From an uncultured Clostridia bacterium (GTDB lineage Bacteria > Bacillota > Clostridia > Christensenellales > UBA1242): 45,246 nucleotides of DNA. The notes beneath the pieces were generated by a model. It saw only the letters and a program-made list of their open reading frames with translations. It did not search any database and had not been told where the DNA came from. The stretch spans positions 1 to 45,246 of the forward strand of contig CANRGF010000002.1 of NCBI GenBank assembly GCA_947630075.1. The letters run 5' to 3'. The translations under genes were made by a program, and so were the position numbers. Below, one piece after another: positions 1-45,246 of this stretch. How positions within the stretch are numbered: position 1 is the first letter of the stretch; each line of letters starts with the position of its first letter.

Positions 1-8025: not shown

Positions 8026-8100
8026 AACTTAATTTAAGTTTGCTTAACTTTTGTATTAGTTTTCTATGGCTAATGTTTAAGTTACTTCATTCACTTCTCC
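8026..8100 (+). repeat. copy C of the ~70-nt promoter-like repeat, directly upstream of the recombinase gene
   Basis: AAACTTAAtTTAAGTTTgcttaacttttgtattaGTTTTCTATGGctaatgTTTAAGTtacTTCATTCActtctcc. Its reverse complement matches about three quarters of the positions of 5566-5640 in my manual alignment. Confidence 0.7.
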
Positions 8101-8139
8101 AAAAAATTTATTTATTTTCAAAATATAAAGGAGAAAACA

Positions 8140-9720
8140 ATGAAAACAGCAGTGATATATGCAAGATATAGTAGTGATAGCCAAACAGAGCAATCCATTG
8201 AAGGACAATTAAGGGTTTGTCAACAATATGCAAAAAACAATGATATTGTTATTGTTGGTGAATACATTGACAGAGCTATGACCGGAACAAATGATTTGCG
8301 ACCAGATTTTCAACGGATGATTAAAGATAGCAATAAAAAACAATGGGATTATGTGCTTGTATATAAATTAGATAGATTTTCAAGAGATAAATATGAAACT
8401 ACAATACACAAGCATACTCTTAAAAACAACGGTGTAAAAGTTATCTCAGCTATGGAAAACATACCTGACACGCCCGAAGGAATTATACTTGAATCAATGC
8501 TTGAAGGTATGAATCAATATTATTCAGCAGAACTTTCACAAAAAGTCCATCGAGGCTTAAATGAAAGTTATATAAAGGGCTTATTTACAGGTGGGCATCA
8601 AATTTATGGATATGATATAGTTGATAAAAAGAGCGTGATAAATGAAGAAGAAGCAATGATTGTAAAAGAAATTTTTTCAAAATTTGCACAAGGCTTCACC
8701 GGTGTTGACATAGCAAAAAATTTACAAGCTCGTGGAATTAGAACAAAGACCGGGAACTACCTAACTGATAAAGCAATTTATAAAATTATTCAAAACACAA
8801 AATACATTGGTAAGGTAAAACATGGTGAAACTGTTTATACAAATATCTATCCAGCAATTATTGATGAGCAAGTTTGGCAAAAAGTGCAAAACATTAGAAA
8901 TGCTTATAAACACGCACATTGCCGAAAACAAGATATTTATAACTATATACTTTCTGGAAAATTGATATGTGGTTATTGCAAACATAAAATGGTTGGAGAA
9001 TCCGGGAAAGAGATAAACAAAATTATTAAATATCGTTATTATACTTGTTTGACAAAACGAAGAAGAAAAAACGAAAAATGTGAATTGCAAATATGCAACA
9101 AAGAAAATCTTGAAAAAGATGTTATTGATATAACTTGGCGAGTTTTATCTAACAACAACAATTTAAAAATAATAGCAAAGAGTATTTTGCAATATCACGA
9201 AAAAGTTACAAGAGCCGAGTCAAATCTTAAATCTCTGGAAACACAAAGAGCCTCCTATCTTAAAGCAACACAAAACCTAATAACTGCTATTGAACAAGGT
9301 ATTATTACAGAGCAAACTAAGATAAGATTAAAAGAGCTTGAAAGTCAAATATCACAATTAGACTATGATATTGAACAGGAAAAACAAAGAAATTACACCT
9401 ATTTAACAGAAGATTTAATTATAGACTATTTCAAAAAAATAATTTGTGGTGATATAGAAAACATAGAAATACAAAAAAGTATAGTAAAAACCTTTATAAG
9501 AGAGATTTTACTATACAATGACAAAATTATAATTGTTTACAACTTTACAGAGCCACTACCTTCAAAAGCAAACCCACTTGACAATGTTCAAGATTTAGAA
9601 AGCAAATCACTAGATAATACAACATTGTTGACCGAAGAAGAAATAAATAACAATGCTGATTTATCATTTTTCTGTGATAATCAATACTTTGCTGTTATAT
9701 CAAAAAGAGCTAAAACATAG
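8140..9720 (+). CDS. large serine recombinase (integrase)
   Basis: Resolvase catalytic domain (AVIYARYSSDSQ...YKLDRFSRD), recombinase domain, Cys-rich zinc ribbon (CGYCKHKM...YYTC) and a coiled-coil tail. GGAG RBS. Confidence 0.9.
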   Translation: MKTAVIYARYSSDSQTEQSIEGQLRVCQQYAKNNDIVIVGEYIDRAMTGTNDLRPDFQRMIKDSNKKQWDYVLVYKLDRFSRDKYETTIHKHTLKNNGVKVISAMENIPDTPEGIILESMLEGMNQYYSAELSQKVHRGLNESYIKGLFTGGHQIYGYDIVDKKSVINEEEAMIVKEIFSKFAQGFTGVDIAKNLQARGIRTKTGNYLTDKAIYKIIQNTKYIGKVKHGETVYTNIYPAIIDEQVWQKVQNIRNAYKHAHCRKQDIYNYILSGKLICGYCKHKMVGESGKEINKIIKYRYYTCLTKRRRKNEKCELQICNKENLEKDVIDITWRVLSNNNNLKIIAKSILQYHEKVTRAESNLKSLETQRASYLKATQNLITAIEQGIITEQTKIRLKELESQISQLDYDIEQEKQRNYTYLTEDLIIDYFKKIICGDIENIEIQKSIVKTFIREILLYNDKIIIVYNFTEPLPSKANPLDNVQDLESKSLDNTTLLTEEEINNNADLSFFCDNQYFAVISKRAKT

Positions 9721-9744
9721 AAGTTTATTCTATGTTTTTTTTAA

Positions 9745-9775
9745 TAAAAAACGCACCAAAATATATTTGGTACGT
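9745..9775 (-). terminator. terminator of tRNA-Ser
   Basis: ACGCACCAAA / TTTGGTACGT stem with one mismatch, then a T-run on the minus strand. Confidence 0.55.
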
Positions 9776-9787
9776 CAAAAGAACTTT

Positions 9788-9875
9788 TGGCGGAGAGCTA
9801 GGGATTCGAACCCCAGGAGGCTTGCACCTCGGCAGTTTTCAAGACTGCTGTATTAGACCACTCTACCAGCTCTCC
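9788..9875 (-). tRNA. tRNA-Ser (anticodon UGA), CCA encoded
   Basis: Reverse complement: GGAGAGCTGGTAGAGTGGTCTAATACAGCAGTCTTGAAAACTGCCGAGGTGCAAGCCTCCTGGGGTTCGAATCCCTAGCTCTCCGCCA. It has a 7-bp acceptor stem, a long variable arm, a GGTTCGAATCC T-arm and the anticodon loop CTTGAAA. Confidence 0.9.
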
Positions 9876-9960
9876 ACACATTGCTTTGCAGTAACTTTTT
9901 TATTATAACACACTATTTTGTTTTTAGCAAGTGTTTTTAAGAAAATTAATTTTGAGTTTT

Positions 9961-10443
9961 TTAATTCAAATAATTTAGGATTATTTTAAATTCATCAATT
10001 AATTTATCTAAACTTAATGCGCAATTTGCTGGGCTGGTGCTAGGCAGAGAGATGCAATCAAGATTGGTGGATGCCCTAAATAAGCGAGTGGCAGTTTTGC
10101 CAAGAGTGAAAATGGCTTCAATTTTTGCGCGAGATAAAATTTGATTAAAATCGTTTATTTCATAATTTTTGATGCTGGCATCTTGAGAATTGGATATTTC
10201 GCAAGATTTAACCACATCCCATAAGGCGATGTGATGAGATAATAAAAATTTCGTTTTATCTCGAACGTTATTATTAATCTCTTGATTGAATAATGCACTC
10301 AACACTTTCCAAAATCTATTTTGCGGGTGAGCAAAATAAAAACCCTCTTCTCTAGATTTTATTGAAGGCATTGAGCCTAATATTAAAATTTTGCTATCCT
10401 TATTATAAATTGGCTTAAATGGATGAATGACGATTTCTTTCAT
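9961..10443 (-). CDS. DNA-deoxyinosine / uracil-DNA glycosylase superfamily protein
   Basis: HPFKPIY...ILILGSMPSIKSREEGFYFAHPQNRFWKVL matches the family signature. Confidence 0.75.
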   Translation of the reverse strand: MKEIVIHPFKPIYNKDSKILILGSMPSIKSREEGFYFAHPQNRFWKVLSALFNQEINNNVRDKTKFLLSHHIALWDVVKSCEISNSQDASIKNYEINDFNQILSRAKIEAIFTLGKTATRLFRASTNLDCISLPSTSPANCALSLDKLIDEFKIILNYLN

Positions 10444-10625
10444 GTTTTTATTATAGCAAAAAATTAAACAAAATTTTTAAAAATTATAAAAAATATGGCA
10501 AAATTTTGTAATCTTTTTTAAAAATGTGCAAGTTTTTTGATTTTTGAAAAATTTATCGAATGATGTAAATTTTAAAAAATGTGTTTGCTTTGATTGAAAT
10601 TGTTTTAAAAATGTTATATAATAAG

Positions 10626-11168
10626 ATGATGAGTGAAAGCAAAAAAATTTATATAATTTTAAGCCAAACGGGAGCGATAACTTCAAAAGCGCTAAAAATT
10701 TTTACTTTCGCAAAATTTAATCATGTGTCCATTTCGCTAACGCCAACTCTTGAAAAAATGTATTCATTTGGCAGGCTGAAACCAAACAATCCTTTCATTG
10801 GCGGATTTGTGGAAGAAGGGAAAGACATTGGCACATTTAAAAAATATCAAAACACCTCTGCCCTTGTGCTTGAGCTTGAAGTGGACGAAAAAGACTATTT
10901 GGGCATCAAAAATTTAATTGACGAGATGATGAAAAACAAAGAAAAATTGCATTATAATTTTTGGGGTGTGTTTTGGGCATTCTTTAGGCTAAACTATGCG
11001 CCTAAAAACAAATTTTATTGCTCGCAGTTTGTGAAATTTTGCTTGGAAAAATTTAAGATTTCAAATGTTGCAGAACTGCCACGCGCAGCAAAGCCTATGG
11101 ACTTTTTAAAACTAAAAAACAGCAAAATTATCTATAACGGAAAACTAAATCAATATAGCACAATTTAA
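10626..11168 (+). CDS. permuted papain-fold (YiiX/YaeF, NlpC/P60-like) protein
   Basis: The His (FNHVSIS) comes early and the Cys (FYCSQFV) late, as in permuted papain-like amidases. The start was chosen at an internal ATG and is uncertain (ORF track gives 10581). Confidence 0.5.
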   Translation: MMSESKKIYIILSQTGAITSKALKIFTFAKFNHVSISLTPTLEKMYSFGRLKPNNPFIGGFVEEGKDIGTFKKYQNTSALVLELEVDEKDYLGIKNLIDEMMKNKEKLHYNFWGVFWAFFRLNYAPKNKFYCSQFVKFCLEKFKISNVAELPRAAKPMDFLKLKNSKIIYNGKLNQYSTI

Positions 11169-11175
11169 AAAAGCC

Positions 11176-12228
<1,053 letters not shown>

Positions 12229-12293
12229 TTAGTATAGGCAAAACTATTTGTCAAATATATTTTAAATTTTTTAATTTTGTCAAAAATTTATTT

Positions 12294-12866
12294 ATGCTCA
12301 TCGCATTCATTTTCTATTGCTTGACAATTTTTTTATTTATTATTGCCAAACAGGCAAAAAATAAAATAATCCAACCAATTTTAAACTGCAGGGTTTTGAA
12401 AAATGGGGTTTGCTTTTTCTCAACCAAAAGGCACAAATTGAAAGTGGAAAATGCAAAATTGTTGATGGTGAAAGATGTGGCATTTTTGAAAAATGAACAT
12501 AAAATTATTGCAATAAAAAATGTGAAAGATGTCTATTTAAAAAATGATTTTATTTATTTCACCGGACTTGGCAATGTGAAGATACTTTTTAATTGTGAAA
12601 AGTTTTATAGATATTTCAACATTAAAATTATTTCGGCAGATTTTGACCTAAAGAAAAATAAAGATGAAGCCGTTTTAGATATGTTAAATCACATTTTTTG
12701 CTTAAAAAATGCAAAAAAATTGCAAAAATACTTAAATATTTTAATTTTTGTGCTAAAAATTTCAATAAATGAAAAAAAAGTGTTGGTGAGAAAAAACAAA
12801 TATAATCTATCTTTCAAATTAATTTATAGATTAAATAATGTGCTGAAAGTTATCTCCATTAATTGA
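12294..12866 (+). CDS. hypothetical K/N-rich protein with N-terminal TM helix
   Basis: 190-aa ORF with no motifs recognised. Confidence 0.4.
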   Translation: MLIAFIFYCLTIFLFIIAKQAKNKIIQPILNCRVLKNGVCFFSTKRHKLKVENAKLLMVKDVAFLKNEHKIIAIKNVKDVYLKNDFIYFTGLGNVKILFNCEKFYRYFNIKIISADFDLKKNKDEAVLDMLNHIFCLKNAKKLQKYLNILIFVLKISINEKKVLVRKNKYNLSFKLIYRLNNVLKVISIN

Positions 12867-12896
12867 TAGCCGAAAAAAATAGCAACCTTTTGGCTG

Positions 12897-13625
12897 CTAT
12901 TTGTCCTTATCCTGAATGTAATCATAACCGAAATCGTCTGTTGGCTTTGGTTTATCTTCTGCTTTTGGTTGCTGACGAGATTTTTTCTTCGGTTTTTTTT
13001 CTTGCTTTTCCACTGGTTTTGGTTTTTTCTCTTTCTTCTTTTTAGGCTTTTTTATTAATGCTGCCCACAAGCAGACCGCCACTTGAAGCGGAATTCCAAG
13101 CACATATATAAGCCAAAGGTTATACTTAATCAACTGCACATGAACACAAGCAAGCGTTGACCATATCAAGCAAGTGAGCAAGATAAATAAGACATCACTC
13201 CTGCCCCATATACTATTGAAAATGATTAAAATGACGAACGAAGCAGGCACAGCCCACATAAAGAACATTGCAATGTTTTTATTCACGGCAATATGGAAAG
13301 CAACGAAAAGGATGGTGGCAAGCATCCAAACCGCACTTACGGCAAGCAATGTGATTGCCAAGCGTGCAGGAATGAATCGCCTTTTGACAGGAGCGGGAGA
13401 AATTTCATCCACCGACAAATCTTCTTTGGTGAGAGCGTCTAGCGTAACACCATAAAAAACACACAAATCATAAAGCGTTTCCACGCTAGGAAGAGATTCG
13501 CCCGTTTCCCATTTTGAGATGCTCTTATCTGAATAGCTAAACTTCTCTGCCAACTCTAATTGAGTGAGCTTTGCATGCTTTCTCAGCAAGAGCAAGTTTT
13601 TGCCAATAATTTTATTAATTTCCAT
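12897..13625 (-). CDS. XRE-family HTH regulator fused to a multi-pass membrane domain and a Lys-rich tail
   Basis: LRKHAKLTQLELAEKFSYSDKSISKWETGESLPSVETLYDLCVFYGV, followed by about 4 TM helices. Confidence 0.75.
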   Translation of the reverse strand: MEINKIIGKNLLLLRKHAKLTQLELAEKFSYSDKSISKWETGESLPSVETLYDLCVFYGVTLDALTKEDLSVDEISPAPVKRRFIPARLAITLLAVSAVWMLATILFVAFHIAVNKNIAMFFMWAVPASFVILIIFNSIWGRSDVLFILLTCLIWSTLACVHVQLIKYNLWLIYVLGIPLQVAVCLWAALIKKPKKKKEKKPKPVEKQEKKPKKKSRQQPKAEDKPKPTDDFGYDYIQDKDK

Positions 13626-13778
13626 AATATACCTTAGGATTTTTTAATTATAACATATTTATATTTAAAACGCAAACGATAAAATTGAAAAAGTTTTTAA
13701 AATTGTTTTGAAATTTTTATTAAAATTTTTATAATAGAGAAAAAGAGAGAAATTTATCTAATCTTTAAGGGGGAAATC

Positions 13779-14513
13779 ATGAGAGTTGTGTTAGTGGTGG
13801 ATAGCATTGAAAACTTAAACGAAAAAGTTAATATGCTTGAAACTCATTTTGGAACGAACCTTTGCTTTGTGGTGAAGGCTAATCTTGCACCCATTTTCAA
13901 AACGTATGGCTATCCTATTTCTGCAGTGTATGGCGAAAAGGCCGCTAAAATTGTTCATTTGACGCTTGCCCGACTAGATGTGGAAGACACAATTATTTGC
14001 TATGCAAGTTTGCAACTATCAAATCGGCTTTTAGACGGACTTACAGCACGCCTTGGTGATGGCAACAAAATTATAAATTTCATGCCTAGATATAATTATT
14101 TTGAACGAATGTGCAATGGCCCATATAATGTTTATGTGAAAACAATCTTTAAGGCAAAAGATAGTTTGGCAAGCCCAAAACTTCAATTCTTGCCTGCAGG
14201 ATGTGTGGACGAACTTTTGCAAAGCCATATAGCAAACAGAATGTTTGAAATGAACCCTAAATTAGTTTATTCAGTTGAGGTGGAAGATAAAGCCACCAAC
14301 GCTTCATTAAAAGTGCGCCCGAAATTTAATAAATATGCAATAATTCCAATCATAGTGGTGCTCACCGCTTTGGCACTATTCATTATGTCCCTTGCATTTT
14401 GGGGAGCAAGATATCTAAATATATTTATATTTGTGGCGGTGTGCATATTAGATGTGCTTCTCACAATCATTTTCCAATTCAAGAATTATTTTGATGAAAG
14501 GTTTTTGAAATGA
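13779..14513 (+). CDS. hypothetical protein with C-terminal TM helices
   Basis: 244-aa ORF with a GGGGGA RBS region, followed by a clean terminator. Confidence 0.5.
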   Translation: MRVVLVVDSIENLNEKVNMLETHFGTNLCFVVKANLAPIFKTYGYPISAVYGEKAAKIVHLTLARLDVEDTIICYASLQLSNRLLDGLTARLGDGNKIINFMPRYNYFERMCNGPYNVYVKTIFKAKDSLASPKLQFLPAGCVDELLQSHIANRMFEMNPKLVYSVEVEDKATNASLKVRPKFNKYAIIPIIVVLTALALFIMSLAFWGARYLNIFIFVAVCILDVLLTIIFQFKNYFDERFLK

Positions 14514-14535
14514 CGCAAATTTGCGTCTTTTTTTT
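14512..14535 (+). terminator. rho-independent terminator
   Basis: GACGCAA-AT-TTGCGTC followed by T8. Confidence 0.8.
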
Positions 14536-14548
14536 ATTAAAAAAACAT

Positions 14549-14630
14549 GGGGATGGGCTCATGTGCAAAACAAATTTTGCACATGAGGGCGGCTAACGCC
14601 GCCCAGCACTGAATGTGCGGCCCATCCCCC
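14549..14630. other. GC-rich nested-hairpin element (three-way-junction-like) between convergent genes
   Basis: The outer stem GGGGATGGGC (14549-14558) / GCCCATCCCC (14620-14629) encloses two perfect hairpins: CTCATGTGCAAAA-caaa-TTTTGCACATGAG and GGGCGGC-taac-GCCGCCC. Confidence 0.6.
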
Positions 14631-14632
14631 AC

Positions 14633-14664
14633 AAACAAAAAAAAGGCTTAATTAGCCTTTTTTT
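14633..14664 (-). terminator. terminator overlapping the rpmA stop (bidirectional shape)
   Basis: AAGGCT-taatt-AGCCTT flanked by A-runs and T-runs. Confidence 0.55.
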
Positions 14665-14935
14665 CTGCTGCTAAAATTGTTGCCACTTTTCTGCCTCTGC
14701 CATCGGTTTTAAACTTAACAACGCCGTCAACCAAGGCAAACAAAGTGTAATCATTGCCACACCCAACATTTTCGCTTGGATAGATTTTTGTGCCACGCTG
14801 ACGAACAATTATTGAGCCAGCCTTAACAAATTGACCATCGCCCGTTTTAACGCCAAGACGCTTTGATTCACTATCTCTGCCGTTTTTGGTGCTGCCGCCG
14901 CCTTTTTTATGGGCAAATAATTGAATATTAATCAT
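14648..14935 (-). CDS. rpmA: 50S ribosomal protein L27 with N-terminal pro-peptide
   Basis: [30 protein letters not shown]... is a Firmicutes-type L27 with the cleavable N-terminal extension. Confidence 0.95.
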
Positions 14936-15263
14936 TGCTAATCTCCTTTATTTTAATGTATTTTGCGTGGCCATCTCTAACCTCTTTCAATCCCAAACTG
15001 GCAGTTTTCATAAGCGTTTGTGCCAATTTGATTTCACCCTGACTTAGCCCATTAAGACTAACTGACAGAAGAGGAATATCTTCATCAATTTCACATTTTG
15101 CGGGCAACTTAAGCACTTGCTTTAGACCTATAATTAGAGTTTGCGCAATGCTAGAAACTGCGCTGCAAACAATATCCTTCCCACTCTCTGCATAGCCAGA
15201 ATGACCGGTTATTTCAATGTCCACTAAATTTGAATTTTTTTTAATAATTTTTATGTTTATCAT
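14928..15263 (-). CDS. prp: ribosomal-processing cysteine protease Prp
   Basis: Located between rplU and rpmA. Carries the GHSGYA and DIVCSAVS catalytic His/Cys contexts. Confidence 0.85.
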
Positions 15264-15264
15264 C

Positions 15265-15570
15265 TTAACCTATGCTCAATATTGCGATTTTTGTGTATGG
15301 CTGACGATGACCTTGCTTTTTGCGCTCGTTCTTCTTAGGCTTATATTTGAACACAACAACTTTTTTGTCTAACACATGCTCTAAAACTTTAGCCTTAACC
15401 ACACAATCTTTCACAACCGGGCTGCCCGCTTTGATTTTGCTGCCATCAACAGTCATAAGCACAGGAAAAGTTAATTCTTCGCCAACTTCTGCACTTAATT
15501 TGTCCACCAAAAGCGTGTCGTTCACTGCAACTTTATATTGCTTGCCCGAAATATTTGCGATTGCGTACAT
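15265..15570 (-). CDS. rplU: 50S ribosomal protein L21
   Basis: MYAIANISGKQYKV...FKYKPKKNERKKQGHRQPYTKI. Confidence 0.95.
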   Translation of the reverse strand: MYAIANISGKQYKVAVNDTLLVDKLSAEVGEELTFPVLMTVDGSKIKAGSPVVKDCVVKAKVLEHVLDKKVVVFKYKPKKNERKKQGHRQPYTKIAILSIG

Positions 15571-15715
15571 ACTAGTTACCTCCTTAAAAGACTCACTTTA
15601 AAGGTATTGCCCAAGCAAATTTCAAACCTCTTCAATGTGGTACTACGCGGTTATTCTAGCATAAAAAAAACCATTTGTCAACGGGTTTAGAGAAAAACTA
15701 GCATAAATTTATAAA

Positions 15716-16507
15716 TCAACACACCTCTCTAAGCTTAGTTGTGATTGAATAGTTTGACGAAAGGCGGATTAGTTTATCTTCATCTAAAAATGATTTGGAA
15801 AAATTGCAATAAAAAATCGTGTAGTGAGTAAATTTTATTTGCTTTAAGAGTTCGTAAAGCGTGCACTCATCACCCGCTTTAATCAGCACAATTTTGTCAA
15901 ACTTTTTATGTCTGCCATTTTTTAGAAATGAAAAGTTTTGGTTATTCCTTTCCCTACTAGTTATTAGGAAAATAATCATCAAGAGATATAGCCAATTTGC
16001 ACTCTTCAAGCAAGACAAAGCAAACAATATTATTAGGCAGAAGCAAAGGCTCAGCCGCAAAATTAAATCAACTCTTTTATAGGTCTTGTCCGACTTAAAA
16101 ATTGAGCGAAAAATTTTGCCACCGTCAAGCGGAAAAATTGGCAAAAGATTAAAAATGGCAAGGCATAAATTTGAAAAACAAAAAATGTTGATATAGCGAT
16201 AACTAACCGGCACTATGCAATATAAAACCACACAAAGAACGCACAAAATTAGGTTGAATAGCGGGCCAGCGATGTTGATTGCAAAGGCGTCTTTATCTTC
16301 AATTTGGCTATCGAGCGACAGGCTTAGCCCAAACATATCTAATTTCATTTGCTTCAATTTATAGCCTTTATTTGTGGCAACAAAGAGATGTGCAAGTTCG
16401 TGCAGAACAAGTGCTAAAAAATAGTTTAAAAGCAGCAAAAAGTTTTTAAGCAGCAGGCAAATTATAATCAACAAGATAATGCTAGCGCCAACCTTAAATT
16501 TTTTCAT
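15716..16507 (-). CDS. M50 family site-2 metalloprotease (SpoIVFB-like)
   Basis: HELAHLFVA (HExxH), NLLPIFPLDGG, and multiple TM helices. It occupies the synteny position of spoIVFB. Confidence 0.75.
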   Translation of the reverse strand: MKKFKVGASIILLIIICLLLKNFLLLLNYFLALVLHELAHLFVATNKGYKLKQMKLDMFGLSLSLDSQIEDKDAFAINIAGPLFNLILCVLCVVLYCIVPVSYRYINIFCFSNLCLAIFNLLPIFPLDGGKIFRSIFKSDKTYKRVDLILRLSLCFCLIILFALSCLKSANWLYLLMIIFLITSRERNNQNFSFLKNGRHKKFDKIVLIKAGDECTLYELLKQIKFTHYTIFYCNFSKSFLDEDKLIRLSSNYSITTKLREVC

Positions 16508-16575
16508 ATATTAAAATATTAATTTGCACGATGAGATAGAATATCAATCGTGATTTAATTTGCAGATAAATATCT

Positions 16576-16806
16576 TTAATTTGGAATTGTTTTCATAAGT
16601 TTAATGCGGTCGCCTTTGGCTGTTATTTCAATTTGATAGTCCGCTTCAACAAGCGAAATTTCAACTAATATATCATTGAAATCCACTTCAAAATAGTTGT
16701 TTATTAGATAGTAGAAATCAGATTTTATCACATTCTCTAAATATTTTGGATTTGTTTCTTTATTCTTTTGAATGATGTTGCTTAGGCGTTGATTTAAATT
16801 GTTCAT
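16576..16806 (-). CDS. MinE-like topological specificity factor (divergent)
   Basis: 76-aa ORF immediately downstream of minD. The segment VIKSDFYYLINNYFEVDFNDILVEI resembles the MinE core. The N-terminus is atypical. Confidence 0.4.
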   Translation of the reverse strand: MNNLNQRLSNIIQKNKETNPKYLENVIKSDFYYLINNYFEVDFNDILVEISLVEADYQIEITAKGDRIKLMKTIPN

Positions 16807-16843
16807 AGACCTCCTTAAAACATAATTTTATTCTAGAAAATTA

Positions 16844-17635
16844 TTAAACCTTGCGTTTTAAAAGTTTTTTTATCGAGCCAAAAAATCCGCGATATTTATA
16901 TGTGCAATCAAACAATTTTTTCTCACCCGTGATTATATTGCTCGCCAAAATTTCAAATGCACGATTTAGTGCACACTTATTGTTTGAAATCGAGGCACTC
17001 GTGCTCAACAAAACCTTATCGTCCTCGGGGATAACTCCACCAAATTCGATGCCCAATGTCCTGCCTATATCGTGCACATCAAACATAAGTTTATCTTGAA
17101 TTAAATCTCCACGGGCGCGATTTATCACAAAGCGCTTGCTTAAAATATTATAAGTGGAAAGAATTGCCACAACTTTATCGGCATCTCTTAGGCTAGATAG
17201 GTGTGGAGTGGTAACCACAAGCGCTTCATCTGCAAGGCTCACCGCCCTTCTAAATCCCGCATCAATTCCCGCTGGGCAATCTATAATAATAAAATCGAAT
17301 TTTGGCTCTAACTCATCAATCACTCTTTTTATTTGAGAAATTGTTATGGTTAAATTTTGATTTAATCCCCCGCTCGACAACAAAAACAAAAGTGGGAACA
17401 CATCGTCTTGAACCAACGCTTCTTTAACTCTGCATTTATTTTCAAGAACATCAAGCATTGAATAAACCACTCTATCTTCCATGCTCATCACCACATCGAG
17501 ATTGTTTAACCCTATATCCATGTCAATAAGGCATACTCTATAATTCTTGCTTGCCAAATGCATGCCAAGATTGGCGGTTACTGTGGTTTTGCCCACACCA
17601 CCTTTGCCAGAAGTTACAACAATAATTCGTGCCAT
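16844..17635 (-). CDS. minD: septum site-determining ATPase MinD
   Basis: MARIIVVTSGKGGVGKTT deviant Walker A. Start trimmed to the ATG at 17635. Confidence 0.9.
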   Translation of the reverse strand: MARIIVVTSGKGGVGKTTVTANLGMHLASKNYRVCLIDMDIGLNNLDVVMSMEDRVVYSMLDVLENKCRVKEALVQDDVFPLLFLLSSGGLNQNLTITISQIKRVIDELEPKFDFIIIDCPAGIDAGFRRAVSLADEALVVTTPHLSSLRDADKVVAILSTYNILSKRFVINRARGDLIQDKLMFDVHDIGRTLGIEFGGVIPEDDKVLLSTSASISNNKCALNRAFEILASNIITGEKKLFDCTYKYRGFFGSIKKLLKRKV

Positions 17636-17866
17636 GAAATTTGCCCTCCAGAAAAAATCTAGCACAATGAATTTAAAATTTTAATAAGAATAAACAACGA
17701 TTTTTAAATTCGTCAAAATTAGTGTTTTTTATAATTTTTGTTTTTATTTTTTTACGGTATCTTTTTTTTGACAAAAAATCACTCAAAAAAAATTTATAAT
17801 AGAAAAAATTAATAGAAAAAAACAAAAAATTGCAAAATTTTGCAACTTTTTTACGCTTTTTAAATT

Positions 17867-18862
17867 TTAGAGCTCTATTTTTAAAAATTCTTTGTCTGTG
17901 TTTAAAAGTTTGCCTGCGCCCAAGATGACACAATCTTTGGTGTCGTCCGGAATGATAATTGGCATATCCAATTTTTTCTTAGCATACTCATAAAGCCCAG
18001 CGATTGAACTTGCCCCACCGACGAACATGACGCCCGTGTTGAACACATCGGCAGAGATTGTTTTATCTAACTGTTTCATGCAATCTTGAATTAGCCCCAA
18101 TATTCTATCATAAACATTTTGAATTGCCACTCTAACTTCGTTTGCAGAGATTTCATGGCGTACAAATTTATCGTGCTCATCTATGCCGATATATTCTGTT
18201 TTATATAAATCTCTATCATAGAGTGAAGCCACTTCATTTTTGATTGCCTCGCTAGATTGGTCAGTAACCGTTAGCAAATGATTGTCTGCAATGAAAGTGG
18301 TGATGCTTTTATCCATATCTTCACCGCCGATGAAGTACATTCTGCCGAAATCAAAATTGCGCTCGGTGAGCACGGAAATGTCGGTCAAATACTTTCCAAT
18401 ATCCACAACCATCAAGTGAGCGTGTGCATCCAATTCAAGATTTGCGCGTGCGCAAACACTATTTTGCACGAATGTAACTTTATTCACCCCGCTTAATTGG
18501 AGCACCTTTTTGATTAATTTCAACTGCTTTTCATTGAGTGCGCATGGCACTGCCACAAGCGCATTTAGGTGTGTGAGCAAAAATCTATCGCGAATTACAT
18601 TCTTAATGATTTTTTCTAGCAAAATGGTTGCCATTTTTTCATTAACGATTTCACTATTTTTTATTGGCTGATAAATATCCACATTGTTCGCCTTGCCCAT
18701 AAAAAGTTTTTCAGCCTCTTTGCCAACCGCCTTCACCTTGCTTTTGCCCTTGCTTTCCACAATGGCAAGATAGGCAGGCTCTTTGGCGATGACGCCATAG
18801 CCCTTCCTGAAAATAATGATTTCGTTGCTACCAAATTTGATAGCCAAATCAACATTAAACAT
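17867..18862 (-). CDS. MreB/Mbl-like actin-fold protein (divergent nucleotide motifs)
   Basis: The length and overall pattern match MreB, and the gene sits at the mreB position of the mreB-min-spoIVF-rplU cluster. However, phosphate-1 reads DLAIKFGSNE and phosphate-2 reads VVDIGKYLTDISV instead of the canonical motifs. Confidence 0.6.
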   Translation of the reverse strand: MFNVDLAIKFGSNEIIIFRKGYGVIAKEPAYLAIVESKGKSKVKAVGKEAEKLFMGKANNVDIYQPIKNSEIVNEKMATILLEKIIKNVIRDRFLLTHLNALVAVPCALNEKQLKLIKKVLQLSGVNKVTFVQNSVCARANLELDAHAHLMVVDIGKYLTDISVLTERNFDFGRMYFIGGEDMDKSITTFIADNHLLTVTDQSSEAIKNEVASLYDRDLYKTEYIGIDEHDKFVRHEISANEVRVAIQNVYDRILGLIQDCMKQLDKTISADVFNTGVMFVGGASSIAGLYEYAKKKLDMPIIIPDDTKDCVILGAGKLLNTDKEFLKIEL

Positions 18863-18881
18863 TTTAACCCCTTTTGTTTAA

Positions 18882-20387
18882 TTATAATATTTGCAAATTT
18901 TTGCCATAAACTTTTTTGAAGTCTGACGCACAAGACATAGCCTGACTTATTTCAAGGCTAGCATCTCGCTCAACCTCAGTTTTTAAAATGACTGTGTCGC
19001 CAAGCACATCGCAAGCAATGTCCTTCACAGAATTTGCGTTTGTGATGTTTAGCATGGTTGCCATTTTGATTATCACTGCAAGTTTTTTGATTGCATCTAT
19101 ATCTTCATCATTCACAAGGTCTTTATATCTTACCCACTCGTTTAGGCTGAAATCGTCTATATTTTGGCTGGCCGCAACAAACGCTGCCAACACAATTTCG
19201 CGATGAGTTGCCCCATATATTCCGCAATTTAGAATGACAGGGAAATTGTTTTTAGTGTAATTTTCATAGCCTATTCGCTTGCCCGCCATGCACAAACTTG
19301 CGGCAATTCTAAGCACTTTAACATAAGGACGAGTTAGTTTATGAAGCACTTTGAGTTGCTTATATAAAATGACGGCAATGGAATAGTTATTATCCGCATT
19401 CACGCTGGTTGGATAAAATTCATTTATTGAACTAAGAGAATAACCCAAAATGTCCAATAACGGCTTTTCACCCGTTTGCCCAAGTAAACTTTTAGCCACC
19501 ACGCCATACATCTCACCATTGGTGGAAACTTTAAAACCGTGGCGGACAAATTCATTATAAGCCACTTTAATAACAGCAAAACCGATAGCAAGCAAATCTG
19601 CACGCATATCAGAAACACCTTTCAATTTTTTTGCCTTGTCTAAATCCAGCCCATGAATGAGGTTATATACATTTTTAAAGCTATCGTCCGTAACTTCATA
19701 ATTATGAGCGAGGTCAAGCGGATAATGAGATGACTTCCTCGAAAGTTTGCCAAGCGCTTCAAACACTTTGCCAACGCCGATAAATTCACTTTCTTCGTCA
19801 ATGTTTTTTATCCAATCTAATTTCTTTATTTCTTTCGTTACAATCTCTTCCACCTTGTCCATACGCTTGCCTATTGGTAGATTTTCCACTTGTGCCAGCA
19901 AAGTTAGTGTGCCAAATGGAAGCGACACGCTTGAACTTATCACTCTCCTATTGAATTTAATAAGTTCGATTGAATAATCTCCCACCTTCATGATTACGCC
20001 ACGCGTCATTGCAAATGAATATAATATTGCGCTGTGAAGGGCGGAAATTTGCTCTTCATTAGTAAGCACTTTGAAATAAAGTGAAACCGTTTTATACACC
20101 TCATCTAAGAAGGCGATTTGATTGCGCGCAGTGGCAATGATTGGGTCGGCATAACAAATGTAGTTATCAATTTTTTGCCCATCCACAATCTTTCTAAAAT
20201 TCTTCAAGATTGAAATTGTTTCTTGAATGCGAGATGGCTTGATATATCCGTCCTTAGAAATATCTCCCGCCAATTTCACCTGCTCCACAATTTGCTCATC
20301 AATGGTGAAGAAGCCGTTTGCTGTGTATTTATAAATTGTTAAAACTATGTTATTAATGTCCAGTTGAAAAACTGCTAATTTATTCAT
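18882..20387 (-). CDS. Ppx/GppA-family (ASKHA fold plus HD-like C-terminal) protein
   Basis: 501-aa ORF with the overall Ppx/GppA pattern. The N-terminal phosphate motif is degenerate (FQLDINNIVLTIY). Confidence 0.55.
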   Translation of the reverse strand: MNKLAVFQLDINNIVLTIYKYTANGFFTIDEQIVEQVKLAGDISKDGYIKPSRIQETISILKNFRKIVDGQKIDNYICYADPIIATARNQIAFLDEVYKTVSLYFKVLTNEEQISALHSAILYSFAMTRGVIMKVGDYSIELIKFNRRVISSSVSLPFGTLTLLAQVENLPIGKRMDKVEEIVTKEIKKLDWIKNIDEESEFIGVGKVFEALGKLSRKSSHYPLDLAHNYEVTDDSFKNVYNLIHGLDLDKAKKLKGVSDMRADLLAIGFAVIKVAYNEFVRHGFKVSTNGEMYGVVAKSLLGQTGEKPLLDILGYSLSSINEFYPTSVNADNNYSIAVILYKQLKVLHKLTRPYVKVLRIAASLCMAGKRIGYENYTKNNFPVILNCGIYGATHREIVLAAFVAASQNIDDFSLNEWVRYKDLVNDEDIDAIKKLAVIIKMATMLNITNANSVKDIACDVLGDTVILKTEVERDASLEISQAMSCASDFKKVYGKNLQIL

Positions 20388-20609
20388 ATTTCTCCTTTAA
20401 CCAACTATCTTGGTTGCCTTAGTTTTAGCACGAAAATTTGATATAGTCAATACCTTTTTTAAAAATTTTTTTAAATTTTTTTTAGAGCTTATTTTGGCTA
20501 TTTTAAGCGGAATTTTATATTAAGTTTAAAATTTGACAAAAAAATTTTCAAAAGTTAAAAAAACACATCAAATTTCACATTTTTTGATGGTTTTTAATAG
20601 AAAAAATTT

Positions 20610-21302
20610 TTATTTTATTAATTTTTCAATTTCGTTTGCAAAAAGTTTGAAACCCGGAATTTGATCGGGCTCGCTAACAAATCTTAAATTTTGCTTGGTG
20701 GTTGGGTGAGAGAATGTGAGCTCATACGCCCATAAGCACAAATTTCCCTTATGCACTTTATCTCCATATTTGAAGTCCGCATATATCGGGCAATTTAACT
20801 GCTTTGCCATTTGCACGCGAATTTGATGGCTTCTGCCCGTGATTAAATCAACAGATATAAGCGAATATTTGTCATTTGAAGAAATCACTGTGTATTCCAA
20901 TTTTGCCTCTTTGCTGCCCTCTTCCAATTTTGGAGCGATGTAAACAGTGTTGGTTTTTTCATCTTTTTTTAGATAAGTGGTGAGCAAATCGTGTGAAATT
21001 TGCGGTTTTCCATTAACCACACACAAATATTTCTTTTTTAAACCCTTAGACTTCAACTGCTCGCTTAATCGTGCTGCTGCTTTGCTAGTTTTGGCAAACA
21101 CCATCAATCCGCCCGTTGGCCTATCTAACCTGTGCACCAAGCCCAAAAACACTCTGCCCGGCTTTTTATCTCTAACTTTGATGAAATTCTTAATGATGTT
21201 TAGCAAATCTTCATCTTTGCTTTCATCTTCTTGCACTGAAACATTTTGTGGCTTCACAACCACAATTATATGATTATCTTCAAACACTATATTTGGCTTC
21301 AT
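20610..21302 (-). CDS. RluA-family pseudouridine synthase
   Basis: HRLDRPTGGLMVFAKT catalytic Asp motif. Start trimmed to the ATG at 21302 (MKPNIVFEDNHIIVV). Confidence 0.85.
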   Translation of the reverse strand: MKPNIVFEDNHIIVVVKPQNVSVQEDESKDEDLLNIIKNFIKVRDKKPGRVFLGLVHRLDRPTGGLMVFAKTSKAAARLSEQLKSKGLKKKYLCVVNGKPQISHDLLTTYLKKDEKTNTVYIAPKLEEGSKEAKLEYTVISSNDKYSLISVDLITGRSHQIRVQMAKQLNCPIYADFKYGDKVHKGNLCLWAYELTFSHPTTKQNLRFVSEPDQIPGFKLFANEIEKLIK

Positions 21303-21306
21303 AAAA

Positions 21307-22158
21307 TCAATCTCCAAATGTTTTAATTGCCGAGCAGCCACAAGGCAAAACAATTTCCTTTTCTTTCGTTGGGAGAGCAAGTTCATAACTTTCAACCATC
21401 CCGCTTTGCTCTATTGCACAATTTAAGATATTAGACATCACGCTTGGTTGCAAACCCGTTGTGTAACTATTAATCAGCACAAAAAGAGGATTTTTGGACA
21501 AAACTTTTGCACACAGACGCACGAAATTATATATATCTGTTTCAATTTTCCATGTTTCGCCTTTTGGGCCTCTGCCATAAGATGGAGGGTCCATAATTAT
21601 GGCATCGTAAACATTGCCTCTTCTAATTTCACGCTCAATAAACTTTGCACAATCATCTTGAATAAACCTTATTGAATTTACACCATTTAGATTGGCGTTT
21701 ACTTTGGCAATTTCTATCATGCTTTTTGCCGAATCAACATGAGTTACGCTCGCACCCGCTAGAGCGCAAACCACACTAGCCGCGCCTGTGTAGGCAAAAA
21801 GATTTAAAACCTTAATTTCTCGCTTCGAGCTTTTAATGAGATTGGTCATCATATCCCAATTAACAGCCTGCTCTGGAAACAGGCAAATATGCTTAAAACT
21901 CATCGGTTCGATATGAAATTTGATGTTTTTTCGCGAAATTATTATGTTTTTTTTGAAATTTTTGCTAAATTTCCACTCGCCAGACTTATTTTCAGTGCGG
22001 GTGTAACATGCATCCACATCGGAGGATAATTTTTCGTCCGTTTTCCAAATCACTTGTGGGTCGGGGCGCAAAAAAGTGAAACCTCCAATCTTCTCAAGTT
22101 TCTCACCATTGGCGGTTTTCAGCACCTCATAATCTTTCCAACCCGTTGCAATTTTCAT
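21307..22158 (-). CDS. class I SAM-dependent (RlmI/YwbD-like) RNA methyltransferase
   Basis: VLNLFAYTGAASV, HVDSAK and IMDPPSYGRG motifs. Confidence 0.75.
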   Translation of the reverse strand: MKIATGWKDYEVLKTANGEKLEKIGGFTFLRPDPQVIWKTDEKLSSDVDACYTRTENKSGEWKFSKNFKKNIIISRKNIKFHIEPMSFKHICLFPEQAVNWDMMTNLIKSSKREIKVLNLFAYTGAASVVCALAGASVTHVDSAKSMIEIAKVNANLNGVNSIRFIQDDCAKFIEREIRRGNVYDAIIMDPPSYGRGPKGETWKIETDIYNFVRLCAKVLSKNPLFVLINSYTTGLQPSVMSNILNCAIEQSGMVESYELALPTKEKEIVLPCGCSAIKTFGD

Positions 22159-22877
22159 TAATACACATCCAAAATTTTCTTCATATCGATTATGTCAGAT
22201 GAAGAAACAATGCCGAGAGGTTTGCCCGTGTCCTTGCCATTTTTTGTGATTAAGATAATGAGCAATTTGCGATTGTTTTCAAAGAAATTCATGGCTTGGT
22301 CGATAGTTAAATCATGGTCTGCAAGCATAAAATAATAATCTTCGCCCATGCCAGCCATAACTTCGCTAACAGTTGTGTTGTCCACATACTCTTGAAGGTT
22401 GACCCCTTCACTAAGTTTTTCGCCCAACACGCTCAATAATTTTCTTGCGTTTAAAATGCCAATTAAATTTTCGCCATTATATGTGGGCAGATTTGAAAAA
22501 CCGCTTCTTGAAATCAACTCCATTGCCTTGCCAATCTTCATGTCATAATTGATGGTGATAACTTCTTTTTTGCCCACCCTATCAAGCGCCTTTGGTGGCT
22601 CAGCAATTATTTCAGCCAACTTCTCAATTTTTTCCACAATGTCATCATGCGGCTCGGCTATGGTGAATTTGTTGTTGCCCTGATGCACAATTGCATTTCT
22701 AAGCCTGCCATAATCTATTAAATCTTCTTCATATTTTCTAACCACAGAATTAAGCACTACACTGCGCCTAATTACATCGCTAAAAGACATGCTACGCTTG
22801 AAATCGTATATTGTGCGCAAACTATAATCTATTGAATTATAAGCATCTATAAACCTATCAGCATTAGATTTTTTCAT
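22158..22877 (-). CDS. HEPN-like (Rx4H) N-terminal domain fused to a CBS pair
   Basis: The N-terminal ~100 aa are helical with YGRLRNAIVHQ (R-x4-H). The C-terminal part has two CBS-like units (NLIGILNARKL..., GIVSSSDII). Confidence 0.6.
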   Translation of the reverse strand: MKKSNADRFIDAYNSIDYSLRTIYDFKRSMSFSDVIRRSVVLNSVVRKYEEDLIDYGRLRNAIVHQGNNKFTIAEPHDDIVEKIEKLAEIIAEPPKALDRVGKKEVITINYDMKIGKAMELISRSGFSNLPTYNGENLIGILNARKLLSVLGEKLSEGVNLQEYVDNTTVSEVMAGMGEDYYFMLADHDLTIDQAMNFFENNRKLLIILITKNGKDTGKPLGIVSSSDIIDMKKILDVY

Positions 22878-22980
22878 AAACTCTCCTATTATTATTATAA
22901 CAATTTTTTATTGATTTTACAAACAAAAACACGCCTAGCATTCAAATTTGGAACAATAATTGAAAAATTTATAAAAATGC

Positions 22981-23009
22981 TTGAATATTCAGCGGTTTTG
23001 TGCTATAAT
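22981..23009 (+). promoter_or_regulatory. sigma-A promoter of the SRP RNA gene
   Basis: TTGAAT (22981-22986), 17-nt spacer ending in TG, then TATAAT (23004-23009). Confidence 0.7.
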
Positions 23010-23015
23010 AATAAT

Positions 23016-23290
23016 GAGTTGTACTAGGCGGGGAGCTAGCGGTGCCCTGTTGCCCACAATCCGCTATAGTGGGGCTGAATGCGTGCAGCGGGGCAAGATT
23101 AATTGTGTTGAGTAGGCTAAGAGTATGTTGAAATCAAGGTCTTATACAATATTGCCCTACGAATCATGTCAGGGCCGGAAGGCAGCAGCATTAAGAAGGA
23201 TACGATATGTGCTATGAGGTTGCTTTGGTGGAGTGCTTCTAGTTTATGCCAGCAGTTAACTTGTTTCAATGCAAGGCGTGCAACTTACCA
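23016..23290 (+). ncRNA. ffs: signal recognition particle RNA, large Bacillus-type with Alu domain
   Basis: GGCGGGGAGCTAGCGGTGCCCTGT...CAATCCGCT matches the Bacillus scRNA Alu domain. The domain IV core is GTCAGGGCCGGAAGGCAGCAGC. The 5' GAGTTGTAC pairs with the 3' GTGCAACTT. Confidence 0.9.
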
Positions 23291-23298
23291 TAAAAAAT

Positions 23299-23320
23299 GA
23301 GGCGTGAGCCTCTTTTTTTT
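23299..23320. terminator. bidirectional terminator (SRP RNA and the convergent transporter gene)
   Basis: GAGGC-gtga-GCCTC with A6 upstream and T8 downstream. Confidence 0.75.
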
Positions 23321-24650
23321 AATCTTCTGTGTATTCCGGCTTTATAATTGTGAATTTTTGTGCGTGCTTTTTTGTGAGCTGGCGGATAAAGAATACTGTG
23401 GAAGCAATCACGAGCGGGATGCAAATTATCACATAGACCAGCATAGATTTGCCATAATCATCTCCAAATATGCCCAACAGACCAGAATACATGGCAGACA
23501 TTATTGCATAGCCAAGAAATTGCACCACTGTGCTTAATGCATACAACTTCTCGAGATTTCGAGGAGGAAGACAAACTTGCATATAGTTATTCACAAAAAT
23601 GAAATTTGGCGTGCGAATCGAACACATAATGCACGAAGAGATTATAATCACCACTATTGTGAGTGTGCTTGTTGGTGATATGATATACATCACAGCATTT
23701 ATTAGGAGGGTTGCCACAGCCAAAACATTAAAAATGATTAAACTGCGCACTCCAAACTTTAAGTTATATTTAAACTGATATTTATTTGAAATGGCGATGC
23801 ACAATTTCATAATTCCATAAACGCAACCGAACGCCCAAAGAGGCATAAAGCCGCCGTCCGTCAACTCTTGCAAATAGATTTTAAATGCACCAGAGTCGAT
23901 TGACACCACCCCTCTAAACATGAACGAATAAAGTAAGATTGAAATGACAAAAGCGGAAGATAAAATTTTTAAATAGCTATCCGAACGCTTTTTCTTGGGT
24001 TTTGATTTGTCTTGTTTTGCAGGGTCTTCAACCATTGGGTTCAACTCAATATTTTGCTCTTGGAATTTGCTAGGCTCTTTAAACCAGAACGAGAACACAA
24101 ATGCAAGTCCTACACAGCCAAGCGAAATGTAAAATGCCAAATATGGGTCGATGCTGTAAATATAACTAATCACCACTGCGCCTATAGCTTCTAGCATATA
24201 AGACAAGCTCAACCCTTTGCCATATATACGGTTGTAATCTTTATCTCGCTTGACTGCAGACAAGCTATCTGTGAGAAGCGGATTGCCCTTAACTGCCACA
24301 ACGCAATAGCCAAAGGCTAAGAACATAGGCGCACACATAATCACGAATTTGTTTGTGCCGATTATGCAAAGCAGCAAGAACATGGCATAACCAATTAACC
24401 CCACCCTAATAGACTTGATGGGCGAAATCTTATCAAAAATTTTGGCAACAGGAACGCACATGACACACGCCGAGAACATCAAGATTGTTTCAATCATCAT
24501 GCATTCGCTATAGCTAAGATGCTTTTCTCCATAGAAGAACTGAGTGGTGATTGTCCACACAAAAAGCACATCCCAAATTAAAGCCAAAAACTTGGGATAC
24601 ATTTTTATGTTTCTATTCATATATTGAATTTTTCTTTCTTCGTTGGTCAT
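23319..24650 (-). CDS. multi-pass membrane transporter (MFS-like)
   Basis: About 12 hydrophobic segments with a central charged loop (KQDKSKPKKKRSD). Start trimmed to the ATG at 24650. Confidence 0.5.
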   Translation of the reverse strand: MTNEERKIQYMNRNIKMYPKFLALIWDVLFVWTITTQFFYGEKHLSYSECMMIETILMFSACVMCVPVAKIFDKISPIKSIRVGLIGYAMFLLLCIIGTNKFVIMCAPMFLAFGYCVVAVKGNPLLTDSLSAVKRDKDYNRIYGKGLSLSYMLEAIGAVVISYIYSIDPYLAFYISLGCVGLAFVFSFWFKEPSKFQEQNIELNPMVEDPAKQDKSKPKKKRSDSYLKILSSAFVISILLYSFMFRGVVSIDSGAFKIYLQELTDGGFMPLWAFGCVYGIMKLCIAISNKYQFKYNLKFGVRSLIIFNVLAVATLLINAVMYIISPTSTLTIVVIIISSCIMCSIRTPNFIFVNNYMQVCLPPRNLEKLYALSTVVQFLGYAIMSAMYSGLLGIFGDDYGKSMLVYVIICIPLVIASTVFFIRQLTKKHAQKFTIIKPEYTED

Positions 24651-24746
24651 TTTTATAATTTTAATTAAAAAATGATAATTTTGCAAATAAATTTTTTAAA
24701 ATTTTAAAAAATGTTGCTATTTTCACGCTTTTTTAAATTTTTTTTG

Positions 24747-27266
24747 TTATTTTGCATCATAAAGAGTTTTTCCTTCATTGACTTCAACAATTAGTGGCAC
24801 GGTTAAATTCACCACATTTTCCATCTCTTCTTTCAATATGGTTTTTATCTTTTCGCTCTCGCCTTCAACGCAATCCACAATCAACTCATCGTGAATTTGC
24901 AAAACGAGTTTGCTTTTTAGCCCTTCTTGCTTAATTCTATTTGCCACCCTTATCATGGCAATTTTTATTATGTCGCTTGCACTACCTTGAAGAGGGGTGT
25001 TTTTTGCCACCCTTTCGGCAAATGCACGCATATTTTTGTTGCTAGAATTAATGTCCGGAATATGGCGAATTCTGCCCATTATCGTGATGATATATCCTTT
25101 TTCACGGGCGTCATCTATGCACTTTTGGCTATACTCGCTTATTTTTGGATAAACTGAAAGATATTTCTTTATGAAGTTTGCTGCATCCTTTTGCTTGCAA
25201 CCTAAGTTTTGCGCCAATCCAAATGCGCTAATGCCATAGATAATGCCAAAGTTGACCGTTTTTGCCGTCCTTCGCTCGGCAGTGCTGATTTCTTCAATCG
25301 GCTTATTAAAGATTTTGCTCGCAGTGGCAGTGTGAATATCATGCCCATGCAAATAGTCTGCAATCATGTTTTCATCACCTGAAAAGTTTGCCATTAAGCG
25401 AAGCTCAATTTGATTATAGTCCGCACTTATTAGTGTGCCGTTTGGGAATGATGAAGAAAACATTTTCCTAAGCGCTCTGCCCTCATCGTCTCTTATTGGC
25501 AGATTTTGCAAGTTTGGCTCGCGGCTACTAAGCCTTCCCGTTGAAGTGGTGCGCTGCATAAATGTGGTGTGAATTTTGCCGTCTGACGACACATAGTTGA
25601 GCATGCCGTCTAGATAAGTGCTAATTAATTTTGTAATTTTTCTATATCTAATTATGTAATTTACAATTTCATGCCTATCAACAATTTCGTTTAAAATTTC
25701 TATACCTGTGCCCTTTTTGCCCTTATACTCTATGTTTAATTTATCAAACAAGATTTGTTGCAGCTGCTTTGGGCTGTTGATGTTAAATTCCTCGCCTGCC
25801 AATTCATAGATTTTGGACACAACCATCTTTAATTCTTCATGATAAGATTTGCTAAGAATTTTAATTTGCTCGGCGTCAATTTTTATGCCCGCCACCTCCA
25901 TGTCAAACAACACTTGCACGAGAGGTAGTTCAATATCGCCATATAATTTCAACTGCGAGTTGTTCACCAACTTGCCAATGTAGGTTTGCTTCATTTTGAA
26001 TAGTGCCAACGCTTTGGCGTCTGTGGAGATGTTGTTAAGCTTTAGTGCGTCATCCAAACTAATTTCAGCGTCCATTTCATTTGCTATATAAATGGCTATT
26101 GACACATCAAAATAATTATTTAGCGAAATGCCATAGTCATGCAAGAAATGCATCAAAGCTTTTGCGTCAAAACAAATTTTTTGTTTTTCTCCCTCAAAAA
26201 GAAGTTTTAATTTTGGCAAATTTTTAAAGAAAATTTCCCCGCTAGGATACAGCACATATTGGGTTAAATCAGTGGCAAGGCTCAATGTTAAATCGTCATT
26301 CGTAACAGCAAAAGATGAAGAAAGGCAAGCAAGCATTTTGTCAAAATCATCTTGTGTGGAAATTTCCACGATTGGTGCAACAATCTTTTCTAGTTTGTTC
26401 TCGCCACAAGACGGCACGAAAAATTCTTTTTTAGATAAGATTGATTTGAAATCTAATTCATATAAAAATTCATAAGCCGCCTCATTAAACGGCAATTTAT
26501 ATTCAAAATCTTCAATTTTATAGTCTAGATCAACATCTAACTTGATTGTGGCAAGCGTTTTAGACAAATATGCCATATTCTTATGTTCTTCAAGTTTTTT
26601 GCGGATTGCCCCAGAAATATTATCGAGATTTGCATAAATGTTATTGAGATTGTCAAACTCGTCTATTAATTTTTGCGCACCCACTTGACCAATGCCCAAA
26701 ACTCCTGGAATATTATCCGAACTATCACCCATGATTGATTTGATTTCAATCACCTGATATGGCTTTAATTTGAAAATTTGTTTTAGTGCGGGCTCGTCCA
26801 CTTTTGTAAGGCTATAACTGCCACGCTGAGGCATATAAACGGTGGTATTTTCATTGATTAATTGCAGCAAGTCTTTATCTCCAGAAAGGACATAAAAATC
26901 TTGATTAAATTTGCGCGTGATTGAGCCAATTATGTCGTCCGCCTCAATGTCAGGTATTTCAATCGTTCTAATTCCCATTGTATTAAGGAGCTTTTTAAGC
27001 ACGGGGATTTGGGCAAGCAACTCCTCAGGAGTTTTATCTCTGCCTGCTTTATATTGCGGATATAAATCATGACGAAATGTGTGTTTGCCCGCATCAAAAA
27101 CGCACGCGAAATATTTTGGCCTTTCATTTGAAATGACATTCAAAATTGTGTTTAAAAACCCATAAATTGCATTGCAAGGCTCACCAGAAAGGCTTCTAAG
27201 CATTGGCAGGGCGTAAAATGTGCGATAAACTAAATTGTTTCCGTCAACAACAACAAATTTTTCCAT
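24747..27266 (-). CDS. polA: DNA polymerase I
   Basis: 5'-3' exonuclease N-terminus (LVDGNNLVYRTFYA, GDSSDNIPGV). Pol A motifs DYNQIELR, RRTAKTVNFGIIYG and QIHDEL. Confidence 0.95.
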   Translation of the reverse strand: MEKFVVVDGNNLVYRTFYALPMLRSLSGEPCNAIYGFLNTILNVISNERPKYFACVFDAGKHTFRHDLYPQYKAGRDKTPEELLAQIPVLKKLLNTMGIRTIEIPDIEADDIIGSITRKFNQDFYVLSGDKDLLQLINENTTVYMPQRGSYSLTKVDEPALKQIFKLKPYQVIEIKSIMGDSSDNIPGVLGIGQVGAQKLIDEFDNLNNIYANLDNISGAIRKKLEEHKNMAYLSKTLATIKLDVDLDYKIEDFEYKLPFNEAAYEFLYELDFKSILSKKEFFVPSCGENKLEKIVAPIVEISTQDDFDKMLACLSSSFAVTNDDLTLSLATDLTQYVLYPSGEIFFKNLPKLKLLFEGEKQKICFDAKALMHFLHDYGISLNNYFDVSIAIYIANEMDAEISLDDALKLNNISTDAKALALFKMKQTYIGKLVNNSQLKLYGDIELPLVQVLFDMEVAGIKIDAEQIKILSKSYHEELKMVVSKIYELAGEEFNINSPKQLQQILFDKLNIEYKGKKGTGIEILNEIVDRHEIVNYIIRYRKITKLISTYLDGMLNYVSSDGKIHTTFMQRTTSTGRLSSREPNLQNLPIRDDEGRALRKMFSSSFPNGTLISADYNQIELRLMANFSGDENMIADYLHGHDIHTATASKIFNKPIEEISTAERRTAKTVNFGIIYGISAFGLAQNLGCKQKDAANFIKKYLSVYPKISEYSQKCIDDAREKGYIITIMGRIRHIPDINSSNKNMRAFAERVAKNTPLQGSASDIIKIAMIRVANRIKQEGLKSKLVLQIHDELIVDCVEGESEKIKTILKEEMENVVNLTVPLIVEVNEGKTLYDAK

Positions 27267-27343
27267 AAATTTAGTATATCACAAAGTTAAAAAAAAGAAA
27301 AATAAATTTTAAAAATAATCAAATTTTATGCTATAATGGTTGC

Positions 27344-27772
27344 ATGATAGATGAAGATAGAATGTTGCACATCTTGGCAGTGGCAAATTTAATGAAAGAA
27401 AAGGCAAAAGTTTTCAATCTTGATGAAAACGAAATGTTTGCGCTCGGCTTTTTGCATGATTTGGGCTACGGACTAAATGAAGAACGCCACAACGAATTGG
27501 GCGGTGAAGTTTTAGAAAAGCAAAATTATAAATTTCATAATGAAGTGCGTTATCACGGAATGCCAAAATGCAAGTTTTCATCACCCGCATTAGACCTTTT
27601 GAATTGGTGTGATATGCACACGAATTTTCAAGGCAAATTTGTTTCGTTTGAAGAGAGGCTTAACGAAATTGCCCTCAGGCACGGAGAAACATCTAACACA
27701 TATATCAACTCAAAATTGCTAATTGACGAATTAAAAGACAAAAAATCTTTGCAAAAACTCTTGCAAAAATAA
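27344..27772 (+). CDS. HD-domain protein
   Basis: LGFLHDLGY and HNELGGEVL fit an HD phosphohydrolase signature. Confidence 0.6.
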   Translation: MIDEDRMLHILAVANLMKEKAKVFNLDENEMFALGFLHDLGYGLNEERHNELGGEVLEKQNYKFHNEVRYHGMPKCKFSSPALDLLNWCDMHTNFQGKFVSFEERLNEIALRHGETSNTYINSKLLIDELKDKKSLQKLLQK

Positions 27773-27803
27773 AAATAATGTGATAATATATGCAAGTAAA
27801 TTC

Positions 27804-27828
27804 GCCGGTATGGCGAAATGGCAGACGC
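27804..27828 (+). pseudogene. 25-nt 5' fragment of a tRNA-Leu gene (acceptor plus D-arm only)
   Basis: GCCGGTATGGCGAAATGGCAGACGC is identical to the two downstream tRNA-Leu 5' ends apart from the acceptor-stem differences. It is followed by unrelated sequence. Confidence 0.7.
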
Positions 27829-27956
27829 TCGTCACAACCTCCACCCTTTGCTTATTTGCTAGACGCAAATTAAGGCTTTTGGTGTGTTGCTCCTCTTTCC
27901 CAAGAACTTGCGTTTTGTGGGAGCCCTTAATCTTGTGCGTCTCCAAAACTAAATAT

Positions 27957-27996
27957 GCCGGTGTGGCGAAATGGCAGACGCACAAGACTCAAAATC
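27957..27996 (+). pseudogene. 5' half of the disrupted chromosomal tRNA-Leu(CAA) (attL side)
   Basis: GCCGGTGTGGCGAAATGGCAGACGCACAAGACTCAAAATC stops inside the anticodon loop. Its missing 3' half is at 41347-41392. Confidence 0.85.
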
Positions 27997-28027
27997 CTGC
28001 GAGGTTTGCCCTAAAAAATCTTAATAT

Positions 28028-28113
28028 GGCGGTGTGGCGAAATGGCAGACGCAGCAGACTCAAAATCTGCCGATAGCAATATCATGTCGGTTCGACCCCG
28101 ACCACCGCCACCA
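28028..28113 (+). tRNA. island-borne intact tRNA-Leu (anticodon CAA), CCA encoded
   Basis: GGCGGTG acceptor pairs with CACCGCC. Anticodon stem-loop GCAGA-CTCAAAA-TCTGC, long variable arm, GTCGG-TTCGACC-CCGAC T-arm. The acceptor differs from the split chromosomal copy (GCCGGTG/CACCGGC). Confidence 0.9.
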
Positions 28114-28117
28114 CAAA

Positions 28118-28160
28118 AACCCCTTAAAAATAGATGTTTTTAAGGGGTTCTTTATTTTTT
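28118..28160 (+). terminator. terminator after the island tRNA-Leu
   Basis: AACCCCTTAAAAA-tagatg-TTTTTAAGGGGTT followed by a T-rich run. Confidence 0.8.
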
Positions 28161-28170
28161 TATTGAAAAT

Positions 28171-28228
28171 ATTTTTTCTAACGGACTCCGTTAGAAAGCC
28201 CAATTTTTGCCCAAATTTATATCTTTTT
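28171..28228 (+). repeat. 58-bp perfect direct repeat, left copy (partner 41612-41669)
   Basis: ATTTTTTCTAACGGACTCCGTTAGAAAGCCCAATTTTTGCCCAAATTTATATCTTTTT is identical at both sites. Imperfect similarity extends about 30 nt further left (28141 / 41583). Confidence 0.9.
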
Positions 28229-28270
28229 AAGGGCAAATAAATACTCTAAAATTTTACGAAAAATTTCACT

Positions 28271-28303
28271 TTTCTAACGAATTTCTAACGGATTTCTAAC
28301 GAA
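28271..28303 (+). repeat. 3 x 11-bp tandem repeat TTTCTAACGRA (candidate integrase arm-type sites)
   Basis: TTTCTAACGAA TTTCTAACGGA TTTCTAACGAA. The same motif forms the palindromes at 28176-28196 and 41617-41637 and occurs once at 41154-41164. Confidence 0.7.
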
Positions 28304-28369
28304 ATGTATTTTGTATTGTTAAATTTTAACAAATTTTAGTGAGTATTTTTGTATGTTATCGTGTCTTTT

Positions 28370-29646
28370 TTACATTTCAAAATCTTGCGTTTTTCGCAAT
28401 TTTTTCTTCTCTTTTAACTGCTTTTCTAGTTCCGCAATTTCGTTTTCTAAAACTTCTTTATCCGACAAATTTGAATTGTTTTCAAAATCTAAAACGCCAG
28501 AAATAACATTTGCACTTGCAATTTTGCTTGAATAGTCCAAATGAGCATATATGTCCGCTGTGGTGTTGTAGGTGCTATGCCCTAGCCACTCTTGTATTTG
28601 TTTCATTTGCACTCCGTTTGCCAACATTAAACTTGCACAACTATGTCTTAAATCGTGAAAGCGGATTAATTTTAAATTGTTTTGCTTTTGTATAACCCTA
28701 AAATGTTGGGATAAATAATCTGGATAGTATAAAGTTCCAATATCATTAACGCAAACATAATCTAAATAGCGGTTGTCATAGGCATCTCCGCATAACTCTT
28801 TGTTTTTGCGTTGCCTTTCCTTTTCATTTAAAAGCATTTCTTCAATGTGTGGGATAAGTGGCAGCGTGCGGTTGCTTGTTTTGTTTTTCATTTTGTTTTT
28901 GCAAATCAACTTGCCTTTAATGCTTACCACTTTATGATTAATCTTAATTAATTTATTATTAAAATCTATTGAACTCCATTTTAAGCCCAACACTTCACTT
29001 CGGCGTAAACCATAATAGGCGGTTATGTGGATTATAAGTTCTAATGGGTCGCCCTTTATAACTTCAAACAATTGTTTTAGTTCATCTTTGTTGTAAAAAT
29101 CTGAGTGAAACTTTTCTTTTTTAGGGCGGTCAACAAAATCCGCAACATTTTTGAAATTAAGCCAAGTTTTATTGCGTTTTGCAATGCTTCTCGTAAAACA
29201 ACATGATAATGCATTACAGTGTTGCCTGTTTTCCCCTCTTTATATAAGGTATTGTAGTAAGTTTGAATGTCATAAGGTTTTAGTTCGTTTAGGGTTATTT
29301 GGTTTTTTGCAAAATATTTGGTCATCTTTTTAATTACAAAGCCATAACTTTCAAAGGTCAGTTCTTCCACTTCGTTTTTGCGAGATTGATACCATTGGTT
29401 AAGATATTCGTTTAATGAAATGTCGTTGGTGGGTTTGGCGTGAGTTTCAATTACATTTTCGTTGTCCTTATATTTTTGCAAAATTTCACTTAACTTTTGT
29501 TCCGCCTTTCGCTTATTGCCCTTTTCTTCATAACCTGTTGCAATCCACTTTCGTTTGTCTTGCCCAAACTCATCTTTGTAAGACAACACTGCATAATATT
29601 TCCCATTTTTAACTTGTAAACTTGCTTTCATTGTCCGCCTCGTCAA
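28370..29646 (-). pseudogene. int: tyrosine integrase split by a 1-nt frameshift in a homopolymer
   Basis: The N-terminal ORF (29077-29646) has an arm-binding plus SAM-like domain (MKASLQVKNGKYYAVLSYKDEFGQDKRKW...). The C-terminal ORF (28370-29071) has the catalytic R...HxxR...H...Y residues (GLRRSE, HDLRHSCAS, LGHS, DIYAHL). Adding one base to the T5 run at 29148-29152 gives a continuous ...SKNVADFVDRPKKEKFHSDFYNKDELKQLFEVIKGDPLE... Confidence 0.85.
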
Positions 29647-29821
29647 ATAGGAAATTTATTACATAATGTTTGGGTATAAGAATTCTATTGTTTATCTTCA
29701 AATGTTTAATTTTATTTTCAGTTATAAGTTTGTAGGCCAAATTTCTGCCAATGCCAAGCATTGCTTGTAGGTCTTTAATGCTAACAACATCTTTGTAGTT
29801 TGTAAAAATATTTGTGTTCAT
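29609..29821 (-). CDS. xis: excisionase-type HTH protein
   Basis: AGGAG RBS and ATG at 29821. VSIKDLQAMLGIGRNLAYKLITENKIKHLKINNRILIPK is a MerR/Xis-type HTH. The gene overlaps the int start. Confidence 0.7.
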   Translation of the reverse strand: MNTNIFTNYKDVVSIKDLQAMLGIGRNLAYKLITENKIKHLKINNRILIPKHYVINFLFDEADNESKFTS

Positions 29822-30245
29822 ATATCTCCTCAAAAATTACATTTTAAGTTCTATATCATTTCTATTAAATTTCTATTTTAGTTCTATTTTTACATATAAA
29901 TTTTTGAGTTTTATAGGGGTCCCCAAAATTACATGATTTTGGGGAAGAGGAAAAGCCGACCAAAAGCGAAAAAACTTGCTTTGCAATGTTTTTGAACATC
30001 ACGGTCGTGCTTTGACGAGAAAGTGGGTTTCCCACTTGTCGCAACAAAATGGGGAATGATACAAAGCGATACACTCGCTAGGGTGTGGGCGAGTCAGTAA
30101 AAATGTCCTATTTTATAGGGCTTTTTGCTACTCACCATCTCGCTTTTGTGTCAATTCCTTATCCTGCTTACTTTAAAATTTTCACTTTTTAAAGCAATTG
30201 TTGTAAAATTTACTTTCAATAAGCATAAAAATTCATTGGTTATGC

Positions 30246-30716
30246 TTACTCCACTTTGTAATCATACAAATCATAAAGTTGCTGTTGCTTTTCAATAAAT
30301 TCATCATCAAGTTTGCACAATCGTTCATAAATTTTTTTGTTTTGGTCGCGTTCAATGTAATCCATTTTTACATAATGATAATTGAACAGGACTGTTAGCA
30401 TTTGCAAAACAATTTCAACATTCGCATAAGTTGATTTAATGAAAGGTTTGCTAAACTTTATAAAGTAATTCATCCGCTTGGTATGTTCGTGTATGGCTTC
30501 AAACAAAGTTTGCTTTTCGTGTTGGATTACCCAATTGTCTTCTTCCTTTTTGGCAAACACTTCAACTCCAATTTTTAACATTGCTTGCAAAAATTGATTT
30601 TTTGATGAATAGGCAGTTTCCTTTGTTTGCTCATAAACAACATTTAATTTGTCTAGCAATTTTGAATTGTTTATCCGCACAATGTTTTCCTTTTTGATTT
30701 CACCGATGTTTATCAC
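30246..30716 (-). CDS. hypothetical helical 156-aa protein
   Basis: The ORF has an AAGGAGG just upstream. The annotated GTG is too close to the RBS, so the exact start is uncertain. Confidence 0.45.
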   Translation of the reverse strand: MINIGEIKKENIVRINNSKLLDKLNVVYEQTKETAYSSKNQFLQAMLKIGVEVFAKKEEDNWVIQHEKQTLFEAIHEHTKRMNYFIKFSKPFIKSTYANVEIVLQMLTVLFNYHYVKMDYIERDQNKKIYERLCKLDDEFIEKQQQLYDLYDYKVE

Positions 30717-30780
30717 CTCCTTTTATTTTTAAATTTTCGACCATATTTCTAACCTCCTTTCACCACCATTTTAAATGTCC

Positions 30781-30805
30781 AATTGTAACAATGCCTGTTA
30801 CAATT
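30781..30805. promoter_or_regulatory. palindromic operator-like site AATTGTAACA-N5-TGTTACAATT
   Basis: Perfect 10-bp arms, 65-90 nt upstream of the 156-aa gene. Confidence 0.5.
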
Positions 30806-30931
30806 AAAAAATTTTTAAAAAATATTTTCAACCTTATAAACTTTTAAATTAAAAATATTTTCCGCCATTTTAAACTTGTCAATGTTTCAATGCCTGACAT
30901 ATTGAAAAAAGTTTTTTAGATTTTTTTGACG

Positions 30932-30960
30932 AAAAAAACGAAGAAAAATTCTTCGTTTTT
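30932..30960 (-). terminator. terminator after the giant surface-protein gene
   Basis: ACGAAGAA-aaa-TTCTTCGT flanked by A7 and T5 runs (bidirectional shape). Confidence 0.7.
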
Positions 30961-30974
30961 AATGTTTGTCATTT

Positions 30975-33900
30975 TTATTTGTTATTATTTGTAAATTTCT
31001 TTTTCTTAATTACTAATGTTATAGTTATCGAAATAGTCGCAATTGCTAAAACGGCAAACACCACTATTAGTATGTTCCTGCCAATGTTTGATTTGCTAAT
31101 TTTAACTCCACATATAAATTCCCCTGTTTTATTAGTTGTGAATTTCAAAGAATCCCCAACAGATTCATGTGCAACCTCTTGATATTCACCATCTAAGTTT
31201 TGCCATAAACCATAAGAGTCCTTTGTTTGACAATTTATAATTACTGAGTAGTCCCCATTTAAATTATTAATAGATTCATTGTCTAATATAATGCTAATTG
31301 TGAAGGAAAATTCTTGTTTAAATTTTTTGTTCTCAGTGTTATCATAATTTAAATTAACAATTATTTCTGCACATTTTTTGTGGCTATCTTTGAAGAATTT
31401 CATAGCATTATTATCAAAAATTAATGTTGAATTAGAAAACTTAATTTCAAGTGAAGAATTGTCTTGTAAATCGGAAATGTCAACAACTGCATTATTAATT
31501 GTTGGCAAATTAGAAACATCAATAAGTTGCAAATTTTCATTTACTATCTTAATTGTATTATACAACAAATATGTAGAATAGAATGTTTGGTCGCCAGTAA
31601 CTTTTTGTCCTACTTCATAATTTTCCCATTTATCAAAAACATATTTATAAAACTCTGTTTTCGACTTTGTAGGAATGCCATATTTATTTATATTATAAGT
31701 TATTACGCTATCATAAGGCAATTTGTCAACATAAATTACATTATCGTTACCATCTATCCATGTTATATTGTACAACCGAATTATCGAATTAAAGGTGGCA
31801 GTATAAACTTCATCTTTTGTAACAGGTTCAATTTGTTTATCCCAATACGCAAAAGTATAAGTGTAGTAATTATCTTGCAATTTGGTTGGAATTCCATATA
31901 ACTCTTCATTGTAAGTCGGAGTTTCTTGATATGTATAGAATTCATTGTAAATTTCGTTTCCATTGCCATCTACCCAACTAATTTTATAATAAATAATTTC
32001 TGTATCGTACAATGCATTAACTTTTAAGACGTAATTGCTAAATTGATTAAAAATATCATTAACATTCTCGCCCACTAAAATTTTATCCCATTGTGAAAAT
32101 GTATATAAATTTCTAAAATCACTATATGTATGACTAAATTTAAATCCTTCAATTGAATCATAATAATGATAGGTCTTTGTTGTAATCAAATCACCAGCAT
32201 CCCCTATCTGTTGCGAGCCATCGAAATCGTAACCATAATAATATTCTATTGAATATTCATAATAATGTTTGCTAAAAATTGGATAATAGTGTGCTTCACA
32301 TTCTACGTTATTCAAATTAGGCGTCCACCCAGTACAAACATAAGTAAAGTAATTAGAATCTTCTGATTCTTTCGTCGGCAAAGAATAGTCATCAGAATTA
32401 AAGGTTGGCATTGTGCCATATTCCAAATTTTCACTGTAAATTAAGTTGCCCGTAGCATCATACCATGAAATTAAATATTTTCTTATTGTTGCATTATATG
32501 TGGCAACAATTGCCATATCGCCAGTGCACACGAGGTTTGAAACATCTTCGCCATTATGTTGCCATGTGTGAAAGTTAAAATCGTGTTGAATATCACTTGG
32601 CCTTGTAGGGTTTGGAGTTGGGAGCTCTATTTGTTGATTATAATGCTGACCGGTTATCTGTTTAAAAATGTCTCCCTCATCTCCAATTATTCCTGAACTA
32701 TCATAATCATAGCCATAATAAAATTTTATTATGTATTCAACATAGGTCGTAGAATAATCATTAGCAACAAATATGCGATCAGCCCATATGTTTTTAAAAT
32801 CTTCAGGATTTAGAACATCGTTATAACCATATCTTTTCCAGTTTGTAAATGTGTAGTTGTAAGTTTCGTCTGAAAAAGTCGTTGGAACAACAACATCGCT
32901 TCCGCCCTTATAATAACTTTTATCTATTATCCTACCATCGTCAAATTGAAAGGTTATCAAATTTAATGGTAATGTGCAATAAATTTTGAAATTTGGATTC
33001 TTGACATCATCGTAAACATATGTATATTTGTCAGTAATGAATTGGCCAAATGGTCCATCATAGTCTTTATCTATATAGATATATCTAATATATGATGCCC
33101 CGAAAGAATTTCCATTAATTAAATTCTCATTGTTGCCCAAAATGCAATCTTCCAATTTTTCACAACCAATAAAAGCATTTTCCTCAACTTTTTTAACATT
33201 GGATAAATCAACAATTTCAAAAGCACAATTATAAAATGCAAATGCGCAAATTGTATCACAATAACTAAAATCGAACAGCTTTAAATTTTTACAGTTTCCA
33301 AAAGCATCTTTAGGAATAACTTTAAGTTTTTTAGGATTTAAAACTTCAATTAACGATGAGCAACCATAAAAATTGTTAAATGTATTGTTATCTCCTTCGA
33401 ATGTTGAACAGTTAGAAATATCTATGCTTTGCAAACTTTCGCAACCCCAAAAAGCATATTGCCCAATAGAAGCCACATTTTCTAAATTAATTGATTTTAA
33501 ATTTTTACAATCTATAAAGGTTCTGCTTTTTATAATTTTTATTTCACCGCTTAACAAAACATTGGTTAAATTTTGGCAAGAATCAAAAGCCTGCTCTTCA
33601 AGCTCAATACAACTAGATAAATCAGCATTAACTATTTTTTTACAGTTCGACAATGAGGATTTGCCAACAACTTTACAATTAGATAGATCTAAATTAAATA
33701 AATTATAACAATCTTGAAAAGCGTCTTTTGCAATAGAAACTATGTTGCCTATTTCTAACTTTTTTAAATTAAAGCATCTGCCAAAAGCATTCTCACCAAC
33801 TGTTATACCGTTTTTATTTTCATCAATAAACTCCACATTAATACTTTCTAGTGTTGGTGTGTTGTAAAAACAAAAATCACCAAGACCAGCAAATCTATAA

Positions 33901-34376
33901 GATATTCCTTTTTCAACATAATACTGAGGAATTATAATATTAGCTTCATTGCCACTGTAAGATTTTAAAATAAATGTGCGATTACCATAATCTTTTGAAA
34001 CATAAAAGTTTGATAAATTAGGCACTTCAAAAATCGCATGTATTGTTATATTCTTATTTGGCATTGTAAAACTTGAAAAATTTTCTGCTATTGGCAAATT
34101 TGTTTTTTGTGCTTGTTCGTCTAAATAATAAAGTTCTTTCAAGTAAGTAGAATTCTGGGCTGTATGGTACACAAAGATTTGATCGCCATAGCATGCCTCG
34201 GTTATTTCGCTCTGCAAAGCATTTCTAATTGCAATTGATCCATCACCATTAATAATATTTTTTATGTAATATTTTATTGGCGTATAATTTATGGTGATTA
34301 TTACATTTCTATTTGGCATACTAAATGTGTAAAAACCGTTTATAAAATCATTTGTAATGTTTCTTTCATCCAGCAA
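30975..34376 (-). CDS. C-terminal part of the giant surface protein: BspA-type LRR (LRR_5), about 7 Listeria-Bacteroides B-repeats, C-terminal TM anchor
   Basis: LRR units (e.g. FGRCFNLKKLEIGNIVSIAKDAFQDCYNLFNLDLSNC). Repeats with Y.F..W signatures (YTFTNWKRYG, FNFHTWQHNG, YVCTGWTPN, YTFAYWDKQ, YVFDKWENY). Tail NILIVVFAVLAIATISITITLVIKKKK. There is no signal peptide and only a TTG start, so it is probably not an independent gene. Confidence 0.7.
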   Translation of the reverse strand: MLDERNITNDFINGFYTFSMPNRNVIITINYTPIKYYIKNIINGDGSIAIRNALQSEITEACYGDQIFVYHTAQNSTYLKELYYLDEQAQKTNLPIAENFSSFTMPNKNITIHAIFEVPNLSNFYVSKDYGNRTFILKSYSGNEANIIIPQYYVEKGISYRFAGLGDFCFYNTPTLESINVEFIDENKNGITVGENAFGRCFNLKKLEIGNIVSIAKDAFQDCYNLFNLDLSNCKVVGKSSLSNCKKIVNADLSSCIELEEQAFDSCQNLTNVLLSGEIKIIKSRTFIDCKNLKSINLENVASIGQYAFWGCESLQSIDISNCSTFEGDNNTFNNFYGCSSLIEVLNPKKLKVIPKDAFGNCKNLKLFDFSYCDTICAFAFYNCAFEIVDLSNVKKVEENAFIGCEKLEDCILGNNENLINGNSFGASYIRYIYIDKDYDGPFGQFITDKYTYVYDDVKNPNFKIYCTLPLNLITFQFDDGRIIDKSYYKGGSDVVVPTTFSDETYNYTFTNWKRYGYNDVLNPEDFKNIWADRIFVANDYSTTYVEYIIKFYYGYDYDSSGIIGDEGDIFKQITGQHYNQQIELPTPNPTRPSDIQHDFNFHTWQHNGEDVSNLVCTGDMAIVATYNATIRKYLISWYDATGNLIYSENLEYGTMPTFNSDDYSLPTKESEDSNYFTYVCTGWTPNLNNVECEAHYYPIFSKHYYEYSIEYYYGYDFDGSQQIGDAGDLITTKTYHYYDSIEGFKFSHTYSDFRNLYTFSQWDKILVGENVNDIFNQFSNYVLKVNALYDTEIIYYKISWVDGNGNEIYNEFYTYQETPTYNEELYGIPTKLQDNYYTYTFAYWDKQIEPVTKDEVYTATFNSIIRLYNITWIDGNDNVIYVDKLPYDSVITYNINKYGIPTKSKTEFYKYVFDKWENYEVGQKVTGDQTFYSTYLLYNTIKIVNENLQLIDVSNLPTINNAVVDISDLQDNSSLEIKFSNSTLIFDNNAMKFFKDSHKKCAEIIVNLNYDNTENKKFKQEFSFTISIILDNESINNLNGDYSVIINCQTKDSYGLWQNLDGEYQEVAHESVGDSLKFTTNKTGEFICGVKISKSNIGRNILIVVFAVLAIATISITITLVIKKKKFTNNNK

Positions 34377-37210
34377 AATCTAATTTGTAAGCCATGGTTT
34401 TGTATATTGCTATCTATTAAGATTGTGTAAGCTTGTTTGGTTGATGATCGCAAAATGTTTGTTGTAAAAATGTTGCCATATTCATCCACCGCTTGAATAA
34501 TATAATAGAACCTTCCTTCTAAAAAATTTGTAAAATAATAATTTTTATTTAAATTCAAACCTAAAAAATTTGTTTCATCCACCAAAATATCTTCGTCATC
34601 CAAAATATCATTATTTGAAGCAAATACCTTTATTACCACATTGTAACCACTAACCTCAACACAAATATTTTCATCGGTTTTTTCTTGTAAATAGGTTGAT
34701 ATATCCACAAAAACGAAATTGTTATATCCTTTATATTGGCTAATAAAATCCACATCGTAACAATAAATTGTGCAACGATGCGACGACGATATTGATAAAG
34801 AATCTTTATATAATTCTAATTCATTATCACCCAAAAACAAATAATCTAAATTGCTTGAGTTTGCAAATGCATTATCGTAAATTGATTTTATTTTTGGCAA
34901 TTCAACAAATTTGAGATTTTTGCACCCAAATAAGGTGTGTTCATAAAGTTGTTGTAAACCTAAGCCGATGAAACTTGTTATGCCACTTCCATCAAATGCA
35001 AATTCGCCTATTGATTTTATATTCTCGTTTAAAACAATGTCTTTTTTGAAAGCAACACAATCTTCAAAAGCATATTCATCAATAAAATTCAAATTGTCCC
35101 AGCTAATACTTATTTCTTTTAATTTTTTAAAGCCAGAAAAGGTTGCATATTTAATTGAACAAACATTTGGTGCGTAAATTTTTTCTAAATTAAAGCATCC
35201 CTCAAATGTGTAGCTCCCATAAAACCCATACATTGTTGAAGATGCAAGAAACGCCTCACGCAATTCACTAACTTGTGGCAAATAAAGTTCATTCAAACCA
35301 AAGCAATATTGAGCAACATATTCCGCCACCGTGGAGTTTAATTTAATGCTTTTAAGGCTGCCACAACAAACAAAAGGATAATATCCTATTGTTAAATCAT
35401 TTTCAGCAACAACAGATTCAATATTTAAACCATAAAATAAATTTTCGGCAAGTCCCTTAACCTTTACCCCATTAACATATTCTGGAATAACAATATTTTT
35501 TAAGCCGCTCGTATATTTTGTAAGCATGCCAAAACTATTAATTTCAAAACCCACACCAGTATCATTGCAATTAGAGGTGTTTTTTAAATATTCCACTTCA
35601 TAAATGGCGCTATGACCACGAATAATACCATCACTATCAAAAATATAAATAACAAATCTTAAAAATGCAGAATCATTAATTTCTATTGGCTGTATATATT
35701 CTTTGTAAGAAATCAGTGTTGGGAAAGAGCCATCAAGCGAATAATATATTTTAGCTGTATATTTTCCTTTATAATTGCTGTTTATTGTTACATCTAATTT
35801 CTCGTTAAATTTATATGTGTCATTTACTTCGCCATAATTTAGGGTTGGATTAAATTCATTTTCTTCATTTCCTAATGCCAAAGCCATTGAGGGTATGCCA
35901 TCCCCATACTCATCATCTCTTCCTACATCACCAAAATCGTAGGTGTTAGATTTTATTGCTTGCTCAACAGTTTGCACATCGTAATCTTCCCCATAATATG
36001 TTGCATACAGTGCCACCAGCCCTGTTGCGTGTGGGGTTGCCATGGAAGTTCCGCTTATAACTGCATACTTTCCACCTGTGGCAGAAGTGTATATCTTTTC
36101 GTAAGTGCTATCGTCTGGCACACAACTTAATATATTAGTCCCTGGTAAACACAAATCAACATAACCACCGTAATTTGAATAATAGGCAATATATGGGAAA
36201 TTTTCATAATATTCATTTTGAGAAAGTGCAGATATTGTAAGTGCATTTTCACAATTTGCTGGGCTACAATCTTCTACATAATAATTATCGTTGCCCGCCG
36301 CCACTACTGGCATAATGTTGTTTTCATATGCGGAGTTCACTGCATTTTGCTCATCTTCGTTAACCCCATATCCGCCCAAACTCATATTATATGCAACCAC
36401 ATTGGTTCCTTTTTGTTTAAGACTAACAACATATTCCATACCGGAAACAACATTTATTGTTGATCCTGAGCCTTCTGCATTTAACACTTTAACGGGAATA
36501 ATTTTTACATTGTCAAGAGTTAAATCTACAATTGTGCCAGCCACATGTGTACCATGCGAATTATCATCTTCAAACGGATACGAACTTTCGCCATTTGAGT
36601 AGTGTTCACTCTCATAATAACTAACTCCAAATTCATACGCTATTCTTCCAGCCAAAAATTCATTATCTGTATCAATTCCCGTATCTATAACTGCCACATA
36701 AATTTCAGGCAGATTTTCAACCGAATTATTGTATTTTTTTATGATTTCCTGTTGATAAGCATCTACTCCAAGTAAATCAGCACCCCAGGTTAAATGATTC
36801 AAGTTTTCTAGATCTGAATAATCCGAATTGACTGCCTCTATATCATCAATTGTAATTTCCGAATCGATAAAGGCATATTCGACATACTTGCAAGATGAAA
36901 AATATTCTAAAGCGGTTTGGGCCTCTACTTTTGTATTATATTGAAAAACATTTAACCCTGCAAAGCCTGAAGCTTGTTCTATACAATTCTTGTCTTCCAG
37001 TTTTCTATAAGACTTTACAATTATCCTACATTCATAATTGTATGTGTAATGTTCATTTATGTATGCTAGTTCTTTTCTATAACCCCAAAAGTCATTTACT
37101 TCGGCCATTGCATAACTTTCTTCGCCTTGTTGCGAAATAATTATACAAGGTAAAAACAATGATATTATTATGCCAATGACAACAATTAATCGTTTAAACT
37201 TTATCTTCAT
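34340..37210 (-). CDS. N-terminal part of the giant surface protein: signal peptide, I9-like pro-domain, S8 subtilase, BspA-type LRRs
   Basis: Start trimmed to the ATG at 37210 (MKIKFKRLIVVIGIIISLF) with a GGAAGG RBS. Catalytic triad contexts VAVIDTGID, HGTHVAGT and SGTSMATPH, with oxyanion NMSLGG. Confidence 0.8.
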   Translation of the reverse strand: MKIKFKRLIVVIGIIISLFLPCIIISQQGEESYAMAEVNDFWGYRKELAYINEHYTYNYECRIIVKSYRKLEDKNCIEQASGFAGLNVFQYNTKVEAQTALEYFSSCKYVEYAFIDSEITIDDIEAVNSDYSDLENLNHLTWGADLLGVDAYQQEIIKKYNNSVENLPEIYVAVIDTGIDTDNEFLAGRIAYEFGVSYYESEHYSNGESSYPFEDDNSHGTHVAGTIVDLTLDNVKIIPVKVLNAEGSGSTINVVSGMEYVVSLKQKGTNVVAYNMSLGGYGVNEDEQNAVNSAYENNIMPVVAAGNDNYYVEDCSPANCENALTISALSQNEYYENFPYIAYYSNYGGYVDLCLPGTNILSCVPDDSTYEKIYTSATGGKYAVISGTSMATPHATGLVALYATYYGEDYDVQTVEQAIKSNTYDFGDVGRDDEYGDGIPSMALALGNEENEFNPTLNYGEVNDTYKFNEKLDVTINSNYKGKYTAKIYYSLDGSFPTLISYKEYIQPIEINDSAFLRFVIYIFDSDGIIRGHSAIYEVEYLKNTSNCNDTGVGFEINSFGMLTKYTSGLKNIVIPEYVNGVKVKGLAENLFYGLNIESVVAENDLTIGYYPFVCCGSLKSIKLNSTVAEYVAQYCFGLNELYLPQVSELREAFLASSTMYGFYGSYTFEGCFNLEKIYAPNVCSIKYATFSGFKKLKEISISWDNLNFIDEYAFEDCVAFKKDIVLNENIKSIGEFAFDGSGITSFIGLGLQQLYEHTLFGCKNLKFVELPKIKSIYDNAFANSSNLDYLFLGDNELELYKDSLSISSSHRCTIYCYDVDFISQYKGYNNFVFVDISTYLQEKTDENICVEVSGYNVVIKVFASNNDILDDEDILVDETNFLGLNLNKNYYFTNFLEGRFYYIIQAVDEYGNIFTTNILRSSTKQAYTILIDSNIQNHGLQIRFCWMKETLQMIL

Positions 37211-37229
37211 AATTGTCCTTCCTATGGAC

Positions 37230-37238
37230 ATTATATCA
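37230..37238 (-). promoter_or_regulatory. extended -10 promoter element (TGATATAAT) for the protease gene
   Basis: The minus strand reads TGATATAAT about 20 nt upstream of the ATG at 37210. No good -35 is present. Confidence 0.4.
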
Positions 37239-37337
37239 TATTTTTTTTATTTGTTATATTTAAATTTACATTTTTTCATTATAATTGCAAAAAATATTCT
37301 ATCGATATATGAAAAGATTGCTCTTGTATCAATTCTA

Positions 37338-38168
37338 CTAATTATTCTCATCAAACAATTTTATCTGTTCGGGCTTTGCCGTGCGGACTATGTAGGCGTC
37401 TGGGTCTTTTTCTTGCGGAGTAAGTTCAAGGTTTGGGGCAAAGGCACGCAAACAAGCTTTGTAATAAACTTGCTTGTTTGTTGGGCGGAGTAGGGTTAAG
37501 CAATCTTGCAGGTATTTCCCCCAATCCTGCCACTTATCCTCATTGCCGCAATTGTTTAGTTTGCCAATTTTGTAGTGGTCCACACAGTCCATTTCAAGTG
37601 TTTTCTTAATTAATTTTAAGCTTTCGTCTGGCTCGATGGTCGGCTCAAAACTTGCAAAAGTTTTTATGCCATTTTCGTGCAAAATTTTTAGTGTTTCCAA
37701 TCTTTCACTTGGCAAACTTGCAAAAGGTTCCCAAAACCTGCTTTTCTTTTCATCCAAAAATGTTAATGTTGTGCCAACGGTTATTCTATCTTCAAATTCT
37801 TTAAACAAATCTAAATCTCTCAGCATGTTCTTTCCGCCTTTGCTTAAAACCGCAACCGGCACTTTATATGCGTTAAGCATTTTTAGAACTTCTCGCACAG
37901 TTTCGCCATTGTCCGCGCTATCGCAATAGCAATCGCCAACAAAAGATAGCAAAACTTGCTCGGTGTATGTGTTTTTCTTTAAATCTTGCTCTAACAATTT
38001 TAAAATATTTTTTCTGGGCGCAGGTTTGCCAAAATAGTCCTCACCTTTCTTTTGCAAAGTGTGAGGTGCATAACAATATCTGCACCTATGCGAACAACCA
38101 ATGTAAATATTTAGCGCATACGGGCTATATTCTCTCGCCATGCCTGTTGGCCTATAAATAATGCTCAT
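37338..38168 (-). CDS. radical SAM protein (SplB / COG1533-like)
   Basis: IGCSHRCRYCYA is a CxxxCxxC cluster near the N-terminus. 276 aa, with no SPASM-type extra Cys clusters visible. Confidence 0.7.
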   Translation of the reverse strand: MSIIYRPTGMAREYSPYALNIYIGCSHRCRYCYAPHTLQKKGEDYFGKPAPRKNILKLLEQDLKKNTYTEQVLLSFVGDCYCDSADNGETVREVLKMLNAYKVPVAVLSKGGKNMLRDLDLFKEFEDRITVGTTLTFLDEKKSRFWEPFASLPSERLETLKILHENGIKTFASFEPTIEPDESLKLIKKTLEMDCVDHYKIGKLNNCGNEDKWQDWGKYLQDCLTLLRPTNKQVYYKACLRAFAPNLELTPQEKDPDAYIVRTAKPEQIKLFDENN

Positions 38169-38211
38169 ATAATGATTATAGCAAATTTAAATGTTTTATC
38201 AAAATGTTATA

Positions 38212-38631
38212 TTAACAATCATATTGTAAGGATTTTATTTTATCCCAATTATCTTTTATTGTGACACCATCAATGGAAAAGTTAGATTTAAATTCTGAAA
38301 ATGTTTTGTAAGACACAAAATTGTTTGTATCAATCTCCCAAAGAGTATAGTCATTATGAACTGATAATTGATACTTTTTCCCTTCAAATTTAAATGTAAA
38401 ATCAAAACCACGTTTTACTAAATTTAAAAATTGGGGATATGTTGGTAAAAAACTTTTCCCTAATTTAAAATATCTTTTTGCTTGATTTAAACTTATAAAA
38501 TTAGGCGGATTAATAGCGTTAGGATAAGATGTAGAATATTTATCATTATTCCACCCGCACTTTTTGCATGTGCCATTGCCCCATGCATCAATTTTTAAAG
38601 TGTTCTCACACACATCACATTGTTTTTCCAT
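38212..38631 (-). CDS. zinc-ribbon (CPCC-like) protein with an immunity-like C-terminal domain
   Basis: ATG at 38631 with a GAGGA RBS. MEKQCDVCENTLKIDAWGNGTCKKCGWNND. The C-terminus YKTFSEFKSNFSIDGVTIKDNWDKIK is paralogous to the end of 38645-38927. Confidence 0.55.
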   Translation of the reverse strand: MEKQCDVCENTLKIDAWGNGTCKKCGWNNDKYSTSYPNAINPPNFISLNQAKRYFKLGKSFLPTYPQFLNLVKRGFDFTFKFEGKKYQLSVHNDYTLWEIDTNNFVSYKTFSEFKSNFSIDGVTIKDNWDKIKSLQYDC

Positions 38632-38644
38632 ATTTCCTCTAATT

Positions 38645-38927
38645 TTAATCTGCAAAGTTTAATTTAATTTTATCCCAAATATCTTTTACTTTTACGCCAT
38701 CAATGTTTATTTTGTCGGCTAATTCTTTTAACGACTTATAATTTTGATATCCTTCATCTTTTTCCATTCATAAAATTCGAAACCATCAAATTTGGTTATG
38801 CCAAACTTTCGCTTTTTATAAAAGAATTGCATTTCCAAACCATAGCCCACAATTTCCGCAAATTCATCATAAGTTAATTTTTGCTTTTTTCAACTTTTTC
38901 CATTAGTTCAAAACATTTTTCATTCAT
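38645..38927 (-). pseudogene. immunity-like ORF broken by two 1-nt homopolymer frameshifts
   Basis: ATG at 38927 (MNEKCFELMEKVEK). Adding one base to the T6 run at 38885-38890 and one to the T5 run at 38759-38763 gives ...KQKLTYDEFAEIVGYGLEMQFFYKKRKFGITKFDGFEFYEWKKDEGYQNYKSLKELADKINIDGVKVKDIWDKIKLNFAD. Confidence 0.65.
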
Positions 38928-38932
38928 ATTAA

Positions 38933-39259
38933 TCACTCCACACATTGAATTTCAAAAGATTTGGCATTTAGATAAATTGTTGGAAAATCTTGATTGTCAA
39001 AAATTATTTCAATTAAATTTTTATTAGATTTATTAATCCAAATGTTTAACAAAAAATCATTTTGCGTTTGTAAATTTAAATTATATTTCATATTACAAAC
39101 ATTATAAAATGAAACTTTAACCAGATTAGAATGTAGTTGTTTTTTTAGCGATTCAGTTGTTTCTATTGTAAATGAAAAAGTCTTTGATTGATTATCAAAT
39201 TCAAAGTCATACACTCTACAATCATGGAAATTATACTTTTTTAAATCGGTTAATTTCAT
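38933..39259 (-). CDS. hypothetical 108-aa protein, candidate cognate immunity or partner of 39256-39579
   Basis: Its start overlaps the upstream stop by 4 nt. Small, acidic and beta-rich, with no motifs recognised. Confidence 0.5.
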   Translation of the reverse strand: MKLTDLKKYNFHDCRVYDFEFDNQSKTFSFTIETTESLKKQLHSNLVKVSFYNVCNMKYNLNLQTQNDFLLNIWINKSNKNLIEIIFDNQDFPTIYLNAKSFEIQCVE

Positions 39260-39579
39260 TGTTTTCCCCTCCTTAATTCTTCCATTAATTTCAAAAATTC
39301 TTCATATGTTAAAGCAGATTCTGGTGCATGCCTAGGGCTAGGATTCCCATTTTTGTCTAGATACATATCCTCATTCCCCGTCATATTGGGGTTTTCAACA
39401 TGCCAATGCCCAGGATCGTTATTTCTTGGTGGATCATATCTTACTTTTATTTCGGTTTTATTATCCACATATTCTCTGTGTCCATGAATTCTCGCTTGCG
39501 GATGAGTAACTTCTCTATATTGACCCTTTTGACTAAAACTCCCGCCTCCGCCGCCAAAAATTTGAATGTTGATTTTCAT
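39256..39579 (-). CDS. 107-aa His-rich protein with an L27-like (Prp-site) N-terminus
   Basis: ATG at 39579 overlaps the ParB-like stop (ATGA). MKINIQIFGGGGGSFSQKGQYREVTHPQARIHGHREYVDNKTEIKVRYDPPRNNDPGHWHVENPN... Confidence 0.6.
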   Translation of the reverse strand: MKINIQIFGGGGGSFSQKGQYREVTHPQARIHGHREYVDNKTEIKVRYDPPRNNDPGHWHVENPNMTGNEDMYLDKNGNPSPRHAPESALTYEEFLKLMEELRRGKQ

Positions 39580-40613
39580 TGCAATTCCATCCATTCATCA
39601 TGATTGTAGGGGAAAACTTTCAACCTTCCACCCATTTTAGGAAATGGCTTTTCATAACATATTATAGCACTTGGCTCAATTCTTTGCAACATTTCATTAT
39701 ATCCTTTCATAAATTCTTCTTCTATCTTCGTTTTACCATAAGTGGACACAGCAACTATTGAGCCTTTTTCAATACCATCAAAACAAAAATCAAAACTTCT
39801 TTCATCTCCCCATTCAACAGTTGGAATGCACCTTAAACCAAGACTTTGAAAATAAGCTCCGCACCATCTATTTTTAAAAGTGTTTTTAATTTGTAAAGAT
39901 AAAGGCATATCTATATAAATACTATAATCTGGAGATAACAGACAATAATATTGCTTTAATTTTTCAACTGCCAATTCTGGATGAGAATAAACGTAATCAA
40001 ACCTATAATCATATGTAAAGAATTGAATAGTTTTATCAGTATTTTTTATATCATTATATTTTGCATTGTTGAAATTCATAAGTTGTATTTTATTTAAATC
40101 TATGTCTTGTTTCTTAATTAAAGGCATTTCATATTTGCCAACCATTTTAAATTCGTTTCTAACAAGTTTTTGTTTGTTGATTTTTAATAACTCATTATAA
40201 TATTCATCATTTTTTTCTACTATCTCATTATATTTACTATTTTCAATCCCAAAATCTTCAAAATTAAAATTTTGTAATTGTTTTAACTCGTCAAAAAGCA
40301 CGCCATCATCAAATCCTGTTTCCAAATTTGTTGAATTATGAGCAATAACATAAGCTCGTTGTTCTTCTTTTGTTAAATGGTCCAACCTAATACAAGGCAA
40401 AGTTTTAATCCCTAAAAGTTTTGCTGCTTCCACTCTCCCATTTCCTTCTAAAACCACATTGTTTTCGCCTGCAATTCCAATCGGGTCGTTAAAGCCAAAT
40501 TCTTCAATTGAATTTGCAATATGCCTAATTTGTTGTTTGGTGTGTATTTTTGAATTTTTATCATAATTATTTAATGTGTTGATGTCTATATACTCAATTT
40601 TTAAATCTTTCAT
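39576..40613 (-). CDS. ParB-like N-terminal (Srx-fold) domain fused to a DUF4417-like domain
   Basis: The N-terminus IANSIEEFGFNDPIGIAGENNVVLEGNGRVEAAKLLGIKTLPCIRL fits the ParB-N pattern. The C-terminal half resembles DUF4417 (recognised from memory, not searched). Confidence 0.6.
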   Translation of the reverse strand: MKDLKIEYIDINTLNNYDKNSKIHTKQQIRHIANSIEEFGFNDPIGIAGENNVVLEGNGRVEAAKLLGIKTLPCIRLDHLTKEEQRAYVIAHNSTNLETGFDDGVLFDELKQLQNFNFEDFGIENSKYNEIVEKNDEYYNELLKINKQKLVRNEFKMVGKYEMPLIKKQDIDLNKIQLMNFNNAKYNDIKNTDKTIQFFTYDYRFDYVYSHPELAVEKLKQYYCLLSPDYSIYIDMPLSLQIKNTFKNRWCGAYFQSLGLRCIPTVEWGDERSFDFCFDGIEKGSIVAVSTYGKTKIEEEFMKGYNEMLQRIEPSAIICYEKPFPKMGGRLKVFPYNHDEWMELQ

Positions 40614-41029
40614 TTCTTTCTCCTCATTTCTGGCGTAAGGCGCAAATCTTTAAGAATTTTTTCTAAATGTTTGTTGCAATCTTGCAATGTTTTGTAGTGT
40701 TCATTTTCTTTAACCATAACTTTTGGAGTCTTCCCGTCTGAACAAATCCCTGTTACAATGCGAATATATCTATCTGGCTTTTTGTTATATTCTTTCCATG
40801 CCCTATCCCTCATAATTTTAATTTGACAATATTGCCATATAAGTTCGGCATCGGTTGAAGATAATCTATATTTTATGCTTCGTTTTAATGTTGCAACAAT
40901 TTCGGCATATGCCGCCTTTTCTTCATCCGACAAAAATTCTGGGATTTGCAAAACTTCATCATTTATTCTCGCAGTTTCTTGCATTGCCTTTTTGTTTTGT
41001 TCTATCATTTGCTTTTCTAGTAAGTCCAT
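40610..41029 (-). CDS. terS: phage terminase small subunit, P27 family
   Basis: 139 aa. ...TDAELIWQYCQIKIMRDRAWKEY... and the C-terminal LKDLRLTPEMRRKK fit the P27-family pattern. Confidence 0.65.
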   Translation of the reverse strand: MDLLEKQMIEQNKKAMQETARINDEVLQIPEFLSDEEKAAYAEIVATLKRSIKYRLSSTDAELIWQYCQIKIMRDRAWKEYNKKPDRYIRIVTGICSDGKTPKVMVKENEHYKTLQDCNKHLEKILKDLRLTPEMRRKK

Positions 41030-41336
41030 TTACCCTCCAAATAGCAAAAAGGTTCTTCGCCTAGCGAAAAACCTTTTTCTTTCAAAAATATAATAACATA
41101 CAAATTTTTGAATGCTGGTTAATCATGTCAAAAATCAATAAAATTTTTTAAATTTTCTAACGAAATTTGCAAAAACTTTTTAGAATTCGCCAAAACACAT
41201 AAAAACACAAATTAAAACGAATAAATATTTTTAGGCACGCAAGTTGCCTAAGTTTACCTATTTTATAGGGGTTTTGTGCGGTAGAAAAAGGCAATAAAAG
41301 GCACAAGGAAAAACAAGGTAAAATTCTTTGTAAAAA

Positions 41337-41392
41337 ACTCAAAATCTTGCGATGGCAACATCATGTCGGTTCGACCCCGACCACCGGCACCA
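41337..41392 (+). pseudogene. 3' half of the disrupted chromosomal tRNA-Leu(CAA) (attR side; first 10 nt duplicate the core)
   Basis: ACTCAAAATC-TTGCGATGGCAACATCATGTCGGTTCGACCCCGACCACCGGCACCA. Joined to 27957-27996 it gives an 86-nt tRNA with perfect acceptor (GCCGGTG/CACCGGC) and anticodon (CAAGA/TCTTG) stems. Confidence 0.85.
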
Positions 41393-41611
41393 AGCCGCAA
41401 ATGGTTTGTGCGTGAACTTGTATCCATTTGTGTGCAAAGATGGCGTAACTCACATTCACGCATGGGCGATTTTTAAAGTGGGCAACTCCCACCGCTATAC
41501 CAAATTTAATCTTCTTTAAAGCAATCTTCGCTTTTCCGAAGTGTATAATAAAAATATTAACAAAAAAACAACCTCTATCTTTTAAGGGGTTGTTTGTTTT
41601 TTATCAAAATT

Positions 41612-41669
41612 ATTTTTTCTAACGGACTCCGTTAGAAAGCCCAATTTTTGCCCAAATTTATATCTTTTT
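41612..41669 (+). repeat. 58-bp perfect direct repeat, right copy
   Basis: Identical to 28171-28228. It includes the last three sense codons and the stop codon of the ABC-F gene. Confidence 0.9.
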
Positions 41670-43298
41670 TGCCTTTTCTTTTTTGTAATAATCATAATTG
41701 CCAAGATAAACTGTGATTTTTCCATCTTTAAACTCAATCGTCTTTTCCGCAAATTTATTAATAAAGTAACGGTCGTGCGAAACAAACAAAACCGTCCCAT
41801 TAAAATCATCGATTGCTTTTTCCAAAACTTCTTTTGTTTGGATATCTATATGATTTGTGGGCTCATCGAAAACCAAGCAGTTGACATTTTGCTGCAACAA
41901 ACTTGCCAACCTCAATCTAATTCGCTCACCGCCAGAAAGATTTTTTACGATTTTGTTCACATCTTCTTTATAAAACTGAAAAGCCGCTAAAATTTGGCGT
42001 GCTTTTTGCTCGTCAACACCCGCTTCCAACTTAAAGCAATCCAATAATTTTTGATTGTCGTTTTCAAAATTTATAATTTGAGGCAAATATCCAATTTTTA
42101 TGCTAGGGCCAACAAAAACTTCTCCACTATGAGGCAAATCTTGCACGCCCATCACGGTCTTTATAAAAGTGGATTTTCCGCTGCCATTATTGCCAATAAG
42201 TGCCACCCGCTCGCCAGATGTGATTATTAAATTTATTCCGTTTAATATTTTTCGACCATTGCCATCTTCAACAACCAAATTTCTTGTTTCAAATACGCGT
42301 TTTGATGATTTTTTATTCTCAGAAAAGCCAATTTTTAATTTTTTTGCCTCTTGTGGCCTTTCCACTTTCCTCGATAAAATTCTATTTAGTTGCGTTTGAA
42401 GTGAATGTGCACGATTGCATAATGTTGAACTATTGGTTGCCATGCCCCTTTCTGAAAAATATTTTATTTGTTCTTGCAGGCGTTTAATTATAAGTAGTTG
42501 GTCTTGATAGGCTGCCATTTGTTTTTCAAATTCTTTTTCTCGCTCGACTAAATAGCCTGAATAATTTGTGTTGTAAACCTTTGGTTCGATGCCGGACAAA
42601 TCTAAAATTTTATTAGACATTCTATCTAGAAAATAGCGGTCATGCGACACGATAACGCTTGCACCTTTAAAACTTTTAATGTAATTTTCCAGCCATTCAA
42701 TTCTTTCAATATCCAAATGGTTTGTTGGCTCATCTAGCAAAATTAAATCTGGCTTTTGGAGCAATGCTTTTGCAAGTTGCACAAGCGTTTTTTCTCCACC
42801 GCTTAGAGTGGAGTAAGTTTGATGTTTCATCGCATCATCTATGTTTAGGCCAGAGCAAACTGTGTCAATTGCCACATTCACATCATATCCACCCAAAGAT
42901 GAAAATTCTTCCACCGCTTTGCAATATTTTTCTATGGTTTTTTCGTGCTCTAAATGAGATGATGGATTTGCTATGATTTGTTCGTAATTTTTTAAGGTTT
43001 TTGCTAGTTCATTGATTTTTATAAAAGCGTCTTTCAAAACATCTATCACTTGCCTATCGTCCACTTTGTCTGAAGCCGTTTGGTCCAGATAAGCGACACT
43101 TGCACCCTTCTTTATGCTGACCGAACCGGAATCCGCTCTCTCTAGCCCAGCAATCAACTTTAACAATGTTGATTTGCCACATCCGTTAGGGCCAACGATT
43201 GAAATTGACTCTCCTTCATTAAGCGAAAAAGAGACATCTTCAAAAAGTTGCCCATATCCAAAATTTTTAGATAGTTTATTTACATCTAAAATTATCAT
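41658..43298 (-). CDS. ABC-F family ATPase (two ABC domains, no TM domain)
   Basis: Two Walker A motifs (GPNGCGKST, GNNGSGKST), two signature motifs (LSGGEK, LSGGER) and an inter-domain linker. Confidence 0.9.
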   Translation of the reverse strand: MIILDVNKLSKNFGYGQLFEDVSFSLNEGESISIVGPNGCGKSTLLKLIAGLERADSGSVSIKKGASVAYLDQTASDKVDDRQVIDVLKDAFIKINELAKTLKNYEQIIANPSSHLEHEKTIEKYCKAVEEFSSLGGYDVNVAIDTVCSGLNIDDAMKHQTYSTLSGGEKTLVQLAKALLQKPDLILLDEPTNHLDIERIEWLENYIKSFKGASVIVSHDRYFLDRMSNKILDLSGIEPKVYNTNYSGYLVEREKEFEKQMAAYQDQLLIIKRLQEQIKYFSERGMATNSSTLCNRAHSLQTQLNRILSRKVERPQEAKKLKIGFSENKKSSKRVFETRNLVVEDGNGRKILNGINLIITSGERVALIGNNGSGKSTFIKTVMGVQDLPHSGEVFVGPSIKIGYLPQIINFENDNQKLLDCFKLEAGVDEQKARQILAAFQFYKEDVNKIVKNLSGGERIRLRLASLLQQNVNCLVFDEPTNHIDIQTKEVLEKAIDDFNGTVLFVSHDRYFINKFAEKTIEFKDGKITVYLGNYDYYKKEKAKKI

Positions 43299-43428
43299 AT
43301 ACAGATATTATATTTTGTTTAAGCAAAATTGTCAATGTTTTAATTTGTTGTGTCGCCAAGCAAAAAAACAAGGTCGAACCTTGTTTTAATCAACATAGTT
43401 TTATAATGAAATTAGACTTGAAGCATAT

Positions 43429-44091
43429 TTATTTTGCTTTTCTTTTATCTTTGATGGTCTTTATATGGTCTAACAAATAAATTAAATAGCCCAACACAAC
43501 AAAAGCCGCAATTAAAATTGCAAGCCATTTAAGCAGCCCACCCCAACCAAGTGTATCCAAGTTTAAAAAGAAATATGGATAGACTAGGTTTGTGGCGTGA
43601 TTAACAATCGCACCGCGAATTAAAATGAATGCGACATAAACAAGTGGCATAATTAAAGATATAAGCGGATAAAACCACCTTGTTTTGCCATGTTCATAGA
43701 AAAGCACCCAATCTAAGACAAACATAATAGGCAAAGTTACATGCAAAATTAAATTATTTATTGATGTGAAATATTCCACAATGCCATATTCCTTTGCAAG
43801 CAAAATGTTATAGACAAAGAAGGTTACCATTATCATAATCATACACGCAAATTTAAAAGCGGGAGCAAAGGCAACGGGTCCATCTTCTTTTTTATTTGCC
43901 TTTCGCATTGTGAAGAAAAGCGAAGCAAACATAAACCCAATGCAAATATAATTGCTTAGATTTGTGTAATACACATAAAAATCCGCATTGAATTTGGCAG
44001 TAAACTGCCCTAAACTTGCCATAATTCCAACCACACCTAACGTGCAGAAAATTGTTTGAAATAAAATTTGAATGTTCCTATTTTTTATCAT
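43429..44091 (-). CDS. Pr6Pr-family-like multi-pass membrane protein
   Basis: Six hydrophobic segments and YYTNLSNYI near the N-terminus. Confidence 0.5.
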   Translation of the reverse strand: MIKNRNIQILFQTIFCTLGVVGIMASLGQFTAKFNADFYVYYTNLSNYICIGFMFASLFFTMRKANKKEDGPVAFAPAFKFACMIMIMVTFFVYNILLAKEYGIVEYFTSINNLILHVTLPIMFVLDWVLFYEHGKTRWFYPLISLIMPLVYVAFILIRGAIVNHATNLVYPYFFLNLDTLGWGGLLKWLAILIAAFVVLGYLIYLLDHIKTIKDKRKAK

Positions 44092-44965
44092 TTGCGCTCT
44101 CCTGATTTAAGGCATAAAAAGCCACGCCCACCGCGTTAGGCCCAACATGCGTGCCTATTGCGCTGCCTATCATATATGAAGGGATTGATTTCATATCTTT
44201 AACATGGCCTTTATATAACTGTTCGCTATCCGCTAAATACTTTTGCAAATATTCATCTGAAAGTCCAGAATAAACTAGCCCGTAAGGCATAGAAAAGTCA
44301 ATTCCACCACATTTCTCCACAAGTTGATTTAACAAATTGTTGCTTTTCTTTGAGCCAATAGCCTTGCCAACCAATTTAATTTCGCCTTTTATGACTGAAA
44401 TGACGGGTTTAATTGAGAGCAAATTGCCAGCAAATGCTGTAAATGCTGAAATTCTTCCACCTTTACGCAAATATTTAAGTGTGTCTAGCACTGCCATAAG
44501 TTGAATTTTATCTTTTTTATTGTTTAACTCATCATAAATCTCAGTGATGCTAAGTTTGTTTTCTTTAACCAGCCTAATGGCATATTGCACTAAAATGCGC
44601 TCGCCAATGCAAACATTTAAACTATCTAGCACAAAAACTTTGCCCTTAAATTTTTTTGCTGCCTGGACGGCACTATTATATGTGCCAGAAAGTTTTGATG
44701 AAATTGTGATGACAAGAAGTTGACTTCCATCTTTTGTGAGTTCTTCAAATTTTTCATTAAATTGAAATTCGTTTATTTGAGATGTTTTTGGAAATTCGTT
44801 ATTTTCAATCAATTTTTCAAAAAATTCTTTATGGGATAGATTTACGCCATCTAAAAATTCCTCTTGCCCAAATTGCACTTTCATTGGCACGAAATCTATT
44901 CCTAAATTTTTTGCCTCCTCTATATCAATGTCCGAAGCAGAATCTGTTAAAATTTTTATCACCAT
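44078..44965 (-). CDS. DegV-family fatty-acid-binding protein
   Basis: IKILTDSASDI..., SSKLSGTYNSA and the typical ~290-aa length. Confidence 0.85.
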   Translation of the reverse strand: MVIKILTDSASDIDIEEAKNLGIDFVPMKVQFGQEEFLDGVNLSHKEFFEKLIENNEFPKTSQINEFQFNEKFEELTKDGSQLLVITISSKLSGTYNSAVQAAKKFKGKVFVLDSLNVCIGERILVQYAIRLVKENKLSITEIYDELNNKKDKIQLMAVLDTLKYLRKGGRISAFTAFAGNLLSIKPVISVIKGEIKLVGKAIGSKKSNNLLNQLVEKCGGIDFSMPYGLVYSGLSDEYLQKYLADSEQLYKGHVKDMKSIPSYMIGSAIGTHVGPNAVGVAFYALNQESANDKK

Positions 44966-44973
44966 TCCTCCTT

Positions 44974-45246
44974 TTAGTGCGGGATTTTCACCGCGCCATT
45001 CTCACACTTATTGCCCCAACTATCTATAAGTTTATTGTCTTTAAACACGCAAATAATTTCGCAATGATTTGCACATTTTGGGCATTCAAATCCTGTTGTT
45101 CTAAATTCAATGTCTGCCACATCAAAACTAAATGGCTTTTCAATCTTAGATTTCCTTGCCAAAACAGCCACACCAAATGCGCCCATCAAATGCCCATTTT
45201 TATCCACAATGACGGGGCTATTAACCGCCTCTTCAAAAAACTTTTT
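44974..45246 (-). CDS. C-terminal end of an acyl-CoA dehydratase activase-related (BadF/BcrA/HgdC-type) protein; continues past right edge
   Basis: The frame is open to the window edge. The Cys-rich tail FECPKCANHCEI...GNKCENG is typical of these proteins. Confidence 0.45.
   Translation of the reverse strand, partial: KKFFEEAVNSPVIVDKNGHLMGAFGVAVLARKSKIEKPFSFDVADIEFRTTGFECPKCANHCEIICVFKDNKLIDSWGNKCENGAVKIPH

Follow-up and report, generated by a model that had tools for sequence, protein, structure and literature searches.

A 13-kb island that splits a host tRNA-Leu(CAA) gene and appears to carry its replacement in an uncultured Clostridia bacterium

The window considered here, a 45,246-nt stretch of DNA from an uncultured Clostridia bacterium of the order Christensenellales (contig CANRGF010000002.1), contains the two halves of a tRNA-Leu(CAA) gene separated by 13,350 bp, with a second, intact tRNA-Leu(CAA) lying just inside the intervening DNA. 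The elements of the tRNA locus, and of the boundaries of this intervening DNA (the island, 27997-41346), are as follows:

27761..27789, plus strand: host promoter of the tRNA-Leu transcription unit, predicted by sequence scan (TTGCAA, 17 nt, TGnTAATAT)
27804..27956, plus strand: older unit, consisting of a tRNA 5' fragment (nt 1-25) and a conserved leader of ~120 nt (LDR)
27957..27996, plus strand: 5' half of the tRNA-Leu(CAA) gene of the host (attL, host side), with the core at its end (27987-27996)
27997..28027, plus strand: 31-nt island spacer between the attL core and the island tRNA
28028..28113, plus strand: island-borne intact tRNA-Leu(CAA), acceptor GGCGGTG/CACCGCC, anticodon stem GCAGA/TCTGC, CCA encoded
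28118..28159, plus strand: intrinsic terminator-like hairpin and T-run after the island tRNA
41225..41336, plus strand: right-end arm of the island, island-specific
41337..41346, plus strand: attR copy of the core (ACTCAAAATC)
41347..41392, plus strand: 3' half of the tRNA-Leu(CAA) gene of the host, linked to 27957-27996 by three of four compensatory pairs
41393..41610, plus strand: native host sequence 3' of the tRNA, which follows the intact tRNA in relatives

When joined in silico, the two host segments yield an 86-nt tRNA-Leu(CAA) that is accepted by ARAGORN (acceptor GCCGGTG/CACCGGC, anticodon stem CAAGA/TCTTG), and the point of insertion falls within the anticodon loop. An earlier note on this DNA had described both this single gene and its separation by 13,350 bp with a duplicated core at the borders, and both descriptions hold. 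Within the window, the core ACTCAAAATC is present only at 27987, at 41337, and at 28058 within the island tRNA, and ARAGORN calls no tRNA at 27957 or at either junction. The further statement that the attL junction breaks the anticodon stem requires correction, as the change from TCTTG to TCCTG costs only one pair; what is lost at attL is everything 3' of the junction, namely the variable arm, the T arm, and the 3' strand of the acceptor.

The uninterrupted state of this locus is preserved in a genome of the same or a sister species (L010; L numbers designate the related sequences), in which a left flank 95.9% identical over 2,923 nt leads into an intact tRNA gene and on into the right flank. 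The 5' half at 27957-27996 has exactly the sequence of its counterpart in the uninterrupted gene of L010 and of 11 other genomes, and an uninterrupted anticodon arm is present in 12 genomes. Similarly, equivalents of the native segment 41393-41610, with 82-89% identity, follow the intact tRNA in L005, L008, and L012, as do its first 21 nt in L010. Upstream, the host promoter is conserved ahead of tRNA-Leu in L005, L009, L012, and L030, while the older unit recurs in the empty-site L010 and seven other genomes and, judging from the sequences, pre-dates the island. The LDR portion of this unit forms predicted hairpins with compensatory changes (RNAalifold) and has no match in Rfam.

The island tRNA is the sole tRNA-Leu(CAA) called by ARAGORN in the window and scores 55.4 bits (E 5.8e-11) against the Rfam tRNA model, so that the complete second gene proposed earlier is accepted by both tools; the terminator attributed to it is likewise borne out by the hairpin and T-run listed above. 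The compensatory changes reported in its acceptor are part of a larger set: host and island tRNAs differ at eight positions, and all eight pair up as four compensatory swaps. A hybrid of the two would have three mismatched pairs (C2.C81, C27.C43, and A28.G42), and comparison of the sequences indicates that these are separate, self-consistent genes. The island tRNA is co-oriented with the dead 5' half and lies 31 nt behind it, downstream of the conserved host promoter; a scan for sigma-70-like promoters gave none from that promoter up to the island tRNA, nor any in the terminal 240 nt at the right end of the island. Within the spacer, the first 8 nt (CTGCGAGG) form an imperfect continuation of the tRNA and the 3' end (AATCTTAATAT) resembles native sequence upstream of the tRNA. 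Identity between attP and attB amounts to 10 bp (16/18 with flanks), in agreement with the earlier claim that no matching 3' segment restores the target. Since only this core is common to island and target, the host gene is left as dead halves rather than rebuilt.

The remainder of the island consists of recombination functions at the tRNA-proximal end, a large cargo region, and a phage-like module:

28139..28228, plus strand: left copy of DR2, a direct repeat of 90 nt that contains the palindrome TTCTAACGGAcTCCGTTAGAA
28272..28303, plus strand: three direct TTCTAACGRA repeats, candidate arm-type integrase sites (P' arm)
28370..29646, minus strand: tyrosine integrase, ~420 aa, arm-binding N-terminus, R..HxxR..Y present (Pfam; PHROG integrase)
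29609..29833, minus strand: Xis-like HTH_17 protein, 74 aa (Pfam PF12728)
30975..37231, minus strand: cargo, a BspA-type LRR protein (1133 aa) and a subtilase-LRR fusion (963 aa) (Pfam)
37338..41029, minus strand: phage-like module, comprising radical SAM, CPCC protein, small ORFs, a DUF4417/ParB-N nuclease, and a small-terminase-like protein (Pfam, PHROGs)
41155..41164, plus strand: TTCTAACGAA motif on the opposite side of the core, candidate P-arm site
41580..41669, plus strand: right copy of DR2, beyond the right end of the island and overlapping the terminator and last codons of an ABC-F gene (41658-43298, minus strand)

The integrase, which ends 257 nt from the island tRNA, combines Pfam Phage_integrase and SAM-like domains in a lambda-type organization, and the order xis then int is repeated in relatives. 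Three-frame translation reveals a 1-nt frameshift at about 29147; the sister integrase of L013 reads through this position (T6 vs T5) and is intact over residues 1-306. Because the integrase is frameshifted in this copy, the island may now be immobile, barring an assembly error. The TTCTAACGRA motif occurs nine times in the window against 0.12 expected, with enrichment on both sides of the core, and an identical 33-nt repeat block recurs in two genomes with an integrase of only 66% identity, L014 and L030. The copies of DR2 are 89% identical overall, and direct reading of both shows their last 57 nt to be identical; the left copy is conserved in the islands of L066 and L067. DR2 is not accounted for by a single core-mediated insertion.

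For the phage-like module, identity with L005 and L012 is 94-96%, against only 68-84% for housekeeping DNA, and this difference indicates horizontal movement. Comparison with L038 and L012 shows that the TerS side is shared to about 41225, beyond which the sequences diverge; the LRR/subtilase cargo is missing from the L066 version of the island. Searches of Pfam and PHROGs revealed no capsid, portal, tail, or lysis genes in the island, nor a primase or replication module, with more than 6 kb given over to the LRR/subtilase cargo. Of phage functions, these searches identified a small-terminase-like protein and the ParB-N/DUF4417 nuclease only. The island has no match in the phage collection, and the viral and JGI metagenome collections yielded neither a circular attP junction nor an exact sister junction. 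Set against a PICI-like satellite (10-15 kb, with int, a regulatory and replication module, a gene that redirects packaging such as terS, and no structural genes), the element measures 13.35 kb and has int, an Xis-like gene, and a TerS-like gene. The carrier is a small island or possible satellite, and not a temperate phage.

The junction of 5' half, spacer, and tRNA is not peculiar to this contig but is present in three other independent MAG assemblies (L066, L067, and L147), in each of which the island tRNA is 100% identical. The spacer of L147, a scar without an island, matches that of the window. In L066 and L067 it has two to three differences near its 3' end, and the host 5' half that precedes spacer and tRNA is a different one. 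In L067, most of the island and the host 3' half are gone, leaving the island tRNA as the sole copy at the locus; its retention fits the view, put forward in the earlier note, that loss of this tRNA would matter. In L014, whose integrase is only 66% identical and whose host is a different one, an intact tRNA follows a 5' half of 40 nt and a spacer of 30 nt. The same layout extends to more distant relatives (L015, L022, L027, L031, L044, L045, L149, and L151); the integrase relatives that show it, at 41-66% identity, have Leu, Arg, and Ser tRNA targets, at least four tRNA species in all, in gut Clostridia and one Spirochaetales MAG. Across this family the island tRNA lies 30-150 nt from the core, and the integrase genes are convergent to the tRNA, which sits 50-500 nt beyond the integrase 3' end. 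In L015, the 3' half at the far end (ACGGTGC) is complementary to the proximal 5' half (GCACCGT), whereas the island tRNA has its own acceptor, GCACCAT/ATGGTGC. Stacked 5' halves are present in L015, L022, and L044.

Taken together, these data make it likely that 27997-41346 is an integrative island that splits the host tRNA gene and brings a complete replacement. The anatomy of the locus, its empty counterpart, the recurrence of the design, and the incompatibility of hybrid tRNAs can be read directly from the sequences, and from them we infer integrase catalysis, read-through from the host promoter, and functional complementation. Specifically, integration at ACTCAAAATC in the anticodon loop would leave both halves of the host gene dead, the 5' half at attL and the 3' half at attR. 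The complete, co-oriented tRNA-Leu(CAA) of attP would be flanked by the core, 31 nt away, on one side and by the candidate arm-type sites on the other. Following integration, transcription would run from the host promoter through the old leader and the dead 5' half into the island tRNA and its own terminator, and RNase P would free the 5' end of the island tRNA. Because that tRNA lies right behind the host promoter, leader, and dead 5' half, it would take over the host transcription unit. The earlier proposal that the target is inactivated and complemented in trans thus stands as regards the split gene and the replacement tRNA but not as regards "in trans", as the replacement is in situ. Carriage of a whole tRNA, with no mismatched hybrid, would make entry into hosts with diverged tRNA-Leu genes possible. 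The host gene would be restored if Int/Xis excised the island precisely at the core, so strict addiction is not expected; decay of the island would instead fix the foreign tRNA. tRNA-Leu(UAA) is often able to read UUG, and E. coli leuX is dispensable.

Several other explanations of the locus must be weighed against this one. Classical integration with restoration, in which 28028-28113 would be a hybrid of host 5' and island 3' sequences and 27957-27996 an unrelated older relic, draws on a geometry that is indeed classical, with an intact tRNA beside int and a 3' fragment at the far end, on the existence of older 5' fragments upstream of the host tRNA gene, and on L030, from the sister island family, in which the host promoter abuts the tRNA and a U6.U67 mismatch gives the look of a classical hybrid. 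This explanation is largely refuted, and very improbable, given that the whole tRNA and spacer are common to four genomes with differing host 5' halves, that the 3' half at the far end is a perfect pairing partner for 27957-27996 but would form three mismatched pairs with the 5' half of 28028-28113, and that the two halves are contiguous in L010. Homologous (Campbell-type) recombination through DR2, rather than integrase action at the 10-bp core, is suggested by the 57 identical bases at the end of a repeat that brackets the region from int to the 3' half and native downstream segment, and by the different position of related island genes in L005 and L012, where they lie between that segment and ABC-F. 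Such a route would, however, need both a pre-existing chromosome already carrying the 5' half, 31 nt, and foreign tRNA and a circle carrying the host 3' half plus about 270 bp of native sequence, sequence that follows the intact tRNA in L005, L008, L010, and L012. One insertion exactly at the core accounts for the difference between the window and L010, and the same core-bounded junction occurs at other tRNAs without DR2, and we regard the DR2 route as quite unlikely.

The earlier note allowed that the split arrangement might be an assembly artefact such as a collapsed repeat. Under this reading, tRNA-like sequence would have led to a repeat collapse or to a chimeric join, and all sequences are short-read MAG contigs in which breaks are frequent near the locus (L010, L013, and L014). 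The junction recurs, however, in four assemblies that are independent of one another and come from different samples, and the host 5' halves in front of it differ. Together with analogous junctions at other tRNAs in unrelated datasets, this renders an artefact exceedingly improbable. A somewhat different question is whether the island tRNA replaces the host gene in function or is a passenger, a structural remnant of attP, or a counter-defence tRNA, loss of the host gene being tolerated through tRNA-Leu(UAA) wobble or a second copy. Other roles have been proposed for phage tRNAs (PMC10865867), and L078-L080 carry at the same locus a tRNA-Leu(TAA) with a nearly identical body. Against this stand the complete identity of the island tRNA in four genomes, its survival in L067 after the island decayed, the restriction of island-host differences to compensatory pairs, and the conservation of a cognate tRNA beside the core in relatives with four different target tRNAs, and on balance a non-replacement role is considered unlikely.

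Classical tRNA-targeting islands and prophages, including an anticodon-loop class, were reportedly treated by Williams in 2002. Such elements share with the present island an integrase beside an intact tRNA, a displaced 3' fragment at the distal end, and crossover in the anticodon loop, but supply the 3' part only and regenerate a hybrid gene (PMC4383910), whereas here there is no hybrid, an extra 5' half lies upstream, and the whole gene is foreign. In terms of the definition used by the Islander database (PMC4383910), the distal 3' fragment (41347-41392) and an integrase near the intact tRNA are present; restoration is not, as the host 5' half is followed by non-tRNA spacer and the intact gene is wholly island-borne.

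The principle itself is already published as tRNA-dependent lysogeny, demonstrated first for mycobacteriophages and shown experimentally for the actinobacteriophages Fionnbharth (K4), Cluster L, and Gaia (Guerrero-Bustamante and Hatfull, 2024; PMC10865867), and the present locus is a variant of it in gut Clostridia. Shared characteristics include a tyrosine integrase with an arm-binding domain, an attB within a tRNA gene, a short core (8-17 bp there, 10 bp here) from which the tRNA is not rebuilt, carriage of a cognate tRNA with the same anticodon, and the coexistence of close relatives that do and do not rebuild the tRNA (PMC10865867). Gaia, with an 8-bp core, also targets tRNA-Leu-CAA, and the only placement given for its tRNA is "downstream of Int"; the phage tRNA of Fionnbharth and of Cluster L is located at another place in the genome (PMC10865867), whereas here it is inside attP, 30-150 nt from the core and co-oriented with the split gene. 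Moreover, the Fionnbharth tRNA has its own demonstrated promoter (PMC10865867) while none was detected for the island tRNA, the actinobacteriophages are full phages rather than a 13-kb island of gut Clostridia lacking structural phage genes, and in the published system the integrant needs the tRNA of the element to be viable, the host tRNA being essential or single-copy, where the replacement role here is putative. Unlike the published system, the present family includes relatives showing decay, fixation, and stacked scars.

Two further cases are comparable. In phage-related sequences of Sinorhizobium meliloti, a tRNA is inactivated and replaced by an element-borne, similar isoacceptor resembling the tRNAs of other taxa; these belong to the Alphaproteobacteria rather than the Clostridia, and the available part of that account describes no core-adjacent placement, stacked 5' halves, or island-less scars (PMC11476347). 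Within the Firmicutes, prophage Lj965 of Lactobacillus johnsonii, as cited in PMC10865867, is reported not to rebuild its target tRNA and to encode a cognate one; it differs in being a complete 40-kb phage whose four tRNA genes separate the early from the late genes at a distance of about 12 kb from int.

The presence of the core both upstream of the carried tRNA (core1) and in its anticodon loop (core2) raises the possibility, tentative and on present evidence doubtful, of an attP with two working cores. If this were so, entry by core1 and exit by core2 would exchange tRNA halves with the host and leave the 5' half and the spacer behind as a scar, which L147 resembles, and the stacked 5' halves of L015, L022, and L044 would record repeated cycles. 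Entry by core2, of which L030 has the look, followed by exit through a core lying upstream would allow an entire host tRNA to be captured. Promoter capture would then provide for expression of the island tRNA, and the family would constitute a natural engine of serial horizontal tRNA gene replacement across species. The LDR upstream of tRNA-Leu might itself have been a spacer once, left as a fossil by a previous replacement.

Returning to the favored interpretation of an island that splits its target and carries the replacement, the 2024 study asked how common tRNA-dependent lysogeny is beyond actinobacteriophages (PMC10865867), and this locus and its relatives point to such a strategy in uncultured gut Clostridia and a Spirochaetales MAG. 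The layout is compact, in that the replacement tRNA resides inside attP and would inherit the host promoter. Island finders that assume a regenerated hybrid tRNA and a 3' fragment may misplace boundaries at such loci, and stray tRNA 5' halves could be used as markers of past events. The states preserved among the relatives run from an empty site, through occupation by the full island, a derivative that lacks the integrase, and a foreign tRNA fixed after loss of the host 3' half, to a bare scar, and this series reveals a route by which mobile elements can turn over supposedly conserved tRNA genes.

Two tRNA genes are recognised by ARAGORN in the window, a tRNA-Ser(TGA) at 9788-9875 and a tRNA-Leu(CAA) at 28028-28113, the latter scoring 55.4 bits with the Rfam tRNA model and followed on its 3' side by a terminator-like hairpin with a T-run. 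An earlier note had described this tRNA-Leu as an intact second gene with its own terminator, carried by an island (27997-41346) that splits the host tRNA-Leu(CAA); both features are present, and all coordinates proved correct. Similarly, when positions 27957-27996 and 41347-41392 are fused in silico, the product is the 86-nt tRNA-Leu(CAA) that had been proposed, and ARAGORN accepts it. The claimed duplication of a core at the two ends also holds, as the same 10-mer ends the 5' half and precedes the 3' half; only three copies exist in the window, the third lying within the intact island tRNA. The elements of the split locus are as follows.

27804-27956: conserved unit upstream of tRNA-Leu, comprising tRNA nt 1-25 and a leader of ~120 nt (LDR)
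27957-27996: 5' half of the host tRNA-Leu, its first 40 nt, terminating with ACTCAAAATC
41347-41392: 3' half of the host tRNA-Leu, 46 nt, matching the 5' half, with ACTCAAAATC directly before it

Comparison of the joined host gene with the island tRNA revealed eight differing positions, which constitute exactly four compensatory pair swaps (2:81, 27:43, 28:42 and 48:53); four complete pairs were obtained in none of 200,000 draws of eight random sites. As three of the four swapped pairs span the split, the two host segments belong together. A hypothetical hybrid of the host 5' half and the island 3' half would contain three mismatched pairs, and a classical hybrid tRNA at 28028-28113 was rejected in view of the pairing and the identity of this gene across genomes. 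A tandem pair of host tRNAs with an interrupted first copy was likewise rejected, since the parts lie in the wrong order.

A sequence scan identified an uninterrupted anticodon arm in 12 genomes, which are uncultured Clostridia and Candidatus Onthoplasma MAGs. Specifically, L010, an empty-site locus of the same or a sister species, matches the window at 95.9% identity across 2,923 nt of left flank, with a PolA protein that is 98% identical; its tRNA is intact and is followed by 21 nt of the window's right flank up to the contig end. In addition, the ~270 bp located 3' of the host 3' half in the window correspond to the sequence found 3' of the intact tRNA in three relatives (L005, L008 and L012). 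Given this empty site and the shared downstream sequence, the simplest history is that an ancestor resembling L010 acquired 27997-41346 in one insertion. The observation made in the earlier note is confirmed, and its interpretation is supported.

The inferred attB reads ..CGCACAAG-ACTCAAAATC-TTGCGATGG.. and the inferred attP ..TTGTAAAAA-ACTCAAAATC-CTGCGAGGT.., with identity over 10 bases (16/18 with flanks). Crossover in the anticodon loop is a classical sublocation, and the last ~38 nt of the 3' half have no counterpart in the island, in agreement with the suggestion that the host gene is left unrestored. The 10-nt motif TTCTAACGRA occurs nine times in the window, against 0.12 expected, with eight of the nine clustered no more than about 300 nt away from one or other core copy, and a three-repeat block of it is identical in islands whose integrases are merely 66% identical. 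These motifs are read as candidate arm-type sites, a reading that would place the tRNA inside attP. No circular attP of the island was found, as the exact island-side junction is absent from the viral_contigs and metagenome_contigs collections, an integrase search of both returned relatives at 52% identity or less only, and exact-protein look-up gave no match for the Xis-like protein and a single 1.2-kb contig for TerS.

The recognised genes of the island, whose G+C content is 30.9% compared with 34.5-36.9% in the flanks, are all on the minus strand.

Adjoining the island tRNA, minus: tyrosine integrase of ~420 aa with catalytic R..HxxR..Y, SAM-like/arm-binding N-terminal domains and one frameshift
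After the integrase, minus: Xis-like HTH_17 gene
30975-37231, minus: cargo, two very large LRR proteins of the BspA type, one of them a fusion with S8 subtilase and chitobiase-type domains
Beyond the cargo, minus: radical-SAM protein, CPCC protein, small ORFs, DUF4417/ParB-N nuclease and small-terminase-like protein

The integrase frameshift lies at 29147, where the window has T5 and the sister copy in the relative L013 has T6 and reads through; it therefore reflects either a recent inactivating lesion or an assembly error. The LRR cargo is of a secreted type, and a role as surface or host-interaction factors is plausible. No capsid, tail or lysis genes were found in the island, and it had no megablast match in the phage collection. 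Homologues of the right-hand module (radical SAM to TerS) are present in L005 and L012 (= L070 and L072) with no integrase, between the native ~270 bp after the intact tRNA and the ABC-F gene, which is a different insertion point of a related element. The module is 94-96% identical in these two relatives while housekeeping DNA is just 68-84% identical, a disparity indicating that the module is horizontally mobile.

The arrangement recurs among relatives. The same island type is represented by L066, L067 and L147, loci with an identical tRNA and with spacers varying at no more than 2-3 positions. L066 (PolA 79%) combines a host 5' half (GCCAGTG..) with the 31-nt spacer, the identical tRNA and the motifs; the radical-SAM gene follows directly, and integrase and cargo are absent. 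In L067 (PolA 77%), the 5' half has decayed, the spacer and tRNA are again present, and ~1.7 kb of other DNA separates them from ABC-F; the host 3' half is gone, and the island tRNA is therefore the sole copy at the locus. L147 (PolA 61%) retains promoter, 5' half, the same 31 nt, tRNA and terminator with no island, and is a scar.

A sister island type, with an integrase 66% identical, is represented by L014 and L030. L014 combines a different host 5' half (GCCGGAG..) with a 30-nt spacer and a tRNA of its own (GCTGGAG/CTCCAGC). In L030 the tRNA directly adjoins the host promoter and has U.U at position 6:67, and this locus looks like a classical hybrid formed via the anticodon loop of the island tRNA itself. 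More distant integrase relatives (41-50% identical) are convergent to Leu-TAA, Arg-ACG, Ser-CGA or Met tRNAs, and at least eight loci (L015, L022, L027, L031, L044, L045 and the virome scaffolds L149 and L151) carry one or two 5' halves, ending within or just past the anticodon loop, 35-150 nt upstream of an intact tRNA. In L015 both ends of the island can be seen: the proximal 5' half (GCACCGT) is complementary to the 3' half at the far end (ACGGTGC), and the island tRNA has GCACCAT/ATGGTGC. A human faecal virome scaffold (L148, MT836946.1) contains, at about 3640-5136, the bare core ACTCGAAATC, which a spacer of ~140 nt separates from tRNA-Ser(CGA), together with a convergent integrase. Mobile-element genes flank this block, ParA/ParB/HTH_17 to one side and xis, DUF6551 and PemK to the other. 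The block may represent an unintegrated attP of a related element, the scaffold being linear and the flanks only suggestive. Separately, in three related genomes (L078, L079 and L080) the same PolA-linked locus carries tRNA-Leu(TAA), not CAA. This gene lies roughly 350-450 nt upstream of PolA, is unchanged in its first 25 nt and differs at one position in the T-arm region, which suggests an anticodon switch at the locus.

The 90-nt direct repeat DR2 (28139-28228 and 41580-41669) is 89% identical, its last 57 nt identical by reading of the copies, and includes a perfect palindrome of 21 bp; the ABC-F terminator and last codons overlap with the right copy, and the left copy is conserved in the L066 and L067 islands. 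Recombination at DR2 as the true att site is less parsimonious than at the core, because the ~270 bp past the host 3' half are native sequence. DR2 may be either chromosomal DNA captured by the island or a piece of an earlier island kept in the chromosome. The LDR unit also occurs in L001, L004, L006 (two copies), L007, L009, L010 and L012, and further in L066, L069, L073, L075, L078 and L084, with inverted copies abutting the tRNA 5' end in L002 and L014. Within the unit, the first part of the leader pairs with tRNA nt 4-13, the leader's end (TCTTGTGCGTCT) runs antisense to tRNA nt 20-31, and RNAalifold predicts hairpins with several pairs changed on both sides; an Rfam search gave no match. 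The 5' fragment at 27804 is unlikely to be a scar of the present island family, as it stops at tRNA nt 25, not in the anticodon loop, and its leader displays RNA-like covariation. The unit could be a structured leader, a small RNA or the fossil spacer of an older replacement.

Elsewhere in the window, a large serine recombinase (526 aa, 8140-9720, plus strand) ends 68 nt from the minus-strand tRNA-Ser(TGA), and the DNA to its left encodes an S24/LexA-like repressor (6780-7385) as well as a block of small ORFs; positions 6452-9875 are likely a second mobile element.

TRNA-dependent lysogeny was demonstrated in 2024: cores measure 8-17 bp, the host tRNA is not rebuilt, and a cognate phage tRNA is required for viable integration, Gaia being an example that targets tRNA-Leu-CAA (PMC10865867). 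Close relatives of such phages do rebuild the tRNA, the carried tRNA can itself serve as attB, and prevalence beyond actinobacteriophages was unknown as of that paper (PMC10865867). Comparable tRNA replacement has been reported in Sinorhizobium meliloti elements (PMC11476347) and in prophage Lj965. The proposed mechanism of the island varies this published principle, which is itself not new. In the present family, however, an island takes the place of the phage as carrier, the tRNA forms part of the proposed attP and is co-oriented with the target, and scars and fixed replacements are visible among relatives. In contrast, Fionnbharth and Cluster L encode the tRNA at another place in the genome, with its own promoter in Fionnbharth (PMC10865867), and in Lj965 the tRNAs are about 12 kb away from int. 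Since the Gaia tRNA is placed only 'downstream of Int' (PMC10865867), adjacency of tRNA and core may not be entirely without precedent.

In the proposed mechanism, the integrase would recombine core with core, Xis assisting the reverse reaction, and integration would split the host gene beyond rebuilding, placing the island tRNA 31 nt behind the dead host 5' half. Because the sole good upstream promoter is the conserved host TTGCAA-17-TGnTAATAT (27761-27789), and no sigma-70-like promoter was found in the spacer or in the terminal 240 nt at the right end of the island, we infer that the tRNA would be transcribed by read-through from the host promoter, processed by RNase P and stopped at the island's terminator. 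With a full gene carried by the island, host 5' and island 3' halves would no longer have to match, a problem illustrated by the three mismatches of the hypothetical hybrid, and the host range would thereby widen. The host gene would be regenerated if the island were excised precisely at the core, while the foreign tRNA would become fixed once the integrase is broken, as in the window, or deleted, as in L066, or once the distal half is lost, as in L067.

Follow-up and report, generated by a model that had tools for sequence, protein, structure and literature searches.

The question raised by this locus is why a small protein, encoded on an island in a gut Clostridia genome, should begin like the pro-peptide of ribosomal protein L27, when L27 itself and the protease Prp are encoded by the host in the same window (the whole 45,246-nt stretch of DNA analyzed here). 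Based on sequence comparisons, we propose with moderate confidence that the protein may be a Prp-matured pro-effector of the polymorphic-toxin kind which, together with an immunity partner, would form an exchangeable cassette of a module made up of a small terminase (TerS) and a ParB-DUF4417 protein. The features from which the argument starts are as follows.

39256..39579, minus strand: putative pro-effector gene, whole; ORF of 107 aa with 181 homologues in an exhaustive HMMER search
39556..39579, minus strand: leader MKINIQIF, residues 1-8, copying P5-P1 of the L27 Prp site
39520..39555, minus strand: Gly-rich tag and linker GGGGGSFSQKGQ, residues 9-20, counterpart of the post-Met GG(R/G)G in related cassettes
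14928..15263, minus strand: host Prp cysteine protease, presumed maturase (Pfam Peptidase_Prp, 5.4e-24)
14648..14935, minus strand: host L27, pro-peptide MINIQLF|A (Pfam Ribosomal_L27, 8.9e-37)

The 107-aa protein begins MKINIQIFGGGGGSFSQKG (MKINIQIF|GGGGGS) from the ATG at 39579. An in-frame ATG at 39594 offers an alternative start that would add MDGIA; the starts of the homologues coincide with 39579 instead, and 47 non-redundant homologues keep the pattern M-x-[IF]-x-[LI]-Q-L-F|G-G. The protein opens with a leader of 8 residues, continues with a disordered Gly stretch, and closes with a domain of ~85 aa; in the AF2 model, residues 1-16 are disordered and the leader has a pLDDT <50. It contains no Cys and six His, and it has no signal peptide and no known trafficking domain; the MuF (SPP1 gp7) domain is absent from it, and in prophage relatives MuF is encoded by separate downstream genes. 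Its stop overlaps the ATG of a 108-aa ORF (38933..39259) by 4 nt (ATGA), with AGGAGG 8 nt upstream, and a like overlap of 4 nt joins its own ATG to the stop codon of ParB-DUF4417, the gene upstream. The sequence-only reading had described a Cys-free, His-rich protein that copies the L27 N-terminus, is translationally coupled to a small downstream ORF, and shares the window with Prp and L27. The ORF, the Pfam matches, and the motif scan agree with it on each point, and it had named homologues that lacked the motif or started at a different codon as evidence against it, whereas the homologues retain both.

Host L27 begins MINIQLF|AHKKGGGS; the Prp gene adjoins the L27 gene, and L21 lies just upstream of Prp, so the window holds both the protease and a long L27. 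The six-frame translation of the window contains only two matches to N[IL]Q[ILF]F[AG], at the N-termini of the effector and of L27 (shuffle mean 0.015, 200 shuffles). The effector leader and the host L27 extension are equal in length to within one residue, P5-P1 of the leader (N, L/I, Q, L, F) equals the L27 motif residue for residue, and the window leader and host L27 have an unusual N-I-Q in common. The leader is conserved among the 47 non-redundant homologues as M-K-[IF]-[NLV]-[LI]-Q-L-F (Q in 44, L in 41, and F in 44), while its codons vary freely at synonymous sites; Gly follows at +1, +2, and +4 in all 47. It is thus an N-terminal extension ending in the (D/N)-L-Q-(F/L)-F form, in keeping with the published Prp motif, (D/N)LQ(F/L)F' (PMC9405229), and Prp cuts the capsid and scaffold proteins of 80alpha (PMC5744158). 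No other leader-bearing protein, scaffold or capsid, appeared among the N-termini encoded in ~1 Mb of loci, whose flanks end before the capsid genes. The position after the predicted cut departs from an F|A cut, since P1' is Gly in 47/47 homologues; to our knowledge, every documented Prp site has Ala there. We infer from the motif match that host Prp may cut the effector after Phe8.

The gene neighborhood supplies a second line of evidence on the leader, and it involves the following genes.

39576..40613, minus strand: ParB_N + DUF4417 protein, 345 aa (Pfam DUF4417, 2.5e-57; phrog_940, 1.6e-81)
40610..41029, minus strand: P27-family small terminase, with which the module begins (Pfam Terminase_4, 4e-6; TIGR01558, 1e-7)
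37338..38168, minus strand: radical SAM protein (Pfam Radical_SAM, 1.7e-11), 77% identical to those of loci L003/L004

The order TerS, ParB-DUF4417, effector, immunity gene is conserved, with the effector/immunity pair as the variable cassette; a radical SAM gene is a conserved neighbor of the cassette in some islands. Among 68 DUF4417 loci, the gene after DUF4417 starts M-GGRG in 36 and leader-GG(R/G)G in 20, together 56; M-GGRG is the start in most loci of other bacteria, and in the window's clade an L27-like leader occupies the position of the initiator Met in 20/20 loci. The initiator Met is usually removed before Gly, so the M-GGRG proteins would begin GGRG; because the leader stands where Met stands in related cassettes, cleavage by Prp at F|G would expose the same Gly-Gly N-terminus. 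The sequence-only reading suggested that Prp might switch the protein's activity; what the comparison supports is this register, in which the leader would be a stand-in for Met and cleavage after Phe8 would free the Gly-Gly end. The leader appears dispensable for the working of the cassette, because streptococci that have Prp and a long L27 carry leaderless cassettes. Gene adjacency is what suggests that DUF4417 and the GGRG tag may be functionally linked. ParB-DUF4417 fusions are enriched in phages and are without an assigned function (bioRxiv 10.1101/2025.10.10.680097). As a separate observation, the model of DUF4417 (pLDDT 93.8) repeatedly returned sub-threshold matches to tRNA-guanine transglycosylase (probability <=0.91, E 0.04-0.2, TMq <=0.49).

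These data also bear on a different explanation of the leader, namely that its likeness to L27 marks no Prp site: it would serve folding, translational coupling, double-glycine-type export, or contact with DUF4417 or a procapsid, and would be retained or be removed by another enzyme. Gly rather than Ala at P1' speaks for this explanation, as do the 80alpha scaffold, whose N-terminus is needed for assembly while its cleavage is dispensable (PMC5744158), the second L27-processing protease of S. pneumoniae (PMC12324487), and phage IPP48, in which a region of ~70 aa precedes an internal 'KINFTLGGGRG', indicating that varied N-terminal extensions are tolerated. We nonetheless consider it distinctly unlikely, in view of the identity at P5-P1, the matching length, and the N-I-Q held in common with host L27, and because the end of the leader coincides exactly with that of Met in other clades. 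Two narrower ideas were rejected: double-glycine export leaders have 15-30 residues and a GG end, whereas this leader has 8, leaderless forms start MGG, and the loci contain no C39 transporter; and a leader arising as a by-product of gene overlap is at odds with an overlap with DUF4417 of only 4 nt.

To what kind of protein, then, is this leader attached? The remainder of the effector comprises two features.

39307..39519, minus strand: putative toxin core, residues 21-91 (family alignment; AF2 pLDDT >90), found as the C-terminal domain of Rhs, PT-HINT, PT-TG, and WXG100 proteins
39268..39306, minus strand: extra C-terminal helix, residues 92-104 (alignment and AF2), present only in the effector's subgroup

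Across the 181 matches, the core is C-terminal in proteins of 80-3454 aa, where it follows RHS repeats, an Rhs-associated core, PT-HINT, PT-TG, or WXG100, and it also occurs in short standalone forms; one copy lies in an Rhs orphan array containing an Imm53 gene. The domain is distributed as a module, which supports assignment of the 107-aa gene product as a toxin domain of the polymorphic-toxin kind. The family alignment reveals conserved residues at H58, H60, N63-P64, Y73-L74-D75-K76, G78, and P80, and canonical members end at S-H-I-x-P; the conserved His-x-His, Asn, Asp-Lys, and Ser-His would suit a small nuclease or RNase. In the target and three close relatives, the near-invariant His89 is replaced by Ala or Thr, and all four have Arg-His five residues upstream; activity of the effector might be altered or lost as a result of the His89 replacement.

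The sequence-only reading did not recognize the family, and no Pfam or NCBIfam model of the domain exists. Searches of the target against Pfam, PHROGs, NCBIfam, PADLOC, and PDB sequences gave nothing significant, the best match being DUF7200 (E 0.038), which recurs in only 2/63 family members. A word-indexed protein search returned the target itself only, tblastn against 50,697 GenBank phage records gave no match, a scan of IMG/VR with the toxin-family alignment A3 gave no relatives, and Foldseek with the AF2 model (core pLDDT >90) found nothing at E<1e-3 in PDB or BFVD. The best Foldseek match, the CDI complex 5t87 (E~1, TM 0.28-0.40), was discounted as evidence. A relation of the core to the 'PNSxYT' cargo or to Ntox50 was likewise rejected (hhalign probability 13%, with a shared YxDKNGxP motif only).

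A degenerate HNH-type endonuclease acting as cofactor of the P27-family TerS in cos-site packaging was the other identity suggested from the sequence alone. HNH cofactors accompany P27-type terminases in cos phages, and the effector is a His-rich protein adjoining a P27-type TerS. The comparisons do not support this identity: the target and 63 family members gave no HNH or Tox-HNH match at E<=0.5-1, and in the canonical core the beta-hairpin is not followed by the helix that a beta-beta-alpha-metal finger needs. Unrelated cargoes, Ntox50 and a deamidase among them, occupy the same slot, the domain is present on Rhs and WXG100 toxins, and the partner is hypervariable and presumably neutralizing. 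We regard an HNH cofactor as highly improbable.

Downstream of the effector lie a putative immunity partner and two putative orphan immunity genes.

38933..39259, minus strand: 108-aa putative immunity partner, in ATGA overlap with the effector; its family also occurs behind a Hint-linked toxin
38645..38926, minus strand: putative orphan immunity gene of the 'YEMQFFYKKRKFG' type, with two frameshifts at A-runs; intact homologues follow 'PNSxYT' cargo
38212..38655, minus strand: putative orphan immunity-type CPCC zinc-ribbon protein, 147 aa (Pfam Cys_rich_CPCC, 4e-7)

By hhalign (probability 94%, E 1.2e-7), the gene product encoded after a Hint-linked copy of the toxin falls into the same family as the 108-aa protein; in L094, the protein paired with the Rhs-linked copy shows no significant relation to the window's partner. 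In the DUF4417 loci compared, partner families are specific to cargo, one for each class. Between islands, the backbone genes are 62-80% identical (62-80% for ParB-DUF4417, 70-75% for the P27-family TerS) and the toxins 31-63%, while the partners are past BLAST detection or replaced outright. We infer that the 108-aa protein is a fast-evolving immunity partner of the toxin. The toxin/immunity effector that was among the options of the sequence-only reading thus gains comparative support, from a core that tips Rhs, Hint, PT-TG, and WXG100 toxins and from a partner that is hypervariable and cargo-specific.

Cassettes are also swapped. Locus L014 and the window have DUF4417 proteins that are 99% identical and the identical leader MKINIQIFGGGGG, yet their cargo and partner differ; other cargoes behind the same N-terminus include Ntox50 (1.3e-18) and Gln_amidase (2e-14), a glutamine deamidase type. 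The two orphan immunity genes of the window (CPCC and FYKKRKFG) belong to the cargo class seen in L014: intact homologues of the 'YEMQFFYKKRKFG' type follow 'PNSxYT' cargo in L016, L031, L032, and L033, and CPCC proteins follow it in L014, L020, L021, L024, L025, L026, and L028. The DUF4417 link, the cargo swapping, and the orphan immunity genes all lie beyond what the earlier reading could view in one sequence.

The window's module lies on an island bounded by the following features.

28058..28113, plus strand: attL, the 3' end of tRNA-Leu(caa)
41337..41392, plus strand: attR, a 56-nt copy of the tRNA-Leu 3' end, 91% identical
28370..29646, minus strand: tyrosine integrase with one frameshift at an A-run (Pfam Phage_integrase, 5e-23; SAM-like N-domain)

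The island spans ~13 kb between the tRNA-Leu repeats, with the integrase gene adjoining the tRNA, and it has its own TerS; two large surface-protein genes make up much of it. Islands with the module lie at tRNA-Leu in Christensenellales-like gut Clostridia. The island had been described earlier as having no capsid genes, and indeed the ORFs scanned in it include no capsid or head gene, nor was any repressor, primase, or replication module recognized there. In prophages, the cassette heads an operon of terminase, portal, and MuF genes (TerL ~20, portal 14, and MuF 8 among 56 large downstream ORFs). The cassette is widespread in phages, and no earlier description of it was found in the literature; DUF4417-only cassettes occur outside recognizable phage contexts as well, and many Streptococcus versions lack any partner gene.

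An alternative is that the pair acts within its own cell, as a toxin-antitoxin, addiction, or abortive-infection module in which ParB-DUF4417 would be a sensor or regulator, the toxin would be freed when the island is lost or a phage infects, and the leader would do no more than delay or tune activation. [quoted passage not shown] On the other hand, the toxin gene comes before the neutralizer gene, PADLOC assigned no defense family to any cassette protein, the prophage cassette sits at the head of a late packaging operon, and many of the streptococcal versions have no neutralizer. Furthermore, cargo and partner swap as a unit behind a constant tag on near-identical backbones, and orphan immunity genes accumulate, which is a signature of competition between cells or mobile elements. 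We therefore view an intracellular module as somewhat unlikely.

Returning to the pro-effector, we suggest two further, more speculative steps. The free Gly tag would act together with ParB-DUF4417 at DNA packaging, and the effector would exit with phage or transducing particles and harm recipients that lack the immunity gene; both delivery through virions and toxicity are suppositions drawn from the comparisons, the place of the cassette in the prophage packaging operon being a circumstantial pointer to delivery. Packaging has been predicted for MuF toxins (PMC3482391, PMC5576092), and the internal proteins of T4 carry a capsid targeting sequence that is removed by the head protease (PMC3012670). 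A broader proposal, which we put forward as doubtful, is that DUF4417, often fused to a ParB CTPase fold, and the GGRG tag might constitute an unrecognized effector-loading system of Firmicutes phages and satellites. At the start of packaging, ParB-DUF4417 would read a GG(R/G)G end on diverse toxins and effectors, freed by Met removal or, in one clade, by Prp, and these proteins would travel with the DNA; Prp would be a general, co-opted maturase of cargo as well as capsids.

If true, these proposals would define a new class of polymorphic toxins whose hallmarks, in place of a large trafficking domain, are an obligatory DUF4417 neighbor and a tag only a few residues long, and whose cassettes occur widely in gut Clostridia, prophages of streptococci, and related elements. 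DUF4417 and its ParB fusions would gain a concrete, testable partner, and candidate Prp substrates would extend past L27 and capsid proteins. The occurrence of one cassette both behind an L27-type leader and behind a bare Met is a natural experiment on Prp that predicts the exact cut site, and it bears on why phages carry the Prp motif, a question left open in PMC5744158. The analysis also supplies an uncurated toxin domain and immunity family, along with several unnamed cargo families.

Four known systems invite comparison. Like satellites of the PICI/SaPI type, the element is a ~13-kb island at a tRNA with a tyrosine integrase and its own TerS and without capsid genes; it differs from them in its frameshifted integrase, its two large surface-protein genes, and the lack of a recognized repressor, primase, or replication module. 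The internal proteins of T4 (PMC3012670) offer an analogy: diverse small effectors with a short shared N-terminus, which in T4 is removed by a maturation protease, the proteins being delivered with the DNA. There is no homology between the two, the T4 protease is the phage's own prohead enzyme working with a scaffold core whereas here a host ribosome-maturation enzyme is presumed, and encapsidation of the effector is speculative.

The Prp substrates, L27 and the 80alpha capsid and scaffold proteins (PMC5744158, PMC9405229), likewise have an extension of ~8-14 residues ending (N)-L/I-Q-L/F-F, a host Prp gene between L21 and L27, and a motif found on non-homologous phage and satellite proteins; the effector differs in having Gly-Gly instead of Ala after the predicted cut and in a carrier that appears to be a toxin domain, not a structural or ribosomal protein. 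A further parallel is with the polymorphic toxins (Zhang et al. 2012, PMC3482391), above all the phage-borne MuF toxins (Jamet et al. 2017, PMC5576092), in which a constant N-terminus is likewise followed by exchangeable C-terminal toxins and then by a cognate immunity gene. The domain occurs on varied N-termini, the putative immunity gene downstream co-varies with it, and C-terminal swapping leaves orphan immunity genes, which accumulate in polymorphic toxin systems as in the cassette; with MuF toxins the cassette further shares Ntox50-type cargo and a place in temperate phages next to the genes for terminase, portal, and MuF. Keyword checks of PMC3482391 and PMC5576092 found no mention of DUF4417, the GG(R/G)G tag, or an L27-like leader. 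Unlike these toxins, the cassette lacks a trafficking domain, whether MuF, Rhs, LXG, or another; all that is constant in it is the few residues of the GG(R/G)G tag, preceded or not by the 8-residue leader, and it is always coupled to a DUF4417 gene.

The target, a 107-aa protein starting MKINIQIFGGGGGSFSQKG, lies in an island bordered by a 56-nt repeat of the tRNA-Leu 3' end. The features on which the analysis bears are as follows.

14648-14935: ribosomal protein L27 (Pfam E 9e-37)
14928-15263: Prp, the cysteine protease that trims the L27 N-terminal extension, between L21 and L27 (Pfam E 5e-24)
28058-28113 and 41337-41392: the border repeats
37338-38168, minus strand: radical SAM protein
38212-38655, minus strand: CPCC zinc-ribbon protein
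38645-38926, minus strand: 'YEMQFFYKKRKFG' gene, frameshifted twice
38933-39259, minus strand: 108-aa ORF, the partner
39256-39579, minus strand: target
39576-40613, minus strand: ParB_N+DUF4417 protein

Read right to left on the minus strand, the island runs from a P27-type TerS through ParB_N+DUF4417, the target, the 108-aa ORF, a broken small gene, the CPCC protein and the radical SAM protein to two very large surface proteins. The target ATG and the upstream stop codon overlap (ATGA), as do the target stop and the partner ATG, with AGGAGG 8 nt upstream, which bears out the translational coupling to the small ORF proposed in the sequence-only reading. That reading had also held that the target N-terminus copies the L27 pro-peptide, with Prp and L27 in the same window; both genes are indeed present, and in a six-frame translation of all 45 kb the motif N[IL]Q[ILF]F[AG] occurs just twice, at the N-termini of the target and L27 (chance expectation, mean 0.015 in 200 shuffles).

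The target has no match in any curated library searched, and a word-indexed protein search retrieved the target alone; an exhaustive HMMER search yielded 181 relatives. In these proteins, 80 to 3454 aa long, the region aligned with target residues ~18-90 is the very C-terminus, with the signature T-H-P ... G-H-R ... R-F-D ... D-H-[YW]-H-x-x-N-P-N ... Y-L-D-K-N-G-N-P ... S-H-[IL]-x-P. The long relatives bear RHS repeats, Rhs-associated core, PT-HINT, PT-TG and WXG100, and one relative sits in an Rhs orphan array with an Imm53 gene beside it. Polymorphic toxins are defined by this layout, a C-terminal module carried on varied trafficking or pre-toxin proteins (PMC3482391). Neither Pfam nor NCBIfam has a model that recognizes the domain, also in a scan of 63 of its members, and the PDB contains no sequence relative. 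In the AlphaFold model of the target, confidence is high over residues 21-104 (pLDDT >90) and residues 1-16 are disordered; Foldseek against PDB and BFVD returned no significant neighbor. The conserved polar residues (H58, H60, N63, D75, K76 and S88-H89) would fit a small toxin with hydrolytic activity, possibly a nuclease or RNase. His89 is replaced by Ala or Thr in the target and three close relatives, and all four have an Arg-His five residues upstream of that position. A MuF toxin, a double-glycine peptide and the HNH-like cofactor offered earlier as an alternative were each considered for the target and rejected.

The ORF after DUF4417 was tabulated in 80 loci from species-representative genomes, with DUF4417 rather than the toxin as the query; 12 loci matched the ParB part only, leaving 68 true DUF4417 loci. 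The next gene has one of two N-terminus types in 56 of these (82%). The start M-G-G-R-G (36 loci) occurs in Streptococcus, Finegoldia, Granulicatella, Ruminococcus, Eubacterium, Erysipelotrichaceae, Lachnospiraceae and others. The leader-type start M-x-[IF]-x-[LI]-Q-L-F-G-G-[RG]-G (20 loci) occurs in MAGs labelled Clostridia, Christensenella or Ca. Onthoplasma, and these are all the loci with a DUF4417 at least ~59% identical to that of the window. The C-terminal cargo behind the GG(R/G)G N-terminus varies: it includes the target's toxin family, Ntox50 (E 1.3e-18), a papain-fold glutamine deamidase toxin (E 2e-14), a 'PNSxYT...YDxNGKP' family with a weak Ntox24 match, and several further unnamed families, and some loci have two or three such effectors in tandem. 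L014, a locus from a rabbit-gut MAG, has a DUF4417 99% identical to that of the window and an identical leader, MKINIQIFGGGGG; its cargo differs, and a CPCC protein comes next.

Standalone toxins of the target's family (L009-L011, P0169-P0214) have other conserved N-termini (MSKGLSYxYxGTKGHI..., MGAGxSGLYNNTKG...) and directly follow a DUF4417-only gene outside recognizable prophages. In some phages a ~250-aa protein after DUF4417 (L012 6076-6822, Streptococcus phage IPP48 gp29; also L038 and L074) has a ~70-aa N-terminal region ending '...KINFTL/GGGRG...', an internal leader-like junction before the Gly tag. At 1408-2410 of L089, a 2.9-kb contig binned with a Methanobrevibacter MAG, an MGGRG gene comes after a DUF4417 gene; the contig stems from an archaeal virus or was binned wrongly. 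ParB_N 69-96% identical to the first 128 residues of the window's protein occurs without the DUF4417 part in twelve genomes (L034, L043, L046, L048-L051, L053, L054, L061, L063, L090), and the ParB module seems to be shuffled among different C-terminal domains. The short motif Y-x-D-K-N-G-x-P is common to the toxin core and unrelated cargo families, including L014 864-1133 (hhalign probability 13%, 14 columns), and could be convergence or a common interaction motif.

Between related islands taken from unrelated metagenomes, identity is 70-75% for TerS, 62-80% for ParB-DUF4417, 77% for the radical SAM protein and 31-63% for the toxin, while the downstream protein is beyond BLAST recognition or has an unrelated 250-aa protein in its place. 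The partners, ~108-123 aa long, form one fast-evolving family, a member of which also follows a Hint-linked toxin copy in another setting (hhalign probability 94%, E 1.2e-7); in a second, Rhs-linked case, partner relatedness fell below significance. Partner families are cargo-specific, one per cargo class, and the partner thus behaves as expected of an immunity protein. Target and partner have the testable properties of a polymorphic toxin/immunity pair, and the suggestion of such a system in the sequence-only reading is supported: the two are very probably a toxin module and its cognate immunity. The CPCC and 'YEMQFFYKKRKFG' genes, just downstream of the pair, are of the two partner types of another cargo class, the one found in the near-identical L014, and look like orphan immunity genes left by cassette replacement. 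P0270 (325 aa) is a natural fusion of a CPCC zinc-ribbon domain to DUF4417, physically joining an immunity-type CPCC to DUF4417.

Conservation of the N-terminal motif in homologs, posed earlier as a check, was found in 47 nonredundant proteins with the consensus M(-7) K [IF] [NLV] [LI] Q L F / G G [RG] G x [GS] S (Gln 44/47, Leu 41/47, Phe 44/47, Gly-Gly 47/47), 38 of them with Met exactly at -7. Leu, Gly and Arg codons in this region vary freely, so the peptide, not a DNA element, is under selection. Leader positions P5-P1 equal the published L27 site, (D/N)-L-Q-(F/L)-F' (PMC9405229), and Prp binding requires the P1 Phe (PMC12324487). The window's leader and its own host L27 have the less common N-I-Q in common, and in the ~1 Mb of loci fetched, no proteins but L27 and these GGxG proteins have such a leader at a true N-terminus. 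Most telling is the register: the last leader residue falls precisely at the position that the initiator Met occupies in leaderless clades. Methionine aminopeptidase as a rule takes off a Met that precedes Gly; if Prp cuts between Phe and Gly, both forms would therefore have the same Gly-Gly-(Arg/Gly)-Gly N-terminus. The target has the motif and a Prp-encoding host, with Gly rather than Ala at P1'; to our knowledge P1' is Ala in every documented Prp site, which counts against this cut, as does the leaderless state of streptococcal cassettes although streptococci have Prp. We nevertheless lean toward removal of the leader by Prp at this junction.

A tyrosine integrase gene (28370-29646) adjoins the island's tRNA and is split by one frameshift at an A-run (KKK/KF); the 'YEMQFFYKKRKFG' frameshifts also lie at A-runs, and all of them may reflect genuine decay or sequencing errors in homopolymers. 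A 90-nt direct repeat (28139-28228 and 41580-41669, 89% identical) places a second copy of tRNA-downstream sequence, with the final codons of the neighboring ABC-F gene, immediately within the island's left end, which suggests earlier imprecise excision or tandem insertion. Three tRNA-Leu 5'-half-like copies (27792-27843, 27945-27996, 28016-28067), upstream of or overlapping the single ARAGORN-called tRNA-Leu, may be leftovers of repeated integration. About half of the island is filled by the two surface-protein genes (30975-37231), one for a 963-aa S8 subtilase with BspA-type LRRs and one for an LRR protein of 1133 aa that has a membrane anchor at its C-terminus, an unusual cargo for a TerS-bearing island. 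The radical SAM protein, adjoining the cassette here and at 10794-11624 in L003/L004, distantly resembles the PA0069/Rv2578c family and 'mobile pair protein B'.

In the literature, ParB-DUF4417 is phage-enriched and uncharacterized. The AF2 model of the DUF4417 domain (39579-40169) is confident (pLDDT 93.8) and gave dozens of sub-threshold Foldseek matches to tRNA-guanine transglycosylase (probability <=0.91, TMq <=0.49); the domain might be a TIM-barrel-like base-exchange or glycosylase-type enzyme. Whether the effector is functionally coupled to it is an evenly balanced question.

True prophages have TerS, TerL, portal and MuF directly downstream of the DUF4417 and GGRG pair, and 56 large downstream ORFs include ~20 terminase large subunits, 14 portals and 8 MuF or minor-capsid proteins. 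Packaging in the head is predicted for MuF toxins (PMC3482391, PMC5576092), a cleaved capsid-targeting sequence is all that T4 internal proteins have in common (PMC3012670), and Prp processes 80alpha capsid and scaffold proteins, its motif also occurring on other phage proteins (PMC5744158). These precedents make in-particle delivery a reasonable model, in which the effector would travel inside virions or transducing particles; we put it forward tentatively and consider it rather doubtful. Its main rival is a purely intracellular addiction or abortive-infection role for the cassette. The window's island family has TerS upstream of the cassette and no head genes, matching the earlier description of an island without capsid genes; satellites that borrow a helper's capsids likewise have their own TerS and no head genes.

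The explanation as a whole could equally well hold or fail. In the partly searchable literature, we found no paper tying DUF4417, the GGRG N-terminus or an L27-type leader to toxins. The novelty lies in a toxin and immunity family without a curated model, in a DUF4417-linked cassette that had not been described before and whose N-terminal tag is minimal, and in one clade that caps this tag with a ribosomal-protein pro-peptide; otherwise the cassette belongs with the polymorphic toxin/immunity pairs.
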